From NCBI GenBank assembly GCA_036635835.1, contig JAVWPP010000002.1:4990-68989 (forward strand): a DNA stretch of 64,000 nucleotides. Direction: 5' to 3'. Below the pieces are notes generated by a model. It was given only the letters and a program-made list of their open reading frames with translations, was not told the origin of the DNA and did not search any database. This DNA comes from Clostridia bacterium. GTDB taxonomy: Bacteria > Bacillota > Clostridia > TANB77 > CAG-465. Within the stretch, counting starts at the first letter, position 1. Each line of letters begins with the position of its first letter. Both the position numbers and the translations under genes were made by a program. Below, piece by piece: positions 1-64,000 of this stretch.

Positions 1-150
1 TTTAAAGCTTTTCTTCAAACTTAATTTTCTTATTCCTATTTTCATAATAACCTCAACTAATATAGATATTACAATATTTTCTGTTCTAAGTCAATACTGC
101 TATAGTAAAGTTTATATATAGATTAAATAATTTTTCTAATTTGCTAATGC

Positions 151-189
151 AGTAAAAAATAAAAGTCTTAGAAAAATAATTTCTAAGAC
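151..189 (-). terminator. intrinsic terminator downstream of tRNA-Pro
   Basis: 10-bp stem gtcttagaaa/tttctaagac followed by a T-run on the minus strand. Confidence 0.5.
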
Positions 190-197
190 TTTGAATC

Positions 198-273
198 TGG
201 TCGGAGTGACAGGACTTGAACCTGCAACCTCATGGTCCCAAACCACGCGCGCTACCAGTTGCGCTACACCCCG
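198..273 (-). tRNA. tRNA-Pro (anticodon UGG)
   Basis: Reverse complement is CGGGGTGTAGCGCAACTGGTAGCGCGCGTGGTTTGGGACCATGAGGTTGCAGGTTCAAGTCCTGTCACTCCGACCA. It has a 7-bp acceptor stem, D-arm GCGC/GCGC, anticodon loop TTTGGGA (UGG), T-loop TTCAAGT and an encoded CCA. Confidence 0.85.
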
Positions 274-408
274 TTGATTACAAAAATTATTATAACACTA
301 CTTTATGCAAAAATCAATACTTTTATGTAAAAAAACAAAATAAATTTAAAGTGCTTTATTTAATAGAAAATATAATATATAATAAAGGTAGAAAATACGA
401 GGTGTAAA

Positions 409-1779
409 ATGGGAAGAGTAAGTAAATATCAATATACACATTTTATATATCCATTTGTAGTGGATTCGAAAAAATATAATAGCTTTATAAATAAAACTAT
501 TAGTGATGAGAAAAAGTGGAGTTTTAAAATATATGATCAATCTGTAGATTATGATGTACACTCATTCTTTTTACCATACATGAAGAACTTTTTGTTCCAG
601 TCACTATTTTGGACTAAAAATGAACAAAAAACATTTAAAGATTTAAACATAACTCAAAAAATGTCTAAACTATCTAAAATGCCATGCTTAACTTTTGATT
701 ATAATTTAGGAAAAATAAAAACAGGAAATGTAACAATAAAAGATGAAGAAAGTATAAACTTTGAAATTTCACAGATAAGGCTTGTCACATTTGAACCTGG
801 AATATGCTTTTTAGATATAAAAACAGAAATAGATACATGCGGAAAGTATATAGATTTTGACACTATTTTAGATTTTAACTTTGGATTTAGAGAATTAACA
901 CCACGCGGAGATAATAGAGTATCAATAAAAAAACTAAAGGCAAATAAAATAGATAATATAATGGATATAGCAACATTTATTTCTTCAATAACAGAAGGCT
1001 TTGAGACTCAAAATATAGAAAAAGTATACTACGATAAAATGTTTACATATTCATATGTTTGCTTAGATAGAAGCGAGTGGGAAGAAGAATCAGACTTTAA
1101 AGAAATAGAAAATGATTTCTATAAATTTCAGTACGTTTTAGAAGGAAAATCTCAAAGTAGATTTAATAATGAATGCGAAAAACTAAAAGCAAATAGATAT
1201 TCTAGGTGGCAATACTCAATGTTTGGTTTTTCAAACGAAAGTGGAGTTGTTTTAGTATCTGAAAAAGAACAATACAACATAACTAAAATGCCACAATATT
1301 TTGATAATGTATATATTTTTATGCTGCTACTAGCATTATATCAAAGAATAAGTTTGCTTAATTTTTCTCATGAATTATTAAACAGCAGTAAATCTAGAGT
1401 TACAACAATGCAAAACAGATTAACAGAATTTGTTCATTTCAGTTGGTTTAGTCAAATAACTAATTCGGAATACGGCATGGATATATGGAAAAAGTGGCAA
1501 GAAGCATTAGGATTACCTGAACTTTTTGATGAAGTACATAAAGAATATCAAGAATATTACGAAAATATAGTAAGTGAAGGCCAAAACGGTATAAATGTAG
1601 TTTTAATGATTGTGTACATAATAAGCACCATATTTGCAGGACTATCTATTTTGGTAAACAAGATAGATATACAAGGAACATGGATGGAATATGGACTATA
1701 TATAGCTTTAATAACTGCAATAGTTTGCTATCCAACATATTTAATATTTAAAATTATTAATAGAAAGAAAAGGAGATAG
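409..1779 (+). CDS. hypothetical protein, about 390-aa soluble N-terminal region plus two C-terminal TM helices
   Basis: Long ORF with an RBS-like gaggtg upstream. Two hydrophobic helices at the C-terminus (VVLMIVYIISTIFAGLSIL and GLYIALITAIVCYPTYLIF). No recognisable family motif. Confidence 0.6.
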   Translation: MGRVSKYQYTHFIYPFVVDSKKYNSFINKTISDEKKWSFKIYDQSVDYDVHSFFLPYMKNFLFQSLFWTKNEQKTFKDLNITQKMSKLSKMPCLTFDYNLGKIKTGNVTIKDEESINFEISQIRLVTFEPGICFLDIKTEIDTCGKYIDFDTILDFNFGFRELTPRGDNRVSIKKLKANKIDNIMDIATFISSITEGFETQNIEKVYYDKMFTYSYVCLDRSEWEEESDFKEIENDFYKFQYVLEGKSQSRFNNECEKLKANRYSRWQYSMFGFSNESGVVLVSEKEQYNITKMPQYFDNVYIFMLLLALYQRISLLNFSHELLNSSKSRVTTMQNRLTEFVHFSWFSQITNSEYGMDIWKKWQEALGLPELFDEVHKEYQEYYENIVSEGQNGINVVLMIVYIISTIFAGLSILVNKIDIQGTWMEYGLYIALITAIVCYPTYLIFKIINRKKRR

Positions 1780-1783
1780 TAAT

Positions 1784-2143
1784 ATGCATAGTTGTGGAAT
1801 AGATATAGTAAAAGTAAGTAGAATTAAAGATGCAATAGAAGCTAATGATAAGTTTATTAAAAAAGTGTATTCAGATGATGAAATAGAATATTGTAATGTA
1901 AAAAACGTAGATCAAAGGTATTTGCATTACGCTGGTAGATTTGCAGCAAAAGAAGCGATATATAAAGCGCTAACTAACTCAGAAATAAAACCAGAAGCTT
2001 GGAATACAATTGAGATAATATCACTTGGAGGAAAATTAACTAAACCTATAGTAAGAATAAATGGTGAAATATTAAGTAATATAGATGTTAGTATTTCACA
2101 CGATACAGACTATGCAACTGCAGTAGCAATATTAGATAAATAA
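1784..2143 (+). CDS. acpS: holo-ACP synthase (4'-phosphopantetheinyl transferase)
   Basis: N-terminal GIDIVKV, central KEAIYKAL, about 119 aa. Typical AcpS. Confidence 0.8.
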   Translation: MHSCGIDIVKVSRIKDAIEANDKFIKKVYSDDEIEYCNVKNVDQRYLHYAGRFAAKEAIYKALTNSEIKPEAWNTIEIISLGGKLTKPIVRINGEILSNIDVSISHDTDYATAVAILDK

Positions 2144-2150
2144 TGTATAG

Positions 2151-2177
2151 AGTATGCTTTTGAAGGCATACTTTTTT
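2151..2177 (+). terminator. intrinsic terminator after acpS
   Basis: Hairpin agtatgc...gcatact followed by TTTTT. Confidence 0.55.
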
Positions 2178-2268
2178 ACATAATATATTTAGCATAAATG
2201 AGCTAACATTCTTTACATAAAGAGTTATACATGATATAATAAATAAAATAAAAGCATTGGAGGACAAA

Positions 2269-4215
2269 ATGAATAACAAAAATTATTACATAACAACACC
2301 TATATATTATCCAAGTGGAAATTTTCATGTAGGACATTGTTATTGCACAGTAGTAGCAGATACTATAGCAAGATATAAAAGATTAAGAGGCTATGATGTG
2401 TTTTTCTTAACAGGCACAGATGAGCATGGACAAAAGATAGAAAGAAAAGCTAAAGAAGCCGGTAAAACACCTAAAGAGTACGTAGATGAGATAGTAGAAG
2501 ACACTAAAGATCTTTGGGGAAAATTACAAATAACATATAATAGATTCGTTAGAACAACAGATACAGATCATAATGAGTGTGTACAAAAAATATTTGAGAA
2601 ACTTTATAAATCTGGAGATATATATTTAGATAGCTATGAAGGTAAATACTGCACACCTTGTGAAACTTTTTATACTGAGTCACAGCTAGTAGATGGTAAA
2701 TGCCCAGATTGTAATAGAGATGTAGAGCTTGTAAAAGAAGAAAGCTATTTTTTTAAGCTTTCGAAATACCAAGATAGATTAAAAAAATACTATGATGAAA
2801 ACCCAGGCTTTTTAGAGCCAGCAACAAGGAAAAACGAGATGATAGCTAATTTTTTCAATAAAGGTTTAACAGATTTATGTGTATCAAGAACAACAATTGA
2901 ATGGGGTATCAAGGTTCCTTTTGATCCTAAACACACGGTGTATGTATGGATAGATGCGCTTGCTAATTATTTAACAGCCTTAGGGTATATGACAGATAGT
3001 GACGTAAAAATGAAAAAGTTTTGGCCTGCGGATTTACATCTAGTAGGAAAAGAAATTTTCAGATTTCATTCAATAATTTGGCCAGCACTTTTAATGGCTC
3101 TAGATTTACCATTACCTAAAAAAGTATTCGGACATGGCTGGTTAGTAGTAGACGGAGCAAAAATATCAAAATCATTCGGAAACTATAAGGACCCAAGAGT
3201 GTATATTAACGAAACATCTGTAGATGCGCTTAGATACTTCTTGTTACATGAAGTTACATTAGGGCAAGATGCTAATTTTTCAGAAGAATTATATTTAGAA
3301 AAGTCTAATTCAGATTTATCTAACGACTTAGGAAATCTAGTAAGTAGAGTAACAGCTATGGTTGAAAAGTACAATAACGGAGTCATAATAAAAGGCTCAT
3401 CTGTGGAAGATGTGGATAAAGACCTTATTAATGTAGCAGAAAATGTAGTTATAAACCTAGAAAAATTAATGGATGATTTAAAAATAAATGATGCAATAAC
3501 AGAAATATGGAAACTTATTTCAAAAGCAAATAAATATATAGATTTAACAGCGCCATGGATACTTGCTAAAGAAAAAAACACAGATAGATTAAATGTAGTT
3601 TTATATAATTTAGTAGAAAGCATAAGAATAATAGCAATCGCATTACAGCCATATATGGTAGAAGTTCCAGAAAAGATTTTTCAGCAAATAGGTGTAGAAA
3701 AAGATATTATTAATTGGGATGATGCCAAGAAATTTGGTTTATTAAAAGAAGGAACTTTAGTGCAAAAGAAGGAAAATTTATTCCCTAGAATTGAGCTAAA
3801 AAAAGACGTAAAAGTCAGTGCTAATCCAGCTTCAAAGGAGATTAAGAAAATGGAAGAAATAAAAGAAGTAAAAGAAAACGAAGAAGAAAAAAACATAATT
3901 ACAATTGATCAATTAGATAAAGTAGAGTTAACTGTAGGACAAATAATAAAAGTAGACAGAATTGAAAAAGCAGACAAGCTATATAACTTAACAGTAGATA
4001 TAGGAACTGAAATAAGAACTATAGTATCAGGACTTGTTCCATATTATACAGAAGAAGAATTAGTTAACAAGAAAGTTGTTGTTGTTACTAATTTAAAACC
4101 TGCTAAACTAAGAGGAATAGTATCAAATGGTATGTTACTAGCAGCAGGAGAAAACCCAACAGTTAAGCTGTTAACAGTAGACGGAGATATTGAAATAGGT
4201 AGCAATATTAGATAG
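2269..4215 (+). CDS. metG: methionyl-tRNA synthetase with C-terminal tRNA-binding (EMAP/Trbp111-like) domain
   Basis: HIGH-type motif PSGNFHVGH, KMSKS-type KISKSFGN, zinc knuckle CTPCE...CPDC. ATG at 2269 sits 5 nt after GGAGG. The track ORF begins at TTG 2257. Confidence 0.93.
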   Translation: MNNKNYYITTPIYYPSGNFHVGHCYCTVVADTIARYKRLRGYDVFFLTGTDEHGQKIERKAKEAGKTPKEYVDEIVEDTKDLWGKLQITYNRFVRTTDTDHNECVQKIFEKLYKSGDIYLDSYEGKYCTPCETFYTESQLVDGKCPDCNRDVELVKEESYFFKLSKYQDRLKKYYDENPGFLEPATRKNEMIANFFNKGLTDLCVSRTTIEWGIKVPFDPKHTVYVWIDALANYLTALGYMTDSDVKMKKFWPADLHLVGKEIFRFHSIIWPALLMALDLPLPKKVFGHGWLVVDGAKISKSFGNYKDPRVYINETSVDALRYFLLHEVTLGQDANFSEELYLEKSNSDLSNDLGNLVSRVTAMVEKYNNGVIIKGSSVEDVDKDLINVAENVVINLEKLMDDLKINDAITEIWKLISKANKYIDLTAPWILAKEKNTDRLNVVLYNLVESIRIIAIALQPYMVEVPEKIFQQIGVEKDIINWDDAKKFGLLKEGTLVQKKENLFPRIELKKDVKVSANPASKEIKKMEEIKEVKENEEEKNIITIDQLDKVELTVGQIIKVDRIEKADKLYNLTVDIGTEIRTIVSGLVPYYTEEELVNKKVVVVTNLKPAKLRGIVSNGMLLAAGENPTVKLLTVDGDIEIGSNIR

Positions 4216-4227
4216 GAGATAATTATC

Positions 4228-4851
4228 ATGTCAGAAAATAAGAAAAAAATATTAAAAGAAGTTGGAGAGTGGATAGTAGCATTTGTTATTGCATATTTTA
4301 TTTATATCTTAATAAATTACTATTTAGGTACTATTTCAGGTGTAAAACAAGAATCAATGTACCCTACTGCTAAAGAAGGACAAAAAGTAATAATACAAAG
4401 ACCAACTTTATTTAAAAAAGAACTTAAAAGAGGAATGATTCTTACTTGTGAAGCACCACTTCCATATTCAAAGCAAGATGAAGATAAAATTGCAAACTAC
4501 GAAGAAAAAACTGGTCTAGATGCAATAACATATAACGTTTTAGGAATTAATAAAAAAACATTTATAAAAAGACTTATTGGATTACCAGGAGATAAACTAA
4601 AGATAGACATCAATGGTAACGTTGAAATAAATGGCGAAAAATATCCAGAAATCTATTTAAATCCTAACGGAGGAGAATTAAACGGAAACTATATGGACTT
4701 AACAGTTCCAGAAGGATCAGTTTTCTTAATGGGAGACAACAGATCAAGAAGTAAAGACTGCAGAGAATTTGGATGTATTCCTATAGACAAAATAAATGGA
4801 TATATATTAGGAAGAATATGGCCACTAAATAAAATAGGTAAAATAGATTAG
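4228..4851 (+). CDS. lepB: signal peptidase I
   Basis: N-terminal TM segment, catalytic Ser box SMYPT, Lys box KRLIGLPGD and a GDNRSRSKD box. Confidence 0.8.
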   Translation: MSENKKKILKEVGEWIVAFVIAYFIYILINYYLGTISGVKQESMYPTAKEGQKVIIQRPTLFKKELKRGMILTCEAPLPYSKQDEDKIANYEEKTGLDAITYNVLGINKKTFIKRLIGLPGDKLKIDINGNVEINGEKYPEIYLNPNGGELNGNYMDLTVPEGSVFLMGDNRSRSKDCREFGCIPIDKINGYILGRIWPLNKIGKID

Positions 4852-4860
4852 GAGCAAAAT

Positions 4861-5709
4861 ATGTTTAAAGATATAATTGGACATAATGAAAATATTCAAA
4901 TGCTAAAGGAAAGTGTACAAAAAGATAGCGTAATACATGCATATCTTTTTGATGGTCCAGATGGAATAGGTAAACAGTTAGTAGCAAAAGAATTTGCAAA
5001 AGAAATATTAGAAACGGAAAATCTTGAAACATGTCCAGATTATATTTATATAGATAAACTAGAAAATAAGAAGGATATATTAGTAGAACAAATACGCGAA
5101 AGTATTGTAAACAATGTATATTCTAAGCCAGTTGCAAGTAATAAAAAAGTATATATTATCAACAATGCGCAAGATATGAATAATGTAGCACAAAATTCAC
5201 TATTAAAAACGCTAGAAGAACCACCTAAATATATTGTATTAATATTAGTAGCAAACCAAGTAGATAAATTTTTACCAACAATAATATCAAGGGTTAAAAG
5301 AATTAAATTTAAAAAGTTAACAAATAACGATATAGATAAATATATTGTAGAAAACAATATTATAGTATCAGAGAATATCAAGGAATATATAGATGGATCT
5401 TTAGGTAAACTAAAGCTAATGGAAAACTTAAGTGCCTATGAAGAAATTGAAAAATTCGTAGACAAACTAAAAACCGAAAATATTGTATACTTGCTTGAAA
5501 TCTCAAAAATTGTTGACTTTAGAAACAACAACTATATGAATTATTTACAATTTGTATTATATAACAACTATAAAAAATGCAAAAACATAAAGCTTTTAGA
5601 GTGTATTAATACTATAGAAATAGCAAAACAAAGGTTGAAAACTAATGGGAATTATGATATAGTTTCAGATATAGCAATAATAACTATGTGTAATTGTTTA
5701 AGGAGATAA
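4861..5709 (+). CDS. holB: DNA polymerase III delta' subunit
   Basis: HAYLFDGPDGIGK P-loop-like motif, length and position upstream of yaaT/ricT as in Bacillus. Confidence 0.8.
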   Translation: MFKDIIGHNENIQMLKESVQKDSVIHAYLFDGPDGIGKQLVAKEFAKEILETENLETCPDYIYIDKLENKKDILVEQIRESIVNNVYSKPVASNKKVYIINNAQDMNNVAQNSLLKTLEEPPKYIVLILVANQVDKFLPTIISRVKRIKFKKLTNNDIDKYIVENNIIVSENIKEYIDGSLGKLKLMENLSAYEEIEKFVDKLKTENIVYLLEISKIVDFRNNNYMNYLQFVLYNNYKKCKNIKLLECINTIEIAKQRLKTNGNYDIVSDIAIITMCNCLRR

Positions 5710-5712
5710 AGA

Positions 5713-6531
5713 ATGAAAATATTATGTGTAAGATATCATAAAACGGGGAAATTAAACTATTATAACAATAAGGAAACAGATGAAATAGTTGTAGGAGATT
5801 ATATTATTGCCGAAACACAATACGGCCAATCTATTGGTAGAGTGGTAAAAATACTAGAACAAAGTAACGATATAACTAAAGCAGAAGAATATATAAAAAA
5901 AGCGACAGAAGAAGATCTAGAAACTAAAATAAGCAATGAAGCTAAAGCAAAAGAAGCTTTAGAAAAAGCAAAAGAAGTTGCAACTAGAATGAAACTAGAT
6001 ATGAAATTCTTATCAACTGAATATACTTTTGATAAGACTAAATTAGTATTTTTCTTTGCTGCAGAAGAAAGAGTAGACTTTAGAGAATTAGTTAAAGAAC
6101 TTGCTTCTATGTATAGACTTAGAATAGAATTAAGACAAGTTGGCGCAAGAGATGAAATAAAATCTTGTCCTAACTTAGGAAGCTGTGGTAAAGAAGTTTG
6201 CTGCAGAACATTTCTTCCAGATTTCGAGCCGGTAACTGTAAAAATGGCAAAAGAACAAGGTTTACAAATAAATATGCAAAAATTATCTGGAGCATGTGGA
6301 AGACTTAAATGTTGCTTAAAATTTGAACAGGAAGTTTATGAAGAAAAAAATAAAAAAATGCCAAAGTATGGCGAAATAGTTGCTACAAAAAAAGGAACCG
6401 GAAAAGTAGTACAAGTAGAAATATTAAAAGAAAAATTTAAAATAAAAGTAGATGATCCAGATGATTCATATCATTTCGAGACAGTAGACGCATCTGAAAT
6501 CATAAAAGATACTAAAAAGGAGGTGAAATAA
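5713..6531 (+). CDS. ricT: PSP1-domain protein RicT/YaaT
   Basis: YTFDKTKLVFFFAAEERVDFRELVKELASMYRLRIELRQVGARDE and the Cys cluster CPNLGSCGKEVCCRTF...CGRLKCC closely match B. subtilis YaaT. Confidence 0.85.
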   Translation: MKILCVRYHKTGKLNYYNNKETDEIVVGDYIIAETQYGQSIGRVVKILEQSNDITKAEEYIKKATEEDLETKISNEAKAKEALEKAKEVATRMKLDMKFLSTEYTFDKTKLVFFFAAEERVDFRELVKELASMYRLRIELRQVGARDEIKSCPNLGSCGKEVCCRTFLPDFEPVTVKMAKEQGLQINMQKLSGACGRLKCCLKFEQEVYEEKNKKMPKYGEIVATKKGTGKVVQVEILKEKFKIKVDDPDDSYHFETVDASEIIKDTKKEVK

Positions 6532-6699
6532 ATGGCATATAAAATATCAGACAATTGTATATGTTGTGGAGTTTGTCAAGCAGAATGTCCAGTTGGAGCA
6601 ATTTCAATGGGAGATGGTAAATACGTTATAGATAAAAACTTATGTATTGATTGTGGAACATGCGCAGGAGTTTGTCCAGTTGGGGCACCAGAAAAATAA
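6532..6699 (+). CDS. fdx: 2x[4Fe-4S] clostridial-type ferredoxin (55 aa), not in the supplied ORF track
   Basis: Translation MAYKISDNCICCGVCQAECPVGAISMGDGKYVIDKNLCIDCGTCAGVCPVGAPEK contains two CxxCxxCxxxCP motifs. RBS aaggagg lies upstream. Confidence 0.8.
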   Translation: MAYKISDNCICCGVCQAECPVGAISMGDGKYVIDKNLCIDCGTCAGVCPVGAPEK

Positions 6700-6754
6700 A
6701 AAAATGTTATATATAGTTCTAAGCGTATAATATAATATATACAAAGGAGAAAAA

Positions 6755-8461
6755 ATGAATAAAAAAGATGGAATGAGTTTAATAGTTCTTGTTATTACTA
6801 TTATAGTAATGATTATTTTATCAGGTGTTGTAATAATGGCACTATCTAAGAATAATCCTATTTTAAAAGCAAATGAAGCAACATTTAAATCAGATATTAA
6901 AAGTATCGAATCGATGGTTAGTTTAGATATTACTACCAAATCTACAGATAAGTATACTGATGAGTTATACACAGGAGAACTTACTGAATTTGGTATAGAA
7001 TCAAGCTCTGGAATATATAAAAAGTATGGTGGAATATTATACGTTGAGGACAATAATTTAGTAATAAGAATTGGATATACAACAAACAAAAAAAATAAGC
7101 AAATGGTTGAATGGGCAGCTGAATGTGGAATTAAAATGGCAGGAAGCTTTGCAAGTGGAGGATTTGACGGATTAATAAATACACCGGAGCTTACTCAAGG
7201 ATTAATACCTGTTAAGTATAATGACAATAAAAAAGCTTGGGTTATTGCTGATCCAACTAATTCATTAGATTTCATGTTTTGGCATGATTATCCTAATGCG
7301 CAGTGGGCAAATGCAGTCACTTTAAAACCTAATTCACAGCTTAGAAAGAAACTTTTGAATCCTAATAACAATATGCTTAAAGCTTCTAGTATAGGAGATT
7401 TTGTAAATGAATCAATCAATATGGACGAAGTAAATTCATTTTGGGTATGGATACCTAGCTTTAAACTAGGAGATGTAACGCCTGCTAATGAAAAATCAGG
7501 TTCGGATATAACTTTTTGCAGAGGAAAAGAAGATAAAAAGAAAGTACATAAAGCTTTTCTATTTGGAGATAAAGTTCTAAATGGAATTTGGGTTTCTAAA
7601 TTTAGCATGAGTAAAAATTCAGATAATATAGAAGTTAAACCAGACGTGGACGCTTTAAATTTTTTGCTTCCTGTACCTGCTCATAGATTAATAAGAGGTA
7701 TGGAAAACATAACAAAAGCACAGTATTATGGATGGGCTAATGAAGACGGATATAATGATGTAACTGGAGATTATGCTACTAGCCATAACAAATTAGATGT
7801 GCATATGATAAAAAATTCAGAATGGGCAGCAACTGCATATTTATCTAACAGTATATATGGAAAGCTAGGAAATAATGAATATGCATTAGCAGAAAAAGAA
7901 GTGTATATTAATAATTCATTTGCAGATAATAACAAAAAATCATATACCGGTAGAAGCGGTGGAGCGCCGGGTGGAGCAGTAAAATTAAAGCCAGGTCAAA
8001 CAAAAGAAAATTCACCATATGGGTATTACACTTATGACGGAAAGAATGTAAAGCAAGATACCGGTGAAATATTAGATTATGCAATAAATAAAAACTCGGG
8101 ATATGGAGCCTCTACAACAGGAAATATATATGGAGCTTTTGATATGTCTGGAGGATATGAGACTATAGTTGCAGCAATATGTATAGAGAAAGATAATCCT
8201 AATAAAGAACAATTAACATATGCAAATTCAAAATATTTAGAAGTATATGGTGTAAACGAATACAAAAAGGGTGATGCAACGCTTGAAGCGAAAAACTTCT
8301 ATGGTGATATGGCTTATATGATAGCAAATGACTATAGAAATATGGCAAGAGGTATTAAGGCGTTTATGGGTAGACCTGCAGGAATTTTTGGATATACAAG
8401 GGTATATGAGTGGGATAGCGGAATAAATACATCGAGGCCAGTTATAGTTGCGGATGTATAA
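6755..8461 (+). CDS. secreted/membrane-anchored protein with possible FGE-sulfatase-like (SUMF1-type) domain
   Basis: N-terminal hydrophobic anchor, AEWEYAA-like NSEWAATAY, DMSGNVWEW-like FDMSGGYET and a C-terminal RVYEWDSG. The domain call is by eye only. Confidence 0.6.
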   Translation: MNKKDGMSLIVLVITIIVMIILSGVVIMALSKNNPILKANEATFKSDIKSIESMVSLDITTKSTDKYTDELYTGELTEFGIESSSGIYKKYGGILYVEDNNLVIRIGYTTNKKNKQMVEWAAECGIKMAGSFASGGFDGLINTPELTQGLIPVKYNDNKKAWVIADPTNSLDFMFWHDYPNAQWANAVTLKPNSQLRKKLLNPNNNMLKASSIGDFVNESINMDEVNSFWVWIPSFKLGDVTPANEKSGSDITFCRGKEDKKKVHKAFLFGDKVLNGIWVSKFSMSKNSDNIEVKPDVDALNFLLPVPAHRLIRGMENITKAQYYGWANEDGYNDVTGDYATSHNKLDVHMIKNSEWAATAYLSNSIYGKLGNNEYALAEKEVYINNSFADNNKKSYTGRSGGAPGGAVKLKPGQTKENSPYGYYTYDGKNVKQDTGEILDYAINKNSGYGASTTGNIYGAFDMSGGYETIVAAICIEKDNPNKEQLTYANSKYLEVYGVNEYKKGDATLEAKNFYGDMAYMIANDYRNMARGIKAFMGRPAGIFGYTRVYEWDSGINTSRPVIVADV

Positions 8462-8491
8462 AAATACAAAGTTATTCTAACTTAAAAACAG

Positions 8492-8537
8492 TCGAAATAC
8501 AGATGATTAGAGATAATTATCTGTATTTCGATTTTTT
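8492..8537. terminator. bidirectional intrinsic terminator
   Basis: 13-bp stem tcgaaatacagat/atctgtatttcga then TTTTTT. It lies between convergent genes. Confidence 0.55.
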
Positions 8538-8577
8538 ACGAAAAAAATATTTGCTTAATATAATGTTAAACAAATAT

Positions 8578-9168
8578 TTAATCTATAGTAATTGTATATT
8601 TTTTATTGCTTTTCTTATCTATATAAATATATGCATAGTCTGTCTCGACCATATCAAATAAATCTTCAGTATATAAAAAATCCAAAAAAGATAATAAAGT
8701 AGTTTTGGAACTAACCATTCCATCTAAAATAAAATCATTAGCGGTTTTAGAATAATATAATTCTGCAGAAGTAAGCATATTAATAGGATAATCTATAATT
8801 CTATTGTAAGCAAAAATTTCTTCAGGTACAACGGAAGTTGTAATAAGGACAACTGGCTGTTCATAGGTTCCTTCTACATAATCAAAAAAGCTGCAAGTTG
8901 TGTTTACATATTCCGGAGTATCTTTAAAAATATTATTTACCACAAAACAATTGGAATCTTTTTTCACTATAATTTTTACTCCATTGTAATCTTCGTTTGC
9001 GTAATATGGAGAATCTTTTGGATTTAAATAACAGCACATTGCTTTTTTTGTGAAATTGTTTATAGTTAAAATACTATCGCAAAAATCAGATAATTTTATA
9101 CCATATTTAACAACATCACATTGCTGGTCTTTTTTTATAAAAAGATATACATATTTCAAAATAAACAC
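8578..9168 (-). CDS. hypothetical protein (196 aa)
   Basis: Long minus-strand ORF divergent from the 9250 ORF. No recognisable motifs. Confidence 0.5.
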   Translation of the reverse strand: MFILKYVYLFIKKDQQCDVVKYGIKLSDFCDSILTINNFTKKAMCCYLNPKDSPYYANEDYNGVKIIVKKDSNCFVVNNIFKDTPEYVNTTCSFFDYVEGTYEQPVVLITTSVVPEEIFAYNRIIDYPINMLTSAELYYSKTANDFILDGMVSSKTTLLSFLDFLYTEDLFDMVETDYAYIYIDKKSNKKYTITID

Positions 9169-9249
9169 CTCCCATATATTATAGCATAATACAGCCGTTT
9201 TGTCAGTAGCAAAATACTAAATCCCTAATATACTATTATAGGTGATGAA

Positions 9250-9534
9250 ATGAAATTAATAATAGAAATGTTTATATATATATTTTTTTCTTATGGCGTA
9301 TTATCTTTTATTTGGTACTGCACAAGAAATTCATTTAGAATGAAAATAAAAGAAATACATAAAAAAAGTAATAGTAATGAATCTGTTGAGGTAATAGTAA
9401 TATTTGAAAACATGAAAAAATATAAAGACATAATTGAAAAACAACTAATACAAGGAGACTTTGATAATATTTTTGAACTAGTAGATAACTTTGAATGCAT
9501 AGAAATAGAAGGAGTAGCGGTAAAAACCAACTGA
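9250..9534 (+). CDS. hypothetical small membrane-anchored protein
   Basis: N-terminal TM helix, 94 aa, with an overlapping spurious antisense ORF. Confidence 0.35.
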   Translation: MKLIIEMFIYIFFSYGVLSFIWYCTRNSFRMKIKEIHKKSNSNESVEVIVIFENMKKYKDIIEKQLIQGDFDNIFELVDNFECIEIEGVAVKTN

Positions 9535-9586
9535 TACGTTTGACATTATCTTAAGAAAAGTATAAAATACATTTGAGGTGGAAATA

Positions 9587-10177
9587 ATGTACGCATATTT
9601 TAAAGGCAAAGTAGAAGAAAAAGGGAAAAACTATATTATTTTAGATAATAATAACATAGGGTATTTAATATTAATGACAATATCAGACATAGAAAAATTA
9701 GAAATAGGAAATACTACAAAAGTATATACATACTTAAATGTAAAAGAGGATGAAATGAGTTTGCATGGATTCCTTACTCCGGAAAAACTAACAGTATTTA
9801 AAAAACTAATAGAAGTAAGCGGTGTAGGGCCAAGAGTAGGCAAAAATATTTTAGACCAATTAACATCAGAAGAAGTATGCGTGGCAATAGCAACTTCAGA
9901 TATTAAGACATTAGTTAAAGTATCAGGTGTAGGAAATAAAATGGCGCAAAGAATAATTTTAGAATTAAAGGACAAAATAAGTAATGAGCAGATAATAGAT
10001 ACAAAAACTAAAGAAAAAAATAGCAAATCAAAAGATGAAAAAGAAGCGACAATTGCTTTACAAGTATTAGGATATACGCAAAAACAAGCAGAAGAAGCCG
10101 TAGATTTTGCAACTAAAACAGAAAGTAAGCTAGAAAGTATAATAAAAGTAGCATTAAAGTATTCAACTAAATTATAG
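9587..10177 (+). CDS. ruvA: Holliday junction DNA helicase RuvA
   Basis: MYAYFKGKV start, two helix-hairpin-helix GVGP/GVG motifs (VSGVGPRVG, VSGVGNKMAQRI) and a C-terminal LGYTQKQAEEAV. ATG at 9587 follows gaggtg. The track ORF begins at GTG 9578. Confidence 0.85.
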   Translation: MYAYFKGKVEEKGKNYIILDNNNIGYLILMTISDIEKLEIGNTTKVYTYLNVKEDEMSLHGFLTPEKLTVFKKLIEVSGVGPRVGKNILDQLTSEEVCVAIATSDIKTLVKVSGVGNKMAQRIILELKDKISNEQIIDTKTKEKNSKSKDEKEATIALQVLGYTQKQAEEAVDFATKTESKLESIIKVALKYSTKL

Positions 10178-10235
10178 TTATTGCAAAAACAGCATTTTTG
10201 TTATATAATAAGCATAAATATGAGGGGGAACTTGA

Positions 10236-11297
10236 ATGCCAGTTTTAGATTTAAACGATAAGTTACAAGTAGAAAAATATAAAAAATTTGTTGATAATAG
10301 AAGAAAAACATCACTATTACAAAGTGTAGAATGGAAACAATTAAAAAAAGATTGGAAACAAGAAATAGTATATTTAGAACAAGAAAATGAAATTGTTGCA
10401 GGACTAACTTTACTAATTAGAAAAATGCCACTTTTAAATACACATATAATGTATGCACCTAGAGGCCCAGTTGCAGATGTTTCAGATATAGAAATGGTTA
10501 AAAAATTAATTGAAGAAGCAGAGCCAATAAGAAAAAAATACAACGCATGTGTTTTGAGATTTGATCCTGAAATACCAATGAATAAAGAAATACAAGAAAT
10601 GTACGAAAAAGAAGGATTCGTTGTTAGAAATGAAGGAGTTGATATGGTTGATATAATACAACCAAGATTCAACATGATTCTTAATATGGAAGGTAAAGAT
10701 GAAGAAACTTTAATGAAAAACTTTGCTGAAAAAACAAGATATAATATAAGACTTTCAGGAAGAAAAGGCGTAACAGTAAGACATAGTAGAAGTATTGAGG
10801 ATTTAAAAACTTTTTGCTCAATTCAAGAGATAACTGGAAAAAGAGATGGTTTCTTAATAAGACCTAATAGTTATTTCGAAAAAATGTTAGAAATATATGA
10901 TGAAAATGTAATGAGAATATATTTAGCAGAACATGAAGGAGATGTCCTTTCAGCAGCACTTGCAATGAACTATGGCGGAAAAATGTGGTACATGTATGGT
11001 GCAAGCAGCAATGTTAAAAGAAACTTAATGCCAAATTATGCAATGCAATGGGCAATGATTAAATGGGGAATAGAGCAAGGTTGCAGCGAATACGATTTTG
11101 GTGGAGTATATAAAATAAATATAAACGATGGACTCTATAAATTCAAATCTGGATTTTGCAAAAGCGATGGAGAAACAGCGTTTATTGGAGAAATAGATAA
11201 AGTATACAATAAATTTAATTACTTTGTATTTGTAAAAATGATACCAATATTTAAAAAAGTAAGAATGTTTTTTATGAAAACATTTAAAAAAGTATAA
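10236..11297 (+). CDS. FemAB-family peptidoglycan interpeptide-bridge aminoacyltransferase
   Basis: KTRYNIRLSGRKGVTV and the overall FemX-like layout, about 350 aa. Confidence 0.6.
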   Translation: MPVLDLNDKLQVEKYKKFVDNRRKTSLLQSVEWKQLKKDWKQEIVYLEQENEIVAGLTLLIRKMPLLNTHIMYAPRGPVADVSDIEMVKKLIEEAEPIRKKYNACVLRFDPEIPMNKEIQEMYEKEGFVVRNEGVDMVDIIQPRFNMILNMEGKDEETLMKNFAEKTRYNIRLSGRKGVTVRHSRSIEDLKTFCSIQEITGKRDGFLIRPNSYFEKMLEIYDENVMRIYLAEHEGDVLSAALAMNYGGKMWYMYGASSNVKRNLMPNYAMQWAMIKWGIEQGCSEYDFGGVYKININDGLYKFKSGFCKSDGETAFIGEIDKVYNKFNYFVFVKMIPIFKKVRMFFMKTFKKV

Positions 11298-11425
11298 TAT
11301 ATAAATTAAAAATACATAATAGAATAGTCATAACAAAATGACTATTTTTTTATGCCAAATTTAGCGTATGTATAGACAGCAAAATATAAATATGATAAAA
11401 TCAAAGTGGAGAGGTATATGAAAAA

Positions 11426-12193
11426 ATGATAGAATTTAAAAACGTAACAAAACAATATGATCATGGTGTTACCGCACTAGATAGCATTAATATAAAAATA
11501 GAAAAAGGTGAGTTCGTATTTTTTGTAGGGCCATCAGGTTCTGGAAAATCTACTTTGCTAAAATTAATAATAAAAGAAGAAGACCCAACTCGAGGAACAG
11601 TTATAGTCAACGCAAACGATCTAACAAATATGAAAGACAAAAACATACCATTTTTAAGAAGAAATATAGGATTTGTGTTTCAAGATTTTAGATTAATATA
11701 TGATAGAACAGTATATGAAAATATAGCATTTGCACTTCATGTAATTGAAGCAAAAGAAAGTGATATAACAAAAAAAGTAAGAGAAGTTTTAGAATTAGTA
11801 GGACTTAGTACAAAAGCTTATGCATTTCCAAATCAGCTTTCAGGTGGAGAGCAGCAAAGAGTTTCATTAGCAAGAGCAATTGTAACAAACCCACCTATTG
11901 TAATAGCAGATGAACCTACAGGAAATCTTGATTCGGATACGGCTGTGGATATCATGAATAGATTATATGATTTAAACAGCAAAGGCACAACAGTTATTGT
12001 TGTAAGCCATGATAGAGATATGATTACAAAGTCTGGAATGAGAGTTATACAAATGAATAAAGGCAAAGTAATAGCAGATGAAAAAATGACAAGAAGTGTA
12101 ACTGAAAATGTAAATGTGAATATAAAAACAGAAGCTAACAATCAAGACAAACCTTATAGCAGTCGTAGAATGAACATGGGAGGTGGTTTTTAA
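11426..12193 (+). CDS. ftsE: cell-division ABC transporter ATP-binding protein FtsE
   Basis: Walker A GPSGSGKST, signature LSGGEQQR, Walker B IVIADE. Confidence 0.85.
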   Translation: MIEFKNVTKQYDHGVTALDSINIKIEKGEFVFFVGPSGSGKSTLLKLIIKEEDPTRGTVIVNANDLTNMKDKNIPFLRRNIGFVFQDFRLIYDRTVYENIAFALHVIEAKESDITKKVREVLELVGLSTKAYAFPNQLSGGEQQRVSLARAIVTNPPIVIADEPTGNLDSDTAVDIMNRLYDLNSKGTTVIVVSHDRDMITKSGMRVIQMNKGKVIADEKMTRSVTENVNVNIKTEANNQDKPYSSRRMNMGGGF

Positions 12194-13089
12194 TGAGTAG
12201 TGCAAAATATTTATTTACAGAAGGTGTAACAAACATTAAAAAACATGGTTCAAAATCTGTATCAACACTATTTGTAATAGGTGCAACAATGCTTATACTT
12301 GGGCTATTTATCTTAATGTATTCTAATGTAAATTATTTAATGAATACTATAGAGAATGAACAAGGATTACAAGCATTTATAAAAGATGATCTAACATCTA
12401 ACAATAGAATAGATACAATTAAAAATCAAATAGAAAAAATAAAAGGTGTTTTAAATGTCGAATACATGGACAAAGAAGCAGCTTTTCAAGACGCAAAAAA
12501 TATGTTTAAAGGGCAAGAATATTTATTAGACGGCCTATTAGATAAATCAAATATATTTCCAGCTTCATTTATAGTAAAAATCGGAGATTTAACACAATCT
12601 AAAAATATAGAAAAAGCATTAAGTGAAATAGATGGAATATATAAAGTTAGATATAGCGAAACAACTATACAGTCAATTATGTCTATTTCACAAGTAACAA
12701 ATATAGTATTAGTAGGCTTAGGAAGTGTTATGCTTATTGTTTCAATATTTATAATTTCAAATACAATTAAACTTGCATTAAACTCAAATCAAAGAGAAAT
12801 ATTTATAATGAGATACATAGGAGCAACTAATAAATTTATAAGAACTCCATTTGTTATAGAAGGTGTATTCTTAGGGCTTTTAGGAGCATTTACATCATGG
12901 GTTATAGTATCGCTTATATATATAACTTTATATGCAAAATTACCGCAAGTATCATCTGCTATAGGAACATATGGATTAATACCATACTCTAAATTATGGT
13001 ATTCAGTATTAGGAATTAACCTATTATTAGGATTCTTAGTGGGATACATAGGAAGTAAAGTTTCAATTAAAAAATATTTAAAAGCGTAG
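12193..13089 (+). CDS. ftsX: cell-division ABC permease-like protein FtsX
   Basis: Start overlaps the ftsE stop. One TM, an extracellular domain, then three C-terminal TMs. FtsX topology. Confidence 0.8.
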   Translation: MSSAKYLFTEGVTNIKKHGSKSVSTLFVIGATMLILGLFILMYSNVNYLMNTIENEQGLQAFIKDDLTSNNRIDTIKNQIEKIKGVLNVEYMDKEAAFQDAKNMFKGQEYLLDGLLDKSNIFPASFIVKIGDLTQSKNIEKALSEIDGIYKVRYSETTIQSIMSISQVTNIVLVGLGSVMLIVSIFIISNTIKLALNSNQREIFIMRYIGATNKFIRTPFVIEGVFLGLLGAFTSWVIVSLIYITLYAKLPQVSSAIGTYGLIPYSKLWYSVLGINLLLGFLVGYIGSKVSIKKYLKA

Positions 13090-13118
13090 AGATACAAATA
13101 TTTAGAAGGAGAAAATAT

Positions 13119-14297
13119 ATGAAAAAAGTATTTAAAAATGTGATTTTGTTAGTGGTTATATTAATTACTTTTAACTTAAATAATGTTTTTGCAAAAAGCG
13201 TAACAGATTATCAAAAAGACATAGAAGCATATCAAAAAAATATAGATAATGTAAAAAAACAATTGGAAAACAATCAGAATAAGCTTGGAGGAATTGAAAG
13301 AGAAGTTAATTCATTAAGAATTGAATTATTAGATTTAAATTCTCAAATAGAAGTACAAAATACAAGTTTAGAAAAATTAGTAGCTGAATCAGATTCTGTA
13401 AAAAGTAGTATGGAAGCTAACCAAAAATTAATTAGCAACGCTACTGACAAACAAGAAGGTGCAGAAGATTTGCTTCAAATAAGGCTTAGAGCAATTTATG
13501 AAAATGGTGCAACAGATCCGTGGGAACTATTATTTTCTTCTTCAAGTATAATGCAGTATTTTGAAAAGAAAAAAGTAATTGCTGCAATAACTGAGCATGA
13601 TAAGAATTTAATAGATTCTGTTTCAAATCAAAAAGAGTATTTAAATGGAATACAAAAAGAAATAGAGCTTCAAAAAATTAAACTAGATCAAATAACTTTT
13701 GATAAAGAAAAAACAGCAGAAGCTTTAAAAACATCTAAAAACGTAATGGAATCAAGAACAGTACAACTAAATTCAAACAAGCAGATGATTAATTCATTAA
13801 ACGCTACATTACAAAAAGAAGAACAAGCTTTAAGTGAAAAACTAGCTGCTGAAATAATAAAACTACAACAAGAGTCAGGCAATATAGTAAGTGAAAAAGG
13901 TTTTGTATGGCCTTTTCCAACATGGAGAAGTGTATTCTGTGGATTTAATGGATATCCAGGACATACAGGTATAGATATTTCACCTAGCAAATCGCTACAA
14001 AATAAATCTATAGTTGCTGCAAAATCAGGTAAAGTTATCAGAGCAGTATCAGGAAAAGGCAATACATATCCTTGGAGTTATGATTATGGAAATTATATAA
14101 TAATAGATCATGGTAACGGCGAAAGTACTCTATATGGCCATTTATCCTCTCTTAATGTATCAAGTGGACAATTTGTTGTACAAGGACAAAAAATAGGTGT
14201 ATGTGGAAATACTGGCTATTCAACAGGCTTACATCTACATTTCGAAGTGAGAATAGGTGGAAGACCTAAAAACCCATTAAATTATGTTAAATACTAA
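13119..14297 (+). CDS. coiled-coil M23 metallopeptidase (EnvC/PcsB-like)
   Basis: Signal peptide, long coiled coil, M23 motifs HTGIDI and GLHLHFEV. Confidence 0.8.
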   Translation: MKKVFKNVILLVVILITFNLNNVFAKSVTDYQKDIEAYQKNIDNVKKQLENNQNKLGGIEREVNSLRIELLDLNSQIEVQNTSLEKLVAESDSVKSSMEANQKLISNATDKQEGAEDLLQIRLRAIYENGATDPWELLFSSSSIMQYFEKKKVIAAITEHDKNLIDSVSNQKEYLNGIQKEIELQKIKLDQITFDKEKTAEALKTSKNVMESRTVQLNSNKQMINSLNATLQKEEQALSEKLAAEIIKLQQESGNIVSEKGFVWPFPTWRSVFCGFNGYPGHTGIDISPSKSLQNKSIVAAKSGKVIRAVSGKGNTYPWSYDYGNYIIIDHGNGESTLYGHLSSLNVSSGQFVVQGQKIGVCGNTGYSTGLHLHFEVRIGGRPKNPLNYVKY

Positions 14298-14367
14298 ATA
14301 GTTTATGCATAAAACAAAGAAATAAATTATGTAAGTAATTAAATATAAAATTATAACGGAGGAGTAT

Positions 14368-15579
14368 ATGAAATTAAAAAATAAAATGAAAACAAGTATG
14401 TTAACTATAATTCTAATTATTTTTTCTTCTACCGTAGTGCTTGCAAACCAACAGCCTAAAAGCTTTGAAGCTGAATTAGAAAAAGTAAAGACTAAACTTG
14501 AAAAAAACAATTCAAAACTAGAGGGCGTAGACAGAGAAATAAATGCATTGCTAATACAAATTTGTGATTTAGATGTGCAAATAGCTAAAATAGATTCTCA
14601 AAATGAAAAAATAGATGTTAAAGCAGAGGAAACTAAAAAAGAGATCGTAGTAAATAATGAAAAAATAACTAAGCTAGACGAAATAGTAAAAACAGACACA
14701 TTATATTATGAGCAAAGATTAAGGAGTATTTACGAAAACGGTGCTGTTAATTTTCTAGATATAATGTTTACTTCTAAGAATTTTGTAGATTATATAAAAA
14801 AATATAACATATTAGTAGCAATTATAGAAGAGGACAAAAGAACCTATGTTAATATAAATACTAAACAAGAGCAAGTAGAAAAAGCTAAAAAAAATATTGA
14901 AATTAAGAATTTGCAATTAGATCAATTAAAAGAAGAAAAACAAGCTACAACAAATGAACTAGTAAAGCAAAGAGATATAAGAAAAAGATATATTGATGAT
15001 TTAGAAGCAAATAAAGAAAAGCTAGCAATTCAAAATAAATTATTAGTTAAACAAGAAGATGAATTGAATGCTGAAATAACAAACGAATTATTAAAACTTC
15101 TTGCAGAAGTAAGGCGTAATGACCCAACAATAATAGCAGGAACTCCTAATGCTGCTGGCTTTACGTGGCCAGTTCCAGCAGGCGGCGTTGTAACTGCAGG
15201 TTTTCCAACATATCCTGCAACATTTGGTGGTGGAAAACATGATGGCTTGGATATTGCACCAACAGCAACTATGTCTAGAGCTGTTGTTGCATGTAAAGGC
15301 GGAAAAGTAATAAAAGCTGTTACAGATAGACCACAAAATACATATCCGTATTCAATGCAATATGGTAATCACATTGTACTGTTACACGAAGATGGTGTTA
15401 CAACGTCTCTATATGGGCATTTAGCATCTGCAAATGTACAATTAGGAGATACAGTAACAGTAGGACAGCAAATAGGTGTAATAGGAAGTAGCGGATATTC
15501 TACAGGTGCGCATTTACATTTCGAAATAAGAATAAATGGAATAGCGCAAAATCCTTTATCATATATTACAAAGCCTTAA
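14368..15579 (+). CDS. coiled-coil M23 metallopeptidase, paralogue of the preceding gene
   Basis: Same architecture. M23 motifs KHDGLDIA and GAHLHFEI. Confidence 0.8.
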   Translation: MKLKNKMKTSMLTIILIIFSSTVVLANQQPKSFEAELEKVKTKLEKNNSKLEGVDREINALLIQICDLDVQIAKIDSQNEKIDVKAEETKKEIVVNNEKITKLDEIVKTDTLYYEQRLRSIYENGAVNFLDIMFTSKNFVDYIKKYNILVAIIEEDKRTYVNINTKQEQVEKAKKNIEIKNLQLDQLKEEKQATTNELVKQRDIRKRYIDDLEANKEKLAIQNKLLVKQEDELNAEITNELLKLLAEVRRNDPTIIAGTPNAAGFTWPVPAGGVVTAGFPTYPATFGGGKHDGLDIAPTATMSRAVVACKGGKVIKAVTDRPQNTYPYSMQYGNHIVLLHEDGVTTSLYGHLASANVQLGDTVTVGQQIGVIGSSGYSTGAHLHFEIRINGIAQNPLSYITKP

Positions 15580-15661
15580 AATAAAGAAATATAAAGAGTT
15601 TATGTATTAGTACATAAACTTTTTTTGTCGAAATTTGAATAACGGTTTTTTCTTTTTTTCA

Positions 15662-15690
15662 TTGACTTTGAATAATCACGGTGTTAGAAT
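15662..15690 (+). promoter_or_regulatory. sigma-A-type promoter candidate for the pilus-like operon
   Basis: TTGACT, 17-nt spacer, TAGAAT, about 25 nt upstream of the RBS aaggagg. Confidence 0.45.
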
Positions 15691-15714
15691 AGTGCAAGCA
15701 AAGGAGGAAAGACA

Positions 15715-16503
15715 ATGATAATGATAGTAGTTTTAATATTGTCTATAAGTTTAATCAGTTTATACAATACCCTAAGTATAAAAAAACAATTTTATAGCGA
15801 TCAAAAAACCAATAAATTTTACAAATCTAAATTTTTAAAAAAATTAAATGTCGGTTTAGGCCTGTGTAGCATAACGAAAAAAATAAGTTTAAAGACGTAT
15901 GTTACATTCAAAGTATTTTTATCAATAATATTTTCACTAATATTTTATATTAATTCACAAAGTTTAGCACAAACATTTTGTTACTGGGCATTAATATTTT
16001 TCATAATTGATATATATCTAATAGTTCGTGTAAAAGATGAAAATAATAATATTGTTAATACTATATATAATATAAGTGAAATTTTTTATCAGCTTTTAGA
16101 AGCAGAAGTTCCATATAAAGATGTCTTGGAAATTGTTATAGATGTTATAGATAACAAAAAGTTTAAATATGAGTTCACAGAATTTGTATTTAAATATAAA
16201 AGACAAGGATATAATTTAGAACTTGCTTCAAAATCAATTTTATCAATTTACGATAGTGATGAATTAAACCGTTTTATCGAAACTTTAAAATGTAGTTTTA
16301 CAGAAGAAACTCTAAAAGAAAATCTCAAAGATTTTTTATCACAATTGGCATACCGAAAAATGAACTATTTTAAGTCTATGATAGCTAAGAAAAGAGTTAC
16401 TGTAATGATTTCTATTCTTATGATTTTAGTAAGTATAATGAGCATTATAACTTATCCAATAATAATAGAACTAACTAATAGTATCAGTACTATCTTTTGC
16501 TAG
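15715..16503 (+). CDS. TadB/TadC (GspF/T2SSF-domain)-like inner-membrane platform protein
   Basis: TM helices at both ends flank a roughly 120-aa helical cytoplasmic segment (ISEIFYQLLEAEVPYKDVLEIV...LSQLAY). Confidence 0.45.
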   Translation: MIMIVVLILSISLISLYNTLSIKKQFYSDQKTNKFYKSKFLKKLNVGLGLCSITKKISLKTYVTFKVFLSIIFSLIFYINSQSLAQTFCYWALIFFIIDIYLIVRVKDENNNIVNTIYNISEIFYQLLEAEVPYKDVLEIVIDVIDNKKFKYEFTEFVFKYKRQGYNLELASKSILSIYDSDELNRFIETLKCSFTEETLKENLKDFLSQLAYRKMNYFKSMIAKKRVTVMISILMILVSIMSIITYPIIIELTNSISTIFC

Positions 16504-16516
16504 AAAGGAGCACCAA

Positions 16517-16735
16517 ATGAATAATAAAAAAGTAAGCAAAAATGAAAACAAAAAATTAAAAAAGAGAGGATCTGAAGTGATACAGTTTGTTTTACTAACT
16601 GTTATTTCATCAATTGTTATCATAGCAATTGTATATCCTACATTTAGAAATCTAACAGCTGCTACAAGTGGAAAATTAGAAATGTGGTTTAACGAGACAA
16701 TTGAAACAATAATGCCCAATGCTTTAGAATGTTAA
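16517..16735 (+). CDS. Flp/Fap-family pilin-like protein
   Basis: 72 aa. Basic leader ending KKRG, then SEVIQFVLLTVISSIVIIAIV, compared with the Flp motif G/xTAIEYGLI. Confidence 0.4.
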   Translation: MNNKKVSKNENKKLKKRGSEVIQFVLLTVISSIVIIAIVYPTFRNLTAATSGKLEMWFNETIETIMPNALEC

Positions 16736-16739
16736 TTAA

Positions 16740-17402
16740 ATGAGAAAGGATAAGAAAATAATTATAATTTGTGTTTTATCTATAATTTTGTATATATTTA
16801 TTACCTATATAATAGGCTTGGTATCAGTAAATAAAAGTCAATTTGCAGAGATATATATGTTAAAAAATGATGTTATTAGAGGCCAAAAAATAAATGAATC
16901 AAGCATAAATAAAATTAGTGTATACAAAAAAGATATAAAAGTAATACCTAATATGGACTATACAGTTTCTAATAAAGTATCAAAAGAAAATCTTAAAAAA
17001 GGACAAATTTTAGATAAAAATATGTTTATTGAAGAGAAAGATTATTTAAAAAGCTCTAGTAACAAGGAGTTAATATCTATATCAATTAAAGAAGCTAGTG
17101 ATGTTTCAGGATATTTAATTAAGAAAGATAGCATTGTTAATATGTATGTTACAGCTAAAAGTAAATATGTAGAGGATATTGTAAATTCAAAAAAAATACT
17201 CAAAACTGAATCGGGTTTTTCAACTATTGAACTACTTAAAGATATCAAAATCATAAAGGTTATTGATAAAAACGGAGTTGAAGTTACTAGCGGTGATAAT
17301 AAAATTTATGATGAAGTTATTATAGAAGTTAATAAAGAAGATGCTATTTTATTAAATAATTTAAAAAGTTATAGTGAATTTTCTTTTACATTAGTGAGAT
17401 AA
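16740..17402 (+). CDS. CpaB/RcpC-like pilus assembly protein (SAF plus beta-clip pattern)
   Basis: N-terminal TM, SAF-like KENLKKGQILDKNMF, ISISIKEASDVSGYLIKKDSIVNMYVT and a terminal SFTLVR, matching the CpaB pattern. Confidence 0.55.
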   Translation: MRKDKKIIIICVLSIILYIFITYIIGLVSVNKSQFAEIYMLKNDVIRGQKINESSINKISVYKKDIKVIPNMDYTVSNKVSKENLKKGQILDKNMFIEEKDYLKSSSNKELISISIKEASDVSGYLIKKDSIVNMYVTAKSKYVEDIVNSKKILKTESGFSTIELLKDIKIIKVIDKNGVEVTSGDNKIYDEVIIEVNKEDAILLNNLKSYSEFSFTLVR

Positions 17403-17833
17403 TGAAAGTATGTTATTTAAGAAAAAAAGATGATATAGAATATGATCCAATAATTCTATCATTAAATATGTATATTAAAAATAAATTAATCGAAAAAATA
17501 GATGAACAATATTATTGTAAAGATGAAGTGAAAATAAAAGATCCGGTGGATGTATATATAATTTTTTCGGATAACTTCAGAACATTTTGCGAATTATACA
17601 ATCAAATTGAAGATAAAAGCAAAATAATGTTGTTTACAAATAATGCAGATGCTTCATTTATTATAATGTGTTTAAAATTCATAAAAAGTGTTGCATATCT
17701 AAGAATAAAGCCTATGTTTTGTGAAGCTTCTAATGAATACGAAAAATACAATCTAATAAATACAAAAAGATTAACTAAAAGTATATTAGGTTTTATAAAA
17801 AGTATAGAATATGAAGAAACACTTAAGGAATAA
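17402..17833 (+). CDS. stand-alone CheY-like receiver-domain protein
   Basis: KVCYLRKKDD (acidic pair after beta1), DVYIIFSDN (Asp at end of beta3), KIMLFTNN (Thr), AYLRIKP (Lys-Pro). Confidence 0.4.
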   Translation: MKVCYLRKKDDIEYDPIILSLNMYIKNKLIEKIDEQYYCKDEVKIKDPVDVYIIFSDNFRTFCELYNQIEDKSKIMLFTNNADASFIIMCLKFIKSVAYLRIKPMFCEASNEYEKYNLINTKRLTKSILGFIKSIEYEETLKE

Positions 17834-18347
17834 AATTATTATTGCTGCTGTAATAATAGGAGTAATAATAATAATCTTATTAGTTATGTTATCAAGAAAT
17901 AGTGTAAAATATGATAACAATCAAACTTCATATTTTGACATAAATACTTTGATAACAAATAGATATATAAAGGCTGAAAACAATTATGACTTAGTTATAA
18001 TAGGTAGTAATAAAAATGAAGTTGAAAATGGTTATTATGATGTAAAAATAATTAAAAATAAAGATAATTTAAAAATATATATAAATAAATTATGGAAAGA
18101 TAATATCAATTATACGTCCTTTGTTGATGAAGAATATATAGATCAAATATTTACCTTCATTGAAAAGGTCTATAAAAAACCAAATATCGCAGATTTTAAA
18201 ACAAAAACAATTATTAAAGAGACCTATACTGCGTATCAAAATAATAAAAAAGAAAATAAAATAAATGAAAATATGCAAAGTATTAAAAAAATCAAAAATA
18301 TCAAAATGGATTGTGAGGATGGTAAATTTCTAATAGAAATTACCTAA
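17811..18347 (+). CDS. membrane-anchored hypothetical protein
   Basis: N-terminal TM IIIAAVIIGVIIIILLVML. Overlaps the upstream gene by 23 nt. Confidence 0.5.
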   Translation: MKKHLRNKIIIAAVIIGVIIIILLVMLSRNSVKYDNNQTSYFDINTLITNRYIKAENNYDLVIIGSNKNEVENGYYDVKIIKNKDNLKIYINKLWKDNINYTSFVDEEYIDQIFTFIEKVYKKPNIADFKTKTIIKETYTAYQNNKKENKINENMQSIKKIKNIKMDCEDGKFLIEIT

Positions 18348-18352
18348 AAAAA

Positions 18353-19903
18353 ATGAGAATTATAGTTATATTAATAAGTTTATTTTTTACTAGTCACATA
18401 AGCGCAATGAGTTATGAGTTCGAGAAAATGATTAATATTGTAGGGATACCAAGGTATAACGTTCTAGGTCATGAATTAAATGAAGAATTGTATATTACAT
18501 ATAATCAATTTATCTATGCAAGTCCTACTCAAATTACAGGTAGACAAAGATGGAAAAATGTTAATGAAGGAAGATGGACAGAAGGCGGAGGTATGTGGCG
18601 AGGTTCAGGAAATAGAGGAGAGTATTATGCTATTGGAACAGATTATTCAGGAGTTGTAGTTCATAACTTTTATTTTCCTGTAGATCGTACACCTAAAATA
18701 CCACCACATGAATGGAATTATTGCAATTTTAACGGCGCGCTTAATTCATGGAATGATACGAGTAGATATAAATTTGCAGATCAATTAAGTCATATGAAAA
18801 ATACCAATATAATTTATGACAGAATTGATTACAATAATAATCATTGCAACCCATATGACTTGGTAGAATACCCAATAAACGCATTACAAATCAATTTAAA
18901 TAGATGTCAATTAGAATTAGCAGCAACATGGAATACAAATGGTGTTATTTTAATAAGAAGGTACATCGATGGAATATGGTGGGAAACCGTATTTCTAGTA
19001 AAACCAATGGCTGCAGATGTAAAACTAAATAGTGAAGTTAAATTTGATAAAAAACCGTTAACTTTAGATGAAAATACTAAAGAACTCTTTTTAGACGTTG
19101 AATTTGGCGCGAATGTTACTAACTATTCTGGTTATGCAAAAAAAGAGCATATAAAAGAGATTAAATCAGAGTTATATTTAGAAAATGAAAAACAAGATGA
19201 ATTATCAATTATTAAGAATGATAATGGCAGAAAAAAAGCAAGAATAAAAATAGATAGAAGTAAATTAGAAGTTGGAAAAGTAAATAGAGTTAAAATCAAG
19301 TCAAGTTCATACATGATTACTGAATTTTCAGCAGACGGTATGTACAAAGATGAAAATACTCAATATTTAGAGATAGATGTTAAGAAACTAAGGCCCCCAA
19401 ATCCCTTAGAAGATAAAGAAGTCAAAAGGCTTTATATAAATGGCGAAAATGAGTATTGCGTTTCAAATATTTTAAAACATGAAGATGTTCCTATTTTTCA
19501 AGGAGGACAATATATAGTTAATAAAATCACTTTTAGAGATAAAATACAAACTATAAAAGCAAACGATGACAGCAAGTTTTATAAAATTAATGAGAAACAA
19601 TATATAAATGTTAAAAAAATCCCTATAGATACAGACAGTACATTAGCTTCATATGAAGATTTGAGAAATGAATCTGGCAACTATTTTAGAATTAATACTG
19701 CCGAGATATTAAAACCCTTAAAAGACCCTTATACAGTTAAATTTGAGTATAAATATGAAGATTTTGATTATAACTGTTGTTATCAATTTAATGTAATAGG
19801 CAATATACTGAACAATTTCAATTATAATTTCACTTCAAAAAACCCTGAAAAATACAATAAGGAGAGTATATATAATTGGTTAAACATAAAAAAAGCGGAA
19901 TGA
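18353..19903 (+). CDS. secreted hypothetical protein (516 aa)
   Basis: Signal peptide MRIIVILISLFFTSHISA. No known motifs. Confidence 0.55.
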   Translation: MRIIVILISLFFTSHISAMSYEFEKMINIVGIPRYNVLGHELNEELYITYNQFIYASPTQITGRQRWKNVNEGRWTEGGGMWRGSGNRGEYYAIGTDYSGVVVHNFYFPVDRTPKIPPHEWNYCNFNGALNSWNDTSRYKFADQLSHMKNTNIIYDRIDYNNNHCNPYDLVEYPINALQINLNRCQLELAATWNTNGVILIRRYIDGIWWETVFLVKPMAADVKLNSEVKFDKKPLTLDENTKELFLDVEFGANVTNYSGYAKKEHIKEIKSELYLENEKQDELSIIKNDNGRKKARIKIDRSKLEVGKVNRVKIKSSSYMITEFSADGMYKDENTQYLEIDVKKLRPPNPLEDKEVKRLYINGENEYCVSNILKHEDVPIFQGGQYIVNKITFRDKIQTIKANDDSKFYKINEKQYINVKKIPIDTDSTLASYEDLRNESGNYFRINTAEILKPLKDPYTVKFEYKYEDFDYNCCYQFNVIGNILNNFNYNFTSKNPEKYNKESIYNWLNIKKAE

Positions 19904-20328
19904 TTTATTTATTAGCTATCGCAATTATTATAGCTTTATTCATGTTATTTTCATTATATATAATTGTTTTACAAAATTCAATAATAATTTCAAGCGTCAA
20001 AAATACAGTCTATTATTTAGCACAAAATTCTATATTAGATTTTGATAAAGATAATTTAGGATTAGATAAATATGAAATTGATTTGATGGCGACAAGAAAA
20101 CGAATAGAAAATTTATTAAAACTAGAAGAAAAAAATTTCAAAAGGTTCGGAATTAAAAATGTAAGTATAGGCAATATTGAACTAGTAAAAAGCAAAAAAG
20201 ATAAAGAAATAAATCAAATGATAATAGAAATGAATTTTGATGTCGAACCTATTATAATGAAGCAAAAAATAAAGACGAAAAAAATAAAAATGAAAGAATA
20301 TATAAAAATGAACTTGATGGAGATATAA
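19876..20328 (+). CDS. TadE-like pseudopilin candidate
   Basis: TTG start 8 nt after AAGGAGAG. KKSG followed by the hydrophobic helix MIYLLAIAIIIALFMLF. Confidence 0.35.
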   Translation: MVKHKKSGMIYLLAIAIIIALFMLFSLYIIVLQNSIIISSVKNTVYYLAQNSILDFDKDNLGLDKYEIDLMATRKRIENLLKLEEKNFKRFGIKNVSIGNIELVKSKKDKEINQMIIEMNFDVEPIIMKQKIKTKKIKMKEYIKMNLMEI

Positions 20329-20329
20329 G

Positions 20330-20734
20330 ATGAAAAAAGGAAGCGCAGCAATAACAGTACCAATAACAACAGCTATCTGCATGATAATGATAGCAATATT
20401 ATTTATAAATATAATCAATTATATTATCCCCTTTATATGGTATGAGAAATTACAAATAATATGCCAAAAGTACACATACGTAATAGAGCAATTTGGGTAT
20501 CTTAAAGTAGGTGAAATAGATGATCTAAAAACTGAATTAAAAAGAAAAGGGTTCAAATTAGAAAATATAACATTTAAGATTCCAGAAGAAGAAAAAGAAT
20601 ACGGTAGTTTGTTTGAATTTTCTGTTAAATATATGTATGAACATAAAACAATTGGCTTTGGTAATGGTGGTGTTGTAAGTAAAAAAAATAACATACCCAT
20701 AGTAATTGAAAAATATGGGTACGTTAAAAAATAA
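20330..20734 (+). CDS. TadE-like pseudopilin
   Basis: MKKGSAAITVPITTAICMIMIAILF resembles the TadE N-terminal motif GSAAVEFALV. Confidence 0.45.
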   Translation: MKKGSAAITVPITTAICMIMIAILFINIINYIIPFIWYEKLQIICQKYTYVIEQFGYLKVGEIDDLKTELKRKGFKLENITFKIPEEEKEYGSLFEFSVKYMYEHKTIGFGNGGVVSKKNNIPIVIEKYGYVKK

Positions 20735-21346
20735 TTAAACTTTACAAAGTTTTTGAAGAGCTTTATTTTTAATTATTAATGTTGCTTTTTCTAGAATAAC
20801 AGATTGATTAGTATTACCACAGAAGTATTCTTCACAATATTCTGATGCAATGATAAAAGTTTTTAAAAATCTTTTGTTTTTAACAGTAGTTTCTTTAAAA
20901 AGTATATAATATGAGTTTTTATACTTATAAAGTGAATTAAAGCCTAAATATAAGTTTTCATTTAGTGCTTTTTTCGAAAAGTCTAATATATCATCTAGTG
21001 AATTAAATCTAAAAATATTACTAGATACAGAATATTTGATTTTATATTTAAATGGTTCATAATTCTTCGAGTTATATTTGCTTATAGCAGGAACAACATC
21101 TTCAAAAACACGAGTGATTGTTAAGATAAAACAATCATCACTACTAGTAGAGGCTTCAACTAAAAGTTGAGAATCTTCAAGTAAAAACTCTTCCTCTAAT
21201 TCAGTTTCCTCAAATATCTTGAAAAAAATTTGTTGAGCTTTAGAAGAATCTTTTACTAAATCGGTTAAAGAAATTTCTCTTTCATCTAATTCTTCGAAAC
21301 TCAATGTTATTCTAATTTTATCATTACTTAGTTTTTCAACTTTCAA
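20735..21346 (-). CDS. mecA: adaptor protein MecA
   Basis: MKVEKLSNDKIRITLSFEELDERE N-terminus, acidic linker and a C-terminal LYKYKNSYYILFKE segment parallel B. subtilis MecA. Confidence 0.65.
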   Translation of the reverse strand: MKVEKLSNDKIRITLSFEELDEREISLTDLVKDSSKAQQIFFKIFEETELEEEFLLEDSQLLVEASTSSDDCFILTITRVFEDVVPAISKYNSKNYEPFKYKIKYSVSSNIFRFNSLDDILDFSKKALNENLYLGFNSLYKYKNSYYILFKETTVKNKRFLKTFIIASEYCEEYFCGNTNQSVILEKATLIIKNKALQKLCKV

Positions 21347-21476
21347 CTGGTATTCCTCCTTTTTCTTTAGTATATGTATTATATGACTAAAAGGTTAAAG
21401 TGTCAATATATACAGCAACTTATATTAATATTTTAAGTTAAAATGATAAAAATATACTTAATTTTATGGTAACTAG

Positions 21477-21505
21477 TTGAAAAAATTTATAATGTGTGAT
21501 ATACT
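21477..21505 (+). promoter_or_regulatory. promoter candidate for rpsF-ssb-rpsR
   Basis: TTGAAA, 17-nt spacer, extended -10 TGaTATACT. Confidence 0.45.
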
Positions 21506-21570
21506 TGAGAAGTTAATTTTCCTTTGCTCTATACTAGATATAGGGCCTGGACCAAGAGGGGGTGAAAAAA

Positions 21571-21849
21571 ATGATGAACGCATACGAAATGATTACAATT
21601 TTAACAAGTAACGTAACTGATGAAACTAGAGATGAATTTATTCAAAAAATGAAAGATTTAATAGGAGCAGAAGTTGATGTAACTGTTGAAGATTGGGGAA
21701 GAAAAAAATTAGCATACGAAATCAAAAAACAAAACGAAGGTTACTACTTAATGTTTACATTTAGTTCTAATCCGTCAGATATTGCTGAAATGGAAAGAGT
21801 TTTAAGACTTAACGATACTGTATTAAAACATATGGTAATAAAAAAATAA
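21571..21849 (+). CDS. rpsF: 30S ribosomal protein S6
   Basis: MNAYEMITIL...GRKKLAYEI. ATG sits 7 nt after AGAGGGGGTG. Confidence 0.9.
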   Translation: MMNAYEMITILTSNVTDETRDEFIQKMKDLIGAEVDVTVEDWGRKKLAYEIKKQNEGYYLMFTFSSNPSDIAEMERVLRLNDTVLKHMVIKK

Positions 21850-21884
21850 TACAATAGAAAATTAACGGATTAGGAGGTCATTGT

Positions 21885-22301
21885 ATGAATAAGTTTCAAT
21901 TAATGGGCAGATTGACAAGAGACCCAGAACAAAGATCAACAGCAAATAATTTGCTAGTTACTACATTCTCTTTAGCAGTAAACAGAAAATATGTAGCGCC
22001 AGGACAAGAAAGACAAGCGGATTTCTTTAATGTGGTGGCATATGGAAAGATGGCTGAATTTTGTAGCAAATACTACAAAAAAGGTCAACAAGTTTTAGTT
22101 GAAGGCAGAATGCAGAACAGAACTTGGGAAGATCAAAATGGACAAAAAAGATATTCAACAGATTATATTGTTGAAAATGGTTATTTTGCTGACTCAAGAA
22201 GAGATGGAGATTCTGGAAACATGATGTCAAATAATGTGCAAGGATCAAGCGCAGATGGAGAATTTATCACAATAGATGATAATGAAGATTTGCCATTCTA
22301 A
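21885..22301 (+). CDS. ssb: single-stranded DNA-binding protein
   Basis: OB-fold N-terminal region and an acidic C-terminal tail DDNEDLPF. Confidence 0.9.
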   Translation: MNKFQLMGRLTRDPEQRSTANNLLVTTFSLAVNRKYVAPGQERQADFFNVVAYGKMAEFCSKYYKKGQQVLVEGRMQNRTWEDQNGQKRYSTDYIVENGYFADSRRDGDSGNMMSNNVQGSSADGEFITIDDNEDLPF

Positions 22302-22331
22302 ATGAAAATAAAAAGGAAGGAGTGAACCAAA

Positions 22332-22592
22332 ATGGCTGAGAAAAAAGTAAGAAAAAGTAATGATAAAGAAAAAAGTTTCAGAAGACCAAGAAAAAAAGTT
22401 TGTGTATTCTGTGCTGAACATATCGATGAAATAGATTATAAAGACGTAGAAAAATTAAAAAAATTCGTAAGTGATAAAGGTAAAATATTACCTAGAAGAG
22501 TAACTGGAACATGTGCTTTACATCAAAGAAAAGTAACTGTAGCAGTAAAAAGATCTAGAACAATAGCTTTATTACCATTCGTAGTTGAATAA
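22332..22592 (+). CDS. rpsR: 30S ribosomal protein S18
   Basis: [11 protein letters not shown]...[16 protein letters not shown]. Confidence 0.9.
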
Positions 22593-22607
22593 TAGTAAAA
22601 TAAAAAA

Positions 22608-22638
22608 TAGAATAGAGTAAAATCTATTCTATTTTTTT
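22608..22638 (+). terminator. intrinsic terminator after rpsR
   Basis: Stem tagaatagag/tctattcta followed by T7. Confidence 0.65.
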
Positions 22639-22709
22639 GTTAAAAACAGAGTTATCGTTTATTTTTCTAACAAAAAGTGATATAATATCACAAGCAGGAG
22701 GGTGGAATA

Positions 22710-25700
22710 ATGAATAGATGTATAAAAGACGTTTTTAAGGATTGTAATGAAATAAACGAAGTAATAGGGAGCATAATAATTAATGAATTAAAATATTCTA
22801 AAAAACAAGGCATAATAATAATAGATTCAAAATCTGAATGTTTATTATCACCATCAGACATAGGAAAATTAGAGAGAAATATAAAGAGTAAATATGAATT
22901 AAATAGTTGTATATTTAATTACCAATATACTGGTGAAAAATTTAATATAGATAATGATATAATCAAAAAAATGATAAATAGATATTGTGAGAGTAATACT
23001 TATGCTACTCCAATATTTAGAGAATGTGAAATAGATATAGCAGGAAATAATATTATATTCAAATTTCCTGAAATGTATTCAAGTATATTGAAAATACGTA
23101 AAGCAGATAAACAGCTTTCACAAGACTTCTTGAAATATTATAATAAAAAATTTACGTTTACATTTGAAGATAGTGAAAATGCTAAAAAAACAATTATAAA
23201 AGATAATACTGTAAATCTAGAAACTTTAAAAAATGAACAAAAAGCAGAAAAGTATGTACAAAATGAAATACAACTAGAAGATAAAAAAAGTACCAAAGAT
23301 ATCATCAAAAATGATGAAAACTTAATTTTAGGAAAGCCTATTTATGGAGAAGTAACGCCTGTTTCTCAGGTTTCCGAATCGTATAAAGTAATAATAGAAG
23401 GACAAATATGTGATAAAGAAGAAAGAAGTTTGAAAAATGATAAAACACTTTTAACTTTAGATGTAACAGACTTGAAAAATACAATAACAGTTAAAATGTT
23501 TGTATCTAATAGCAAAATAGAAGAATTAAGTCCTAAACTAAAAAAATTTGGCATGATTAAAGTATCTGGAAGAGCAGCTTACGATAATTATTCAAAGAGC
23601 ATAACTATTACTGCTACTTCTATTGAAAAATCAGATTTTAAAGTACCATCAAGGATGGATAATAGCATAGAAAAAAGAGTAGAATTGCATTTGCATACTA
23701 AAATGAGCGCTATGGATGCAGTTTCAAGTCCAACAGACATAGTAAAAGAAGCTATAAAATGGGGGCATAAAGCAATTGCAATAACAGATCATGGTGTTGT
23801 ACAAGCTTTTCCAGAAGCACATTTAGCATCAGTGGTGAATAATTTTGTTCCAACAGAAGAAAAAGAATATAAAATAAAAATTCTTTATGGAATGGAAGGA
23901 TATTTAATAGATGATTTAAATGTAATAGACATAGAAGAACCCACATATTGTATTTTAGATATTGAAACAACAGGATTTGACAGAAAAGAAAATAGAATAA
24001 CTGAAATAGCTGTTGCAAAAGTAAAAAATGGCGAAATAATAGACGAATTCTCTACTTTTGTAAATCCCAAAGTAAGAATACCAGCTAATATAGTAGAATT
24101 AACTAATATAACTGACGAACTTGTTAAAGACGCGCCAACAATACAGGAAGTAATGCCTGAATTTATAGAATTTATAGGTGATAGTATACTTGTTGCACAT
24201 AATAGTCCGTTTGATATACCATTTCTTAAATATAAAGCTATAACAGAATGTGGAGGAATAGATTTTCACAATTTAAATATTGATACTCTACACATATCAA
24301 GATCTATATATCCGGAATTTTCATCTCATAAATTAGGAGATGTGGCTAATAAACTAGATATAGAGGTTCTTGTAGCACATAGAGCAATTGATGATGTGCA
24401 TACTACAGTAAAAGTGTTTAATAAAATGAATCAGAAAATAAAAGAAAATGGTTTTCATATATTTGAATATGCATCTGATTCAGATCAATTATTTGCAAAA
24501 CAAAATATGAAAGCTAGAGAAAGAAATAAATTAGAAAAGCCATATCATATAATTCTATTTGCCAAAAACTATGTAGGTTTAAAAAACTTATATAAAATTG
24601 TGTCATATTCTAATTTGAGGCACTTTAAAGGCAAGCCTAGAATACCCAAATCTTTATTAAAAATGTATAGCGAAGGTATAATTATAGGTAGTGCATGTGA
24701 GCAAGGCGAAGTGTATAAAGCGGTACTAGAAAATGCGCCACAAAGTAAGATTGAAAATTTAATGAAGTTTTATGACTATTTAGAGATACAGCCAATTGGA
24801 AATAACGCATTTATGCTTAGAAAAAACCCTTCTAAAGAAGATAAATTCCCAATGATAAAAACAGAAGAAGATTTGAAAGACGTAAATAGAAAAATAGTAG
24901 AGCTAGGAGAAAAATATAATAAATTAGTAGTTGCAACATGTGATACGCATTTTTTAAATCCAGAGGATTCAATATACAGAGAATTTATTCAAGAAAGTCA
25001 AGGATATGATGATTTTGATAAACAACCGCCTCTATTTTTAAGAACAACTGAAGAGATGCTTAATGAGTTTTTATATTTAGGTGAAAAAAAAGCCAAAGAA
25101 ATAGTAATAACAAATACAAATAAAATTGCAGACATGATTGATCAAATACAACCGGTTCCAGATGGCACTTATCCACCTTCTATCGAAAACGCTGAAACAG
25201 ATATAGAAAATATGTGCTATGAAAAAGCAAAAGAAATATATGGAGATCCGCTGCCAGAAATAGTAGATGCAAGACTAAAAAAAGAACTTACATCAATAAT
25301 TAAGCATGGTTTTGCCGTAATGTATATGATAGCACATAAACTAGTTAAAAAATCTAACGAATGGGGCTATCTGGTTGGTTCTAGAGGATCTGTAGGATCG
25401 TCTTTTGTTGCTACTATGAGTGGTATAACTGAAGTAAATCCACTTCCTCCTCACTATATTTGCCAAAAATGCAAATACAGTGAATTTGTTGACACAGACG
25501 TAACAACTGGTGTAGATATGGAAGATAAAAATTGTCCAAATTGTAACATACATATGAAAAAAGATGGAATGGATATACCTTTTGAAACGTTTTTAGGTTT
25601 TAAAGGAGATAAAGTTCCAGATATCGATCTAAATTTTTCTGGAGATGTGCAGTCTAAAATACATGCGTACACAGGCGAACTTTTTGGAGAAGGAAAAACA

Positions 25701-27101
25701 TTTAAAGCAGGAACTATAGGAACTATTGCAGAAAAAACAGCTTTAGCATACGTTATTGGATATTATAAAGATTTAAATAAAACAGCGGTACTACCTGAAA
25801 TGAAAAGACTTTCTCAGGGGTGCGTTGGAGTAAAAAAATCTACTGGGCAGCATCCAGGTGGTGTTATAGTAGTCCCACATGATAAAGATATATATGATTT
25901 TTGTCCAGTACAACATCCAGCAGATGATGTAACTTCAAGTATAATAACAACGCATTTTGATTTCCATTCAATACATGATAATCTTTTAAAATTAGATATG
26001 CTAGGGCATGATGATCCTACAATAATAAAAATGCTTGAAAATTTAACAGGAGTTGATGCAAAAACAATTCCATTAGATGAACCAGGCGTAATGTCATTAT
26101 TTAAATCTACCGAAATATTAGGTGTAACACCAGAACAAATATATTCAGAAACAGGCACCTATGCAGTGCCGGAATTTGGAACAAAATTTGTTAGACAAAT
26201 GCTTAAAGATACCAAACCTACAACATTCGGTGAACTTGTAAGAATATCAGGACTTTCTCATGGTACAGATGTGTGGTTAGGAAATGCACAAACTTTAATA
26301 CAAGAAAAAACAACAACTCTTAAAGACTCAATATGTTGTCGTGATGATATTATGATTTATTTAATAAAAATGGGCATGGATCCGGGGCTTTCATTTAAAA
26401 CAATGGAAAGTGTAAGAAAAGGTAAGGGTCTTAAGCCTGAAATGAGAGAAGCAATGGAAGCTGCAAATGTACCTTTATGGTATATTGAATCATGCTTAAA
26501 AATTAAATACATGTTTCCAAAAGCACATGCTGCTGCGTATGTAATGATGGCTTATAGGATAGCTTATTATAAAGTATATTATCCAAAAGAATTTTATGCT
26601 ACATATCTAACAATAAGAGCAAATACTTTTGATAGTGATATTATGCTTGGTGGATTAAATGCAGTAAAACAAGCTATGGTTGATATAGATAACGATGTAA
26701 CACCAACACTTAGATATATGTCAGAGAAAGCTTTGCTTAAATTAGACGATATAGATAAAAAAGTACAAAATAAAGATAAAGATGTTTATGGAGTTTTAGA
26801 AGTTGTTAATGAAATGTTAGAAAGAAAAATTAATTTTTTACCGGTTGACCTTTATAAGTCAGATGCAGTATCTTTTTTAGTAGAAGAAGATGGCATAAGA
26901 CCGCCACTTAGTGCATTAAATTCATTTGGTGAAATTGCTGCAAAACAATTAGTAGATGCACGAAAAGGAGAAAAATTTGATTCTCAACAAGATGTTTTAT
27001 ATAGAGCAAAACTAGGTAAAACAGCGATGCAAATTTTAGAAAAAAATAATTGTTTCGAAGGCTTACCTAAATCTGATCAACTAGATTTTTTCGAAATGTA
27101 A
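22710..27101 (+). CDS. polC: DNA polymerase III PolC-type (1463 aa)
   Basis: PHP domain HLHTKMSAMD, DEDDh exonuclease motifs, Zn finger CQKCKY...CPNC and the length are diagnostic of Gram-positive PolC. Confidence 0.95.
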   Translation: MNRCIKDVFKDCNEINEVIGSIIINELKYSKKQGIIIIDSKSECLLSPSDIGKLERNIKSKYELNSCIFNYQYTGEKFNIDNDIIKKMINRYCESNTYATPIFRECEIDIAGNNIIFKFPEMYSSILKIRKADKQLSQDFLKYYNKKFTFTFEDSENAKKTIIKDNTVNLETLKNEQKAEKYVQNEIQLEDKKSTKDIIKNDENLILGKPIYGEVTPVSQVSESYKVIIEGQICDKEERSLKNDKTLLTLDVTDLKNTITVKMFVSNSKIEELSPKLKKFGMIKVSGRAAYDNYSKSITITATSIEKSDFKVPSRMDNSIEKRVELHLHTKMSAMDAVSSPTDIVKEAIKWGHKAIAITDHGVVQAFPEAHLASVVNNFVPTEEKEYKIKILYGMEGYLIDDLNVIDIEEPTYCILDIETTGFDRKENRITEIAVAKVKNGEIIDEFSTFVNPKVRIPANIVELTNITDELVKDAPTIQEVMPEFIEFIGDSILVAHNSPFDIPFLKYKAITECGGIDFHNLNIDTLHISRSIYPEFSSHKLGDVANKLDIEVLVAHRAIDDVHTTVKVFNKMNQKIKENGFHIFEYASDSDQLFAKQNMKARERNKLEKPYHIILFAKNYVGLKNLYKIVSYSNLRHFKGKPRIPKSLLKMYSEGIIIGSACEQGEVYKAVLENAPQSKIENLMKFYDYLEIQPIGNNAFMLRKNPSKEDKFPMIKTEEDLKDVNRKIVELGEKYNKLVVATCDTHFLNPEDSIYREFIQESQGYDDFDKQPPLFLRTTEEMLNEFLYLGEKKAKEIVITNTNKIADMIDQIQPVPDGTYPPSIENAETDIENMCYEKAKEIYGDPLPEIVDARLKKELTSIIKHGFAVMYMIAHKLVKKSNEWGYLVGSRGSVGSSFVATMSGITEVNPLPPHYICQKCKYSEFVDTDVTTGVDMEDKNCPNCNIHMKKDGMDIPFETFLGFKGDKVPDIDLNFSGDVQSKIHAYTGELFGEGKTFKAGTIGTIAEKTALAYVIGYYKDLNKTAVLPEMKRLSQGCVGVKKSTGQHPGGVIVVPHDKDIYDFCPVQHPADDVTSSIITTHFDFHSIHDNLLKLDMLGHDDPTIIKMLENLTGVDAKTIPLDEPGVMSLFKSTEILGVTPEQIYSETGTYAVPEFGTKFVRQMLKDTKPTTFGELVRISGLSHGTDVWLGNAQTLIQEKTTTLKDSICCRDDIMIYLIKMGMDPGLSFKTMESVRKGKGLKPEMREAMEAANVPLWYIESCLKIKYMFPKAHAAAYVMMAYRIAYYKVYYPKEFYATYLTIRANTFDSDIMLGGLNAVKQAMVDIDNDVTPTLRYMSEKALLKLDDIDKKVQNKDKDVYGVLEVVNEMLERKINFLPVDLYKSDAVSFLVEEDGIRPPLSALNSFGEIAAKQLVDARKGEKFDSQQDVLYRAKLGKTAMQILEKNNCFEGLPKSDQLDFFEM

Positions 27102-27178
27102 AAAGGTTAAAATAATTCGTTAAAACTATTGTAAATCCGGCTTATTTATAGTATATATATAAGTGGGAGGATGATCAT

Positions 27179-27508
27179 ATGAAAATTGATTTAACAGGAA
27201 TACATGTAGAAGTTACAGAAGGAATGAGAACATTTGTAAATCAAAAGGTTAACAAATTAGCTAAATTCTTTCCAGAAGATACAATAGCTCACGTTACTGT
27301 CGCAACCGAGAACGACAAAAAACATGTAGATATTCGTATAGAAGCAAAAGGACATACATTCTTAGCAGAAGAAACTACTGAGGATATGTACGCTGCAATT
27401 GATACTCTTACTACTAAAATCGAAGGACAAGCAAGAAGAGAAAAAGACAAAAATGAGAATAAACGTTATGAATCAGTCTCTATTCAAGTAGAAACTGAAG
27501 AAGAATAA
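27179..27508 (+). CDS. hpf: ribosome hibernation factor (short HPF/RaiA/YfiA family)
   Basis: 109 aa with MKIDLTGIHVEVTEGMR and a sigma54-modulation/S30EA-like fold pattern. Confidence 0.7.
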   Translation: MKIDLTGIHVEVTEGMRTFVNQKVNKLAKFFPEDTIAHVTVATENDKKHVDIRIEAKGHTFLAEETTEDMYAAIDTLTTKIEGQARREKDKNENKRYESVSIQVETEEE

Positions 27509-27521
27509 TTTTTCAGATAGA

Positions 27522-27546
27522 AAGAAGGGTATATCCCTTCTTTTAT
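27522..27546 (+). terminator. intrinsic terminator after hpf
   Basis: gaaggg tatat cccttc followed by TTTT. Confidence 0.55.
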
Positions 27547-27658
27547 TATGTAATCGGCTAAATATATATGTTACAACATTAAATCCACACTTTTCATATG
27601 TTAGATTGTCCAGTTCATGCCATTTTGTAGTATTTTTCTAACAAAACTATAATTATTC

Positions 27659-27688
27659 TTGACATTCTTATGTTAATTGTTGTATACT
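27659..27688 (+). promoter_or_regulatory. promoter candidate for the sortase gene
   Basis: TTGACA, 18-nt spacer, TATACT, 25 nt upstream of the start. Confidence 0.5.
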
Positions 27689-27712
27689 TAATAAGTATAA
27701 AAGGGTGAAAAA

Positions 27713-28399
27713 ATGAATATAAATAAAAAAAATATAAGTATAATTGTAGCAGTAGTTGTTGTTATAATTATTGCAGTATTAGGATTTAATATAACTAAGG
27801 ATATTGTAACAAATAGCAATAAAAAAACATCTACAGAGTTAACAAAAAAGCTTGAAACATTAAATAAAAAATATCCAGAAGCAAAAGCCTGGTTAAAAGT
27901 AAATAATACAACTATAAATATGCCTGTATTTCAATCTAACGATAATAATAAATATTTAAGATTAAATAGAGATGGAAAAGAAGCTAAATGGGGCGAAGCT
28001 TATTTAGATTACAGAGTAGATTTAAAAAAAATAAACGATAAAAGTAATATTATAATATATGGACATAATACTGAACAAGACACGTTGTTTACGCCATTAT
28101 TAAAATATAAAGACGAAGAATTTTTCAAAAAAAATAAAACAATTCAATTAGCAATTAAAGATAAGGAATATAAATTTGAAATTATATCTGCTTTTGTTAC
28201 AGATACTAGTTATTTTTATATAGATACTGAGTTTAAAAACGTAGAAGAATATGATAATTTTACAAATGAAATAAAAAGTAAAAGCATATACGATACAGGA
28301 GTTAAATTAAAGAGTAACGATACAATATTAACGTTATCTACTTGTGAGTACTCTATAGAAAATGGTAGATTCGTAGTGGTAGCTAGATTAGTTAAATAA
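27713..28399 (+). CDS. srtB: class B sortase
   Basis: N-terminal TM anchor, His motif IIIYGHN, Cys motif TLSTCEY, Arg in RFVVVARL. Confidence 0.75.
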   Translation: MNINKKNISIIVAVVVVIIIAVLGFNITKDIVTNSNKKTSTELTKKLETLNKKYPEAKAWLKVNNTTINMPVFQSNDNNKYLRLNRDGKEAKWGEAYLDYRVDLKKINDKSNIIIYGHNTEQDTLFTPLLKYKDEEFFKKNKTIQLAIKDKEYKFEIISAFVTDTSYFYIDTEFKNVEEYDNFTNEIKSKSIYDTGVKLKSNDTILTLSTCEYSIENGRFVVVARLVK

Positions 28400-28405
28400 A
28401 GAAAA

Positions 28406-28435
28406 GAGCAGTAAATAAAAATTACTGCTCTTTTT
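28406..28435. terminator. bidirectional terminator between srtB and the SASP gene
   Basis: gagcagtaa/ttactgctc hairpin flanked by T-runs on both strands. Confidence 0.55.
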
Positions 28436-28516
28436 AGTTATACTACTTGAATTATATACTATTAATTAAATATAAACATAAATAATAGTAAGACAAAATA
28501 ATTCATAAAATAGAAA

Positions 28517-28720
28517 CTAGTTTTTTCCTGACATTTGGTTTTCAGCTTGCATTATTAATTTCTTAACCATTGCACCACCGATAGAACCAGCTTGTTTAGA
28601 AGTTAAGTCACCGTTGTATCCTTGTTTTAAGTTAACACCGATTTCGTTAGCAACTTCATATTTGAATTTGTTTAAAGCTTCTTTAGCTTCTGGAACTGCT
28701 TTTTGATTTGAACTTGGCAT
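28517..28720 (-). CDS. ssp: alpha/beta-type small acid-soluble spore protein
   Basis: SASP signature segments KYEVANEIGVNL and GSIGGAMVKKLI. RBS aaaggagg. A loose sigma-G-like promoter element lies upstream. Confidence 0.85.
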   Translation of the reverse strand: MPSSNQKAVPEAKEALNKFKYEVANEIGVNLKQGYNGDLTSKQAGSIGGAMVKKLIMQAENQMSGKN

Positions 28721-28919
28721 AATTTGTTCACCTCCTTTTTAACATTAAGTAAAAACTAAATCTTTACTTAGTCATAATTTGTGCAGTAAAAATGAAATAA
28801 TACATTTTAAATCGTTTTTTTCGAAAAAAATTGTGACAGAAAAATTTTTAATATGTCAAACTCATTGCATTTTTATGTAAAGTGTGATAAAATATAAGGG
28901 TAGATTACGGAGGTTAAAT

Positions 28920-30098
28920 ATGAAAAAAATAATATCAATTAGTTTAATAATAATGATATTAGCAATAAATACACAAGTATTTGCAGCATCAATACCTATA
29001 GTTAATATAGGTGGACCCAATAGAGCTGAAGTACAAGTAGGTGGATCAGTAAGTTATACTGTTGCATTTTACGGTGCTAATTCAATTAATTTAAAAAGTT
29101 CAGATATAGGAATCGCGGGTTCTGGTGTAACAGCAGCAAAGACGGTTTCAGGATCTGGTAATACAAGGACAGTTACACTTAGTAATATACAAGGTGAAAT
29201 AGGTAAAGTTGTAAGTATAGCTATTAGATCAGGAGTAGCAACTAACGCATCTGGAAGTTCAGTGCAAACACCTAATTCTATTGGCTTTGTAATAAAACAA
29301 GGTCAATATGATAATGTAAAGCCTTCTATTACAGTAACAGGCCCTTCTAAAAATAATGTAGATTTAGGAGCTTCAGTTGTATATAACGTAAATTATTCAG
29401 ATAAAAGTGGTATAAAGAATATTTCTTTAAATAGTTCAAGTATAGCTTTATTTGGATTTACAGCAAATGTGTCAATTAGCGGAACTGGAACTTCAAGAAG
29501 AATAACATTAAATAACGTTCAAGGCGCAGAAGGTGGCAATAAATATATAAGTATTAAAAGCGGAACAGCAGCGGATATGGTTGGAAATTTAGCTTATGGT
29601 GTAGAAAGAACAACAAAATTTTGTATAAATGCAAAACCAGTTGAAACACCTAGTAATCAAGAAATAAAACCAGTAGAGAATAAGCAAACAGACGTAAACA
29701 AGCCAACTATTAATATTTCTGCACCAAGTGCAACTTCAATTTTAGCAGGTGAAACAATAAGATATGTACTTACATACAATGATGATCAAGGATTACAAAA
29801 TATATCGTTAAAAATTGATGATGTAAAATTAATAGGGTTTACAGCGGATATAACAATAGAAAATGATGAAAATAAAAGAGTGATTATATTATCAAATGTA
29901 CAAGGAGACTTAGAAACTGAAAAATACATATCAATCAATTCGGAAACTGCAGTAGACCTTAAAGGTAACAAAGCAGAAGCTGTAAATAAAACTATTCCAT
30001 TTAAAATAGAAAAAAAAGCAGAAATAAATGATAAAAAATATAATGATGGTAGACCAAATGATTGGATAGAAAATCCAAACACGGGAAAAAACATATAA
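28920..30098 (+). CDS. secreted surface protein with three tandem repeats of about 95 aa, C-terminal NPNTG
   Basis: Signal peptide MKKIISISLIIMILAINTQVFA. Repeats share GFTA[ND].SI.G.G..R.I.L.N[IV]QG. The protein ends ...ENPNTGKNI followed by a stop. Confidence 0.7.
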   Translation: MKKIISISLIIMILAINTQVFAASIPIVNIGGPNRAEVQVGGSVSYTVAFYGANSINLKSSDIGIAGSGVTAAKTVSGSGNTRTVTLSNIQGEIGKVVSIAIRSGVATNASGSSVQTPNSIGFVIKQGQYDNVKPSITVTGPSKNNVDLGASVVYNVNYSDKSGIKNISLNSSSIALFGFTANVSISGTGTSRRITLNNVQGAEGGNKYISIKSGTAADMVGNLAYGVERTTKFCINAKPVETPSNQEIKPVENKQTDVNKPTINISAPSATSILAGETIRYVLTYNDDQGLQNISLKIDDVKLIGFTADITIENDENKRVIILSNVQGDLETEKYISINSETAVDLKGNKAEAVNKTIPFKIEKKAEINDKKYNDGRPNDWIENPNTGKNI

Positions 30099-30104
30099 AA
30101 AAAG

Positions 30105-30133
30105 CACGTAATATAAAAGTTACGTGTTTTTTT
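30105..30133. terminator. bidirectional terminator
   Basis: cacgtaa/ttacgtg hairpin then T7. There is also a T-run on the other strand. Confidence 0.55.
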
Positions 30134-30147
30134 ATTCCTAACTGAAT

Positions 30148-30369
30148 TTATCCTTTAGGAGGAGTTGGATCATTTCCATAACTATCTTTGTCACGGAATT
30201 TTCCGTTTGCTGCATGTATAAAGACTTCAGATTTTTGGTTTATTGCGATCCTTCTTGCTATAACAATAGCTTCTTGTTGTGTATCTACATTTCTTGTAGC
30301 TTTAGAATTTCCTTCACCTCTAACTGACCAACCTCCGTTATTACGTTTTACAACATGTTGATTTGGCAT
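30148..30369 (-). CDS. DUF2188-family small protein
   Basis: MPNQHVVKRNNGGWSVRGEGNSKATRNVDTQQEAI...KDSYGNDPTPPKG. Start chosen at the MPNQ ATG after agaggtga. Confidence 0.6.
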   Translation of the reverse strand: MPNQHVVKRNNGGWSVRGEGNSKATRNVDTQQEAIVIARRIAINQKSEVFIHAANGKFRDKDSYGNDPTPPKG

Positions 30370-30713
30370 GAATATCACCTCTTTTTCTAAAATTATTATA
30401 TCAAGAAAAATTAACATGTACAATACATTATTGATAAAAAATGCAAATAGTTCAATCTTGTATACTTTTCATCATATTTACATCTTAAAGTGTTATCTAA
30501 TATAAAAAATCTCCCTATAAATATATAGAAGTAACTTATACTTTTTTCAATAAAAATAATAATACACTTACACATCTACTGTACAAAGTTCGAAATATTT
30601 AGCATATTAGCAGAATTCTTTCAGAAAATAGTGTAAAAAACTACGATTTTTTGTTGATGTATTATGTTAACTGTGATATAATATACACTATTAAAAGTAT
30701 CAAGGAGGTATAT

Positions 30714-32648
30714 ATGAAAAGAAAATTAATTATTATAATTTTAATATTCACAATAACATTTATAAATTTAAATTGTTGTGCGTACATATATGCTGCTCCT
30801 TTAGACAACATACCGCCAACAGTAACTATATATTATGCGGGCAACCAAGCTGTTAAATTAGGGGAAAGCATAGTATATAATATTACGTATTTAGATAATA
30901 CTAAAGTAGAAAGCATAAAATTAAAAAATTCAGATATAAGTTTAAATGGATTTACAGCTAATATAGATATACAAGCAAATCAAAATAAAAGAAAAATAAT
31001 ATTAAGCAACATTCAAGGTGAAATTGGAGTTAATAAATACATAAGTTTAAAACCAGGAACTGCTGTAGATATCTCTGGAAATGTAGCAAAAGGCGTGGAT
31101 AGAAGTGCGTACTTTAGAATTGTAGATTCTAAAGATTCAAAAAATCCAGATATATATTTAAGTGGACCATCAGACAAAACTGTACATATGGGAGAAAGCA
31201 TAACATATACGGCCAAATATTCAGACAATATAGGTATAGAAAAAATAAATTTAACAAGTAAAAATATAATACTAAACGGATTTGAAGCTAATATCAATGT
31301 TTATGGCTCAGGAATGGAGCGAAAAATAAAACTAAGCAATATAAGTGGGGAATATGATCAAGATAAAAGCATAACTATTAGCTCGGGAACGGCTGTAGAT
31401 GCCGCAGGAAATAAGGCTTATGGAATAAGTATGTCTCAAAAATTCTCAATAGTAGAAAAGCAAACAGATTTTAATGGCAAAATAATAAATATACCTGTAG
31501 AAGAATCCATTCTAACTTCTATTGAAGACCAAGAATCGTTTGAATGTACGGATCCTGTAACTTTAGAAATTGATAATAAAGTAAAAAAAGCTGGTATGTG
31601 GTTTGATGTTACTAGAGATAATGTTAAAAATTTTTATGAAAATAATTACATTTCCGAAGGCAAAACTTGCACATACAACATCCAATTTTATAATAATACA
31701 GATGAAAACTTAGAAAACGTACTAATCAGACTATCAATTCCTAAATCTGTGGATGTAGTAGAAGTTACAGCTGGCGGTGAAAAAGTAAGTAAAACTAATC
31801 AATTAACCGTAGTACAATGGAAAGTAGGAAAACTAGAAAAAGGTAAAGGATATACATTAAAAGCAAAAGTAAAATTTTTAGAAGATACAAACTTAAAAAA
31901 GAGTAAAGAGCTAGTTTCAGAATTTTTTTCTAAAGTAGATATGATATCAGATAAACAAATAAATTCCATGTATACAAGGCAAGCGTTTGTTGATCTTTCT
32001 AAAAATAAATCGGCAAAGTCAAAAAAATATTTAAAAATATATACTTTTCCAAGTAAAATAAGCCCTAGCGAAAAAATATCTAAAGTGGATTTTGCTAGAA
32101 TAATAATAGATAGCGGTATAATAAAAAATATTCCTAGTAAAAAAGGATATAAGTCATATAACGATAAAAATAAAATACCGTTTAATCAAAGAAAAGCAGT
32201 TAGTACTATGACTGAAATTGGAATATTTATGCCAGATGAAAAGGGAAATTTAAATGCAGACAAGTTAATAACAAAAGCTGAAATGTATGATATATTGATG
32301 AAAGTTTTAAAATACAAGTATAATGATCTATTAGTAAGTGAAGCAACGCCCTTTATTGTAAATAAAGATATTACAAATAATGAAAATGAAGCATTAGAGT
32401 ATAAAAATTCAGTAATGCAGCTTATTAGAATGAACATAGTAGAAAGATCTAGTATAAATATAAGCGAAACAGCTACTATACAAGATGTATTGCAAGTAGT
32501 TAACTGCGTTACATATAGAGATAACATTGGAAAAATTAAAAATATAAACAATACAAAATTTGCAAAAGAAAACTTAGATCTTATTACTATTGCAACAAAA
32601 AATATTAAATATAAGTATGATAAAGACTTGAAAATGCAAGTAGTTTAA
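30714..32648 (+). CDS. secreted surface protein, two copies of the same repeat domain plus unrelated C-terminal region
   Basis: Start at MKRKLIII after aaggagg. Repeats GFTANIDIQANQNKRKIILSNIQGE and GFEANINVYGSGMERKIKLSNISGE. No sorting signal. Confidence 0.65.
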   Translation: MKRKLIIIILIFTITFINLNCCAYIYAAPLDNIPPTVTIYYAGNQAVKLGESIVYNITYLDNTKVESIKLKNSDISLNGFTANIDIQANQNKRKIILSNIQGEIGVNKYISLKPGTAVDISGNVAKGVDRSAYFRIVDSKDSKNPDIYLSGPSDKTVHMGESITYTAKYSDNIGIEKINLTSKNIILNGFEANINVYGSGMERKIKLSNISGEYDQDKSITISSGTAVDAAGNKAYGISMSQKFSIVEKQTDFNGKIINIPVEESILTSIEDQESFECTDPVTLEIDNKVKKAGMWFDVTRDNVKNFYENNYISEGKTCTYNIQFYNNTDENLENVLIRLSIPKSVDVVEVTAGGEKVSKTNQLTVVQWKVGKLEKGKGYTLKAKVKFLEDTNLKKSKELVSEFFSKVDMISDKQINSMYTRQAFVDLSKNKSAKSKKYLKIYTFPSKISPSEKISKVDFARIIIDSGIIKNIPSKKGYKSYNDKNKIPFNQRKAVSTMTEIGIFMPDEKGNLNADKLITKAEMYDILMKVLKYKYNDLLVSEATPFIVNKDITNNENEALEYKNSVMQLIRMNIVERSSINISETATIQDVLQVVNCVTYRDNIGKIKNINNTKFAKENLDLITIATKNIKYKYDKDLKMQVV

Positions 32649-32806
32649 CGAAAAATAGAGGAAACTCTATTTTTTTTTGTTAAATCATGGTCATAAACGC
32701 AAAGTATATTGAATTTTTATGTAATCTGTGGTATAATGAATGTATAGTTTAATATTTCTATAAACCTTTAAATAAAGATTTAATAAAATAATAGGAGATG
32801 ATAAGT

Positions 32807-35620
32807 ATGAAAATATTTATACAATATTTCAAAGACTATAGAGAATCTTACAAATCATTAAAACCATTGCAAAAATTAGTTCCTATATTAGGAATTGCAC
32901 TGGCTGCATTTTTAGCTAAAGTAAATGTAATTCTTACTTTGGTAGTTTTAGGACTATCATTTGTATATATTACTAACAATGCTACAAACGTAGCTAAGCT
33001 ACAAGAAAGTGAAAACAAAAACGCAGAACAATCTAATCCTTTCAGCATAGCAAAGGCAGTTATATTTTTCGCAATTCTTGCTTGTGTTTCTTATAAGCTT
33101 TGGACTGTTAACAAGGTGATCCTTGGAGTAGTAGTTGTCTTTATGGCATTTTATTATAACAAGAAAATCAAGGGAACAGTTCATTTAAGTAAGAAAAACA
33201 TTTCTTTTGACAAGACTAAAGCATTTTTTACAGAAAAGAAATTCGCAGGTATGTTTAAGTCATCAAAAGAAAACAAAAAAGAAAAGAAAGCAAAAACAGA
33301 CAAGAAAGCAAAAAATGAAATGAAAGATTCTAAATTTCAAAACTTTAAAGTATCAATAGTAGAAAAAGCAAAAATACTAAAACAAAAATTATTAAAAGGA
33401 GGCATTAATATGCGGACTTCAATTAGAAAACACTTAAATTTTAAAAACGTAGTAGTATCTATACTTTTAGCAGCATCCCTTAGCTTGGGTGGAATCTTTG
33501 CATATACACAACTTAGTAAAAAGCCATGTGATTGCAAAGCAAAAGCTCAATATCAGGAAATGCTAAATGAGGCTTATCAAGAATTAGACACAGCATACGA
33601 CGAAATAGACAAGCAAAATGAAAAAATTGAAGAATTAGATGACAAAATAGCTGAAATGGAAAATGAAGACAAAGCAGAAGTAGAAGCAAAAACAGAATCA
33701 GCTCCAATAGAAGCTATTACAACATCACCAATAACAGAGTACAATCCTAATAATAATAACAATAATTCAAGTTCGTCATTAGGCTCTTATAATAATGATA
33801 CAAGTAGTATTAATAAAGACAGTAGTTCAAATGGCGGAAATGACAATTCATCAACAGTTGATACACCAAGTTCTTCAGTAGATAATCAAGCACCACAAGT
33901 TAAACTTGTAGGTAACTCACAAGTCGAAGCAGGTAAAGAATACACACTACAAGTTATAATCGAAGACGAAAATCTTAAAGAAGTTGGCCAAGTAAAAGAT
34001 TATTTCAAAGGTTTAGAAAATGCAAAAATAGGAGAACCAACACAAATATCAAGCTCAAATTACAAGTTCCCTATAACATTTGAAAAAGCCGGCGAATACA
34101 AGGTTTATATTTCTGAAGGATTAGCTAAAGATACAGTAAATTTAACATCAGGTAAGAGCAACGAGCTAACAATTTCAGTAACAGAAGCTAAGCCAAACCC
34201 AGAAGATAAACCAGAAGTAGCAACAGATACTAATAAACCAGTTGTAACAGTAGAAACAAGTAACTTAAATCTTAAAACAGGCGAAAAAGTATCAATTACT
34301 CTTAAAGCAACTGATGACAACAAAATCGACAAATTCTATATTGGAGCTTCATTGATTAACGGCACAACAATAGGACAATTTGAAGTGGATTCAATTTCAG
34401 AAAATGACGATTCAAGAGTTGTTAATTTTATCGCTAAAAAAGCAGGAACTTACAATGTATCATTTAGTGAAGGAATCGCAGTTGACGAAGCAGGAAATAA
34501 ATCTGATGCACCTAACGCTATTACTTTCGTAGTAACAGACAAAGATAATTCAGAAGATAAACCTGTAGAGCCAGGACAACCAGTTGAACCAGTAGAACCT
34601 TCAAAAGATACAGAGAAGCCACAGCTTTCTTACGAGTCAAGTAATGCTACTATTTACGAAAATTTTACTATTACTTTAAATGCTAAAGACAATGTTGAGA
34701 TTAAATCATTTGATTTCAGTGAATCAGATATTAATTTACCAGAAGGATGCAAATATTTAAATCACAGTTTTAAAGATCAATCTACAGTAGAAATACTAAT
34801 TTTAGTGGACAGCCTTGTAGATGATTCAGGTAATTTAAATTTCAGTATTAACGAAGCGGTTGTTACAGACACTTCAGGTAATAAATCAGACCAATTGAAT
34901 ATTACTGTTCCTGTTACAGGAGTAGATAATACAGAGAAGCCAGAAGTATTACCAGAAGAACCAGAACAAAGTGAAGAATTAGCTATAACATTAAGCGCAG
35001 ACAGACAATCAGTAACATCAGGTGAAAGCTTTTACGTTATAGGAACTCCTAATACAACTCTTAACGGATATACTTTAAATAGAGCGAATATACAAGTACC
35101 GGAAGGTATTGAGATAGGTTCAATCGAACAAAGTACCGATAAAATTGTAATAGAGGTTAAAACTTCTACAAATGTTACAGGTTCAGTTAATATAACAATC
35201 GATAATGCAGTTAATACAGTTACAGTAGATGTTACACCAGTTGAAACTATCACTGAAAAACCGGTTACACCAGAAGCCCCAGCAGAAGAACCTATTATAG
35301 AAGAAGTAGTACCTAGTATTACAAGTCCTTCTATAGAGGAAAATAATGTTGAGGTGAAAGAAGAAACAGTTGTACCAGAAGCCCCAGTAGACAATATAGA
35401 AGAGGACGTTAAAGAAGAGGTTTCAAACGGTTCTGAAGAAGTAATTCAAAATGAAACAACTAACCAAGATGATTGGGAAGAAGTTAATATTGATGAAACA
35501 GTAGAACCAGTACAACCAGTAGAACCAGTACAACCAGTAGAATCAACACAACCAGTAGAAAATCAACAAGAAACTTTAGTTTCAGATGAAATTCCAGTCT
35601 TTGAATCAGCAGATAGCTAA
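32807..35620 (+). CDS. membrane-anchored giant surface protein (about 937 aa)
   Basis: Four predicted N-terminal TM helices, a coiled coil, an Asn/Ser-rich linker, repeated Ig-like segments and Pro-rich VEPVQPVEPVQPVESTQPV repeats. Confidence 0.65.
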   Translation: MKIFIQYFKDYRESYKSLKPLQKLVPILGIALAAFLAKVNVILTLVVLGLSFVYITNNATNVAKLQESENKNAEQSNPFSIAKAVIFFAILACVSYKLWTVNKVILGVVVVFMAFYYNKKIKGTVHLSKKNISFDKTKAFFTEKKFAGMFKSSKENKKEKKAKTDKKAKNEMKDSKFQNFKVSIVEKAKILKQKLLKGGINMRTSIRKHLNFKNVVVSILLAASLSLGGIFAYTQLSKKPCDCKAKAQYQEMLNEAYQELDTAYDEIDKQNEKIEELDDKIAEMENEDKAEVEAKTESAPIEAITTSPITEYNPNNNNNNSSSSLGSYNNDTSSINKDSSSNGGNDNSSTVDTPSSSVDNQAPQVKLVGNSQVEAGKEYTLQVIIEDENLKEVGQVKDYFKGLENAKIGEPTQISSSNYKFPITFEKAGEYKVYISEGLAKDTVNLTSGKSNELTISVTEAKPNPEDKPEVATDTNKPVVTVETSNLNLKTGEKVSITLKATDDNKIDKFYIGASLINGTTIGQFEVDSISENDDSRVVNFIAKKAGTYNVSFSEGIAVDEAGNKSDAPNAITFVVTDKDNSEDKPVEPGQPVEPVEPSKDTEKPQLSYESSNATIYENFTITLNAKDNVEIKSFDFSESDINLPEGCKYLNHSFKDQSTVEILILVDSLVDDSGNLNFSINEAVVTDTSGNKSDQLNITVPVTGVDNTEKPEVLPEEPEQSEELAITLSADRQSVTSGESFYVIGTPNTTLNGYTLNRANIQVPEGIEIGSIEQSTDKIVIEVKTSTNVTGSVNITIDNAVNTVTVDVTPVETITEKPVTPEAPAEEPIIEEVVPSITSPSIEENNVEVKEETVVPEAPVDNIEEDVKEEVSNGSEEVIQNETTNQDDWEEVNIDETVEPVQPVEPVQPVESTQPVENQQETLVSDEIPVFESADS

Positions 35621-35755
35621 TGTTGATTTAAAAAACAGTATATTAAATCAAAAAAATCAAATTAGTAATTTGCAACTAGAAGCAAACTCTAATTGATTAG
35701 TGACTTCAGTGACGGAAAAGCATAATTTTATTCCAAAAAAATATTAATGTATTAA

Positions 35756-35881
35756 TTGTAGGGTAATACAAAAATATTTGGATGGAATATACAAGAAGAT
35801 AGTTACCAGAAGAAAACGAAATCAAGAACCAAACCTACAAATTGGTTTGAGAGATTGAATTCTATGGTAGCTACCCTACAA
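35756..35881. repeat. 10-bp inverted repeat pair TTGTAGGGTA / TACCCTACAA separated by about 106 bp
   Basis: Exact reverse complements at 35756-35765 and 35872-35881. A small hairpin caaacc/ggtttg sits between them. Confidence 0.6.
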
Positions 35882-35901
35882 GACATTTAAGAACGACAAA
35901 A

Positions 35902-35917
35902 ATTGGTGGCCACCAAT
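35902..35917. repeat. perfect 16-bp palindrome ATTGGTGGCCACCAAT
   Basis: Read directly from the sequence. The centre is GC-rich in an AT-rich context. Confidence 0.7.
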
Positions 35918-35949
35918 AAATATTTTCATAAAAAAATTATATATATATT

Positions 35950-36252
35950 AGCTAATTCTCACCTATTTAAAGCGTAAGCTTTAGAGAAAAACCTTTATTG
36001 CTGGGGCAATTAAGGCGGTGAGAGTTAGCACACAATTAAAAAATAAAAAATAATTAGTTGTGGACTTTTTTCTTGGGCACTAGTTCTTCTTCACTTCGGT
36101 GGAGAGGGACTGGAGCTCGAGATAAAAAGTTGGGGTTTTCCCCTTATCCAAGACAGTACACTTAGCATAATAGCGGATAACACAACTAATTTCAAAAAAA
36201 AAAAATATATATATATAATTAAAAAGAAAGTTGCATTTGCAGCTTTTTTTTT
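35950..36252. other. unexplained structured non-coding region with GC-rich core; candidate sRNA(s) or 3'-UTR element
   Basis: Stem tctcacc (35957-63)/ggtgaga (36017-23) encloses the hairpin aaagc-GTAA-gcttt. A GC-rich stretch spans 36060-36180. GGGGTTTTCCCC at 36132-43 reads as a minus-strand terminator, and agttgc-attt-gcagct plus T9 at 36229-52 reads as a plus-strand terminator. Confidence 0.35.
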
Positions 36253-36349
36253 GCGTTTAAATTCATAAAAAACATATAAAAAAACACATATAATATATTT
36301 CGACATTTTAAAACTTAATTTAGTGCTAAAATACTACTGAGGTGAAAAT

Positions 36350-36661
36350 ATGAAGTGCAATTATGAAGAAGATAATGAAATCTTAAAAGTTTTACTTACT
36401 CAAGATATAGATACTGGAGAATGTAAAAAAATACGAAATGTAATAGACGGATATATAATTAAATATCAGCCTAAAAAAGTAGTTTTAGATTTATCAAATG
36501 TATCATTTATGGACAGCTCTGGAATAGGGCTAGTAATGGGGAGATATAATTTAGCAAAAATGTTTAACAGTAAGCTAGCCATATGTAATCCAAATAAAAG
36601 AATAAAACAAGTGATTCAGCTTACTAATATAGATAAGTATGTAGAAATAATGGAGGTTTAA
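36350..36661 (+). CDS. anti-sigma-factor antagonist (STAS domain, SpoIIAA/RsbV-like)
   Basis: SNVSFMDSSGIGLVMG with the conserved Ser in DSSG. 103 aa. Confidence 0.75.
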   Translation: MKCNYEEDNEILKVLLTQDIDTGECKKIRNVIDGYIIKYQPKKVVLDLSNVSFMDSSGIGLVMGRYNLAKMFNSKLAICNPNKRIKQVIQLTNIDKYVEIMEV

Positions 36662-37087
36662 ATGGATAAGATACGTATTGAAATTGAAAGTAAATTAACA
36701 AATGTAGCGGTGGTAAGAGTAGCTGTTGCTACGTTTGTTGCAAATTACAATGTAAAATTAGATGAACTAGTAGATATTAAAACAGCAGTATCAGAAGCAG
36801 TTACAAATAGTATAGTGCATGGATACGAAGAAAAAAAAGGTACAATTGTTGTAGAATGTATATATTCTAAAGGTATTTTTGTAGTGAAAGTTATAGATAA
36901 GGGCATTGGAATTGGAGATATAAGTTTAGCTACAACCCCTGCTTATACAAGTAAACCGGAACTAGAACACGCCGGAATGGGTTTTACCATAATGTCAACT
37001 TTTATGGATGATCTAATTGTAGATTCTAGTGAGCAAGGTGGCACTATAGTAACTATGACGAAAAAAATAGATAATAACAATAAATGA
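36662..37087 (+). CDS. anti-sigma factor serine kinase (SpoIIAB/RsbW-like, HATPase_c)
   Basis: N-box EAVTNSIVHG, G1 DKGIGI, G2 GMGFTIM. The start overlaps the upstream stop (ATGA). Confidence 0.75.
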   Translation: MDKIRIEIESKLTNVAVVRVAVATFVANYNVKLDELVDIKTAVSEAVTNSIVHGYEEKKGTIVVECIYSKGIFVVKVIDKGIGIGDISLATTPAYTSKPELEHAGMGFTIMSTFMDDLIVDSSEQGGTIVTMTKKIDNNNK

Positions 37088-37144
37088 AATTAAAAAGGGA
37101 AAAAAACGCGTTTGGTATACATAATTGTGCACTTTTCCTTGTTA

Positions 37145-37186
37145 AACCGCTATATTTATGGTAAAATAAATATAGCGGTTTTTTTG
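37145..37186 (+). terminator. intrinsic terminator after the partner-switching pair
   Basis: 14-bp stem aaccgctatattta/taaatatagcggtt then T7. Confidence 0.7.
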
Positions 37187-37201
37187 ACTAAGGAGAGTTT
37201 A

Positions 37202-38107
37202 ATGATATATATAATAGATGACGAAAATGTAAATTTAAGAATAGATTCTTGTATTTCTAAATTAGATACAAAAATCACAAGAAGTTATGCTAAAATCTTA
37301 ATTGAAGATGGAAGTATACTTGTAAATAAAGAAATTCCAAAACCATCATATAAAGTTAGACTTAATGATGAAATAGAAATAAATATTAAAAAACCAAAAA
37401 TAACAAAAGCAATACCTCAAAAAATAGATGTAAATATAATTTATGAAGATGAAGATGTTATTGTTGTAGATAAAGAAAAAGGAATGGTTGTACATCCTGG
37501 TAATGGTAATTCAGATAATACATTAGTTAATGCTCTGCTTTACTCCCATGAAAATAATTTGTCTCAAATTAATGGAGTTATAAGGCCTGGAATTGTTCAT
37601 AGAATAGATAAAAACACAAGCGGAATACTTGTTGTAGCTAAAAATGATAAAGCACATAAAAGTCTATCTAATCAGTTTAAAGATCATAGTATAACTAGAG
37701 TATATGTAGCACTAGTAAAAGGAATAGTAAAAGAAGATATGGATATAGATTTGCCTATCGGAAGATGTCCTAGAGATAGAATAAAAATGGCGGTAACTAA
37801 TAAAAATTCAAAGAGAGCGGTTACACATATACATGTTTTGAAATGTTTTGAAGAAGATAAATATACGTTAATAGAAGCAAAACTTGAAACAGGGAGAACT
37901 CATCAAATTAGAGTTCATATGGCATACAAGAATCATCCGTTAGTTGGAGACGATTTGTATGGTAAACCAGATAAAAAAATCAAGATACAAGGTCAGTTGT
38001 TACATGCAAAGAAACTTGGATTTATACAGCCAACAACAGGTAAATACATAGAATTTGAAAGTGAAATACCAGAAGATTTTCAAACGATAATAAACAAATT
38101 AAAATAA
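37202..38107 (+). CDS. rluD: 23S rRNA pseudouridine synthase, RluA/RluD family
   Basis: S4-like N-terminal region, catalytic HRIDKNTSGILVVAK, HQIRVH. ATG follows aaggagag. Confidence 0.8.
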   Translation: MIYIIDDENVNLRIDSCISKLDTKITRSYAKILIEDGSILVNKEIPKPSYKVRLNDEIEINIKKPKITKAIPQKIDVNIIYEDEDVIVVDKEKGMVVHPGNGNSDNTLVNALLYSHENNLSQINGVIRPGIVHRIDKNTSGILVVAKNDKAHKSLSNQFKDHSITRVYVALVKGIVKEDMDIDLPIGRCPRDRIKMAVTNKNSKRAVTHIHVLKCFEEDKYTLIEAKLETGRTHQIRVHMAYKNHPLVGDDLYGKPDKKIKIQGQLLHAKKLGFIQPTTGKYIEFESEIPEDFQTIINKLK

Positions 38108-38197
38108 GCCCTACACAATAATATATGTAGGACTAAATCTATATCAAATAGAGCTCTATAGTATATAGTATGAAAATAAATAGAAAAAGGTGAAGAA

Positions 38198-38905
38198 ATG
38201 GAAGATAAAATCAGATTACAAAAGTATTTAGCAGATGCTGGCGTTTGTTCAAGAAGAACAGCGGAAGAATACATTGTAGATGGAAAAATAAAAGTAAACG
38301 GAAAAGTAGTTAAGGAAATGGGTATAAAAGTATCAAATAAAGATAAAGTTGTATATCAAGGCAGAACAGTTAAACCAACTAAAATAAGAAGATGTATAAT
38401 GTTAAATAAACCCGTTGGATACGTTACTACAAGTAAAGATGAATTAGATAGAAAATGTGTTATAGATTTAATACATGAAAGAGAAAGATACTATGCAATA
38501 GGAAGGTTAGATATGTATACAACAGGGCTGCTGCTATTAACTAACGATGGCGAACTTGCTAATAAAGTTATGCATCCTAAAAATGAAATAGTTAAAACAT
38601 ATGTAGCAACAATAGATAAAAAAATTGCTAAAGATGATGTTGAAAAATTAAGAGAAGGTGTAGATATTGGAGAATGTGTAACTAAAAAAGCGGAAGTTAA
38701 GCTTTTAGATAATACACATCAATTATTAGAAGTTAAAATATCTGAGGGCAAAAATAGACAAATAAGAAGAATGTTTGAGACATTAGGTTATGAAGTAAAA
38801 AAACTTAATAGAACGCAAGTAGGATCTTTAAAACTCAAAGAAGATCTTAAAATAGGCAAGTATGAAATATTAACTGATAGAGAAATCAAGAGAATTTTTG
38901 AATAA
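38198..38905 (+). CDS. rRNA pseudouridine synthase, RsuA/RluB family
   Basis: S4 domain LQKYLADAGVCSRR, catalytic GRLDMYTTGLLLLTNDG. Confidence 0.8.
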   Translation: MEDKIRLQKYLADAGVCSRRTAEEYIVDGKIKVNGKVVKEMGIKVSNKDKVVYQGRTVKPTKIRRCIMLNKPVGYVTTSKDELDRKCVIDLIHERERYYAIGRLDMYTTGLLLLTNDGELANKVMHPKNEIVKTYVATIDKKIAKDDVEKLREGVDIGECVTKKAEVKLLDNTHQLLEVKISEGKNRQIRRMFETLGYEVKKLNRTQVGSLKLKEDLKIGKYEILTDREIKRIFE

Positions 38906-38977
38906 TTAAAAAAAGTATAGCAAAATAATAGTATTTATTATAATATATTATTGAAAAGTATTAGGAGAGTGTAGATT

Positions 38978-41026
38978 TTGAAAAGCGAATTAGAAATATT
39001 AAAATTAAAAATAGAAGAAAATGATATAATATCTTTTGATATATTTGATACTTTAGTGTTTAGAAATGTAATGAAACCTAAAGACATATTTAAAATAGTA
39101 GAAGAAACTTTCATAGATCATGATATAATTAAAGGATTTGCAAAATTTAGAGCGGAATCCGAAGCAAAAGCAAGACTTTTATCTGGAAAAGAAGATATTG
39201 AATTAGATGAAATATATGATTTTATGGATGATAAGTATAAAGGTTATACAGAAAAGATAAAACAATATGAATTAGATATAGAAAAAGAGTTTATAGTAGA
39301 AAATAAGTTTATGAAAAAGGCATTTAATTATGCTAAAAAACTAAACAAAAAAATATTGATCATCTCAGATATGTATTTACCAAATTCATTTTTGCAGCTT
39401 GTTTTAGAAAAAGAAGGATATAAAGGATTTGATAATTTATATGTTTCTGGATCTCTAAACAAAACAAAAGCAACTGGTTCTATATATGAATTTGTAAGAA
39501 GCGAAAATAAAATTAGAATGAGTGATAAATGGTTACATATTGGTGACAATACTAGATCTGATATTGAAAACGCAAAGAGTAAAGGTATAAATGTTTTTTA
39601 TTATAAGCCACCAGCTGAAAGAATAAAATACAATTATAAAATGAATTTAAAAGAATCTATTATGAATGCAATACAGATCAATACTTCTAGAAATGGCATA
39701 GAAATTAGTACTTTCGAAAAAATGGGTATTGAAGACGTATCAAGCATATTTTATGGTTTTTGCGATTGGCTTGCTAGTGTAACATCTACGCAAGATAATT
39801 TAATGTTCCTATCTAGAGATGGATATTTTCCTCAAAAAGTGTATGAACTGTTTAAAGAAAAAAGAAAGATTGATGTATATACTAAATACTTGCTTACTTC
39901 AAGAAAAGCATATCAAATACCTGCTTATGCATTAATGGAAAAAAAGGATGTAATAGAACAGCTTACATTGTGGAACTCTCAATTAGATCATAAAATAACA
40001 ATAAAAGATATATATAAACAAGTTGGATTAGATGCTTCTAGCTTTATAAGAGAGATTAAGACTCTTGGTTTTAAAGATGAAAATACAGTATTGGATTTTA
40101 TGAATAGAGACAAGATAAAAAAATTACTTGCGCTTACATATAGCAAAATAAAGAAAAAACTTGAACTAAGATTAGAACTAGTAAAAGAATATCTAATTCA
40201 AGAAGGTGTAGATAAATTTGAACAATTAAATATTGTGGATATAGGATGGCGCGGAAGCATACATAATGCAATGCAAAAGATACTTTCTAATGATATAAAT
40301 GGATTTTATTTTGGAACAACAGAGCATGTATATGATGCAATAAGATTAAATACATTTGGATATTACTTTGATTTAGGTTTCCCAATAGAAAATAAACAAT
40401 TTGGGTTAGATAATGTAATGATGTTTGAGCTTATATTTAATTCTCCAGAGCAAAGTTTAAATTCTTTTGCAGAAGAAAACGGAAAAATAGTTCCCGTGTA
40501 TAGCACAAAGAAAAATACATATGGAAAAGATTTAAATACAATGCAAAATGCAGCGTTAGAGACTATTAAAGAATATATCAAATACGACAAATATCTTACA
40601 GGTATAACATGCAAATCTAGTATGAGAAACTATATTAATTTTATAATAGATAGAAATTATGAAGATAGAGCAGCGTTTAAAAACTTTACTAATGAAATAG
40701 GCATGGATGATGGTGAATACGGATATGTTTTAGAAGTTAGCAAAGAAACGTTCCTAAAAGATTATAAGAAGGTATTAGAAAAAGCTAAATTTAGTTTATG
40801 GCAAGATACTTTTGTTATAAAAGGCATAAATACAAAAGAAGAATACGATAAGTTTTTAAAAGAAAATAATATAAAAATCAAACGTAAAAATAAAGCAATA
40901 TATCATTTTGCAGATTATATATACATGGCAACTAAATTTCCTAGCAAGGTATTACATCGCTCAGGAAATGCAGTAAAAGCATTGATGATATCTAAAGCTG
41001 AAAAGAATAATAAGTGTGGTGAGTAG
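38978..41026 (+). CDS. large glycan-associated protein with HAD-like N-terminal motif and conserved DIGWRGS domain
   Basis: TTG start 6 nt after aggagagtg. FDIFDTLVFRN near the N-terminus, FLSRDGYFPQKVY and DIGWRGS. The C-terminal roughly 450 aa is paralogous to the C-terminal part of the 43000 gene. Confidence 0.6.
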   Translation: MKSELEILKLKIEENDIISFDIFDTLVFRNVMKPKDIFKIVEETFIDHDIIKGFAKFRAESEAKARLLSGKEDIELDEIYDFMDDKYKGYTEKIKQYELDIEKEFIVENKFMKKAFNYAKKLNKKILIISDMYLPNSFLQLVLEKEGYKGFDNLYVSGSLNKTKATGSIYEFVRSENKIRMSDKWLHIGDNTRSDIENAKSKGINVFYYKPPAERIKYNYKMNLKESIMNAIQINTSRNGIEISTFEKMGIEDVSSIFYGFCDWLASVTSTQDNLMFLSRDGYFPQKVYELFKEKRKIDVYTKYLLTSRKAYQIPAYALMEKKDVIEQLTLWNSQLDHKITIKDIYKQVGLDASSFIREIKTLGFKDENTVLDFMNRDKIKKLLALTYSKIKKKLELRLELVKEYLIQEGVDKFEQLNIVDIGWRGSIHNAMQKILSNDINGFYFGTTEHVYDAIRLNTFGYYFDLGFPIENKQFGLDNVMMFELIFNSPEQSLNSFAEENGKIVPVYSTKKNTYGKDLNTMQNAALETIKEYIKYDKYLTGITCKSSMRNYINFIIDRNYEDRAAFKNFTNEIGMDDGEYGYVLEVSKETFLKDYKKVLEKAKFSLWQDTFVIKGINTKEEYDKFLKENNIKIKRKNKAIYHFADYIYMATKFPSKVLHRSGNAVKALMISKAEKNNKCGE

Positions 41027-41813
41027 ATTGGAATTTTTAAAAGAAGTATGGAAAAACAAAAGAGTATTATGTTCAATGGTCAAAAACGATTTTGTAAATC
41101 GATTTGCAAATACTAGTTTAGGTGCTATTTGGGGATTTGTATCGCCAATAGTTTTAATAGTATTATATGCTTTTGTATTTGAATATATATTAAAGTTAAA
41201 TACAGCAGGAGAGTACCCATATTTAGTATGGTTTTTACCAGGAATAGTGATGTGGACTTTCTTAAATGATGCGATTTTAAATACAACTAATTCAATTAGA
41301 GAATATAGTTATTTAGTAAAAAAAATAGTTTTTCCAATTGATATTATTCCGTTAATAAAAGTATTTTCAACTTTTATTGTAGCTGCTGTTATGCTTGCTA
41401 TAGTAATAGCAATATCATTTTTTAATGGATTTTTACCAAATTTAATTATGCTTATTTATTATACATTAGCAGCTGTTTTCTTTATTATAGGTATAACGCG
41501 TCTTACGAGTGCTTTATCTGTAATGTTAGGAGATATAGCTCAGGTTGTTCCAGTTATAATGCAGCTTATGTTTTGGGCAACCCCTACTGTTTGGAATATA
41601 GCTATTGTTGATGATAAAATAGCTAATATAATAAAATTTAATCCACTTGCTTATTTAGTTTGTGGATATAGGGATGTATTTATAAATGGTAGTATATTTT
41701 CAGATAACAATTATATATTTACAATAGTGTTTTGGATAATTGCAGTGCTTGTTTTTATATATGGAAATATAATATTTAATAAAAATAAAGATGAATTTTC
41801 AGATGTTATATAG
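41016..41813 (+). CDS. ABC-2 type polysaccharide/teichoic-acid export permease (Wzm/TagG-like)
   Basis: Six TM helices with an ABC-2 family pattern. GTG start overlaps the upstream stop. Confidence 0.7.
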   Translation: MVSRLEFLKEVWKNKRVLCSMVKNDFVNRFANTSLGAIWGFVSPIVLIVLYAFVFEYILKLNTAGEYPYLVWFLPGIVMWTFLNDAILNTTNSIREYSYLVKKIVFPIDIIPLIKVFSTFIVAAVMLAIVIAISFFNGFLPNLIMLIYYTLAAVFFIIGITRLTSALSVMLGDIAQVVPVIMQLMFWATPTVWNIAIVDDKIANIIKFNPLAYLVCGYRDVFINGSIFSDNNYIFTIVFWIIAVLVFIYGNIIFNKNKDEFSDVI

Positions 41814-41822
41814 GAGGAAGAA

Positions 41823-43025
41823 ATGAGTAATAAAACGGTTATAAAACTAGATAATATAAGTAAAATATATAAAGTGTATCCTACTAAAATAAATCGTTTT
41901 TTAGAAGTAATGTTTTTTATTAAAAATAAACATGAAGAGTTTAATGCTTTATCTAATATAACATTTGAACTAAATAAAGGTGAAATATTAGGTATAATAG
42001 GAAGCAACGGTGCAGGTAAATCTACTTTGCTTAAAGTAATAACTGGTGTAACTAAACCTACATCTGGTAAATTATCTGTAAAGGGTAAGGTAGCATCACT
42101 TCTAGAGCTAGGAGCGGCGTTTAATTTTGAACTTACAGGTGTGCAAAACATTTATCAGCAAGGTCAAATTTTAGGAATGACAAAAGAACAAATAGACAGT
42201 AAAGTAGAAGATATTGTTGAATTCTCTGGAATAAATAAGAATGTTAATCAATTAGTTAAAACTTATTCTAGTGGTATGTTTGCAAGACTTGCGTTTTCTT
42301 GTGCAATTAATATGGATTTTGATGTTTTAATAGTAGATGAAATATTAAGTGTTGGAGATACAAATTTTCAAAACAAATGTATAAACAGAATGCAAGAATT
42401 AACGAAAGAAGGCAAAACAATATTATTTGTTTCTCATGATTTACATGCAGTAAAATATTTTTGTAATAGAGTTATTAGGCTAGATAAAGGCAGAATAATA
42501 GATGAGGGAGATAATGTTTTAGAAATCGTTGAAAAATACGAAAGAAATATAATGCCCGAGAGAGTAGATAATGAGAAAAAAGAAGTAAAAGAAAGAGCAT
42601 TTTCAACTAATGAAATTGTAACTATAGATAAAGTTATCTTAAAAGATGGAGCAGGGAATAGGACTAAGAAATTTAAGCATAAAGAAAATATTAAAGTGCA
42701 AATAAATTATACATTGCATAAATATGAAGAAGGTATGTTTTTTGGTGTTGGATTTAGAAATAGTAATAATGACTATATAAATGGTATGAATACAAAGCAG
42801 GAAGGCTTGGAAATACAGCAAAAGCCGGGAGAATATACACTTGAATTAGAATATATATGCCCAATGGTATATAAAGATATATATTCATTATGGGGAGTGT
42901 GTTATAATTCGTCAGGAACAGTGGTATTAAGTGATTATATAATAAAAGACGCATTTGAAGTCTATGTAGACAAGGATGTATGTGAAGGAGTGACATATAT
43001 TGAACACAATTGGCAATACAAGTAG
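41823..43025 (+). CDS. ABC exporter ATP-binding protein with C-terminal glycan-binding domain (Wzt/TagH-like)
   Basis: Walker A GSNGAGKST, signature YSSGMFARL, Walker B LIVDE, and a roughly 150-aa beta-rich C-terminal extension. Confidence 0.75.
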   Translation: MSNKTVIKLDNISKIYKVYPTKINRFLEVMFFIKNKHEEFNALSNITFELNKGEILGIIGSNGAGKSTLLKVITGVTKPTSGKLSVKGKVASLLELGAAFNFELTGVQNIYQQGQILGMTKEQIDSKVEDIVEFSGINKNVNQLVKTYSSGMFARLAFSCAINMDFDVLIVDEILSVGDTNFQNKCINRMQELTKEGKTILFVSHDLHAVKYFCNRVIRLDKGRIIDEGDNVLEIVEKYERNIMPERVDNEKKEVKERAFSTNEIVTIDKVILKDGAGNRTKKFKHKENIKVQINYTLHKYEEGMFFGVGFRNSNNDYINGMNTKQEGLEIQQKPGEYTLELEYICPMVYKDIYSLWGVCYNSSGTVVLSDYIIKDAFEVYVDKDVCEGVTYIEHNWQYK

Positions 43026-46005
43026 TAGTAGATATATTAGAAAAATTGATTATAGAGAACCAACTGCAGATTATAAGATAGCAAATCAAGTTAAAGATGG
43101 TTCTAAAGTATTAGAAATAGGTACATCAAGTGGGTATATGTCAGAATTCCTTGTTAAGGAGAAAAACTGCATACTTTCAGGTGTGGAATATAATACAGAG
43201 CTTTTTAATAAAGCAAAAGTTTTTTTTGAAAATGGATATAATGAAGATCTAAATAAAATAACTCAGTGGGAAGATAAAATACAAGATAATTATTTTGATT
43301 ATATAATTTGTCAAGATGTATTAGAGCATTTGTTAAATCCATTTGAAGTTATTAAAGCGCTTATGAAAAAACTAGCTAAAAACGGCAAAATATTAGTTTC
43401 TATACCGAATGTATCTCATAATGCAATTTTGATGGAAATACTTAAAGATAAATTTTCATATGAGCAATCTGGAAGTTTGGATTATACTCATTTTAAGTTC
43501 TATACAGCTAAATCTTTTAAAGACGAAGCAAATAAAATAGGTCTTAAAGTAATTCATCATGATATAACATATTTAATACCGGAAGATTCAAGTTTGAATA
43601 ATAGCTATAAAGATTATAGTTTGAAAGAAAGAGAAGTGCTTTTTGATCATTATAATGGACATGTATTTCAAAATATTTTTGTTCTTGGAAAAAAAGAAGA
43701 ATATGCTGATGAAAAAGAAAAATTAATTCAATTTAAATTGCAAAACTATGATGAGGTTATTATAGAAACTAAAAGTAATGTAAAGAGATATTATTATCAT
43801 GATGCTGAATTAATAGAATATATTTTAGAAAAAGGTACTCAAAATGTTAAAATATATCCAAGTATAAGACTTAAAAAATTTAATGTGGATTTGTATATTA
43901 ATGATGAAAAACAGTATATATCTTCTTTTGATTATCAAGCTGGAATTATACATGAAAATGAAGATAGATATATTTCTACTGGAACTGAATGTATAAATTT
44001 AAAAAGAGATTTTAAAAAAGGAGATAAAGTAGGAATACGCATTACTAGTAGCGAGAGTATTTTTGATCAGATTATAAAAGGCGAAAATTATTTTAATTCC
44101 GAAATAACTAATATTAAAGCGAAAATAGATAAATATACCCACATTTCTATAGCTGCATGGGATACGTTTATTTTAAAAAATGTGCTTAAATTTGACGATA
44201 TAATAGAGATAGTAGATAGAAAAGTAAGAACTAAGTTTGGTATAAATAACTTTGCTAAAAGGAGATTAGCTGCTAAATCGTATGAAATAGATGAAATTTA
44301 TGAAGAGTTAAGAATATTTTTAAAAGATAAAACCGAAGATGTTAAAAAAATAGAAATAGAGACTGTTCAAGAGTTTTCTATAGTTAACCCATTTATGCTT
44401 GAGATTTTGGATTTTTGCAAAAGACAAAATAAAAATGTGTATATTGTTAATAATGGTTATCTAGATAGCAACATTTTGATGGCTGTGCTGCATAATTTGC
44501 AGATTACTAATTTAAAAGTTATATCATATGATGATCTGCTTAAGTTCGATCTAGATCAGCTATTGCATATTGGTTCGGATATAAAAAAAGATATTATTAA
44601 TCTTAAAAGTTTAAATATAAATACGTATATGTATAAGGCTGTGCAAAAACGAGTAGAAAATAGAAAGAGTTTGGAAACTAAAAATATCTCAGAATCTATT
44701 ATGAGAGCCATTCAATATAATTATATATATAACGGCCTGCATATTAAATATTTTGAAAAGTTTGGTATTGAAAACGTAGCACCTATATACTTCTATTTTA
44801 CAAACTGGTTATACAATAAAAGTAAAGATAAAGACAATATATTTTTCTTATCTAGGGATGGATATATGCCATTTAAAGTATATAAATTGCTTCAGAAAAG
44901 TAGAAATACAGATAAATATATTAAGTATGTGTATGCGTCAAGAAAAGGTTATCAAATACCTGGACTTGCAACTGTAGGAATAGACAAAGCTTTGAGCGTT
45001 TTAACAGAGTTTAATTTGCAGTTAGATGAACAGCTTATACTTTCAGATGTTTTTAAAAATGCAACATTAAACCCAGAAGAAGTTTCAAAACAAAAGTTAG
45101 AAAAGTATGGCTTTAAATCTATAGATGCTAAAGTTAATATTAAAAACATAAATAAAGCAAAAGAACTGCTTAAAGAATACTATCCAAAAATTAAAGAAAA
45201 CTTGCAAAATAAATTAGAGCTTGCAAGAGAATATTTAAAATCTGAAGAATTTGATAAATTTGATACAGTAAATATTGTAGATATTGGTTGGAGAGGTAGC
45301 GTGCAAAATTACATACAAAAAATAATGAATAAAAAAACGTATGGATACTATTTTGGAACAATACCTACAGAATATAAAGAAATAAGAAAAAATATGCTTG
45401 GTTGCTATAGCAATAAATTTATGCCGCTATTACGTAGTGAATTTATATTAGATAACATTATGATGTTTGAGCTTGTATTTTCAGCACCGTTTCCACCACT
45501 TGTTGGTTTCGAAAAAAATAGTAAAGGCAAGGTTGTTCCGGTATTTAGTAGTGTAAAATCAGACACCTTTAATAAAGCAGTTAAAACTTTTCAAGAATCT
45601 GCTCTATATATTATAGAAAAATTTATGGATTATGATGAGTATCTATCAGAAATAGATATAGACTTTTCACTTAGTAATTATAAAAAATATATTGCGGATA
45701 AAAAGTACGCAGATATAATTGAAATGCATAAATTACAAACTAACATAGGTTATGGCGAAAAACAGCGTAAATACGTAGAAACAGTCAAACTTGAAACATT
45801 ACTTGCAGACAATATAAAAGTGCTTAAAAAGGCTAATTACGGCTTCTGGAAAGGTGCTATATACATAGAAGGAGTAGAAACACAAAAAGAATATGACGAA
45901 ATAAAGAAGAAATATAACTTTAAGACGTCGCTTGGCGCAATTAAAGCTTCTAGGTATTACAGAGGAGCAGAAGCTATGTTAAATAAGAAGCAAAAAAATA
46001 AATAA
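43000..46005 (+). CDS. fusion protein with N-terminal class I SAM-dependent methyltransferase plus a diverged copy of the DIGWRGS domain (WbdD/WsaE-like chain-terminator candidate)
   Basis: MTase motif I VLEIGTSSGYMSEFL, post-I DYIICQDVLEHL. The C-terminal half aligns with the 38978 protein (FLSRDGYMPFKVY, DIGWRGS). TTG start overlaps the upstream gene by 26 nt. Confidence 0.6.
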   Translation: MNTIGNTSSSRYIRKIDYREPTADYKIANQVKDGSKVLEIGTSSGYMSEFLVKEKNCILSGVEYNTELFNKAKVFFENGYNEDLNKITQWEDKIQDNYFDYIICQDVLEHLLNPFEVIKALMKKLAKNGKILVSIPNVSHNAILMEILKDKFSYEQSGSLDYTHFKFYTAKSFKDEANKIGLKVIHHDITYLIPEDSSLNNSYKDYSLKEREVLFDHYNGHVFQNIFVLGKKEEYADEKEKLIQFKLQNYDEVIIETKSNVKRYYYHDAELIEYILEKGTQNVKIYPSIRLKKFNVDLYINDEKQYISSFDYQAGIIHENEDRYISTGTECINLKRDFKKGDKVGIRITSSESIFDQIIKGENYFNSEITNIKAKIDKYTHISIAAWDTFILKNVLKFDDIIEIVDRKVRTKFGINNFAKRRLAAKSYEIDEIYEELRIFLKDKTEDVKKIEIETVQEFSIVNPFMLEILDFCKRQNKNVYIVNNGYLDSNILMAVLHNLQITNLKVISYDDLLKFDLDQLLHIGSDIKKDIINLKSLNINTYMYKAVQKRVENRKSLETKNISESIMRAIQYNYIYNGLHIKYFEKFGIENVAPIYFYFTNWLYNKSKDKDNIFFLSRDGYMPFKVYKLLQKSRNTDKYIKYVYASRKGYQIPGLATVGIDKALSVLTEFNLQLDEQLILSDVFKNATLNPEEVSKQKLEKYGFKSIDAKVNIKNINKAKELLKEYYPKIKENLQNKLELAREYLKSEEFDKFDTVNIVDIGWRGSVQNYIQKIMNKKTYGYYFGTIPTEYKEIRKNMLGCYSNKFMPLLRSEFILDNIMMFELVFSAPFPPLVGFEKNSKGKVVPVFSSVKSDTFNKAVKTFQESALYIIEKFMDYDEYLSEIDIDFSLSNYKKYIADKKYADIIEMHKLQTNIGYGEKQRKYVETVKLETLLADNIKVLKKANYGFWKGAIYIEGVETQKEYDEIKKKYNFKTSLGAIKASRYYRGAEAMLNKKQKNK

Positions 46006-46010
46006 AAAAT

Positions 46011-46041
46011 GGAGATAGATTTATATTCTATCTCTTTTTTT
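46011..46041 (+). terminator. intrinsic terminator
   Basis: gagatag/ctatctc hairpin followed by T8. Confidence 0.6.
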
Positions 46042-46051
46042 TGGATTTGTA

Positions 46052-46107
46052 GACTAAAAAAATAACACAAATAAGCCAAAAGAGAAAACTCCTTTGCTTA
46101 TCTGTGT
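46052..46107 (-). terminator. intrinsic terminator for rpsU
   Basis: 13-bp stem aacacaaataagc/gcttatctgtgtt with a T-run on the minus strand. Confidence 0.55.
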
Positions 46108-46138
46108 TATTAAGTTTTATATTTCAAGTATATAAAGT

Positions 46139-46312
46139 CTAGTGTTTTCTTTTTCTAGCTGCTTCAGATTTCTTTTTTCTTTTTACGCTAGGTTTTTCAT
46201 AGTGTTCTCTTTTTCTTATTTCAGCAAGAACCCCATATTTAGCGCATTGTTTTTTGAATCTAGCAATAGCATTATCTAAACTTTCATTGTCTTTTAATTT
46301 TATTCCTGGCAT
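46139..46312 (-). CDS. rpsU: 30S ribosomal protein S21
   Basis: [48 protein letters not shown]. Start taken at the MPG ATG after ggaaggagggg. The track ORF extends further upstream and is probably spurious. Confidence 0.8.
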
Positions 46313-46583
46313 CGTCATTCCCCTCCTTCCAGCGGGAAATACCTTGTAAATTTTAAAGTATTTCAGAATTACTTTTCCATTATACATTATTTTTTGGCGA
46401 TAGTCAAGTCTATGTGTAAAAAAATATTATGTTTATTGAAAAGGTTAACCAATATACCTACTTAAACGACTATATTATCCTAAATACAATTAAATTTATT
46501 GAATTATATTGTTAGAAATATCTCAATGTTTCTTTACATTATGCAATTCATATAGTAGAATAAGTAGGAAGAGGTGACCGGTG

Positions 46584-47807
46584 ATGGCAGAAAAAAAAGA
46601 AAATAAAATAATTAAGGTAATAATAACGCTAATCATGATAGTATTATTGGGATGGAGCGTGTATTATATAGCGATAGATACATTAAAAGGTCCATCAGTA
46701 GATGGTAATAAAGCATCTAAAAACAATAAGGAAATTAATGAACAATTAAAAAGAGTAGAAGAAGTTCTAAAAAAAATAGATTCTAAATATAAAGGAACAG
46801 AAGAAATAGATTTAGATAAACTTGGTGAGGGTGCTTTAAGAGGCATATTTGCTATGATAGAAGATCCGTATACTAGATATTTAGATAAAGAAGATTATAA
46901 AGATTCTGTTACTCCATCTAATGAAGAATACGTTGGAATAGGTATAACTAGTACTTTTAGTGAGGAAAAACAAAAAGGATATATAATAAGTATTCTTCCT
47001 GAATCACCAGCATCTGAAAGCGGAATATGGATAGGAGATGCTTTAAAAAAAGTAGGAGATTTAGAAGTTACAAGTTATGATACATATAAAGAAGCAATGA
47101 CAATACTAAGAGGTGTTGAAAATACTACTGTAGATGTAGTTTTAGACAGGGATGGTGAAACTATTACAAAGTCTGTAACAAGAAGAAAAGTTAAAGAAAA
47201 TTGTTTGACTGCGAAGACTATTGAGAAAAATATAGGTTATATAAGAATATATTCTTTTGATTTTAATGTTGCTGATAAGTTTAAAAAAGAATATAACTCT
47301 TTTAAAGAACAAGGAATAAGTAAATTAGTTATAGATTTACGTGGAAATCCAGGTGGAATTGTTGATGAAGCTGTTGAAATTGCAGATTTATTTATACCTG
47401 GAAATGATGTTATTTTAGAAACTGTATATAAAGATGGAAGTAGTAAATTTAAAAAAGCTGTCGATGGAAAAGCATCAGACATGAAAGTTACTATTTTGAC
47501 AAATGAAAATTCAGCTAGTGCTTCTGAAATATTAGCAAGCGCGTTAAAAGATTATAAAGTGGCTACTATTGTAGGAGAAAAGACTTATGGTAAAGGCATA
47601 GTTCAGTCATACGAAGGACTTAGAGCTGGTGATGGAGTTAGTATTACTGTAGCTGAGTATTTTACAAAAAATAGAGCTGTAATTCATAAAAATGGTATTG
47701 AACCAGACATTGAAGTTATTGCTACAAAAGATGAAAAGAAACAAATAGATATGGATGTAAAAAAAGATAGCGTTTTAAGAAGAGCTATTGAAGAATTAAA
47801 TAAATAG
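46584..47807 (+). CDS. ctpA: carboxy-terminal processing protease (S41, PDZ domain)
   Basis: N-terminal TM, a PDZ region, and S41 catalytic-region motifs GNPGG, TNENSASASE and KTYGKG. Confidence 0.8.
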   Translation: MAEKKENKIIKVIITLIMIVLLGWSVYYIAIDTLKGPSVDGNKASKNNKEINEQLKRVEEVLKKIDSKYKGTEEIDLDKLGEGALRGIFAMIEDPYTRYLDKEDYKDSVTPSNEEYVGIGITSTFSEEKQKGYIISILPESPASESGIWIGDALKKVGDLEVTSYDTYKEAMTILRGVENTTVDVVLDRDGETITKSVTRRKVKENCLTAKTIEKNIGYIRIYSFDFNVADKFKKEYNSFKEQGISKLVIDLRGNPGGIVDEAVEIADLFIPGNDVILETVYKDGSSKFKKAVDGKASDMKVTILTNENSASASEILASALKDYKVATIVGEKTYGKGIVQSYEGLRAGDGVSITVAEYFTKNRAVIHKNGIEPDIEVIATKDEKKQIDMDVKKDSVLRRAIEELNK

Positions 47808-47816
47808 GTGAATTGT

Positions 47817-50396
47817 ATGAAAAAAGTAAAAGAAAATGTAAATAAAGTAGAATTAGTAGCAGCAAAAATTGTGGTTATAGCGGTAGGACTTATAATTTTT
47901 CTATTATCATTAACAAGAGGTGGATATTATAGGCAAGAAAATGTGGTTGCAAACTTTTGCATAACAGCTCTTGGCGTATGTTATGTGTCTTATATGATTT
48001 TTAAAAACGTAAAAAGCAAGACTAAATTTCAAATGATAGATATCTTAGACTTATTAGTTGTAGCATTAACTTTTGCAACATCTTTACCAATACTTTTTGG
48101 TAAATGCGTTGCAAAAGGGGCGGCTTTTGCAGGAATTGAAAGATATATGTCTTTTGCAATTATATATTTTATAATAAAAGAAGTTATAAAGGTATCTGCT
48201 TTTGCAAATAAAGAAGCGGGTAGATATAAGATAAATAATATACTGTCCTTTATTATAGCTATATCAAGCATGGTTGTATGCTTTTTTGGAATAGATCAGC
48301 TAGCAGGGCAGACATTTGAAGGGTTTTTAAGTATATTTAATATAGATTATACAACGGAATTTGTCACAAGACTTTCTTCTGTGTTTCAATATGCAAACGT
48401 AGCAAGTATGTTTATAGCTATTGGGCTTTTTACAACAATATATTTGATATATATAAGTAAGAATAAAGTGCTTAAAACTTTCCTTATATCTGCAGCATAT
48501 GTAGAATATTTATCTATACTTATGACGCAGTCTAGAATGTGCATTGTTTTTACAAGTATAGTGCTTATTTTGCTTATGATATGCCTTAAAAAAGCAGAAG
48601 AACGAAACATAGGTATAATTTCAGTGATAGCTTTAATGATATATTCTGCTATATTTTATGCGGTTATTTATAATTTTATAAAATTAGAAGCTGTAAATGA
48701 AATTTGGATTGTTACGATAGTTTCAATTATACCGGTTTCTTTAATTGCGTTCTTTTCTATTAAAGTACTTGTGTATTTTACAGAAGAATTAAAAAACAAA
48801 AAAATATTTATTTACACACTTTTAGGCATTTTAGCGATTTCTGCAGGTATAATAGTTTTTACTTTTTCTCAAACTAAATCTATTGTTGTAACAGATGGTC
48901 TAGTAAGAAAAACAAGTGTAAATTCAAATAAAGATATTACTTTAGATATTTCCATGAAAAATGTAGATAGTGAGAATAGTGCAAATATAACTGTTGAAAT
49001 TTTTAATAAAGGTTATGAAAGTTTGCAAAAAAAAGTTTATGAATTTAATACTAAAGAAAAAGCTAGTGTAAAAGAAGATCTTAAAAAGCATAAAAATGCT
49101 AAATATATTACTTTTACAGTAGCGGATGTAAAGGGAAAACCTATTTTAGATAAAATAAATGTGCAAAATGCGAAGCTGCCACTAGATTATAAGTTTATTT
49201 CTTATGATATTGCCCAAAAAATAAATGAGATTTTCGAGGGGTCATCTAGTATAGATTACAGATTTATGTATATGAAAGATGGAATATCTTTATGGAATAC
49301 TAGCAAAATAGTTGGTATTGGCAATGATGGTTTTAGAAATGCGTATCAGTCAGTTCAGTCTAGAATGTATATTTCAAGCGAAGTACACAGCTATCCTGTA
49401 GATATTCTAGTTAATTATGGCGCAATAGGGTTTACTGCATATGTGCTTATTGTTTGCGTAGCAGGGTATGCTCTTGTAAAAAAATATATTGATGAAAAAG
49501 ATAAAAATAATGCATTTAAGTATATTAATTTACTTGCTATTCTTGTGCTACTTGTAGTTCATAGTATGTTTGACCTAGACTTTTCATATTCAATAATACT
49601 ATATTTATTTGCTATATTACTTGCGCAGGTTCCAGAGGTCTCTATATGCAAAATACAAGGCTTTAAGGTATCTACTGCTGTAGTATGCATAATATGCACA
49701 GTATCTGTAGGAGGCATGTTTTTAAGCAATGCTAAGTATTTAATTGCATATAGTATAGCAGATAATTTAAAAACTAAGACTATAACTGAAGAAAATGCAA
49801 AAGAACGTATTTCTCTATATGAGAAAACTGTTGTATTTGCGCCTACGGATTATGATTATAGAGCTAAATTAAGTGAGCAGTATAGCACATATATGGCTAT
49901 TTTGTCTAAAACTATTTTAGATACTAACGAGGTTAAAAAAGCAGATGCAGTTAAAGAAGTCAAAAGGGTTATTCCTTTAATAAAGGATAATTTAATAAAA
50001 ATAAACGAGCAAAATCCGTATAATAAGTATGCAATTCAAAAAGTAGCAGCTAATTATTTTAAGAATTTTATTAATTTCACTAAAGCTGAGGGAAAAGCAT
50101 CATATACAGAAGAACTTAATTATGCTGTAGATTTAGCTATTAAGATAGTGGATGTTGGACCTATTAATGATACAAATTATAGCTTTTCAGCAGAAACGCT
50201 AGATGGTATGTATGTGAATTTAGAAAAACTTAATATGGGTGAAAATTCTAAAGATAAGTTAATAGCAATGGATAAGATTAAAAAAGAATTAAAAGGATTT
50301 CCTAGTAAAATAGAAAATAATTTTAGTAAAAAAGGTCAAAAAAGAAGCATAAACGATATGCCAAGTATTTTAGAAATTGTTAATAAATATAATTAA
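47817..50396 (+). CDS. O-antigen ligase (Wzy_C) family polytopic membrane protein with long C-terminal extracytoplasmic TPR-like region
   Basis: More than 10 TM helices. Wzy_C-like block GIGNDGFRNAYQ...SEVHSYPVDILVNYGAIGFTAYVLIV. A roughly 250-aa helical C-terminal domain. Confidence 0.6.
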   Translation: MKKVKENVNKVELVAAKIVVIAVGLIIFLLSLTRGGYYRQENVVANFCITALGVCYVSYMIFKNVKSKTKFQMIDILDLLVVALTFATSLPILFGKCVAKGAAFAGIERYMSFAIIYFIIKEVIKVSAFANKEAGRYKINNILSFIIAISSMVVCFFGIDQLAGQTFEGFLSIFNIDYTTEFVTRLSSVFQYANVASMFIAIGLFTTIYLIYISKNKVLKTFLISAAYVEYLSILMTQSRMCIVFTSIVLILLMICLKKAEERNIGIISVIALMIYSAIFYAVIYNFIKLEAVNEIWIVTIVSIIPVSLIAFFSIKVLVYFTEELKNKKIFIYTLLGILAISAGIIVFTFSQTKSIVVTDGLVRKTSVNSNKDITLDISMKNVDSENSANITVEIFNKGYESLQKKVYEFNTKEKASVKEDLKKHKNAKYITFTVADVKGKPILDKINVQNAKLPLDYKFISYDIAQKINEIFEGSSSIDYRFMYMKDGISLWNTSKIVGIGNDGFRNAYQSVQSRMYISSEVHSYPVDILVNYGAIGFTAYVLIVCVAGYALVKKYIDEKDKNNAFKYINLLAILVLLVVHSMFDLDFSYSIILYLFAILLAQVPEVSICKIQGFKVSTAVVCIICTVSVGGMFLSNAKYLIAYSIADNLKTKTITEENAKERISLYEKTVVFAPTDYDYRAKLSEQYSTYMAILSKTILDTNEVKKADAVKEVKRVIPLIKDNLIKINEQNPYNKYAIQKVAANYFKNFINFTKAEGKASYTEELNYAVDLAIKIVDVGPINDTNYSFSAETLDGMYVNLEKLNMGENSKDKLIAMDKIKKELKGFPSKIENNFSKKGQKRSINDMPSILEIVNKYN

Positions 50397-50410
50397 AAAT
50401 TAGGCTTGAA

Positions 50411-50437
50411 AAAGGACATGGTTACATGTCCTTTTTG
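50411..50437. terminator. bidirectional terminator
   Basis: aaaggacatg gtta catgtccttt followed by T5. The gene downstream is convergent. Confidence 0.65.
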
Positions 50438-50457
50438 TTGTTTGCAATCTTGAACTA

Positions 50458-50739
50458 CTATAAATTTGTTTTATTCTTTTCAAAGACATTTCCAAGTATT
50501 CTTCCATCTTGTTCGAAAGTTACTTGCAATTTGTTTGTTGGTAAATCCTGATAATTAAATGTAGTTCTACAATTAATTCTTGAATCTACGAAACTAAAAT
50601 GATTATCATTTGCTGCAACAATTGTACCTTTTGCTTCTAATATACGATTTCTTCCATCGTCTTTTTTAATAGAAACTTCTTGTCCAAGATTTTTATCGAA
50701 ATATTCTTTAAATTGAAGCAATGAATCTTTATGTATCAT
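50458..50739 (-). CDS. veg: Veg-like protein (DUF1021)
   Basis: LLQFKEYFDKNLGQEVSIKKDDGRNRILEAKGTIV...HFSF follows the B. subtilis Veg pattern (IK..LD.NLG..V.LK...GR). Start taken at MIHKD. Confidence 0.55.
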   Translation of the reverse strand: MIHKDSLLQFKEYFDKNLGQEVSIKKDDGRNRILEAKGTIVAANDNHFSFVDSRINCRTTFNYQDLPTNKLQVTFEQDGRILGNVFEKNKTNL

Positions 50740-51030
50740 ATTTGCATCACCTCTATGATGTGAGTATACCACAAAAAAAAACAAATGTCAAAACAATTTT
50801 TATAAATTCTTTTAAATAAAAAGGCGATATATGAAAACAAGTATTCTTATGTAATCATACGTCGCCGATTTGTTAATATTGAAAAATAATGTATTTACTT
50901 TTACATGGGTGTTATGCCAGTTATAAGTAATTCATAGTATATTCTATGTTTTTTTTTTATTATTGTTACAAAAGTATGAATAAAAATATAATATAAAAAT
51001 ATATTGTAATATATATAGGAGGAACTGAAA

Positions 51031-52551
51031 ATGAAAGTAAAAACAAAGAAGGAAAATATATGTCTATATAAATGTAGTTTGAATTATAATGTAAATAAAA
51101 CTATAGAACAAGATGTATTAGTTCCAGATGTTAAGCCAGATATTATTAAAATTATTAATATTGAACCTAAAATTTTTATAAGTAAAATAAATACTGCAAA
51201 GGATAAAGTGAATATAGAGGGTAAAATAATATATTATATAATGTATAAATCTGCAGATAATTCAAACAAGCATAGAACTATTGTCTCTATAAATCCATTA
51301 AAAGCAGATTTTAATATACAAAATGAAGATCTTGCATTAAAATTTAAGGTTGTACCAAAAATTAAAAACATAATATCTACTCTTCCTAATGAAAGAAAAA
51401 TCAATATAAAAACCGATGTGGAATTTAATATTTGTGGCTATAAATCAGATAATATGGCGCTAGTTATAGGTTTTGAAGATAGTGCAAGAATGGAAGTTAA
51501 AAAGAAAAAAGAGATTTTCAATAATGTTATAGCGTGCAAAGATGTAAATATAAATTCAAGAGAAGAGATAGTTATATCCGAGCAAAGGCCAGATATCTAT
51601 GAAATAGTTTCGCTAAATTCAAAAATTGAAAATGTAGACTATAAGCAAAGCTATAATAAAATTATAATTAAAGCAGATTTAATAGGTAATATTGCATATA
51701 CTTCAGAAAAAGACGGAAATACTTTGCAAAATGAAAGATTTAGTATTCCATTTACCGGCTTTTTAGAGGTAGATAATTTACCAGATGCCCCTAATGTAGA
51801 AATGGCTTTTTATATGGAAAATTTAGAAGCTACATTAAACACTAATTCCACTAGATCTAATTCTTTACTTATAGATTTAGACATATTAGCTAGAGTTATT
51901 GTATCTAATAAAAAAGAAGTAGAGTATATAGAGGATATGTATTTTTTAGAAGAAAAAAATGAATCAGATTGTACTTATGCAGATATTAAAATACAAAACG
52001 ATTTGCAAAGAAAAGAAATAAATATTGTTGAAAGTGTGGATAACTTCTTTAAAGCAGACGAAAGTATCCTTATGTATAACATAGAAAATGAAAGTATTAA
52101 TAATAAGCTTGTAGACGGGGTAGCATCTGTAGAAGGAAGCGTTAGAATATCTTGTTTATTAGGCAATTTAGATGAAATTGAAAGTAGAAAAATAGACTTA
52201 ACTATAAGTAAAGAAATAGCAACGGATGTAAAGGAAAATATAGATGCTAAGTTTAAAATAGAAGATTTAAATATAACTAGAGAAGATAAGAATCTTAATG
52301 TTAATTTTAAAATTAAGTCAGAATATAGAACTTATGAAGACAAAATGGTTATAGCAGATGATGAAATAATAGCTGTTCCTATTCTTTTAAATGAATTTAA
52401 TTCTATAGTAGTATATAATATTAAAAAAGGAGATACTTTATGGGATATTGCTAAGAAATATAAGACTACAGTTGAGAACATTGTTAAGATAAATAACATA
52501 CAAAATCCAAATAAAATAGATGTAAACGAAAAAATATTAATAATTAGATAA
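51031..52551 (+). CDS. SipL/SpoVID-like sporulation protein with C-terminal LysM
   Basis: C-terminal LysM YNIKKGDTLWDIAKKYKTTVENIVKINNI and a repetitive N-terminal region. The architecture resembles C. difficile SipL. Confidence 0.45.
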   Translation: MKVKTKKENICLYKCSLNYNVNKTIEQDVLVPDVKPDIIKIINIEPKIFISKINTAKDKVNIEGKIIYYIMYKSADNSNKHRTIVSINPLKADFNIQNEDLALKFKVVPKIKNIISTLPNERKINIKTDVEFNICGYKSDNMALVIGFEDSARMEVKKKKEIFNNVIACKDVNINSREEIVISEQRPDIYEIVSLNSKIENVDYKQSYNKIIIKADLIGNIAYTSEKDGNTLQNERFSIPFTGFLEVDNLPDAPNVEMAFYMENLEATLNTNSTRSNSLLIDLDILARVIVSNKKEVEYIEDMYFLEEKNESDCTYADIKIQNDLQRKEINIVESVDNFFKADESILMYNIENESINNKLVDGVASVEGSVRISCLLGNLDEIESRKIDLTISKEIATDVKENIDAKFKIEDLNITREDKNLNVNFKIKSEYRTYEDKMVIADDEIIAVPILLNEFNSIVVYNIKKGDTLWDIAKKYKTTVENIVKINNIQNPNKIDVNEKILIIR

Positions 52552-53232
52552 ATGAAGATTAAATATAAATATTTTATCAAAATATATTATAAAATCATAA
52601 TAGCTGTGTTTGTTGTAGTTCTTTTTTTTACAGTTTGTATTTACTATGTTACAAAAAAAATAGAGCCTACGGTGCTTGCTTTTTGTGATGCAAAGGCGAA
52701 GTCTATGGCTTTAAAAGTTACAAATGATGTCGTAAATGAGCATGTTAAGGAGATTAAATACAAGGAAATCGTAAATCTTGTTTCAAACGAAGATGGAAAA
52801 CTAGTGAGTGTCAAGACGGATGTCCTAACTATGAATGAATTAAGCTCTGAGATATCGCTTGAAATACAAAAACAGCTAAACAATTTAGATAATGGCCAAA
52901 TTTTAATTAGCATTGGGAGTATGACGGGCAACAAGCTTTTGTACGATGTTGGACCTAAATTTCATGTAAATGTATATCCTGTTGGAAATGTTTCAGTTAA
53001 TTTTATTAGCGAATTTTCAGACGCAGGGATTAATCAAACAAAACACAAGATTTTTTTAGAGGTTAAGACTAAAGTTAGAATTGTTGCACCATTTATTAGC
53101 AAGTTTCAGGAGTATATTTATAATGTTAATATAGCTGAAACCGTTATTATTGGCGATGTTCCAAGCACTTATTATAATTTTACAGGGTCAAGTGGTATTG
53201 ATGAAAAAGATAGTTTGAATATGATAAAATAG
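52552..53232 (+). CDS. YunB-like sporulation protein
   Basis: N-terminal TM, roughly 225 aa. The start overlaps the upstream stop. Call is by overall resemblance only. Confidence 0.35.
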   Translation: MKIKYKYFIKIYYKIIIAVFVVVLFFTVCIYYVTKKIEPTVLAFCDAKAKSMALKVTNDVVNEHVKEIKYKEIVNLVSNEDGKLVSVKTDVLTMNELSSEISLEIQKQLNNLDNGQILISIGSMTGNKLLYDVGPKFHVNVYPVGNVSVNFISEFSDAGINQTKHKIFLEVKTKVRIVAPFISKFQEYIYNVNIAETVIIGDVPSTYYNFTGSSGIDEKDSLNMIK

Positions 53233-53336
53233 AGTAGAAAGTAAGAATATAAATAAAAAATATAAATAAAAGTAGAAAGAAAGAAAATAAAAAAAGCAAA
53301 TAGAATAAACTATTTGCTTTAATTGTTCTCCAAAAA

Positions 53337-53744
53337 CTATCTCTTTGAGAATTGTGGAGCTTTTCTTGCTTTTTTAAGACCGTATTTTCTTCTTTCTTTA
53401 GTTCTAGAATCTCTAGTAAGCATTCCAGCTTTTTTAAGAATAAGTCTTTTTTCTTCGTCTGTTGTTGCAACAGCTTTAGAAATACCATGTGCAATTGCAG
53501 CTGCTTGACCTGCGAAACCGCCGCCATGAACTGTAGCTATTACATCGTAGTTTTCAGTATTAGTAGTTAATACTAAAGGTTTAATAACGATAGCTTTTAA
53601 AGTATCTAAGTTATAAACTTCGTTAATATCTTTATCATTTATTGTTATTTTTCCTTTTCCAGGTACTAATCTTACTCTTGCGATAGATTGTTTTCTTTTA
53701 CCTGTTGCATATATAGAATTTGCTATTGTAGCTATTTTTCCCAT
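53337..53744 (-). CDS. rpsI: 30S ribosomal protein S9
   Basis: [10 protein letters not shown]...[19 protein letters not shown]...RKAPQFSKR. Confidence 0.9.
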
Positions 53745-53760
53745 TACTTTTTCCTCCTAA

Positions 53761-54195
53761 TTAATAATTCCAGTTTTCTGGTTTTTGTGCTGCTTGTTCA
53801 TGATTTGCATCTTTATAAACTCTTAGGTTAGTAAGCATTGCTCTTCCTAATGAGTTGCCAGGAAGCATTCCTTTAACAGCTAATGTTAAAGCTTTACCTG
53901 AATTTTTTTCCATTAAGTTTTTGTATGTAGTTTCTTTCATACCACCTACATATCCTGAGTGATGTCTACAAATCTTTTGATTTAATTTATCACCAGTAAG
54001 AATGATTTGATCACAGTTAATAACTATAACATGATCGCCACAATCTAAATTAGGGCTGTATGTTGGTTTATGTTTTCCTTTAAGTAATTGTGCAACTTCT
54101 GTAGCTACTCTTCCTAGAGATCTATTTGCTGCGTCAATTATATACCATTGTTTGATATTTTCGCTTTGTTTTAAGCTATAAGTTTTATTATTCAT
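53761..54195 (-). CDS. rplM: 50S ribosomal protein L13
   Basis: WYIIDAANRSLGRVATEVAQLLKGKHKPTYSP...GDHVIVIN. Confidence 0.9.
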   Translation of the reverse strand: MNNKTYSLKQSENIKQWYIIDAANRSLGRVATEVAQLLKGKHKPTYSPNLDCGDHVIVINCDQIILTGDKLNQKICRHHSGYVGGMKETTYKNLMEKNSGKALTLAVKGMLPGNSLGRAMLTNLRVYKDANHEQAAQKPENWNY

Positions 54196-54434
54196 AACTA
54201 TTGTGTTCCTCCTAAACTAAATATATATTATTATATTGATAGCATGTTTCCGGGGCTCACCATCAATCAACATCCATTTTACAATATTTAAAGAAAAATG
54301 TCAACTAAATATCGTAAAAAAGCTAAAAAAGATAGAAAAATTAATATAAAAAGCATAATAAAGATGTTGTATATAAAAAATAAATGTGATAATATAGTAA
54401 TATAGAATAAACTAATGATAAATGAGGTGTAGAT

Positions 54435-56171
54435 ATGAATGAAAATAACGTAATTGTTGACGCAAAAATAAAGACAGCAAATACTGTTAGTAGACTTCAA
54501 AGATCTGTAGGAGATAAAAGATTATTAACAAGTATAATGACAGAGGTACTTAAATCAGAAAATGTAGTTATGGAAATGGTAGGACTAACTCAAAATCCAG
54601 TTTTCCCTGAGATATTTCCAGAGTTTTATATGAAAAATGCATATGGCGAGAGTTTTATAAATTGTCAGCAAAACAATAAATATCATAGATATGGGGTGTG
54701 GAAACATAGCTTAGTGTCAGTAGAAATGGTTTGTGGAGAAGATAAGCCTTTTTCAGATGACCAAGCTACTATATTAAAATGGGTTATGCTTTTGCATGAT
54801 ATAGGTAAATCTTTCGTAAAAGAAATAAATGTTGATGGAACAGAATCTTTTGTAGGGCATGAAGCTAAATCTAGTGAAATTGCGGCATATATATTAGGTA
54901 AATTTGATTTTGCACAAGATCAAATAAGACAAATGTGTTTGTTAATTGAATATCATGATACGTTTTTAAATATAGATGATGTTTCATACGAGAATATGTT
55001 GCTACTTTTTGAAAAAATGGACCAAGATAAAGATTTGCTTAATATGCTTTTCGAAGTTAAGGAAGCAGATGCTAAGGCTAAAAATATACATTCTTACGAG
55101 ATAGCTAGAAAAGTAATAGATGGCTTTTTAGCACTTTCTAGAGATTATTTTAATGATAGATATTTGCAAAAAGGTGGAGTATCTAAGTTTGAAAACGATC
55201 AATTATTAGGTAAAACAGATAATTTAGGGTATGACCCAGAGGCTATAATGGCGGCTACTATTGCAGATTCTCATGATTATGCAAGTAGTGAAACTCACGA
55301 GCTGATGAGGGACTGTATTTCTCAAATGTGTATGAAGAAAGATATTGATTTATTATATCAACCTATTTTTGATTTAAAATCCGTAAAAGTATGGGGATAT
55401 GAAGGATATAGTAGAAATAGAGCACATTCTACGTTAAACATAACTCAAATTATAGACTATGCAAAAGAAATAGATAAATTTGATAAATTGCAGCAGTCTA
55501 TGTTTGTAAATGCAATTGAAAAATTTGCATTAACAGATAAAAAAGAAGTAAATAGATTTTTTATTAGTATAGATATGGACAGCTTTTCTAAGTATGCAAA
55601 TAAACCTAGGATCTATGATATGATGGATAAAACAGCGGTTGTTGTTGAGCTTAAAAACTATCATAAAACAGATACTAGAAAGCTTCAAGCTACTATTGAT
55701 GAAATTAGAAAATTAGGTGGAAAAGTTCTTCTTAATAATTTTGATGGGCTTGTTTTTAAGCAGCAAGATTTAGAAAAAATAAATGTAGATTATATTAAAT
55801 TTGATATTTCTATATTTGGAGAGTTTTTTGCTAATGAAAAAAAATATAAATTTTTAGAAGCTCTAATAACTTTGTGTTTTGTAAAAGAAATTAAGCTTAT
55901 TGTGTCTGGAATTGAGTCATATCCTGTTTTTAGTTTTCTAAAAAGTAAAGGCATTCAGTATATGCAAGGATATTTCTTAGCAAAACCACAAAAAGATATT
56001 GTATTATGGGGAGAAGATATTTATGTTCTTATTAATGGTACAAATGCAGATAATATTGAGCAGCCAAAATACCAATCTACTATAAAAGATCAAGGATATA
56101 ATCCTAACGATCCAAATTCAAGAAGTGCTGGCTTCTTAGGTTCTCAGCCAAAAGAAGAGTCACCATATTAA
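54435..56171 (+). CDS. HD-domain protein fused to a degenerate EAL-like domain
   Basis: HD motifs H...LLHDIGK...GHEAKS...EYHDTF. The EAL-like half has YQPIFDL, GYEGYSR in place of the EALxR motif, NNFDG in place of DDFGTG, KFDISIF, and a terminal EIKLIVSGIESYP...QGYFLAKPQ. Confidence 0.5.
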   Translation: MNENNVIVDAKIKTANTVSRLQRSVGDKRLLTSIMTEVLKSENVVMEMVGLTQNPVFPEIFPEFYMKNAYGESFINCQQNNKYHRYGVWKHSLVSVEMVCGEDKPFSDDQATILKWVMLLHDIGKSFVKEINVDGTESFVGHEAKSSEIAAYILGKFDFAQDQIRQMCLLIEYHDTFLNIDDVSYENMLLLFEKMDQDKDLLNMLFEVKEADAKAKNIHSYEIARKVIDGFLALSRDYFNDRYLQKGGVSKFENDQLLGKTDNLGYDPEAIMAATIADSHDYASSETHELMRDCISQMCMKKDIDLLYQPIFDLKSVKVWGYEGYSRNRAHSTLNITQIIDYAKEIDKFDKLQQSMFVNAIEKFALTDKKEVNRFFISIDMDSFSKYANKPRIYDMMDKTAVVVELKNYHKTDTRKLQATIDEIRKLGGKVLLNNFDGLVFKQQDLEKINVDYIKFDISIFGEFFANEKKYKFLEALITLCFVKEIKLIVSGIESYPVFSFLKSKGIQYMQGYFLAKPQKDIVLWGEDIYVLINGTNADNIEQPKYQSTIKDQGYNPNDPNSRSAGFLGSQPKEESPY

Positions 56172-56226
56172 AAAAAGATAGAGTAATCTATCTTTTTTTT
56201 GCACATAATAGTTAAAAAGGTGAAGT

Positions 56227-56559
56227 ATGAGTGTATTAGTTGGTTTTTTAAATGGGCTTTTGGCTGCAGGAGCTGGTCATTTGCTAGTTTTTTATCTTAT
56301 ATATATTAAAAAAATAGAGAGCCATAAGGCGAGAATAACTAGCATGTCTTTAATGGGAATTGCAAGCATTGTGACGGTTTTTGTATATTTAACTCAGATA
56401 AAAGTAGATTATATTTTAGTTGCAGGTATATCAGTTATTTCTGTGATAATGGGGTATATTGGAGTTGTTTTTATGAATAAAATTGAAAGCGAAAGGTTGA
56501 ATCTTATATCTGCTGTAACTGTGTTTATAGTGTGCATATATAAGCTTTTTAAGGTATAA
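56227..56559 (+). CDS. 4-TM TSUP (TauE/SafE) family half-transporter
   Basis: LNGLLAAGAGHLL and four TM helices. Confidence 0.5.
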   Translation: MSVLVGFLNGLLAAGAGHLLVFYLIYIKKIESHKARITSMSLMGIASIVTVFVYLTQIKVDYILVAGISVISVIMGYIGVVFMNKIESERLNLISAVTVFIVCIYKLFKV

Positions 56560-56560
56560 A

Positions 56561-56989
56561 ATGATAGAAGCAATATTTATAAGTGCATGTGCTTTAATCT
56601 CAGGACTTGGCATAGGTGGCGGAAGCTTTTTTCTAATTTTCTATAAAAATTTTTTAACAATAGAGCAAAAAGAAGCACAGCTGTATAATGTAATTATGTA
56701 TATATTTGTTTCAATAGCAGCAGTTATATATACTACGTTTTACAAAGAAAAAAAAGAAGAAAAAACGAAAAAAAACAAAGAAAAAATAGACTTAAATTAT
56801 ATAAAAAAAAATTACATAAGCATAATAATAGGTGCTATTTTAGGCTCAATACTCGTAAAATATATTAGTGGAAAAATACTAAGAAAAACTTTTTTAATAT
56901 TTATATCGATTTTAAGCGGATATGAAATAATTATATGTTTAAAAAACATAAAAAAGCACAAGATAAAGATAGATAAGAAAGGAGAATGA
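56561..56989 (+). CDS. 4-TM TSUP (TauE/SafE) family half-transporter
   Basis: ISGLGIGGGSFFLIF motif. Adjacent to, and nearly overlapping, the first half. Confidence 0.5.
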   Translation: MIEAIFISACALISGLGIGGGSFFLIFYKNFLTIEQKEAQLYNVIMYIFVSIAAVIYTTFYKEKKEEKTKKNKEKIDLNYIKKNYISIIIGAILGSILVKYISGKILRKTFLIFISILSGYEIIICLKNIKKHKIKIDKKGE

Positions 56990-56991
56990 AA

Positions 56992-57138
56992 ATGGATTTT
57001 ATAAAAGGAACCGTTATAGGAATGGCAATAGGTACGTTTCTTGGCTTTTATAATGAAGATAAAATAGATGAAGTTCTTCGTTATAGCAAGAAAAGATATA
57101 AGAAAATGATGAAAAGATATAATTATAATTTATTTTAA
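56992..57138 (+). CDS. small hypothetical protein (48 aa), not in the ORF track
   Basis: MDFIKGTVIGMAIGTFLGFYNEDKIDEVLRYSKKRYKKMMKRYNYNLF. Follows aaaggag and is coupled to the upstream stop. Confidence 0.3.
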   Translation: MDFIKGTVIGMAIGTFLGFYNEDKIDEVLRYSKKRYKKMMKRYNYNLF

Positions 57139-57174
57139 AAAAATGTGAAAATGAACTCATAATAGAGTTCATTT

Positions 57175-57666
57175 TTAATTATCCTTAAAGTACTGTATTT
57201 CATTCATTTTTTTCATATAAATAAACCTAAAATCATTAATTAATCTAGTACCTTCTTCAAAGGAATGATCCATAAATAGCCTGTCTAAATCTAAATTAGT
57301 ATAGTGTACAAATCTGTTTTTTAAATCAATCTTAAGGTCTTGTACGTTTGGATTTTTAGCGTTAATTCCATCAACATAAACGTCTAAAGTTTTGTATTTA
57401 CTTGGGCAAAATTTATATATTTCATTTTTTTCATACTTATCATTTTTAAAATATATACACCATTTCCAAACCGTCATATCCTCCGAAAACTGCCTATAAA
57501 TTATTAGGTTATCTTTTAGCTCTACTGAAAAAGCGTTTTTGCCATGAGATAACTCTAAAGCTGTTTTTGTTATATCTTTTTTAGAAGAAAAGTCATAATA
57601 AATAACGCTAAAAAGTATAAGTATTATTATAGTATCTAAAAGCATATAAAACCAAATTTTTTTCAT
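57175..57666 (-). CDS. hypothetical membrane-anchored protein
   Basis: N-terminal TM. No recognisable motifs. Confidence 0.5.
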   Translation of the reverse strand: MKKIWFYMLLDTIIILILFSVIYYDFSSKKDITKTALELSHGKNAFSVELKDNLIIYRQFSEDMTVWKWCIYFKNDKYEKNEIYKFCPSKYKTLDVYVDGINAKNPNVQDLKIDLKNRFVHYTNLDLDRLFMDHSFEEGTRLINDFRFIYMKKMNEIQYFKDN

Positions 57667-57901
57667 AAATTCCTCCTATGTATATAGATATATAGTATCT
57701 TAAAATGCATACTTTAGCAAGCATAATTATTTTTAGGAAACTAAAATGCATATAAAAGAAAGACTTAGAAAATATATTAATGAAAATACATAAGTTTTAT
57801 TGAATAATCTTTATTTTTAGCTATTGATATTTATAATATAATGTAGTATGATATATAAGTAATAGTAAACATTTTAAGTAATGTTAACAAGGAGTGATTT
57901 T

Positions 57902-58231
57902 ATGGGATTTAAAAAAACAATAACAATATCTATGGTAGTTGCATTTATAGCATTTTGCTTATCTGGAATTGTATTTGCAGAAGGACTGCCTAAAACAGAC
58001 GATGTAGTATATGATAGCGTGCTTGTAGCACTTGATTACATACAAAAGTATTCATGGCCAATAGCTTTTCTATTTTTTATATTTGCTTTATATAAATTTT
58101 ATATTTTAGGTGCTGAAACTTTAGCACATAGAATAGTAGGGCAAAGAATGGTAATAGGAACAGCGCTGTTTTTAGCACTTGCACAATGGATGCCATTAAT
58201 ATATGCATTTATAATTTTGGCAGATAAATAA
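57902..58231 (+). CDS. small secreted 2-TM protein, pilin-like (VirB2/TrbC-like topology)
   Basis: Signal peptide MGFKKTITISMVVAFIAFCLSGIVFA followed by two hydrophobic helices. ATG follows aaggag. Confidence 0.45.
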   Translation: MGFKKTITISMVVAFIAFCLSGIVFAEGLPKTDDVVYDSVLVALDYIQKYSWPIAFLFFIFALYKFYILGAETLAHRIVGQRMVIGTALFLALAQWMPLIYAFIILADK

Positions 58232-58261
58232 AAAAAGTAGTACCTAAGGAAGGTGAAAAAT

Positions 58262-60025
58262 ATGAGAGTTTTATTTGGATTCAATAAAGACGATATAGCA
58301 AAGTCCATAGCAAATTTCTATGAACAAAAATTTAGTGAAAAATTGGAACAAAAGACTGTGTATTATTATAAGAGCATAATCGAAGAAGTTTCAAAAAATG
58401 ATTATGATAGATTAGTAATTTTAGAGGAATTAGAGCAGTTTCCAGTGAATAATTACGCGCAAATTGATGAATATTTATTTAAAAATATAGACAGAATAAC
58501 TGACGAATTTGATGCAAAAAATATTATATTTATAGCTTCAGATAGAAGAAGAATTGGTGATGAATTTTTAAGTAAATTATTTAACCTTGGCGTATATAAT
58601 GTTCTTACAGGACAAGATAGAATAAAAAGTAGAGTTACTGAAATAATAAAGACACCAAAGTCTAAAAAAGATGTTAAACAGTACTATGAAAATAGTGCTG
58701 GCAATAATGTGTACCAATCTAATGAAGTATCTGAACTTGAAATACAGAAAATACTAGTGTATTACCGTAATTTAGGCAATGACACTTCAAAATATGTTGA
58801 AACATTTGATAGAGTATCTGAGCAATATACCGGAGAACAAATGCGTATAATAATTAATTTTCTACCTCAGAACGTTAGAACATTTTTAAGAGAAAATAGT
58901 GAAAAATATAAAGGCATTTTACAAGTTGGTGAAATTAATATACCAGAACAAGTAGAAAAACAAACTATGGTGCCAATACAACCTGTACAAAAGCAGCATA
59001 ACAAAGCTCCAGCTCCACCGGTTGTACAAATACAAAAACAGCCTGAAATAGTTGAAAAGATTGTTATCAAGCAGGTTCAATCACCACCAAAAGTAATAAC
59101 AGAAGTAGTTGAAAGAGAAGTAGTTAAGTCTGTTTATCAGGTACCTAAAGACTATAAAAAAATGGTTTGTTTAGTTGGGCCTCCAAAGTCAGGAACAACA
59201 TTTTGTGTTAATGCACTTACAACAAATTATACAAGAAAAAATATAAAAACAGCAATTGTAGATATGACAAGAAAAAGAGACACATTTACAATGTATACAT
59301 ATGATAATGAAGGCAAAAGATCTATTGCGGCAGAAAGTTTAAAATATGCTTCTAATGGATTAAACGAACCATTAGTATATGGACCATTAAGTATATATAC
59401 ATCAATGCCAGGCGAAGAAAGAAGAACTTATGGACATACTAAAATAGTAGACGTTGTAAAAATGCACAATTCAGTTGTATTAGTTGATTGTGATTTTACA
59501 ACACCATATGAGTATTATAGAATGGCACAAGAAATTTATTTGATTCAAGATATGGACATATTAAACGTTGGGCAAACAACATTGTTTTTAAGAGAGTTAA
59601 AAAACAAAGGAATACCTTTAAACAAAGTAAAAGTAGTAATTAATAAACATATTAAATGTAAGCTAACAGCTAGAGATTTAATAGATGGAATTGCTACATA
59701 TACAACTCCAGATCTTAAATCATATGATGAGCTATTTAGCGTAGATAAAATGGAATACTTTACGTTACCATTTGAAACTGAAAACTATGCTAAATATGTT
59801 GAAATGATGTATAAATATTCAAATTTATTTTCGAGTTTTACTAAAAACTTTCAAGAAGATTTAGATGTATTAGCAAACGCAATATATCCAGTAAGTAATT
59901 CTGTAACAAAGTCACCTTCAACACATAAAGTACAAAAGCAAGGTGGAATGAGAAACAGCTATAATAAAATGAGAGATTATACTGCTTCAAACGGAAATGG
60001 AGATTTTGAGACAACAATTCAGTAG
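58262..60025 (+). CDS. CpaE/TadZ-like protein with pseudo-receiver N-terminal domain, Pro/Gln-rich linker and a ParA/MinD-like domain with a non-canonical P-loop
   Basis: MRVLFGF...NIIFIASD receiver-like region. Linker PIQPVQKQHNKAPAPPVVQIQKQP. MVCLVGPPKSGTTFCVNAL occupies the position of Walker A KGGVGKTT. VVLVDCDF is Walker-B-like. Confidence 0.4.
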   Translation: MRVLFGFNKDDIAKSIANFYEQKFSEKLEQKTVYYYKSIIEEVSKNDYDRLVILEELEQFPVNNYAQIDEYLFKNIDRITDEFDAKNIIFIASDRRRIGDEFLSKLFNLGVYNVLTGQDRIKSRVTEIIKTPKSKKDVKQYYENSAGNNVYQSNEVSELEIQKILVYYRNLGNDTSKYVETFDRVSEQYTGEQMRIIINFLPQNVRTFLRENSEKYKGILQVGEINIPEQVEKQTMVPIQPVQKQHNKAPAPPVVQIQKQPEIVEKIVIKQVQSPPKVITEVVEREVVKSVYQVPKDYKKMVCLVGPPKSGTTFCVNALTTNYTRKNIKTAIVDMTRKRDTFTMYTYDNEGKRSIAAESLKYASNGLNEPLVYGPLSIYTSMPGEERRTYGHTKIVDVVKMHNSVVLVDCDFTTPYEYYRMAQEIYLIQDMDILNVGQTTLFLRELKNKGIPLNKVKVVINKHIKCKLTARDLIDGIATYTTPDLKSYDELFSVDKMEYFTLPFETENYAKYVEMMYKYSNLFSSFTKNFQEDLDVLANAIYPVSNSVTKSPSTHKVQKQGGMRNSYNKMRDYTASNGNGDFETTIQ

Positions 60026-60040
60026 TAAAAGGAGATAAAA

Positions 60041-61114
60041 ATGGAAATAGTATTAATTGTATTTGTAGTATTAATAATTGTTGTACTAGCACTAATAGCA
60101 CTACTTTCATATAAAAGTATGCAAGTTAAGTATTATAAAAAAATATCAAAAGAAGCAGATTCAGTTCTTATGCTTCAAAAAATGTTTGATTTAATGGGTT
60201 CTAATGTATCTGCAGAAGATAAATTATCTGAACTAAACGATATATTTAGAGAAATTTTTAACGCGGAGTACTCTACAATAGTATGGTTTGACGGGACAAG
60301 TAATGTAATAAAAGCTTCTAATGTAGAAGAAATGTATGCCGTATCTTTAGGAGAAGTAGCGCTAGAAAACGATTTTAAAGGTAATATAAAAAGAAATGTA
60401 GCAAAATATATTACTACAAGTAATTCATCAAAAACACTTATGTACAAAACAGCTATAGAAAGAAAAATAAGATCTATGGTATTTGCACCTATTTATGATA
60501 ACGCTTCGTTTTTAGGTTTTTGGATTTTAGAATCCACTATGCAAGGCGCTTTTGAAAAAATATCTAAAAAACAGCTTAGTATGCTTAAAGAAAATTTAGC
60601 AGTTTTCTTATCTAGTGTATTATCTCAAGAAAAAATAGAAAGAATAGAAGATACAGATAAACAAACTGGCCTATATAACAGTTTCTATTTGTTTTCTAAA
60701 GGACAGTATATAATAGAAAACGCAGATTCTACGACTTTCATAATGATAGCTTTCCCAGAACTTAAAAAAGTTAATGAGTATTATGGAAGAAAAACAGGAG
60801 ATAAATATTTAATTTCAGCAATAGAATATGTAAAAAATAGCGTAGGAAAAAATGCTGTATTAATTAGATATGCAAGTAGTAAAATACTTGTGCTTGCGCC
60901 TAATACAACGGCTAAATCCGCTGTACAAGGCATTGGTAAACTACAAAGTAGAATGAAAATGTATGGCGTAACATTACCAAACGGAAAAGTAGAAATAAAT
61001 TCTAGATTTGTTCTTTCAAATCATTTAAAACATACTAATATAGATAACACATTAAAAAATTTAGAGAATAAAATAGATGATATAAATTCAAAAGATAATA
61101 TTGCAATAATTTAG
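60041..61114 (+). CDS. membrane-anchored sensor with degenerate GGDEF domain
   Basis: N-terminal TM. DKQTGLYNSFYLF matches DxLTGLxNRR. NEYYGRKTGDKYL. RYASSKILVLAP occupies the position of RYGGEEF, so the GGDEF motif is replaced by ASSKI. Confidence 0.5.
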   Translation: MEIVLIVFVVLIIVVLALIALLSYKSMQVKYYKKISKEADSVLMLQKMFDLMGSNVSAEDKLSELNDIFREIFNAEYSTIVWFDGTSNVIKASNVEEMYAVSLGEVALENDFKGNIKRNVAKYITTSNSSKTLMYKTAIERKIRSMVFAPIYDNASFLGFWILESTMQGAFEKISKKQLSMLKENLAVFLSSVLSQEKIERIEDTDKQTGLYNSFYLFSKGQYIIENADSTTFIMIAFPELKKVNEYYGRKTGDKYLISAIEYVKNSVGKNAVLIRYASSKILVLAPNTTAKSAVQGIGKLQSRMKMYGVTLPNGKVEINSRFVLSNHLKHTNIDNTLKNLENKIDDINSKDNIAII

Positions 61115-61155
61115 TAATTATGATAATATAGAAGTATAATATAAGGAGGTTTCAT

Positions 61156-61401
61156 ATGGAACAAAATACAACAGTTTTTAGTCCTCAAAAGGATGATAAA
61201 GAAAACATAAAAGAAATAATGATGGAAGTGGTAGCTGCACTTAAAGATAAAGGATATGAACCTTCAAGTCAAATTATTGGTTATATTCTTTCAGGAGACC
61301 CTACATATATAACTAGTCATCACAATGCAAGAGCATTAATTTGCAAAATTGAAAGAGATGATTTGTTAGAAGATATGGTTAAAAAGTATTTAGAGCTATA
61401 A
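61156..61401 (+). CDS. ireB: UPF0297/IreB-family protein
   Basis: KGYEPSSQIIGYILSGDPTYITSHHNARALICKIERDDLLEDMVKKYL parallels B. subtilis YrzL. Confidence 0.7.
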   Translation: MEQNTTVFSPQKDDKENIKEIMMEVVAALKDKGYEPSSQIIGYILSGDPTYITSHHNARALICKIERDDLLEDMVKKYLEL

Positions 61402-61454
61402 TTAAATAAATAGGACTAGCTATGCTAGTTCTATTTTGCATAAAGGAGAAAAAG

Positions 61455-61874
61455 ATGGGTAGAATATTAGCAATAGACTATGGTGAAAAAAGAGTTGGCG
61501 TTGCCATAACAGATCCTTTGGGATATACCGCGCAAGGCTTGCCTACTATAGAAATTAACGGTAGTGATAAGAAGTTTTTTAAAGCAATTGAAGCGCTAGT
61601 TAAAGAAAAAGAGATAACTGAAATAGTTATAGGTTATCCAAAGCATATGAATGGAGATATTTCAGATAAAGCAAGAAAAATAGATACTTTTATACCAAGG
61701 CTTGAGACTTTGGTTAAAGTAGTAGCAAAATGGGATGAGAGACTAACAACGGCTGCAAGCTATGGTGTAATGCGAGAACTTGGAATTAAACAAACACAAA
61801 AAAATATTTATGCAGATAAGCTAGCAGCAACATATATTTTAGAAGGATATATGTCTAAAAAAAAGAATATTTAA
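61455..61874 (+). CDS. ruvX: Holliday junction resolvase-like YqgF/RuvX
   Basis: MGRILAIDYGEKRVGVAITD. Start after aaaggag. Confidence 0.8.
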   Translation: MGRILAIDYGEKRVGVAITDPLGYTAQGLPTIEINGSDKKFFKAIEALVKEKEITEIVIGYPKHMNGDISDKARKIDTFIPRLETLVKVVAKWDERLTTAASYGVMRELGIKQTQKNIYADKLAATYILEGYMSKKKNI

Positions 61875-61959
61875 GTTTTATGTAAAAACTAATGACAAAA
61901 ACGAGTTTATATGTTAAAATGAAAGGGTCTTATTAATTAAGATTAAAGGAGAGAATAAA

Positions 61960-62316
61960 ATGAGCGAAAATGAAGTAGAATGCAATGGCGTATGTAATGG
62001 ATGCCCATGTCATGGGGAACATACACAAGAAGAACCAGAATTTGATGGAAAAGTAACATTAGTTGACGAAGATGGAAACGAAGTAGATTTTGAAGTTATA
62101 GATGCTGTGTTATTAGAAGAAAATGAATATATCATAGTAGCACCTGCTGAGTCAATTACAGAAGATGCAGATATTGAAGTTGTAGTTTTAAAAGTAGATA
62201 ATGTTGATGGAGAAGAATCATATGTAACTGTTACAGATGATGAAGAGTTTGATAAAGTATTTAAAGCATTCCAAAAACAAAACGAAGATGAATTAAATTT
62301 TTCAGAAGAAAAATAA
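61960..62316 (+). CDS. DUF1292 (YrzB-like) protein
   Basis: Acidic small protein with the VDFEVIDAVLLEENEYIIVAP pattern. The order ireB-ruvX-yrzB is conserved as in B. subtilis. Confidence 0.6.
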   Translation: MSENEVECNGVCNGCPCHGEHTQEEPEFDGKVTLVDEDGNEVDFEVIDAVLLEENEYIIVAPAESITEDADIEVVVLKVDNVDGEESYVTVTDDEEFDKVFKAFQKQNEDELNFSEEK

Positions 62317-62426
62317 TTAAATTGGCTATACATTATATGTATGGCCTTTTTTCTACCCTTGCTGTTGTAAAAGTTACATAAAAATGATATAATAGATACA
62401 TGAAATAAACACTGAAAGGAATAAAA

Positions 62427-63683
62427 ATGAATATATTAGAAGAAAAAATGGGAATTAAAAAAGAATTAATAGAGCTTGCAGCTAAAGTAGAATTAGAGCT
62501 ACAAGATGAGTTTAAAAAAGTAGAAGAAATAGCTTTTCAAAATCAGGTAAAAGTGCTACATAGCATGCAAAAATTTGGACTTGCAGAAATGCATTTTGGA
62601 AAATCTACAGGTTATGGTTATGACGATATAGGTAGAGAATTAATAGAAAAAGTATACGCAGATATTTTTGAAGCAGAAGATGCGCTTGTAAGAATTCAGT
62701 TTGTTAACGGAACTCATGCACTTTCTACTGCAATGTTTGGCGTGCTTAGACCAGGAGATAATATACTTAGTTTAAACGGTAGGCCATACGATACAATTTG
62801 CGGAGTTATTGGTATAGTTCCTAACAATTCATCTTTAGATAAGTTTGGTGTTGGATATGACCAAATAGATTTAAAAGATGAAAATTTTGATGAAGAAAAA
62901 ATAGTAGAATATTTAAAAAACAATAAAGTTAAATTAGCAATAATACAAAGATCTAAAGGATATGCATGGAGAAAGTCTTTATATATTGAAGATATAGAGC
63001 AAATAATTAAAAAAGTAAAAGAAGTATCTCCAGAAACAATAGTAATGGTGGATAACTGTTATGGGGAACTTGTAGATCTTAGAGAACCAGTAGTTGTAGG
63101 AGCAGATTTAGTAGTAGGAAGTTTAATTAAAAATCTAGGTGGTGGACTTGCAGAAATGGGTTCGTTTATTGTAGGTAAAAAAGAATATATTGAGCTTTGC
63201 GCAGAAAGGCTTACTTGTCCTGGTATTGGTAAAGAATGCGGAGCTACGCTTGGGCAAAATAAGAACATACTACAAGGTCTTTTCCTAAGCCCTAACGTTG
63301 TAAAAGAAGCTGTTAAAACTGCTATATTTACAGCTAAAATGTGCGAAGAATTAGGGTATGAGGTAATGCCTAGATATAATGAAAAAAGATCAGATATAAT
63401 TCAAGCTATTAAGTTTAATGATAGAGAAAAATTAATTAAATTTATACAAGGAATACAAAGCGGAAGTCCTGTAGATAACAATGTTAGACCAATTCCATGG
63501 GCAATGCCTGGCTATGAAGATGAGGTTATAATGGCAGCTGGTACTTTTGTGCAAGGAGCGTCTATTGAGCTATCTGCAGATAGTCCTATAAGGCCGCCAT
63601 ATGTTGCATATATGCAAGGTGGACTTACATATATAAGCGCAAAAATTGCTGTTTTAAAAGCTTTACAGAATATAATGGAGTAA
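62427..63683 (+). CDS. YnbB/aluminium-resistance family PLP-dependent enzyme (Met_gamma_lyase-like)
   Basis: HFGKSTGYGYDDIGRE and the length match the family. Confidence 0.6.
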   Translation: MNILEEKMGIKKELIELAAKVELELQDEFKKVEEIAFQNQVKVLHSMQKFGLAEMHFGKSTGYGYDDIGRELIEKVYADIFEAEDALVRIQFVNGTHALSTAMFGVLRPGDNILSLNGRPYDTICGVIGIVPNNSSLDKFGVGYDQIDLKDENFDEEKIVEYLKNNKVKLAIIQRSKGYAWRKSLYIEDIEQIIKKVKEVSPETIVMVDNCYGELVDLREPVVVGADLVVGSLIKNLGGGLAEMGSFIVGKKEYIELCAERLTCPGIGKECGATLGQNKNILQGLFLSPNVVKEAVKTAIFTAKMCEELGYEVMPRYNEKRSDIIQAIKFNDREKLIKFIQGIQSGSPVDNNVRPIPWAMPGYEDEVIMAAGTFVQGASIELSADSPIRPPYVAYMQGGLTYISAKIAVLKALQNIME

Positions 63684-63689
63684 AAATTA

Positions 63690-64000
63690 ATGAATAAAAT
63701 ATGTGTAATAGGTGCAGGTGCAGCTGGAATTATTTCAGCTATTGAAGCGGCTAAATCAAATAATGAAGTATATTTAATAGAAAAAAATGATCAGCTTGGT
63801 AAAAAGCTAAGAATAACTGGAAAAGGTAGATGTAATATTACGTTTCAAGGAGATCAAAAGCAGTTTATGGACAATTTACTTGTAAACAGTAAGTTTATGT
63901 ACAGCGCTTTTAAATCTTTTAGCAATTTAGATGTTGTAGATTTCTTTAATTCAATTGGCGTAGATACTAAGATTGAGCGTGGTAATAGGGTGTTTCCTGT
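63690..64000 (+). CDS. flavoprotein, HI0933/YhiN family (partial, runs off window)
   Basis: FAD-binding GxGxxG ICVIGAGAAGIISA. The ORF continues past the end of the window. Confidence 0.6.
   Translation, partial: MNKICVIGAGAAGIISAIEAAKSNNEVYLIEKNDQLGKKLRITGKGRCNITFQGDQKQFMDNLLVNSKFMYSAFKSFSNLDVVDFFNSIGVDTKIERGNRVFP

What the first reader, a model, noticed from the sequence alone, without database searches (positions are those of the whole stretch)
15662..20734. Atypical Tad/Flp-like pilus gene module lacking its secretion ATPase
Eight co-oriented, tightly packed or overlapping genes sit behind a single strong promoter. They encode a GspF/TadB-like platform protein, a 72-aa Flp-like pilin, a CpaB/RcpC-like protein, a CheY-like receiver, two unknown envelope proteins and two TadE-like pseudopilins. 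No CpaF/TadA-type ATPase and no prepilin peptidase is present in 64 kb. The only CpaE-like gene lies 38 kb away and carries a non-canonical P-loop. Either the ATPase is encoded elsewhere, or this is a diverged Gram-positive variant of the Tad system.
Basis: partly seen in the sequence, partly recalled or inferred. Interest (0 to 1): 0.6.

Follow-up and report, generated by a model that had tools for sequence, protein, structure and literature searches.

The report
Tad-like pilus operon without its motor
An uncultured group of gut and environmental Clostridia keeps a conserved eight-gene operon that encodes the filament, membrane platform and collar of a Tad/Flp-type pilus, but the ATPase motor and the pilin-processing peptidase are never encoded nearby, which is unusual because Tad systems are almost always encoded at one locus.

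Summary
Window 15715-20734 (+) holds eight tightly packed genes. They follow an intrinsic terminator of the upstream gene and a TTGACT-17-TAGAAT promoter.

Single-sequence HMM hits are weak, but orthologue sets give consistent matches:
- g1: T2SSF platform.
- g2: Flp1_like pilin with a K-[KR]-G|SELAE cleavage motif, in register with Flp1 and Caulobacter PilA.
- g3: CpaB/RcpC with a SAF domain.
- g8: DUF4320.
- g7: weakly TadF-like.
- g6: a secreted protein with an Athe_2463 domain and Ig-like sandwiches.
- g4 and g5: no known family. "CheY-like" is unproven for g4.

The same eight genes, in the same order and always abutting mecA-rpsF-ssb-rpsR, occur in about 30 loci from uncultured Clostridia. 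Protein identity is only 25-45% and dN/dS is 0.03-0.35, so the operon is inherited vertically and is under selection.

I found no T2SSE/CpaF ATPase and no A24 peptidase in the window, in 10 kb beyond each end, or within 10 kb in any related locus. The distant "CpaE-like" gene is only a generic SIMIBI-type P-loop protein.

Best reading: a stripped-down Tad (type IVc) variant with one platform gene whose ATPase and peptidase are encoded elsewhere. I could not test this genome-wide. Novelty: new variant of a known kind. Interest is moderate.

The parts
15597..15627 (+). AT-rich intrinsic terminator hairpin of the upstream M23-peptidase gene. It marks the 5' boundary of the operon.
   Evidence: A 14-bp stem followed by a T-run. 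MFE -13.4 kcal/mol, z = -4.4 against shuffles. Sequence read.
15662..15690 (+). Sigma-A-type promoter TTGACT-17 nt-TAGAAT with an extended -10 TG.
   Evidence: It is the only candidate in the 135-nt intergenic gap. Consensus matches are not enriched over chance in this AT-rich DNA.
15715..16503 (+). g1: inner-membrane platform protein with a single T2SSF (GspF/TadB/TadC-type) domain. It has 4 predicted TM segments and a cytoplasmic domain at about residues 107-227.
   Evidence: The window protein matches T2SSF only weakly (E = 0.13). 11 of 14 orthologues match T2SSF, best 1.8e-5. A family profile weakly hits the GspF cytoplasmic domains 2vma/3c1q at the same region. TM segments are. dN/dS is 0.07-0.22.
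16517..16735 (+). g2: Flp-type prepilin. The leader ends K-K-R-G, and the predicted mature pilin is 54 aa (SEVIQFVLL...).
   Evidence: Orthologue alignment shows an invariant Gly and the motif K[KR]G|[SA]E[LV]A[EQ]T, then a hydrophobic helix and FYP. 9 of 14 orthologues match Pfam Flp1_like PF16982, best 1.9e-6. hhalign puts G(-1) and E(+5) in register with A. actinomycetemcomitans Flp1 (E = 1e-4) and C. crescentus PilA.
16740..17402 (+). g3: CpaB/RcpC-like protein with an N-terminal TM anchor, a SAF domain and an RcpC beta-clip domain.
   Evidence: The window protein matches RcpC at 2e-3 and SAF at 0.11. 12 of 14 orthologues match RcpC (best 5e-7), and 6 each match SAF and ChapFlgA. 11 orthologues match TIGR03177 pilus_cpaB, best 2.9e-11. 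A profile hits FlgA 3frn at E = 0.05.
17402..17833 (+). g4: small cytoplasmic protein with no TM segment and unknown family. It may have an alpha/beta fold. It is the least conserved member of the operon.
   Evidence: No Pfam or NCBIfam hit. Orthologues are 12-27% identical and share one invariant Thr. hhalign against CheY gives probability 0.3. The AF2 model has pLDDT 51.5. dN/dS is 0.05-0.35.
17811..18347 (+). g5: bitopic membrane protein (one N-terminal TM segment plus an external domain of about 150 aa) of unknown family. It carries a conserved G-x-N-x-x-E-L-E-N-G-[FY]-Y-D motif.
   Evidence: No family hit.
18353..19903 (+). g6: Sec-secreted multidomain protein. It has a signal peptide, an N-terminal Athe_2463-type domain (residues 42-212) and several Ig-like beta-sandwich domains.
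19876..20328 (+). g7: minor-pilin-like protein with a K-K-S-G leader, a hydrophobic helix and a small external domain. Weakly TadF-like.
   Evidence: The K-x-G motif is nearly invariant. Pfam TadF matches the L004 orthologue at 4.6e-3. One TM segment at 13-31.
20330..20734 (+). g8: minor-pilin-like protein of the DUF4320 family, with an M-K-K-G leader and a hydrophobic helix. It is the best conserved member of the operon. Its stop codon abuts the stop codon of the convergent mecA gene.
   Evidence: K2 and G4 are invariant. DUF4320 matches 5 orthologues. The L004 orthologue scores 25.6 bits against a cutoff of 25 over positions 4-115 of the 119-position profile.

Best explanation
The operon encodes the membrane and extracellular parts of a diverged Tad/Flp (type IVc) pilus of a Gram-positive, spore-forming, uncultured Clostridia lineage.

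Proposed mechanism:
1. The operon is transcribed from a vegetative-type promoter.
2. It makes a small Flp-type prepilin (g2) and two minor-pilin-like proteins (g7, g8). All three carry class-III leaders ending in Gly.
3. A prepilin peptidase encoded elsewhere cuts the leaders.
4. The pilins are assembled on a platform built from a single one-domain T2SSF protein (g1). This probably forms a homo-oligomer that replaces the usual TadB/TadC pair.
5. A membrane-anchored CpaB/RcpC-like protein (g3) forms the collar that guides the filament through the wall.
6. g4 (cytoplasmic), g5 (bitopic) and g6 (secreted, Ig-rich, a candidate adhesin or wall-spanning partner) are lineage-specific accessories.
7. 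Assembly is powered by a TadA/CpaF-type, or another type-IV-filament, hexameric ATPase encoded at another locus.

Shown here: gene identities at family level, the pilin motifs, conservation, selection, and the absence of an ATPase or peptidase nearby.

Inferred: the trans-acting ATPase and peptidase, g1 homo-oligomerisation, and the roles of g4 to g6.
For: Consistent orthologue-level hits to five Tad-associated families: T2SSF 11/14, Flp1_like 9/14, RcpC 12/14, DUF4320 5, TadF 2. pilus_cpaB matches 11 orthologues at 2.9e-11. One g8 orthologue passes the DUF4320 gathering cutoff.

The Flp cleavage motif G|xxxxE is conserved and aligns in register with Flp1 and PilA. K-x-G leaders are conserved in g7 and g8.

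The eight genes are collinear in about 30 loci at 25-45% identity. dN/dS is 0.03-0.35 for every gene, so the operon is functional.

The conserved leaders require a peptidase that is not in the operon. At least one essential part must therefore act in trans. Unlinked tadV is known in Bifidobacterium breve (PMC6916266) and is allowed in the Tad model of PMC6668835.

Tad systems with a single one-domain platform and no TadC have been reported in Actinobacteria (PMC6668835). A complete Tad cluster with a TadA ATPase is conserved in another uncultured low-GC Clostridia order, TANB77 (PMC11680825).
Against: No ATPase was actually found. None lies in the 64-kb window, in 10 kb beyond each end, or within 10 kb in any related locus. 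About 518 kb were scanned, and the 13 metagenome loci were scanned.

Individual HMM hits for the window proteins are below curated cutoffs. g4, g5 and most of g6 have no link to known Tad parts. TadZ and TadC were not detected.

I could not search whole genomes for the missing parts.
Confidence: 0.6

Rival explanations
1. ATPase-independent derivative. The module descends from a Tad system but no longer uses a dedicated secretion ATPase. It would form a static or otherwise-energised envelope structure, for example a short pseudopilus or wall-spanning conduit built with g3, g5 and g6.
For: The ATPase, TadZ and TadC are absent from every one of about 30 loci, while all eight genes stay under purifying selection. 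Three of the eight proteins (g4, g5, g6) are lineage-specific novelties. The operon sits at a fixed chromosomal site like a housekeeping cluster.
Against: No type-IV-filament system is known to assemble without a hexameric ATPase (established knowledge; PMC6668835, PMC6916266). The cytoplasmic T2SSF domain, which is the ATPase-facing part, is conserved. The peptidase must already act in trans, so unlinked parts are expected.
Confidence: 0.15
2. A second filament cassette that shares the motor of a complete Tad (or type IVa or Com) system in the same genome. One ATPase and one peptidase would serve two platforms.
For: A complete cluster (CpaB, TadZ, CpaE, TadA, fused TadC-TadB and seven pilin-like genes) is conserved in the uncultured Clostridia order TANB77, and that cluster has no obvious small Flp pilin (PMC11680825). 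Prepilin peptidases are exchanged between systems (PMC6668835). A further pilin-like protein lies outside the operon at 6755-8461.
Against: It is not shown that the window's organism belongs to TANB77 or carries such a cluster. None of the 70 g6 homologues carries a name from the cultured or CAG genomes typical of that order. The operon has its own platform and its own CpaB, which a mere pilin cassette would not need.
Confidence: 0.2
3. A member of an unrelated known system such as SpoIIIA (sporulation channel) or ComG (competence pseudopilus), or a decaying remnant.
For: The host is a spore former: Spo0A, SpoIID, SpoIIID, SipL, YunB, SpoIIAA/AB and SASP are present. SpoIIIAB is also a one-domain GspF-like protein (from my own knowledge of the family, not tested here). 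mecA is always adjacent, and ComEA lies 2.7 kb upstream in L036. One orthologue gives a weak ComGD hit at 1.5e-3.
Against: None of the 91 orthologue sequences scanned (g6 was not in that pooled set) gave a Spore_III_A* family or a consistent ComG family among the listed hits. The first gene is not an ATPase, as spoIIIAA and comGA are. The promoter is of vegetative sigma-A type. The pilin is Flp-type, not ComGC-type. dN/dS of 0.03-0.35 excludes decay.
Confidence: 0.04

Closest known systems
Tad/Flp (type IVc) pilus of diderms (A. actinomycetemcomitans tad locus, C. crescentus cpa locus)
   Same: A small Flp pilin with G|xxxxE. Two minor pilins. A T2SSF platform. CpaB/RcpC.
   Different: No TadA/CpaF, TadZ/CpaE, TadC, TadV, secretin, TadD or TadG in the locus. 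Only one platform gene. Three extra lineage-specific genes (g4, g5, g6). The system is not encoded at a single locus.
Monoderm Tad pili (Bifidobacterium breve Tad2003, Micrococcus luteus; PMC6916266)
   Same: A Gram-positive setting without a secretin. The prepilin peptidase is unlinked in B. breve. One pilin plus two minor pilins.
   Different: Those loci keep the ATPase, two platform paralogues and TadZ or TadG, and they lack RcpC/CpaB. This operon keeps CpaB but lacks the ATPase, the second platform and TadZ.
Conserved Tad cluster of the uncultured Clostridia order TANB77 (PMC11680825)
   Same: Uncultured, low-GC gut Clostridia. A CpaB-like gene is present. Many poorly annotated pilin-like genes. 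Proteins are nearly clade-restricted.
   Different: The TANB77 cluster has TadZ, CpaE, a 640-aa TadA and a fused TadC-TadB of 693 aa, and no 70-aa Flp. The gene lengths and order do not match this operon.
Pfam families Flp1_like (PF16982), DUF4320 (PF14208), TadF (PF16964) and RcpC (PF16976); NCBIfam Athe_2463 domain (NF047340)
   Same: g2, g8, g7, g3 and g6 respectively match these models, mostly just below cutoff.
   Different: All are uncharacterised families. Athe_2463 of Caldicellulosiruptor bescii is known only as a secreted protein induced on xylan and xylose (PMC5865380), with no shown link to pili.
Actinobacterial 'generic' Tad-like systems lacking TadC and minor pilins (PMC6668835)
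   Same: A single one-domain platform protein instead of the TadB/TadC pair.
   Different: Those systems were detected through their ATPase. Here the ATPase is the missing part.

Membership tests
Tad/Flp type IVc pilus system | Very small major pilin with the Flp motif (G|xxxxE[YT] followed by a hydrophobic helix) | tested here: met
   g2 is 72 aa, with a predicted mature form of 54 aa. Gly is invariant and E(+5) is conserved in most orthologues; it is Q in the window copy. Flp1_like matches 9/14 orthologues. hhalign aligns it in register with Flp1 and PilA.
Tad/Flp type IVc pilus system | Two paralogous one-domain platform proteins (TadB and TadC) | tested here: not met
   Only g1 matches T2SSF. 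No other polytopic protein is in the operon, and no second T2SSF protein appeared in the Pfam results for the window's larger ORFs.
Tad/Flp type IVc pilus system | TadA/CpaF (T2SSE-family) extension ATPase encoded with the system | tested here: not met
   None is in the window, in 10 kb beyond each end, or within 10 kb in about 30 related loci. The rest of the genome could not be searched.
Tad/Flp type IVc pilus system | TadZ/CpaE (atypical receiver domain plus ParA/MinD-like domain) | tested here: inconclusive
   No hit in the operon. g4 may be an alpha/beta domain, but this is unproven. The distant 587-aa P-loop protein is only SIMIBI-class.
Tad/Flp type IVc pilus system | Prepilin peptidase TadV (A24 family); it may be unlinked | tested here: not met
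   No Peptidase_A24 hit in the Pfam results available for the window's larger ORFs, and no G-G-G-D-x-K motif protein in the window or the loci. An unlinked tadV is accepted for Tad (PMC6668835, PMC6916266), so this does not exclude membership.
Tad/Flp type IVc pilus system | Minor pilins TadE/TadF with class-III leaders | tested here: met
   g7 and g8 have conserved K-x-G leaders followed by a hydrophobic helix. DUF4320 is at its cutoff for one g8 orthologue, and TadF matches weakly. The link between DUF4320 and Tad loci is from my memory only and was not tested.
Tad/Flp type IVc pilus system | CpaB/RcpC | tested here: met
   RcpC matches 12/14 orthologues. TIGR03177 matches 11, best 2.9e-11. 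SAF also matches.
Tad/Flp type IVc pilus system | All core genes in one locus | tested here: not met
   See the ATPase row. PMC6668835 states that Tad is almost exclusively single-locus.
SpoIIIA sporulation channel | spoIIIAA ATPase as first gene, plus Spore_III_AB to AH families | tested here: not met
   No Spore_III_A* family appeared for the eight window proteins or among the listed families for the 91 pooled orthologue sequences, a set that excluded g6. The promoter is of sigma-A type.
ComG competence pseudopilus | ComGA ATPase, two-domain ComGB, ComGC-type pilins (G|FTLxE) | tested here: not met
   There is only one weak ComGD hit, 1.5e-3 in one orthologue. The platform has one domain. 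The pilin motif is Flp-type.

The most novel reading that the evidence does not exclude
A type-IV-filament-derived machine that has dispensed with a dedicated ATPase. It would have one single-domain platform, an Flp pilin, two minor pilins, CpaB and three new proteins (g4, g5, g6). It would be kept as a core chromosomal operon next to mecA in a whole clade of uncultured Clostridia. It would either be energised in a new way or share one motor between two different platforms.
Probability: 0.15. Interest if true: 0.8.

Novelty: new variant of a known kind. Interest (0 to 1): 0.45.

Why it matters
Tad pili are major colonisation and adhesion organelles, and a Tad pilin from another uncultured Clostridia order was recently tied to host immune effects (PMC11680825). 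The monoderm Tad machine is considered the smallest known type IV pilus machinery (PMC6916266).

This operon is smaller still in its local gene set. It has one platform gene and no linked ATPase, TadZ or peptidase. It also adds three conserved proteins of unknown fold family.

If the ATPase is in trans, this is a rare, stably split Tad system. It would be a natural test of which parts must be co-encoded. If no ATPase exists, it would overturn the rule that type IV filaments need a hexameric motor. Either way it gives names and a context to eight 'hypothetical' families.

Tried and rejected
1. A single homology search with a concatenated profile of seven gene families (A10) returned nothing and used the last search. 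8000 candidates saturated the word filter.
2. A profile search with the g6 alignment found no relatives beyond the same 70 clusters.
g4 could therefore only be folded alone, and the model was poor. I ran no fold search on it.
4. The afdb50 fold library was unavailable.
5. Family-profile searches against PDB sequences were at or below noise for g4, g1, g6 and g3.
6. hhalign of g4 against CheY failed.
7. tblastn of a DUF4320-positive g8 orthologue against plasmids found nothing. I therefore could not document the usual genomic context of DUF4320.
8. Literature searches for DUF4320, Flp1_like and the neighbours of Athe_2463 gave nothing useful.
9. Extending the window by 10 kb at each end found only housekeeping and sporulation genes.
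10. The SpoIIIA, ComG and gene-decay readings were rejected (see rivals).
11. A functional link to ftsEX-M23 was considered and rejected, because the upstream neighbour differs between lineages.

Full report
**Observation**

The window is 27% GC DNA from an uncultured, spore-forming Clostridia MAG. NCBI holds it as 'Clostridia bacterium', for example on contig JAVWMC010000003.1 of GCA_036637655.1.

Between the second of two PcsB-like M23 peptidase genes and a convergent mecA gene lie eight co-oriented ORFs:
- g1 15715-16503
- g2 16517-16735
- g3 16740-17402
- g4 17402-17833
- g5 17811-18347
- g6 18353-19903
- g7 19876-20328
- g8 20330-20734

Spacings run from -28 to +13 nt, and g1, g2, g7 and g8 have clear ribosome-binding sites. 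The upstream gene ends in a significant AT-rich terminator hairpin at 15597-15627 (z = -4.4). A TTGACT-17-TAGAAT promoter with an extended -10 TG follows at 15662-15690. Promoter-like matches are not enriched in this DNA (47 against 51.6 expected), so the promoter is credible by position only. NCBI's protein numbering also implies exactly eight genes here.

**What the proteins are**

Taken alone, the window proteins give only sub-threshold hits: T2SSF at 0.13 for g1, and RcpC at 2e-3 and SAF at 0.11 for g3. The exception is g6, which matches the NCBIfam Athe_2463 domain at 2.6e-16.

I therefore collected orthologues. The g6 family has about 70 clusters, all from uncultured Clostridia. A genome scan gave 17 loci, and two further loci came from contig look-ups. 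All eight families are present in the same order in every complete locus.

I scanned 91 orthologues individually and obtained consistent family assignments:

| Family | Orthologues matched | Best E-value |
|---|---|---|
| RcpC | 12 of 14 | 5e-7 |
| T2SSF | 11 of 14 | 1.8e-5 |
| Flp1_like | 9 of 14 | 1.9e-6 |
| SAF | 6 | not recorded |
| ChapFlgA | 6 | not recorded |
| DUF4320 | 5 | 1.4e-5 |
| TadF | 2 | not recorded |

NCBIfam gave pilus_cpaB for 11 orthologues, best 2.9e-11. One g8 orthologue passes the DUF4320 gathering cutoff over the full profile length. A g7 orthologue and a g8 orthologue match the N-terminal part of TadF.

- **g2.** The alignment shows an invariant Gly in K-[KR]-G|[SA]-E-[LV]-A-[EQ]-T, followed by a hydrophobic helix and F-Y-P. 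hhalign places G(-1) and E(+5) in register with A. actinomycetemcomitans Flp1 (E = 1e-4, 48 columns) and C. crescentus PilA.
- **g7 and g8.** Both keep K-x-G leaders before a hydrophobic helix.
- **g1.** It has four predicted TM segments around a cytoplasmic domain that carries the T2SSF match. A family profile weakly touches the GspF cytoplasmic-domain structures at the same place.
- **g4.** It has no TM segment and no family. hhalign against CheY gives probability 0.3. A PDB profile search hits only designed Rossmann-like proteins at E = 0.02. The single-sequence AF2 model has pLDDT 51. 'CheY-like' is therefore unproven.
- **g5.** It is a bitopic protein of unknown family.

**Conservation**

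Thirteen more loci came from metagenomes. The complete ones again carry g1 to g8 in order. The junction g8|mecA(-)|rpsF-ssb-rpsR is kept in every complete locus.

The upstream neighbour differs between lineages:
- ftsE-ftsX-M23 in the window, L004 and L032.
- A divergent response-regulator HD-GYP gene and CmpB in L005, L027, L031, L036 and L039.

The ftsEX neighbourhood is therefore synteny rather than a functional link.

Orthologues are only 25-45% identical, yet dN/dS is 0.03-0.35 for all eight genes in four genome pairs. The operon is an old, vertically inherited, selected unit.

A more distant variant is seen in L028 and L037 (37% GC, a 952-aa g6-like protein, different downstream genes). 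Its upstream part is cut by the contig ends.

**The missing parts**

Pfam results for every larger ORF of the window show no T2SSE ATPase, no A24 peptidase, no second T2SSF protein and no CpaE. Motif scans of all six frames of the window and 26 loci, 518 kb in total, found only FtsE and ABC-transporter Walker motifs and no G-G-G-D-x-K peptidase motif. The 13 metagenome loci gave the same result. The 10 kb beyond each window end carry dnaX, recR and a two-component system on one side, and spo0A, spoIID and spoIIID on the other.

Its family has 438 representatives, with a conserved N-domain and a P-loop domain joined by a variable linker. Ten sampled members have no Pfam domain. A profile of the P-loop domain reaches only BY-kinases (CapB at 0.02, Wzc) and SRP54. 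It is a SIMIBI-class NTPase with a degenerate Walker A (GPPKSGTT). Nothing ties it to TadZ/CpaE or to the operon, and it is not near the operon in any other locus.

**Mechanism**

The conserved Gly-terminated leaders mean a prepilin peptidase must act in trans. Unlinked tadV is accepted for Tad (PMC6668835) and is seen in B. breve (PMC6916266).

[quoted passage not shown] This operon supplies the pilin, two minor-pilin-like proteins, one platform and, unusually for a monoderm, CpaB. It also supplies three new proteins. Single-platform Tad-like systems exist in Actinobacteria (PMC6668835).

The most economical model is a diverged, split Tad system with the ATPase encoded elsewhere. [quoted passage not shown]

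A complete but different Tad cluster is conserved in the uncultured order TANB77 (PMC11680825). I could not establish whether the present organism belongs to that order or carries that cluster.

**Verdict**

I file this as a new variant of a known kind. It works like a Tad pilus module, but it fails three membership features when judged as a locus: the ATPase, the second platform and single-locus organisation.

The open question is whether any type-IV-filament ATPase exists in these genomes. It could not be tested here and is a simple whole-genome HMM search.

Noticed in passing
window 6755-8461 (+): A 568-aa protein with a pilin-like N-terminus (KKDG|MSLIVLVITIIVMIIL) and no family hit. Homologues lie about 2.5 kb downstream of the operon in L015 (14512-15600) and L020 (14331-15389). 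It may be a further large pilin-like or adhesin substrate of the same peptidase.
   Followed up: partly
window 57881-61114 (+): A three-gene group. The first gene encodes a 116-aa membrane protein. The second encodes a 587-aa protein with a conserved N-domain and a degenerate P-loop (GPPKSGTT). The third encodes a GGDEF protein. The P-loop family has 438 representatives with very variable linkers (550-1400 aa) and no Pfam domain. Its nearest structures are BY-kinases and SRP54 at E about 0.02. An HD plus EAL protein lies just upstream at 54435-56171.
   Followed up: partly
window 20734/20735: The stop codon of g8 directly abuts the stop codon of the convergent mecA gene, with no spacer and no terminator. 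This junction, followed by rpsF-ssb-rpsR, is kept in every complete related locus.
   Followed up: partly
L005 3850-6818; L036 2138-5188; L027, L031 and L039 upstream of g1: In one sub-lineage the operon is preceded by a divergent response-regulator HD-GYP (c-di-GMP phosphodiesterase-type) gene. In L005 a 575-aa weak-GGDEF protein is also present. In L036 ComEA lies 2.7 kb upstream. In the window's genome the HD-GYP gene lies about 25 kb upstream of the operon instead. This hints at c-di-GMP control or a link to competence, but it may be plain synteny.
   Followed up: partly
L028 386-4255; L037 30-2735: A divergent variant from 37% GC metagenome contigs. It has a g6-like protein of 952 aa with a PKD-like stretch, followed by g7- and g8-like genes. 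The downstream genes differ (2-hydroxyacid dehydrogenase, NAD synthase, HflX). The upstream part is lost at the contig ends.
   Followed up: partly
L004 4861-7203: In one related MAG, FtsX is fused to a PcsB-like coiled-coil and M23 peptidase in a single 780-aa protein. In the window these are separate genes (ftsX 12193-13089; M23 genes 13119-14297 and 14368-15579).
   Followed up: no
window 27713-35620 (+): A sortase gene followed by three large repeat-rich surface proteins (404, 665 and 940 aa). Only the 665-aa protein gave domain hits (Big_12 and DUF11). This is a separate surface-protein cluster and is not part of the operon.
   Followed up: no

Follow-up and report, generated by a model that had tools for sequence, protein, structure and literature searches.

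Protein A, which is encoded beside a class B sortase gene (srtB) in a Clostridia genome, is probably a dedicated substrate of this sortase, its last 14 residues serving as a minimal sorting signal that lacks a membrane anchor, and the cell wall is the likeliest acceptor. Both genes lie in the 64-kb stretch of DNA analyzed here (the window; Table 1). Since the early 1990s, sortase substrates have been defined by a three-part signal of motif, hydrophobic segment and positively charged tail. In the literature searched, coverage of which was incomplete, no description of a natural sorting signal lacking the hydrophobic or transmembrane (TM) segment was found. Our comparative analysis suggests that a sortase may be able to sort a protein without the textbook signal. 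Substrate-prediction tools and profile models assume this signal and would miss a family that carries the motif only.

Table 1. Features of the srtB–protein A locus (positions in the window)
Feature	Position	Strand	Basis and remarks
srtB promoter, sigma-A-type (TTGACA-18-TATACT)	27659..27688	+	Predicted; consensus scan, 11/12 matches
Class B sortase gene srtB, 228 aa	27713..28399	+	TIGR03064, Pfam Sortase, structure match
Terminator hairpin separating srtB from the convergent SASP gene	28402..28434		13-bp stem, then T-run
Alpha/beta-type SASP gene	28517..28720	-	PF00269, E 6e-30; outside the system
Tag-gene promoter, extended -10 (TTGCAT-17-TGaTAAAAT)	28865..28893	+	Predicted; read from sequence
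Protein A gene, 392 aa	28920..30098	+	Signal peptide, three Ig-like domains, short linker, tag
Anchor-less sorting tag (putative), P379-N-D-W-I-E-N-P-N-T-G-K-N-I392	30054..30095	+	Alignment and family census
Bidirectional terminator hairpin right after the protein A stop	30105..30126		Sequence; precedes the convergent DUF2188 gene
DUF2188 gene	30148..30369	-	PF09954, E 2.5e-23; interleaved, lineage-specific
Paralogue B, 644 aa	30714..32648	+	Signal peptide, two Ig-like copies, DUF11/CLIPPER-like domain, C-terminal SLH
Paralogue C, 937 aa	32807..35620	+	N-terminal TM segments, coiled coil, at least two Ig-like copies, acidic C-terminus

The C-terminal ending of protein A

Protein A starts with a Sec signal peptide predicted to be cleaved after Ala22, a residue that is invariant in the alignment of homologues, and continues with three Ig-like domains (residues 26-126, 130-239 and 257-366; domain HMM). 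Its C-terminus reads ...RPNDWIENPNTGKNI, immediately followed by the stop codon. NPNTG occupies residues 385-389, only three residues (KNI) follow the glycine, and the predicted cleavage site is the Thr388-Gly389 bond. Protein A has neither a hydrophobic membrane-spanning segment after NPNTG nor a positively charged C-terminal tail; tail-less homologues mostly have a single K or R after the glycine. No match to an anchor profile of Pfam or NCBIfam, including the PF00746 / TIGR03063 type, was found. In the AF2 model of protein A (pLDDT 88), three beta-sandwich domains precede a C-terminal region that is disordered, with pLDDT of about 55-60 for residues 371-390 and below 50 at residues 370-373 and 388-392. 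With signal peptide, folded domains, stalk and disordered tag, the tag proteins have the architecture of a sortase substrate. A lipoprotein or an uncleaved signal anchor was considered as another tether and rejected, as there is no lipobox and Ala22 is invariant.

The terminator that directly follows the stop codon and the convergent DUF2188 gene leave no coding space for a TM segment or a charged tail, and none of the downstream reading frames encodes a hydrophobic tail. A preliminary description of this DNA had noted that the protein ends exactly in NPNTGKNI without hydrophobic segment or tail, and stop codon and hairpin confirm this. A frameshift restoring a downstream TM segment, named there as a result that would speak against its reading, was looked for and none was found. 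Other NPxTG proteins or canonical substrates are absent from the 64-kb window, the remaining matches being antisense ORFs.

To assess conservation of this ending, a family census was carried out on 178 representatives (clusters at 90% identity). A tail-less ending, DW-xx-NPxTG plus one to three residues of which the first is mostly K or R, was present in 144 of them. All 144 have the DW pair; the pentapeptide is NPNTG in 127, NPKTG in 11, NPDTG in 4, and NPYTG and NPQTG in one each. None of these 144 ends on the glycine itself or has a TM segment after it. Across 21 divergent homologues, D381, W382, N385, P386, T388 and G389 show no variation and P379 almost none, while identity over the whole protein is only about 30-50%. 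The resulting consensus of the minimal signal is P-x-D-W-[IV]-x-N-P-x-T-G-[KR/I/V]-x0-2. An invariant ending in 144 of 178 representatives points to strong selection on the C-terminus. In a genome scan the same ending was found in 47 species-level genomes, a count that leaves out 30 unconfirmed pattern matches, a number comparable to that expected from six-frame chance (rough estimate).

The segment preceding the tag varies. An N/P/T-rich low-complexity stalk reaches up to about 100 aa at two loci (L072 and L078) and is very short, about 8 aa, in valS-type tag proteins. Many family members have a very short linker from the last Ig-like domain to the tag. Homologues with the same passenger carry EPNTG with a TM segment and KK, an SLH domain or a dockerin in place of the tag, hence the tag appears to fill the anchor slot of these proteins.

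Of the explanations offered in the preliminary description, a truncated substrate is contradicted by an anchor-less end that is conserved throughout the census (144 representatives) and the genome scan (47 species). Its alternative, an unusual C-terminal recognition tag, gains support from the comparative data, in which the tag gene shares operons with an SrtB clade of its own (see below). For its third option, a pilin-like polymerization signal, the data speak clearly neither for nor against. In the alignment of orthologues that it had proposed as a check, the NPNTG-type motif is conserved as NPxTG and an anchor is absent.

Pairing of the tag gene with one sortase clade

As judged from profile and structure searches, srtB encodes a genuine class B sortase, predicted to act as transpeptidase for NPxT[GN]. 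The protein scores 157.8 bits against TIGR03064, above the curated cutoff of 153.75, and matches PF04203 (Pfam Sortase) with E 2.4e-13. A hydrophobic stretch visible in the translation marks an N-terminal membrane anchor at residues ~8-25. The intact His, Cys and Arg motifs reported earlier were borne out: His118 (YGHN), Cys211 (LSTC) and Arg219 (GRFVV) are invariant in alignments with 13-14 homologues. Among solved structures, C. difficile SrtB (5gyj/4ux7) matches best (E 1e-41), and the enzyme also aligns to the Isd-type SrtB structures of S. aureus and B. anthracis (E 1e-33 to 1e-36).

In 24 of the 47 species-representative genomes, the tag gene is followed on the same strand by an orthologous srtB, whose start lies 17-126 bp further downstream, and these enzymes score 183-223 bits against that of the window. 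At such linked loci the stop codon of the tag gene is followed by the srtB ribosome-binding region. The SASP gene is absent between the two genes in 25 operon-type loci, where the pair is adjacent. The reverse search led to the same association. Where upstream DNA is available, a tail-less tag gene ends 3-120 bp before every SrtB that shares 42% or more identity with the window enzyme, with the exception of one XerD-SrtB subclade. SrtBs of 41% identity or less belong to loci in which the only NPxT[GN] proteins found carry the full signal of TM segment and charged tail; this was seen in about 12 of about 40 such loci, the rest being mostly short contigs. The tag-linked SrtBs, the window enzyme included, group as a single clade in a rough NJ tree, and a search of up to 7 kb around its members revealed no canonical substrate. 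Per locus there is a single tag gene with a single class B sortase, and this pair has been retained in four or more genomic contexts.

The window itself has the order of the two genes swapped, and they form separate transcription units. In 23 of the 47 species, the 10 kb around the tag gene contain no sortase. Co-occurrence of unlinked tag and SrtB at the genome level was seen in one lineage, in which the tag gene is adjacent to valS: the tag protein P0254 and a stand-alone SrtB, P0157, come from the same three samples, and their GenBank accessions (MBO5478023 and MBO5477113) are 910 apart.

Upstream of the orthologues of the tag gene, a TTGAC[AT]/TGnTAYAAT promoter architecture is conserved, and an extended -10 occurs in 35 of 48 tag loci versus 28% of controls. 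The strength of this predicted promoter suggests that protein A may be a very abundant structural protein. Neighboring SASP, SpoIIM and SpoIIAA/AB-like genes prompted the idea of a role in the sporulation compartment, where secretion into a closed forespore space would remove the need for an anchor. The promoter patterns speak against it, since SigE, sigK and sigG patterns were found in none of the 48 upstream regions and sigF in two, as against the 35 sigA-type extended -10 promoters.

Paralogues and context of the locus

The repeated Ig-like domain measures about 110 aa. Protein A has three copies and paralogue B two (E 6e-36 and 3e-39; domain HMM), copy numbers that agree with the preliminary description. 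Paralogue C, thought to have none, contains at least two divergent copies (residues 476-582, E 2e-9, and 603-700, E 4e-6). When the C-terminal third of B was scanned alone, SLH (PF00395) scored 22.8 bits against a cutoff of 20.8; a single SLH repeat was detected where three are usual, and the homologue P0102 of B reaches 36.5 bits. The SLH domain in B and the N-terminal TM segments in C argue that neither is a sortase substrate, so the earlier view of both as fellow substrates with defective signals is not upheld. Partners similar to B or C are absent from most tag loci; at L007 a C-like protein of 1032 aa follows the tag gene. The start codons of B and C given in Table 1 are the most likely ones and match the gene calls.

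That a SASP and a DUF2188 gene are interleaved on the opposite strand was confirmed by their Pfam matches. The term island does not fit: as far as sequence comparison can tell, the locus is core and syntenic and no mobile element. Its GC content (0.24-0.33) is like that of the flanks and the rest of the window, a megablast search against plasmids gave no match, and the order polC-hpf-[tag/srtB]-...-STAS-kinase-rluD is common to related species.

Possible processing and known systems

From these patterns we infer how the tag might be processed. Membrane-anchored SrtB would bind the extended motif and Cys211 would attack the Thr388-Gly389 bond, releasing a leaving group of two to four residues. 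An amine would then resolve the acyl-enzyme; a peptidoglycan precursor is the likeliest acceptor, which would anchor protein A covalently to the wall. Capture without hydrophobic segment and charged tail would have to rely on contacts of the acidic residue and Trp of the DW pair, on the cation after the glycine and on co-expression, in most lineages from one operon. The protein A studied by Schneewind and colleagues in 1992-93 was reportedly secreted uncleaved when the hydrophobic domain or the charged tail was missing, so an anchor-less signal is expected to be inefficient unless compensated. Living S. aureus takes up soluble LPETG-amide peptides via SrtA; the C-terminal glycine was amidated in these peptides, as a free carboxylate may inhibit SrtA, and cationic residues after the motif increased incorporation 20-fold (PMC4723074). 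Likewise, B. anthracis SrtB requires residues on both sides of NPKTG (PMC11987632). These results fit the rules of the tag, in which the glycine is followed by at least one residue, most often K or R, and the motif is preceded by conserved ones. More tentatively, and with considerable doubt, we consider that membrane retention may have been replaced by a high-affinity extended motif, [DE]-W-[IV]-x-N-P-x-T-G-[KR], through which protein A, as the single, very highly expressed Ig-like protein of its lineage, would be captured in soluble form and built covalently into the envelope, possibly as a linked surface layer instead of individually anchored molecules; the tag might then represent a separate natural mode of sorting.

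It is rather unlikely that the tag is sorted to a protein amine, such that protein A would be polymerized head-to-tail or onto a lysine (as pilus or sheet) or ligated to C or B. Class B-type sortases can be pilin polymerases: the window SrtB matches 3psq, a relative of S. pyogenes Spy0129 (E 2e-17) that presumably acts in this way. The very short linker between Ig-like domain and tag in many members is pilin-like, one lysine, K335, is nearly invariant, differently anchored paralogues adjoin protein A in the window and at L007, and promoter strength hints at an abundant structural protein. However, there is a single substrate gene per genome, and neither a minor or basal pilin nor a class C sortase occurs in any locus. 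The position of K335 recurs in every repeat, making a structural role probable, and a fold search with protein A gave generic tandem-Ig matches with no pilin among the 50 listed. Furthermore, most loci lack partners for ligation, and the ~100-aa stalks at L072 and L078 are typical of wall-spanning regions. The ~8-aa stalk of the valS-type proteins fits wall spanning poorly.

A sortase need not be involved if the C-terminus were a short motif for binding or maturation, such as non-covalent attachment to a wall polymer or recognition by another protease, and the proximity of srtB a matter of regulation or chance. Cleavage is known as a prediction, 23 of the 47 tag genes are not adjacent to a sortase, and textbook substrates require membrane retention (PMC3297441). 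Yet the invariant core is the exact class B pentapeptide NPxTG, the pair is maintained across its several genomic contexts, clade and tag are found exclusively together whichever of the two is searched for, and, with canonical substrates missing around the sortases of the clade, these would have no candidate substrate without protein A; we regard this explanation as improbable. Negligible in our view is an artefact or pseudogene, through assembly error, frameshift or a recent nonsense mutation, as which the missing anchor may initially appear given the sister group of the same family with EPNTG, TM segment and KK. Frameshift or truncation of protein A is ruled out by the downstream terminator and by the identical gene in at least six independent assemblies; the same ending recurs throughout the census and the genome scan. 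What comes next is the terminator in the window and the srtB ribosome-binding region at other loci, with no hydrophobic tail in any downstream frame.

If the tag is processed by SrtB as proposed, membrane retention would be dispensable given extended recognition. Protein A would then stand as the probable main surface protein of a little-known gut Clostridia group, and the natural SrtB/tag pair, with its short extended recognition sequence, would be a candidate orthogonal tool for protein ligation. All tag-bearing organisms are uncultured MAGs and the system is known from sequence alone; the proposal is testable with synthetic peptides and recombinant enzyme, so that culturing is unnecessary.

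Several known systems resemble parts of this arrangement. Sortase-assembled pilin clusters differ in having a class C or polymerase sortase and several pilin genes, neither of which occurs in tag loci. Isd-type SrtB/IsdC systems (S. aureus NPQTN, B. anthracis NPKTG) share the class B sortase, one or a few dedicated substrates nearby and an Asn-Pro-x-Thr pentapeptide with needed flanking residues (PMC11987632). In contrast to protein A, Isd substrates have the full tripartite signal, e.g. DNPKTGD, TM segment and K/R in the recovered loci, and their passengers are NEAT heme-binding domains; here the passenger is Ig-like, an invariant DW is added and iron-uptake genes are absent. The known substrates of C. 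difficile SrtB have canonical hydrophobic and charged tails. This enzyme, the closest solved homologue and likewise a single clostridial housekeeping class B sortase, prefers (S/P)PxTG / NVQTG, NPKTG being a poorer substrate (PMC5118464). P0032 (...LDGEPNTGVESLPVLPIMG...ITKKIYG) is an example of the canonically anchored sister proteins, with the same Ig-like passenger domains (E 6e-99, domain HMM) and a sortase gene about 1 kb away. It differs in its complete tripartite signal, in EPNTG instead of NPNTG, in lacking DW and in its sortase, which is 33% identical to the window SrtB and falls outside the tag-linked clade. Synthetic sortagging with LPETG-X or LPETG-amide also uses a motif and few residues without an anchor, processed on living cells, and follows the rules of the natural tag, a free glycine carboxylate being thought inhibitory and C-terminal cations helpful (PMC4723074). 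It is, however, man-made, inefficient (high micromolar to millimolar) and based on class A enzymes, whereas the tag described here is natural, encoded in the genome and fixed in evolution. Asparaginyl-endopeptidase ligases such as butelase (N-HV) act on soluble substrates with a short C-terminal tag and a leaving group of two to three residues; the enzyme fold, the organism and the cellular setting all being unrelated, this likeness is an analogy only.

Ending of protein A and its conservation

Protein A has 392 aa, a Sec signal peptide and three Ig-like copies of the repeated domain (aa 26-126, 130-239 and 257-366, about 110 aa each), the number given in the preliminary description. In an AF2 model (pLDDT 88) the protein folds into three beta-sandwich domains with a disordered C-terminus, and structural comparison gives generic tandem-Ig matches, e.g. 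filamin and titin. As had been described, the protein ends with ...G-R-P-N-D-W-I-E-N-P-N-T-G-K-N-I-stop and lacks a hydrophobic tail. A hairpin terminator, common to the convergent DUF2188 gene, lies directly 3' of the stop codon, and no reading frame supplies such a tail, which disposes of a frameshift restoring a downstream anchor.

A database search returned 222 homologues of protein A from many metagenomes, overwhelmingly with the same ending among the matches listed. In 178 cluster representatives, pooled from two homologue searches, 144 carried this tail-less tag, 20 a complete signal (...LDxEPNTGVE-hydrophobic-KKIYG), and 14 were fragments or had other anchors (SLH, type I dockerin). 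An ending conserved to this extent rules out damage or truncation as its origin. All 144 tail-less members have an NPxTG pentapeptide (NPNTG 127, NPKTG 11, NPDTG 4, NPYTG 1, NPQTG 1) preceded by DW and followed by one to three residues, never none and never more (R 64, K 31, KY 12, I 8, KIR 6, plus others). N385, P386, T388 and G389 are invariant in a 21-member alignment with an identity of only about 33-52 %, as are D381 and W382, with P379 nearly so; what precedes the tag in these sequences is typically an N/P-rich stalk of low complexity. The preliminary description had made its reading depend on conservation of NPNTG in orthologues, and the motif is conserved there as NPxTG. In two metagenomic variants D-W is replaced by E-I or E-V (EEIVPNPNTGKIL, DEVIPNPNTGKEF; loci L072:4718-5434 and L078:9183-9962). 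In each, a single Ig domain precedes an N/T-rich stalk some 100 aa long, and a SrtB of the tag-linked clade is encoded directly 3' of the gene.

The paralogues fared differently. Protein B does hold two domain copies. Protein C, credited with none, contains two or more copies, divergent yet significant (E 2e-9 and 4e-6). Neither is a sortase substrate with a defective signal, as had been supposed: B has a C-terminal SLH domain (22.8 bits against a cutoff of 20.8 with the C-terminal third scanned alone; 36.5 bits in its homologue P0102), and the translation of C has N-terminal membrane segments. Across related organisms, one Ig-like passenger domain is found with five attachment devices, namely the tail-less NPxTG tag, a canonical EPNTG+TM+KK signal, SLH, type I dockerin and N-terminal TM segments (homologues P0290-P0294, P0102 and P0032; B and C in the window). 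From their sequences, these passenger proteins can be described as a "choice of anchor" family.

The sortase and its linkage to the tag

The assignment of the window enzyme to class B was borne out by profile (TIGR03064, 157.8 bits, cutoff 153.75) and sequence features, and its His118, Cys211 and Arg219, described as intact, are invariant in alignments. The closest solved structures are SrtB of C. difficile (E 1e-41), followed by those of B. anthracis and S. aureus.

Features of the locus in the window
Feature	Position	Strand
polC	to 27101	+
hpf	27179-27508	+
srtB	27713-28399	+
alpha/beta SASP gene	28517-28720	-
Predicted tag-gene promoter, TTGCAT-17-TGaTAAAAT	28865-28893	
Protein A gene	28920-30098	+
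Hairpin terminator	30105-30126	
DUF2188 gene	30148-30369	-
Protein B gene	30714-32648	+
Protein C gene	32807-35620	+
STAS / anti-sigma-kinase pair	36350-37087	+
Two rluD-like genes	downstream of STAS / anti-sigma-kinase pair	+

The pattern DW[IV]xNP[NK]TG was sought in 185,579 species-representative genomes and confirmed at 47 loci, each in a different MAG, a count that leaves out 30 further, unconfirmed matches. Every host, Clostridium sp. CAG:465 among them, belongs to the uncultured Clostridia or Bacillota. In 24 of the 47, a SrtB gene (product 183-223 bits against the window enzyme) lies downstream on the same strand, starting 17-126 bp away (median 77). At least four kinds of context occur: XerD-tag-SrtB-STAS-kinase-Hsp33-RluD, polC-hpf-tag-SrtB-..., valS-czcD-tag-SrtB, and valS-tag with no sortase nearby.

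The reverse search, an alignment of sortases against metagenomes, yielded 80 loci. Every SrtB that shared 42 % or more identity with the window enzyme and had upstream sequence to inspect was preceded by a tail-less tag gene, whose end lay 3-120 bp away, except for one subclade arranged XerD-SrtB-STAS, which lacks the tag gene. For SrtBs at most 41 % identical, the sole NPxT[GN] proteins found, 3-6 kb off in about 12 of ~40 loci, carry the full signal with its hydrophobic segment and basic tail; the remaining loci are mostly short contigs. A rough NJ tree groups the tag-linked sortases into a single clade next to the classical Isd-type SrtBs and places the sortase adjoining a canonical-anchor sister protein outside both.

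The XerD-SrtB-STAS subclade has no adjacent substrate gene (L070, L071, L073-L075, L142-L158). The tag genes that match it appear to have relocated to a site beside valS, and their natural partner would be this subclade. In the single unlinked lineage examined, the stand-alone SrtB P0157 and the valS-type tag protein P0254, which matches MAG GCA_017626395.1, probably come from one genome, since they share three samples (ERZ28654709, SRR12529169, SRR12529166) and their accessions, MBO5477113 and MBO5478023, are 910 apart.

The window locus (GC of the chromosomal segment ~28 %; host an uncultured Clostridia MAG) recurs identically in GCA_036637655.1, GCA_036639795.1 and several Logan assemblies. 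Its gene order bears out that the SASP and DUF2188 genes are interleaved on the opposite strand; these insertions separate genes that are adjacent in relatives, and the srtB/tag order is inverted relative to 25 operon-type loci. The locus is of the polC-hpf type, altered by a lineage-specific rearrangement: srtB stands ahead of the tag gene, and the two genes no longer share a transcription unit. In most lineages a STAS + HATPase_c_2 pair resembling SpoIIAA/SpoIIAB or RsbV/RsbW lies 3' of srtB, often after a gap of only ~90 bp; in the window, L011, L042-L061 and L142-L158 the next genes are Hsp33 or RluD, with no sigF- or sigB-like gene after the pair.

Expression of the tag genes

Nearly all tag genes are preceded by a near-consensus housekeeping promoter, TTGAC[AT]-17-TGnTAYAAT, and a strong ribosome-binding site. 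Of 48 tag loci, 35 carry the extended -10, which controls have in 28 % of their upstream regions, whereas sporulation patterns were nearly absent (sigE, sigK and sigG 0/48; sigF 2/48). These promoters argue for a vegetative, abundant envelope protein and against secretion into a closed sporulation compartment, where an anchor would be needless. In the promoter spacer, which separates the -35 from the extended -10, distant lineages (the window and tag genes L015-L061) share a conserved block, TTATGTAAA; as this conservation exceeds the needs of a spacer, the block may be an operator or UP-like element.

Proposed mechanism and comparison with known systems

Most likely, tag and enzyme constitute a dedicated SrtB-substrate pair, the sorting signal being reduced to an extended recognition motif and a minimal leaving group. 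SrtB would cut the Thr388-Gly389 bond of protein A, with subsequent transfer to an amine. The acidic-Trp pair, which all tail-less family members have and their canonical-anchor sisters lack, presumably provides extra binding energy that offsets the missing membrane tether, and operon coupling may assist in most lineages. Anchor-less processing is chemically plausible, because published observations mirror the rules of the tag. Soluble LPETG-amide peptides enter the wall of living S. aureus via SrtA, incorporation rises about 20-fold when the motif is followed by cationic residues, and the C-terminal Gly was amidated in view of possible SrtA inhibition by its free carboxylate (PMC4723074); B. 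anthracis SrtB needs residues flanking NPKTG on both sides (PMC11987632). As to the acceptor, some members have long stalks, suggestive of anchoring to the wall; the very short valS-type linkers and the differently anchored window paralogues would also allow polymerisation or ligation to another protein.

No Pfam or NCBIfam model (release of June 2026) matches the tag, and a literature search of partial coverage found no paper linking NPNTG with a sortase or reporting natural anchor-less sortase substrates. The tag/SrtB pair, known here from comparative evidence, would work like the Isd-type or C. difficile-type SrtB and its substrate. A canonical sorting signal has three defining features, among them a hydrophobic segment and a charged tail (PMC3297441); protein A lacks these two and hence should not be classed as an ordinary LPXTG-type anchor.

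Follow-up and report, generated by a model that had tools for sequence, protein, structure and literature searches.

In the genome of an uncultured Clostridia bacterium, a spacer of 730 bp separates a surface-protein gene from the sporulation genes spoIIAA and spoIIAB. We analyzed the spacer within a contiguous stretch of 64 kb of DNA, hereafter the window, and compared it with ten syntenic loci of related uncultured Clostridia. The upstream gene (32798-35620, plus strand) encodes a 940-aa membrane-anchored surface protein; it has a promoter to itself, lacks a terminator, and is strain-variable. Both genes flanking the spacer are read on the plus strand, and the downstream genes encode STAS and HATPase anti-sigma kinase proteins and pseudouridine synthases. 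A first-pass annotation of this DNA had described the spacer as non-coding with a GC-rich core and had seen no minus-strand gene to its right, and these descriptions stand. The spacer has no credible ORF, the longest being a low-complexity, minus-strand frame of 71 aa with no Pfam match. The G+C content is 0.38-0.44 at 36000-36200 compared with 0.28 over the whole window, and no long minus-strand ORF occurs to the right for more than 10 kb.

The spacer is most likely the template of a single long plus-strand RNA that is folded very tightly and matches no known family. In the minimum free energy (MFE) fold, this predicted RNA contains about 12 helices, including two long hairpins, a 16-nt palindrome, and two junction domains. 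A terminator follows and then, outside the predicted RNA, the putative spoIIAA promoter. The features are as follows.

35623-35651, plus strand: H0a, AU-rich hairpin directly 3' of the stop codon of the 940-aa gene (MFE fold)
35655-35698, plus strand: H0b, AU-rich hairpin (MFE fold)
35729-35789, plus strand: H1, 21-bp interrupted AU-rich hairpin (MFE fold and inverted-repeat list)
35755-35763, plus strand: H1 apical loop, AUUGUAGGG
35800-35873, plus strand: H2, long interrupted hairpin (MFE fold)
35833-35841, plus strand: H2 apical loop, ACCUACAAA, proposed kissing partner of the H1 loop
35866-35875: 10-nt palindrome GGUAGCUACC in H2
35872-35881, plus strand: TACCCTACAA, third copy, complementary over 10 bp to the H1 loop region TTGTAGGGTA; candidate alternative partner
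35902-35917, plus strand: perfect 16-nt palindrome ATTGGTGGCCACCAAT, predicted 6-bp hairpin with a GGCC loop
35918-35948: A-rich and (TA)n spacer, direct repeat of 36184-36214 (84% identity)
35951-36029, plus strand: domain B, 13-bp closing stem GCUAAUUCUCACC / GGUGAGAGUUAGC (35951-35963 with 36017-36029) around two hairpins
35966-35985, plus strand: domain B hairpin with GNRA tetraloop c-GUAA-g (MFE fold)
35992-36015, plus strand: the other domain B hairpin (MFE fold)
36052-36191, plus strand: domain C, GC-rich core, 11-bp perfect closing stem AAUUAGUUGUG / CACAACUAAUU, 4-way junction with three arms
36063-36131, plus strand: domain C arm 1, 31-bp quasi-continuous helix with c-UUCG-g cap and 4 G-U pairs in the apical 15 bp
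36132-36143, plus strand: domain C arm 2, GGGG-UUUU-CCCC hairpin
36144-36180, plus strand: domain C arm 3, hairpin
36221-36252, plus strand: intrinsic terminator called by the terminator scan, GUUGC-AUUU-GCAGC core extended by A/U pairs, then U9
36299-36345, plus strand: putative spoIIAA promoter and leader, outside the predicted RNA
36299-36305, plus strand: TTCGACA, Spo0A-box-like, in the spoIIAA promoter
36327-36332, plus strand: TAAAAT, -10-like, in the spoIIAA promoter
36339-36345, plus strand: RBS GAGGUGA, with the spoIIAA ATG at 36350

The elements named in the first-pass annotation lie where it had placed them, and the structure of the region is far beyond chance. The plus strand folds with an MFE of -199.2 kcal/mol, compared with -123.0 ± 6.0 for dinucleotide shuffles (z = -12.75), and the minus strand with -172.7 kcal/mol (z = -11.1). 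In a composition-corrected scan of the whole 64-kb window, 36001-36150 and 35926-36075 were the two most over-structured plus-strand segments, domain C ranked at the top for that strand, and no second intergenic region was comparably structured. The stem tctcacc/ggtgaga around aaagc-GUAA-gcuuu noted earlier is indeed present; it is part of the 13-bp stem of domain B, which encloses a second hairpin as well. Domains B and C lie between the A-rich/(TA)n direct repeats, and the (TA)n part of 35918-35948 can pair with 36207-36220, a long-range pairing of low confidence.

The structural signal is biased toward the plus strand at all loci compared. The plus strand folds better than the minus strand at ten of ten syntenic loci (for example, -285 versus -216 at L012 and -73 versus -50 at L021), and G-U pairs are commoner on it at the same ten (for example, 35 versus 7 and 13 versus 0). 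We note that strand-biased C-to-T mutation could account in part for the G-U bias. Two of seven plus-strand 4-nt loops in the window, and two of four at L019, are of the GNRA or UNCG type, while none of the minus-strand tetraloops at any locus examined are. Within the species, five of six polymorphisms inside the RNA sit in predicted unpaired linkers, and the strain polymorphism C36016T corresponds to an unpaired bulge of domain B.

The hairpin and T-run at 36221-36252 had been listed at first pass as an orphan plus-strand terminator. Its terminator-like character is genuine: a G+C stem-loop runs straight into a U-run, and a co-oriented unit lies upstream. The same terminator is kept at L013 (96% identity over 26 nt), and hairpin and U-run architecture of the same type occurs at L019, L020, L016, and L021. 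The label "orphan" does not fit, as the terminator closes a continuous plus-strand structure that begins right after the 940-aa gene, and the scan called no plus-strand terminator between the stop codon (35620) and 36221. H0a and H0b are not terminators, because no U-run follows either. Judged from its sequence, 36221-36252 appears to mark the 3' end of the structured RNA. The minus-strand terminator proposed at GGGGTTTTCCCC was not borne out, since this is a hairpin inside domain C whose 4-bp stem falls short of the 5 bp asked of a terminator and which the terminator scan called on neither strand. Promoter-like sites in the region are rarer than in shuffles (4 versus 9.5 expected), and we found no convincing sigma-A promoter in the window's spacer or at L012. 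Two relatives carry near-consensus sites with 11 of 12 sigma-A matches, namely TTGACA-18-TATATT ending 2 nt before H1 at L013 and TTGACA-16-TATATT about 24 nt before H1 at L020. Upstream of spoIIAA, a CGACA ... TATAAT ... GAGGTGA block is kept in all lineages, and we take TTCGACA to be a 0A-box on the basis of the consensus TGNCGAA.

Complementarity between loops is seen in the window and again in the sister lineage. A 10-bp inverted repeat enclosing a hairpin had been reported, and the perfect repeat exists (TTGTAGGGTA at 35756-35765 and TACCCTACAA at 35872-35881, hairpin at 35826-35848). It is better read as complementary apical loops of H1 and H2 plus a third copy 3' of H2. The H1 loop UUGUAGG can pair with the H2 loop CCUACAA along 7 nt, a match reached in 4 of 300 loop shuffles. 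The complementarity recurs with other bases in the sister lineage, where at L012 and L013 the H1-H2 loop pair is AUAGGUGU/ACACCUAU, reached in none of 300 shuffles. Second partners analogous to TACCCTACAA are found in relatives: the local duplication of H2 that L012 carries, and CACTATACACC / CCTATACACAC just before the terminator at L013 and L020. From H2, GGTAGCTACC was found also at L016 and L021. The palindrome ATTGGTGGCCACCAAT is the only perfect 16-nt palindrome in the 64-kb window that contains G+C and is not of low complexity, and a palindrome at least as long arises in 19 of 1000 shuffles of the region. Relatives have their own perfect palindromes of 14-20 nt, which are enriched in most lineages.

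All ten syntenic loci have a plus-strand-biased structured element in the same place, with sequence that differs between lineages. The order of surface-protein gene, structured spacer, terminator, and spoIIAA promoter is kept in relatives with the upstream flank recovered, whose SpoIIAB-like kinases are 61-78% identical to that of the window. Covariation, which the first-pass annotation had named as a check, was found in the sister lineage (L012, L013, and L020). There, 28 of 68 pairs were changed on both sides, compared with 11.1 ± 2.4 in shuffles (none of 500 reached this number) and 2-8 in slid controls, and 90.6% of cells were paired. In the window's own lineage the check has little to act on, as its six strain assemblies are 99% identical, all in the same orientation, and L019, the closest relative, is unalignable to the window element. 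Compensatory changes also occur in hairpin Hc of lineage D, where the element has shrunk to about 150 nt. In lineage C the stems covary while three stretches are invariant, namely the apical loops of H1 and H2 and AGCCCACU, a complement of AGUGGGC in H1. We note that DNA-level template switching between hairpin arms can also yield compensatory change. The homology of elements between lineages is drawn from position and architecture only, because the sequences are unalignable and neither search model links them: a lineage-D profile (nhmmer) gave no significant match to the window or other lineages, and a covariance model of lineage-C H1-H2 (R1) left the window's H1-H2 unmatched, its best window matches (E about 0.1) lying elsewhere.

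Searches for known families gave no assignment, and the Rfam scan suggested at first pass returned no family match. At the gathering threshold, Rfam 15 matched only a tRNA-Pro in the whole window, with no match at threshold to OLE, ROOL, GOLLD, raiA, HEARO, 6S, T-box, riboswitches, or ribozymes. With E up to 10, the segment 35400-36500 returned only chance microRNA-type hairpin matches far below threshold; L012, L013, and L016 returned no match with E up to 0.5, and a tRNA/tmRNA search found none in the region. A search with the SpoIIAB-like kinase of a genome collection of GTDB representatives, in which this species and its near relatives are not included, recovered only spoIIAB loci at 43-48% identity. 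In JGI metagenomes, the lineage-C H1 motif TAGGTGTNTATAGTGGG had 88 matches, none with an H2 partner, which we attribute to chance and an unrelated termite-gut repeat. A literature search did not find a described RNA upstream of spoIIAA.

Several types of element were considered and set aside. A coding spacer is not supported, as its small ORFs are neither credible nor conserved: their DNA has no counterpart in related lineages, the 71-aa frame has no Pfam match, and by eye no GGAGG-type RBS lies upstream of this frame or of the other small ORFs. A type I toxin-antitoxin was rejected for want of a small ORF with a visible RBS or conservation in relatives. The same holds for a retron msr-msd ncRNA (no adjacent reverse-transcriptase gene, and neighbours otherwise assigned), for an integron attC or IS-associated guide RNA (required partner gene absent), and for oriC (genes stay co-oriented and GC skew is monotonic). 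An inverton does not fit the single orientation of the six assemblies, with no recombinase among the neighbouring genes. A MITE or REP-like dispersed repeat should recur, but neither the rest of the 64-kb window nor about 130 kb of related loci contains another copy, a distant-mode BLAST of 35700-36260 had no match in phages and plasmids, and exact patterns of the domain B and domain C cores had 0 matches in viral contigs. Perfect closing stems of 11-14 bp are present, and clear target-site duplications could not be recognised in the A/T-rich flanks. The annotation had offered three candidates for the region, and a degraded MITE among them gains no support, given a single copy in the sequence searched, the syntenic position, and a consistent strand bias; a long structured 3'-UTR of the surface-protein gene and an sRNA are the two best that remain.

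We consider a 3' trailer that acts as a stabiliser and insulator to be the best reading, with an independent large ncRNA nearly as likely. That 35623-36252 is the template of a single plus-strand RNA of about 630 nt forming the 3' trailer of the surface-protein mRNA has, in our judgement, somewhat less than an even chance. The structural signal, the strand bias, the terminator, the syntenic persistence, and the sister-lineage covariation are observations, and we infer transcription of the spacer, the transcript start, and the function of the RNA. RNA polymerase would most likely run from the surface-protein gene through the spacer and stop at the hairpin and U9 of 36221-36252; read-through into the spacer is likely because the gene has a promoter but no own terminator. 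The resulting RNA would be a giant 3' trailer that continues straight from the coding region and takes in the terminator, as expected of the location of a 3' mRNA stabiliser. Its stack of stable helices, together with the terminator, may block 3'-to-5' exonucleases and so stabilise the upstream mRNA, and the trailer may act as an insulator that keeps read-through from reaching the Spo0A-controlled spoIIAA-spoIIAB promoter just downstream. RNase III and RNase Y could plausibly process the trailer at its helices of 23-31 bp and its A-rich linkers, which could release stable sub-fragments. Among the points that count against the trailer are its 630 nt and 12 helices, which far exceed the needs of exonuclease protection or termination, and the near-consensus sigma-A promoters 5' of H1 at L013 and L020, which favour an independent transcript in those lineages.

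The same promoters bear on the possible, if less probable, reading that the spacer encodes an independently transcribed trans-acting or scaffold-type large ncRNA of a new "ornate" class, started from a separate promoter 5' of H1. In that case the kissing pair of H1 and H2 would be a tertiary contact and the palindrome a possible homodimerisation site, with the position of the element incidental. The statistically supported loop-loop complementarity, the enriched palindromes, the invariant loops beside covarying stems in lineage C, and the multi-way junctions and stable tetraloops agree with such an RNA, and known ornate RNAs oligomerise via such contacts (PMC12286853). It is harder to reconcile with the want of a convincing sigma-A promoter in the window or at L012, with the small element of lineage D, with a narrow distribution (nothing in JGI metagenomes), and with sequence turnover much faster than in ornate RNAs or riboswitches, whose nucleotides persist across phyla. 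More specifically, and a shade more doubtfully, the elements may belong to a class of RNA not yet described, large (0.5-0.9 kb), multi-domain, fast-evolving, and confined to one clade of uncultured spore-forming Clostridia, with co-varying kissing loops, clamped 4-way junctions, and a dimerising palindrome, "ornate" in kind and linked to the spoIIA or cell-surface locus.

Fast turnover is also what would be seen if the spacer had no RNA function and were a by-product of DNA-level palindrome formation in a tolerant spacer through quasi-palindrome template switching, local duplication, or decayed MITE/REP-like insertions. The nested perfect inverted repeats of 10, 11, 13, and 14 bp, the perfect palindromes, the A-rich/(TA)n repeats around domains B and C, and the local H2 duplication at L012 are in line with this origin, and template switching could mimic compensatory change. 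We nevertheless regard it as improbable, given an element that is single-copy in all sequence searched and has no comparably structured intergenic counterpart in the window, a plus strand favoured at every locus with RNA-specific tetraloops on that strand only, invariant loops with varying stems in lineage C, and polymorphisms that avoid helices. We give a small chance to two convergent small RNAs, sense and antisense, with terminators on both strands as the first-pass annotation had suggested. A candidate minus-strand RNA would run from TTGAAA-17-TATTAT (36195 to 36167) to a terminator-like hairpin (35850 to 35829); the scan does call a minus-strand promoter-like site (10/12) and a terminator-like site, and the minus strand folds well (z = -11). 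However, the complement of a structured RNA is expected to fold well in any case, and at every locus compared the minus strand is the less stable one, with fewer G-U pairs. Its "terminator" is the H2 apex read in complement, the 4-bp stem of GGGGAAAACCCC is uncalled by the scan, and promoter-like sites are depleted relative to shuffles. Least probable of all is a DNA-level switch or protein-binding array, either a phase-variable segment with recombinase sites or a set of operators through which a dimeric regulator acts on the neighbouring genes. Inverted repeats do flank segments of 100-120 bp beside a strain-variable surface-protein gene, and a perfect 16-bp palindrome is present, but the six strain sequences share one orientation at 99% identity, no recombinase is adjacent, and the repeat interiors are dense with hairpins favouring one strand, which a switch does not require.

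Few parts of bacterial genomes are understood as poorly as 3' UTRs and orphan large structured RNAs. If the RNA of this spacer is real, few of the bacterial 3' trailers or ncRNAs known so far would match its length and density of folding. A further oddity would be that its architecture and density of folding are retained at one genomic position even though the sequence has turned over between close lineages, which would make it a useful test case for selection on "structuredness" itself versus a particular fold. Because it lies immediately 5' of the Spo0A-controlled spoIIAA promoter, it may provide insulation, or coupling, between surface-protein expression and sporulation entry. Should it be no more than a by-product of palindrome-generating mutation, it would advise caution when ncRNAs are sought by structure in AT-rich genomes.

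Known systems resemble the spacer in part. The 3' inverted repeat of Bacillus thuringiensis cry1A is a "positive retroregulator" (Wong & Chang 1986, reviewed in PMC4113751), and 3' inverted repeats stabilise cry mRNAs in this spore-forming Firmicute (PMC4113751). Like the spacer, the cry1A element is a structured part of the 3' untranslated region of a structural-protein gene (cry1A being highly expressed) and includes the terminator, and it is thought to block 3'-5' exoribonucleases. In contrast, it consists of one or a few stem-loops, whereas the spacer, with a proposed stabilising role, spans about 630 nt and combines at least 12 helices with two clamped junction domains, paired loops, and a perfect palindrome. 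OLE, ROOL, GOLLD, and the raiA motif share with the spacer a size of 0.5-0.9 kb, a multi-domain build, no known protein partner encoded nearby, occurrence in Firmicutes, and potential kissing loops, and the raiA motif has been linked to sporulation (PMC12286853, PMC10861870, PMC11706538). Ornate RNAs, however, keep nucleotides over wide phylogenetic distances, whereas the spacer is unalignable between lineages with SpoIIAB-like kinases about 75% identical, and it has no covariance-model match to OLE, ROOL, GOLLD, or raiA, even at E up to 10. REP/BIME, BOX, RUP, Correia, ERIC, and MITEs are likewise intergenic, with nested inverted repeats and strong predicted hairpins, but they are multi-copy and dispersed, whereas the spacer is single-copy in the searched sequence, positionally conserved, and strand-biased. 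RNase III-dependent 3' retroregulation of the lambda sib/int type involves a long (over 20 bp), near-perfect helix 3' of the coding region. The spacer likewise has a predicted helix of more than 20 bp 3' of a gene; its length is 31 bp in the window, and the helices of relatives measure 23-28 bp.

The structured spacer is 729 bp long and is flanked by two plus-strand genes, in a window of 28% G+C from an uncultured spore-former (an alpha/beta SASP gene, PolC and sortase are present). The 940-aa gene upstream has its own promoter region, after a terminator-like hairpin and T-run just 3' of the preceding gene. After the STAS/SpoIIAA gene downstream come a SpoIIAB-type anti-sigma kinase gene and then, with no sigF gene following, two RluA-family pseudouridine synthase genes (36350-38905). 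Some relatives have a small intervening DUF6514 ORF at this locus. We also note that upstream, at 27713-32648, a sortase gene and two minus-strand genes, one for an alpha/beta SASP (28517-28720) and one for a DUF2188 protein (30148-30423), are interspersed among three surface-protein genes on the plus strand (404, 665 and 940 aa); L016 and L021, two more distant relatives, share this sortase, SASP and surface-protein neighbourhood.

Flanking genes and predicted plus-strand fold of the spacer, 5' to 3' from the stop codon of the 940-aa gene
32798-35620, plus: 940-aa gene; N-terminal membrane anchor, repetitive extracellular domains, acidic tail
35623-35698, plus: two AU-rich hairpins without U-runs
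35729-35789, plus: long hairpin H1, loop AUUGUAGGG
35800-35873, plus: long hairpin H2, apical loop ACCUACAAA
35872-35881, plus: third complementary copy, TACCCTACAA
35902-35917, plus: perfect 16-nt palindrome ATTGGTGGCCACCAAT
35918-35948: first A-rich/(TA)n linker, after the palindrome and 5' of domain B
35951-36029, plus: domain B, a 13-bp clamp with two hairpins inside, one GNRA-looped
between domains B and C: A-rich linker
36052-36191, plus: domain C, an 11-bp clamp around a four-way junction whose arms are a 31-bp quasi-continuous helix capped by c-UUCG-g, a GGGG/CCCC mini-hairpin and a third hairpin
36184-36214: second A-rich/(TA)n linker, repeating the first in direct orientation, between domain C and the terminator
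36221-36252, plus: terminator, hairpin and T9
36350-36661, plus: STAS/SpoIIAA gene

The spacer holds a genuine and unusual feature that is unannotated, and the observation of the first-pass annotation is confirmed. Its 10-bp inverted repeat (TTGTAGGGTA/TACCCTACAA) and its hairpin with T9 are both present, and its GC-rich core lies at 36000-36200 (0.38-0.44 G+C vs a background of 0.28). The tctcacc/ggtgaga stem it described is in fact 13 bp long and encloses a c-GUAA-g hairpin and a second hairpin. The spacer contains no credible ORF. The two (TA)n linkers, one on either side of the block of domains B and C, are 84% identical over 31 nt, and both carry a weak promoter-like pattern (TTCATA / TTCAAA ... 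TATAAT-like).

The spacer is structured far beyond chance. Its plus-strand minimum free energy was -199.2 kcal/mol, compared with -123.0 +/- 6.0 in dinucleotide shuffles (z = -12.75), and the minus strand reached -172.7 kcal/mol (z = -11.1). A G+C-corrected scan along the whole window, with 150-nt steps, placed 36001-36150 and then 35926-36075 at the top of the plus-strand ranking, and the remaining outliers were ordinary terminators or the tRNA. The next most over-structured spots, 45976-46200 and 8401-8625, resemble ordinary tandem or bidirectional terminators (ggagatag...ctatctc with a T-run, aacacaaataagc...gcttatctgtgtt, cagtcgaaatacagat...atctgtatttcgattttt).

Several asymmetries between strands indicate selection on a plus-strand RNA. 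The plus strand was more stable in all 10 syntenic loci examined, by 26 kcal/mol in the window, and its folds always contained more G-U pairs (plus/minus 14/11, 8/3, 35/7, 15/13, 21/13, 5/4, 13/0, 8/3, 9/4 and 9/2). Four G-U pairs fall within the 15 bp nearest the apex of the long domain C helix. The extra-stable GNRA or UNCG loops made up two of seven plus-strand 4-nt loops in the window and two of four in L019, the closest relative, and occurred in no minus-strand tetraloop of any locus. However, part of the G-U asymmetry could come from C-to-T mutation that is biased by strand, and changes that look compensatory can also arise when hairpin arms undergo template switching with each other.

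Among same-species strains (L001-L005), the spacer is 99% identical despite an upstream surface-protein gene of variable length (638, 933, 937 or 940 aa). Five of six polymorphisms within the RNA fall in predicted unpaired linkers, and the sixth lies in the GGGG/CCCC hairpin, at its terminal pair. More distant relatives, retrieved through the SpoIIAB-like kinase (61%-78% identity), all have a structured spacer that favours the plus strand and finishes with a terminator, with the gene order of the window wherever the upstream flank was recovered.

Spacers of relatives: z of plus strand, z of minus strand, perfect palindromes, and the short element upstream of the spoIIAA promoter in lineage D
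L012 (lineage C): -13.4, -4.4
L013 (lineage C): -14.9, -12.5; palindromes 4297-4312 and 4336-4353
L020 (lineage C): -8.9, -3.9; palindrome 848-865
L019: -9.4, -5.0; palindrome 61-74
L021 (lineage D): -7.2, -0.7; palindromes 4380-4395 and 4418-4437; element 4468-4630
L110: -7.6, +0.5
L113 (lineage D): -5.2, -0.5; element 120-271
L016 (lineage D): -3.9, -1.8; element 4478-4626
L111 (lineage D): -3.4, +1.1; element 1340-1491

Between lineages, only the terminator and promoter can be aligned, and neither nhmmer nor a covariance model bridged the lineages. Within the sister lineage (lineage C), the element is alignable and covaries strongly: both sides had changed in 28 of 68 pairs, whereas shuffles gave 11.1 +/- 2.4 (0 of 500 reached 28) and slid controls gave 2-8. 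There, 90.6% of cells were paired, and invariant loops sit atop fully covarying stems. Lineage D has a shorter conserved element of ~150 nt, in which one hairpin covaries and which had no Rfam match. UAUGG and CCUAAG, which form the two halves of the classic 11-nt GNRA-tetraloop receptor, both occur in this element, but on one and the same strand and only 3 nt apart.

The window and lineage C share an architecture. Lineage C opens with two hairpins whose apical loops, AUAGGUGU/ACACCUAU, are complementary over 8 nt, a match that none of 300 loop shuffles reached. The hairpins of the window are arranged alike but use other bases, UUGUAGG/CCUACAA, over 7 nt (4 of 300). Both have an additional downstream copy complementary to the H1 loop, a perfect palindrome lies shortly 3' of H2 in the window, L013 and L020, and the last domain in every long-spacer lineage is a clamped four-way junction with one 23-31-bp helix. 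This common architecture favours the view, without proving it, that the window element and the covarying lineage C element are RNAs of the same kind.

Downstream of the terminator comes a block that all relatives conserve; in the window it contains TTCGACA (which we take to be Spo0A-box-like), a -10-like TAAAAT and a GAGGUGA ribosome-binding site. The block is the spoIIAA promoter, and since the structured element stops 5' of it, the element is not a spoIIAA leader. Scans of the window found no plus-strand terminator from the stop codon up to 36221, nor did 35621-35730 yield a good sigma-A promoter, so read-through from the surface-protein gene is the simplest source of the RNA, which would make the element a 3' trailer. 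A cis-acting trailer is our best reading, held tentatively and at slightly less than even confidence. Its stack of stable helices and terminator would shield the surface-protein mRNA from 3'-5' exonucleases and would insulate the spoIIAA promoter from read-through. Helices of >20 bp and A-rich linkers may be processing sites for RNase III and RNase Y. The shielding role predicted here is analogous to that proposed for 3' inverted repeats of cry genes, which may protect mRNA against 3'-5' exonucleases (PMC4113751).

The main rival, an independent large noncoding RNA of a new class, seems to us possible but rather unlikely. In L013 and L020, however, H1 is closely preceded by a near-consensus promoter (11 of 12 matches), which makes an independent transcript a serious alternative. 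The predicted loop-loop pair and palindrome also look like the contacts by which ornate RNAs are held together (PMC12286853). Most lineages have a perfect 14-20-nt palindrome in the region, different in sequence each time and matched in 0-37 of 1000 shuffles; that of the window, ATTGGTGGCCACCAAT, is the sole G+C-containing, non-low-complexity 16-mer palindrome in 64 kb. These palindromes could be RNA dimerisation sites, protein operators or traces of template-switch mutation. We regard the structure as improbably a by-product of DNA-level palindrome formation, and a DNA switch or operator array as very improbable. The minus-strand terminator of the first-pass annotation fell, and a convergent sense/antisense pair appears quite improbable.

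The 3'-UTR and sRNA readings of the first-pass annotation stand, and we file the element as a structured 3' element or large noncoding RNA, with transcription and function predicted. We could place it in no known family. Rfam matched nothing in the spacer. The suggestion of a MITE or repeat also fell: no second copy was found in the window or in ~130 kb of related loci, and no phage, plasmid or viral contig matched. The pattern scan picked up by chance an unrelated multi-copy element, a near-identical ~100-nt stretch around TAGGTGTCTATAGTGGGATCGCGGATGTCAATTGTATACCCAG shared by ~25-30 contigs (L023, L028, L030, L031, L038, L048-L050, L054, L057, L058, L060, L062, L071, L074, L077, L079, L082-L086, L091, L095, L101 and L103). 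Judging by sample-ID prefixes, we believe these contigs to be from termite-gut metagenomes.
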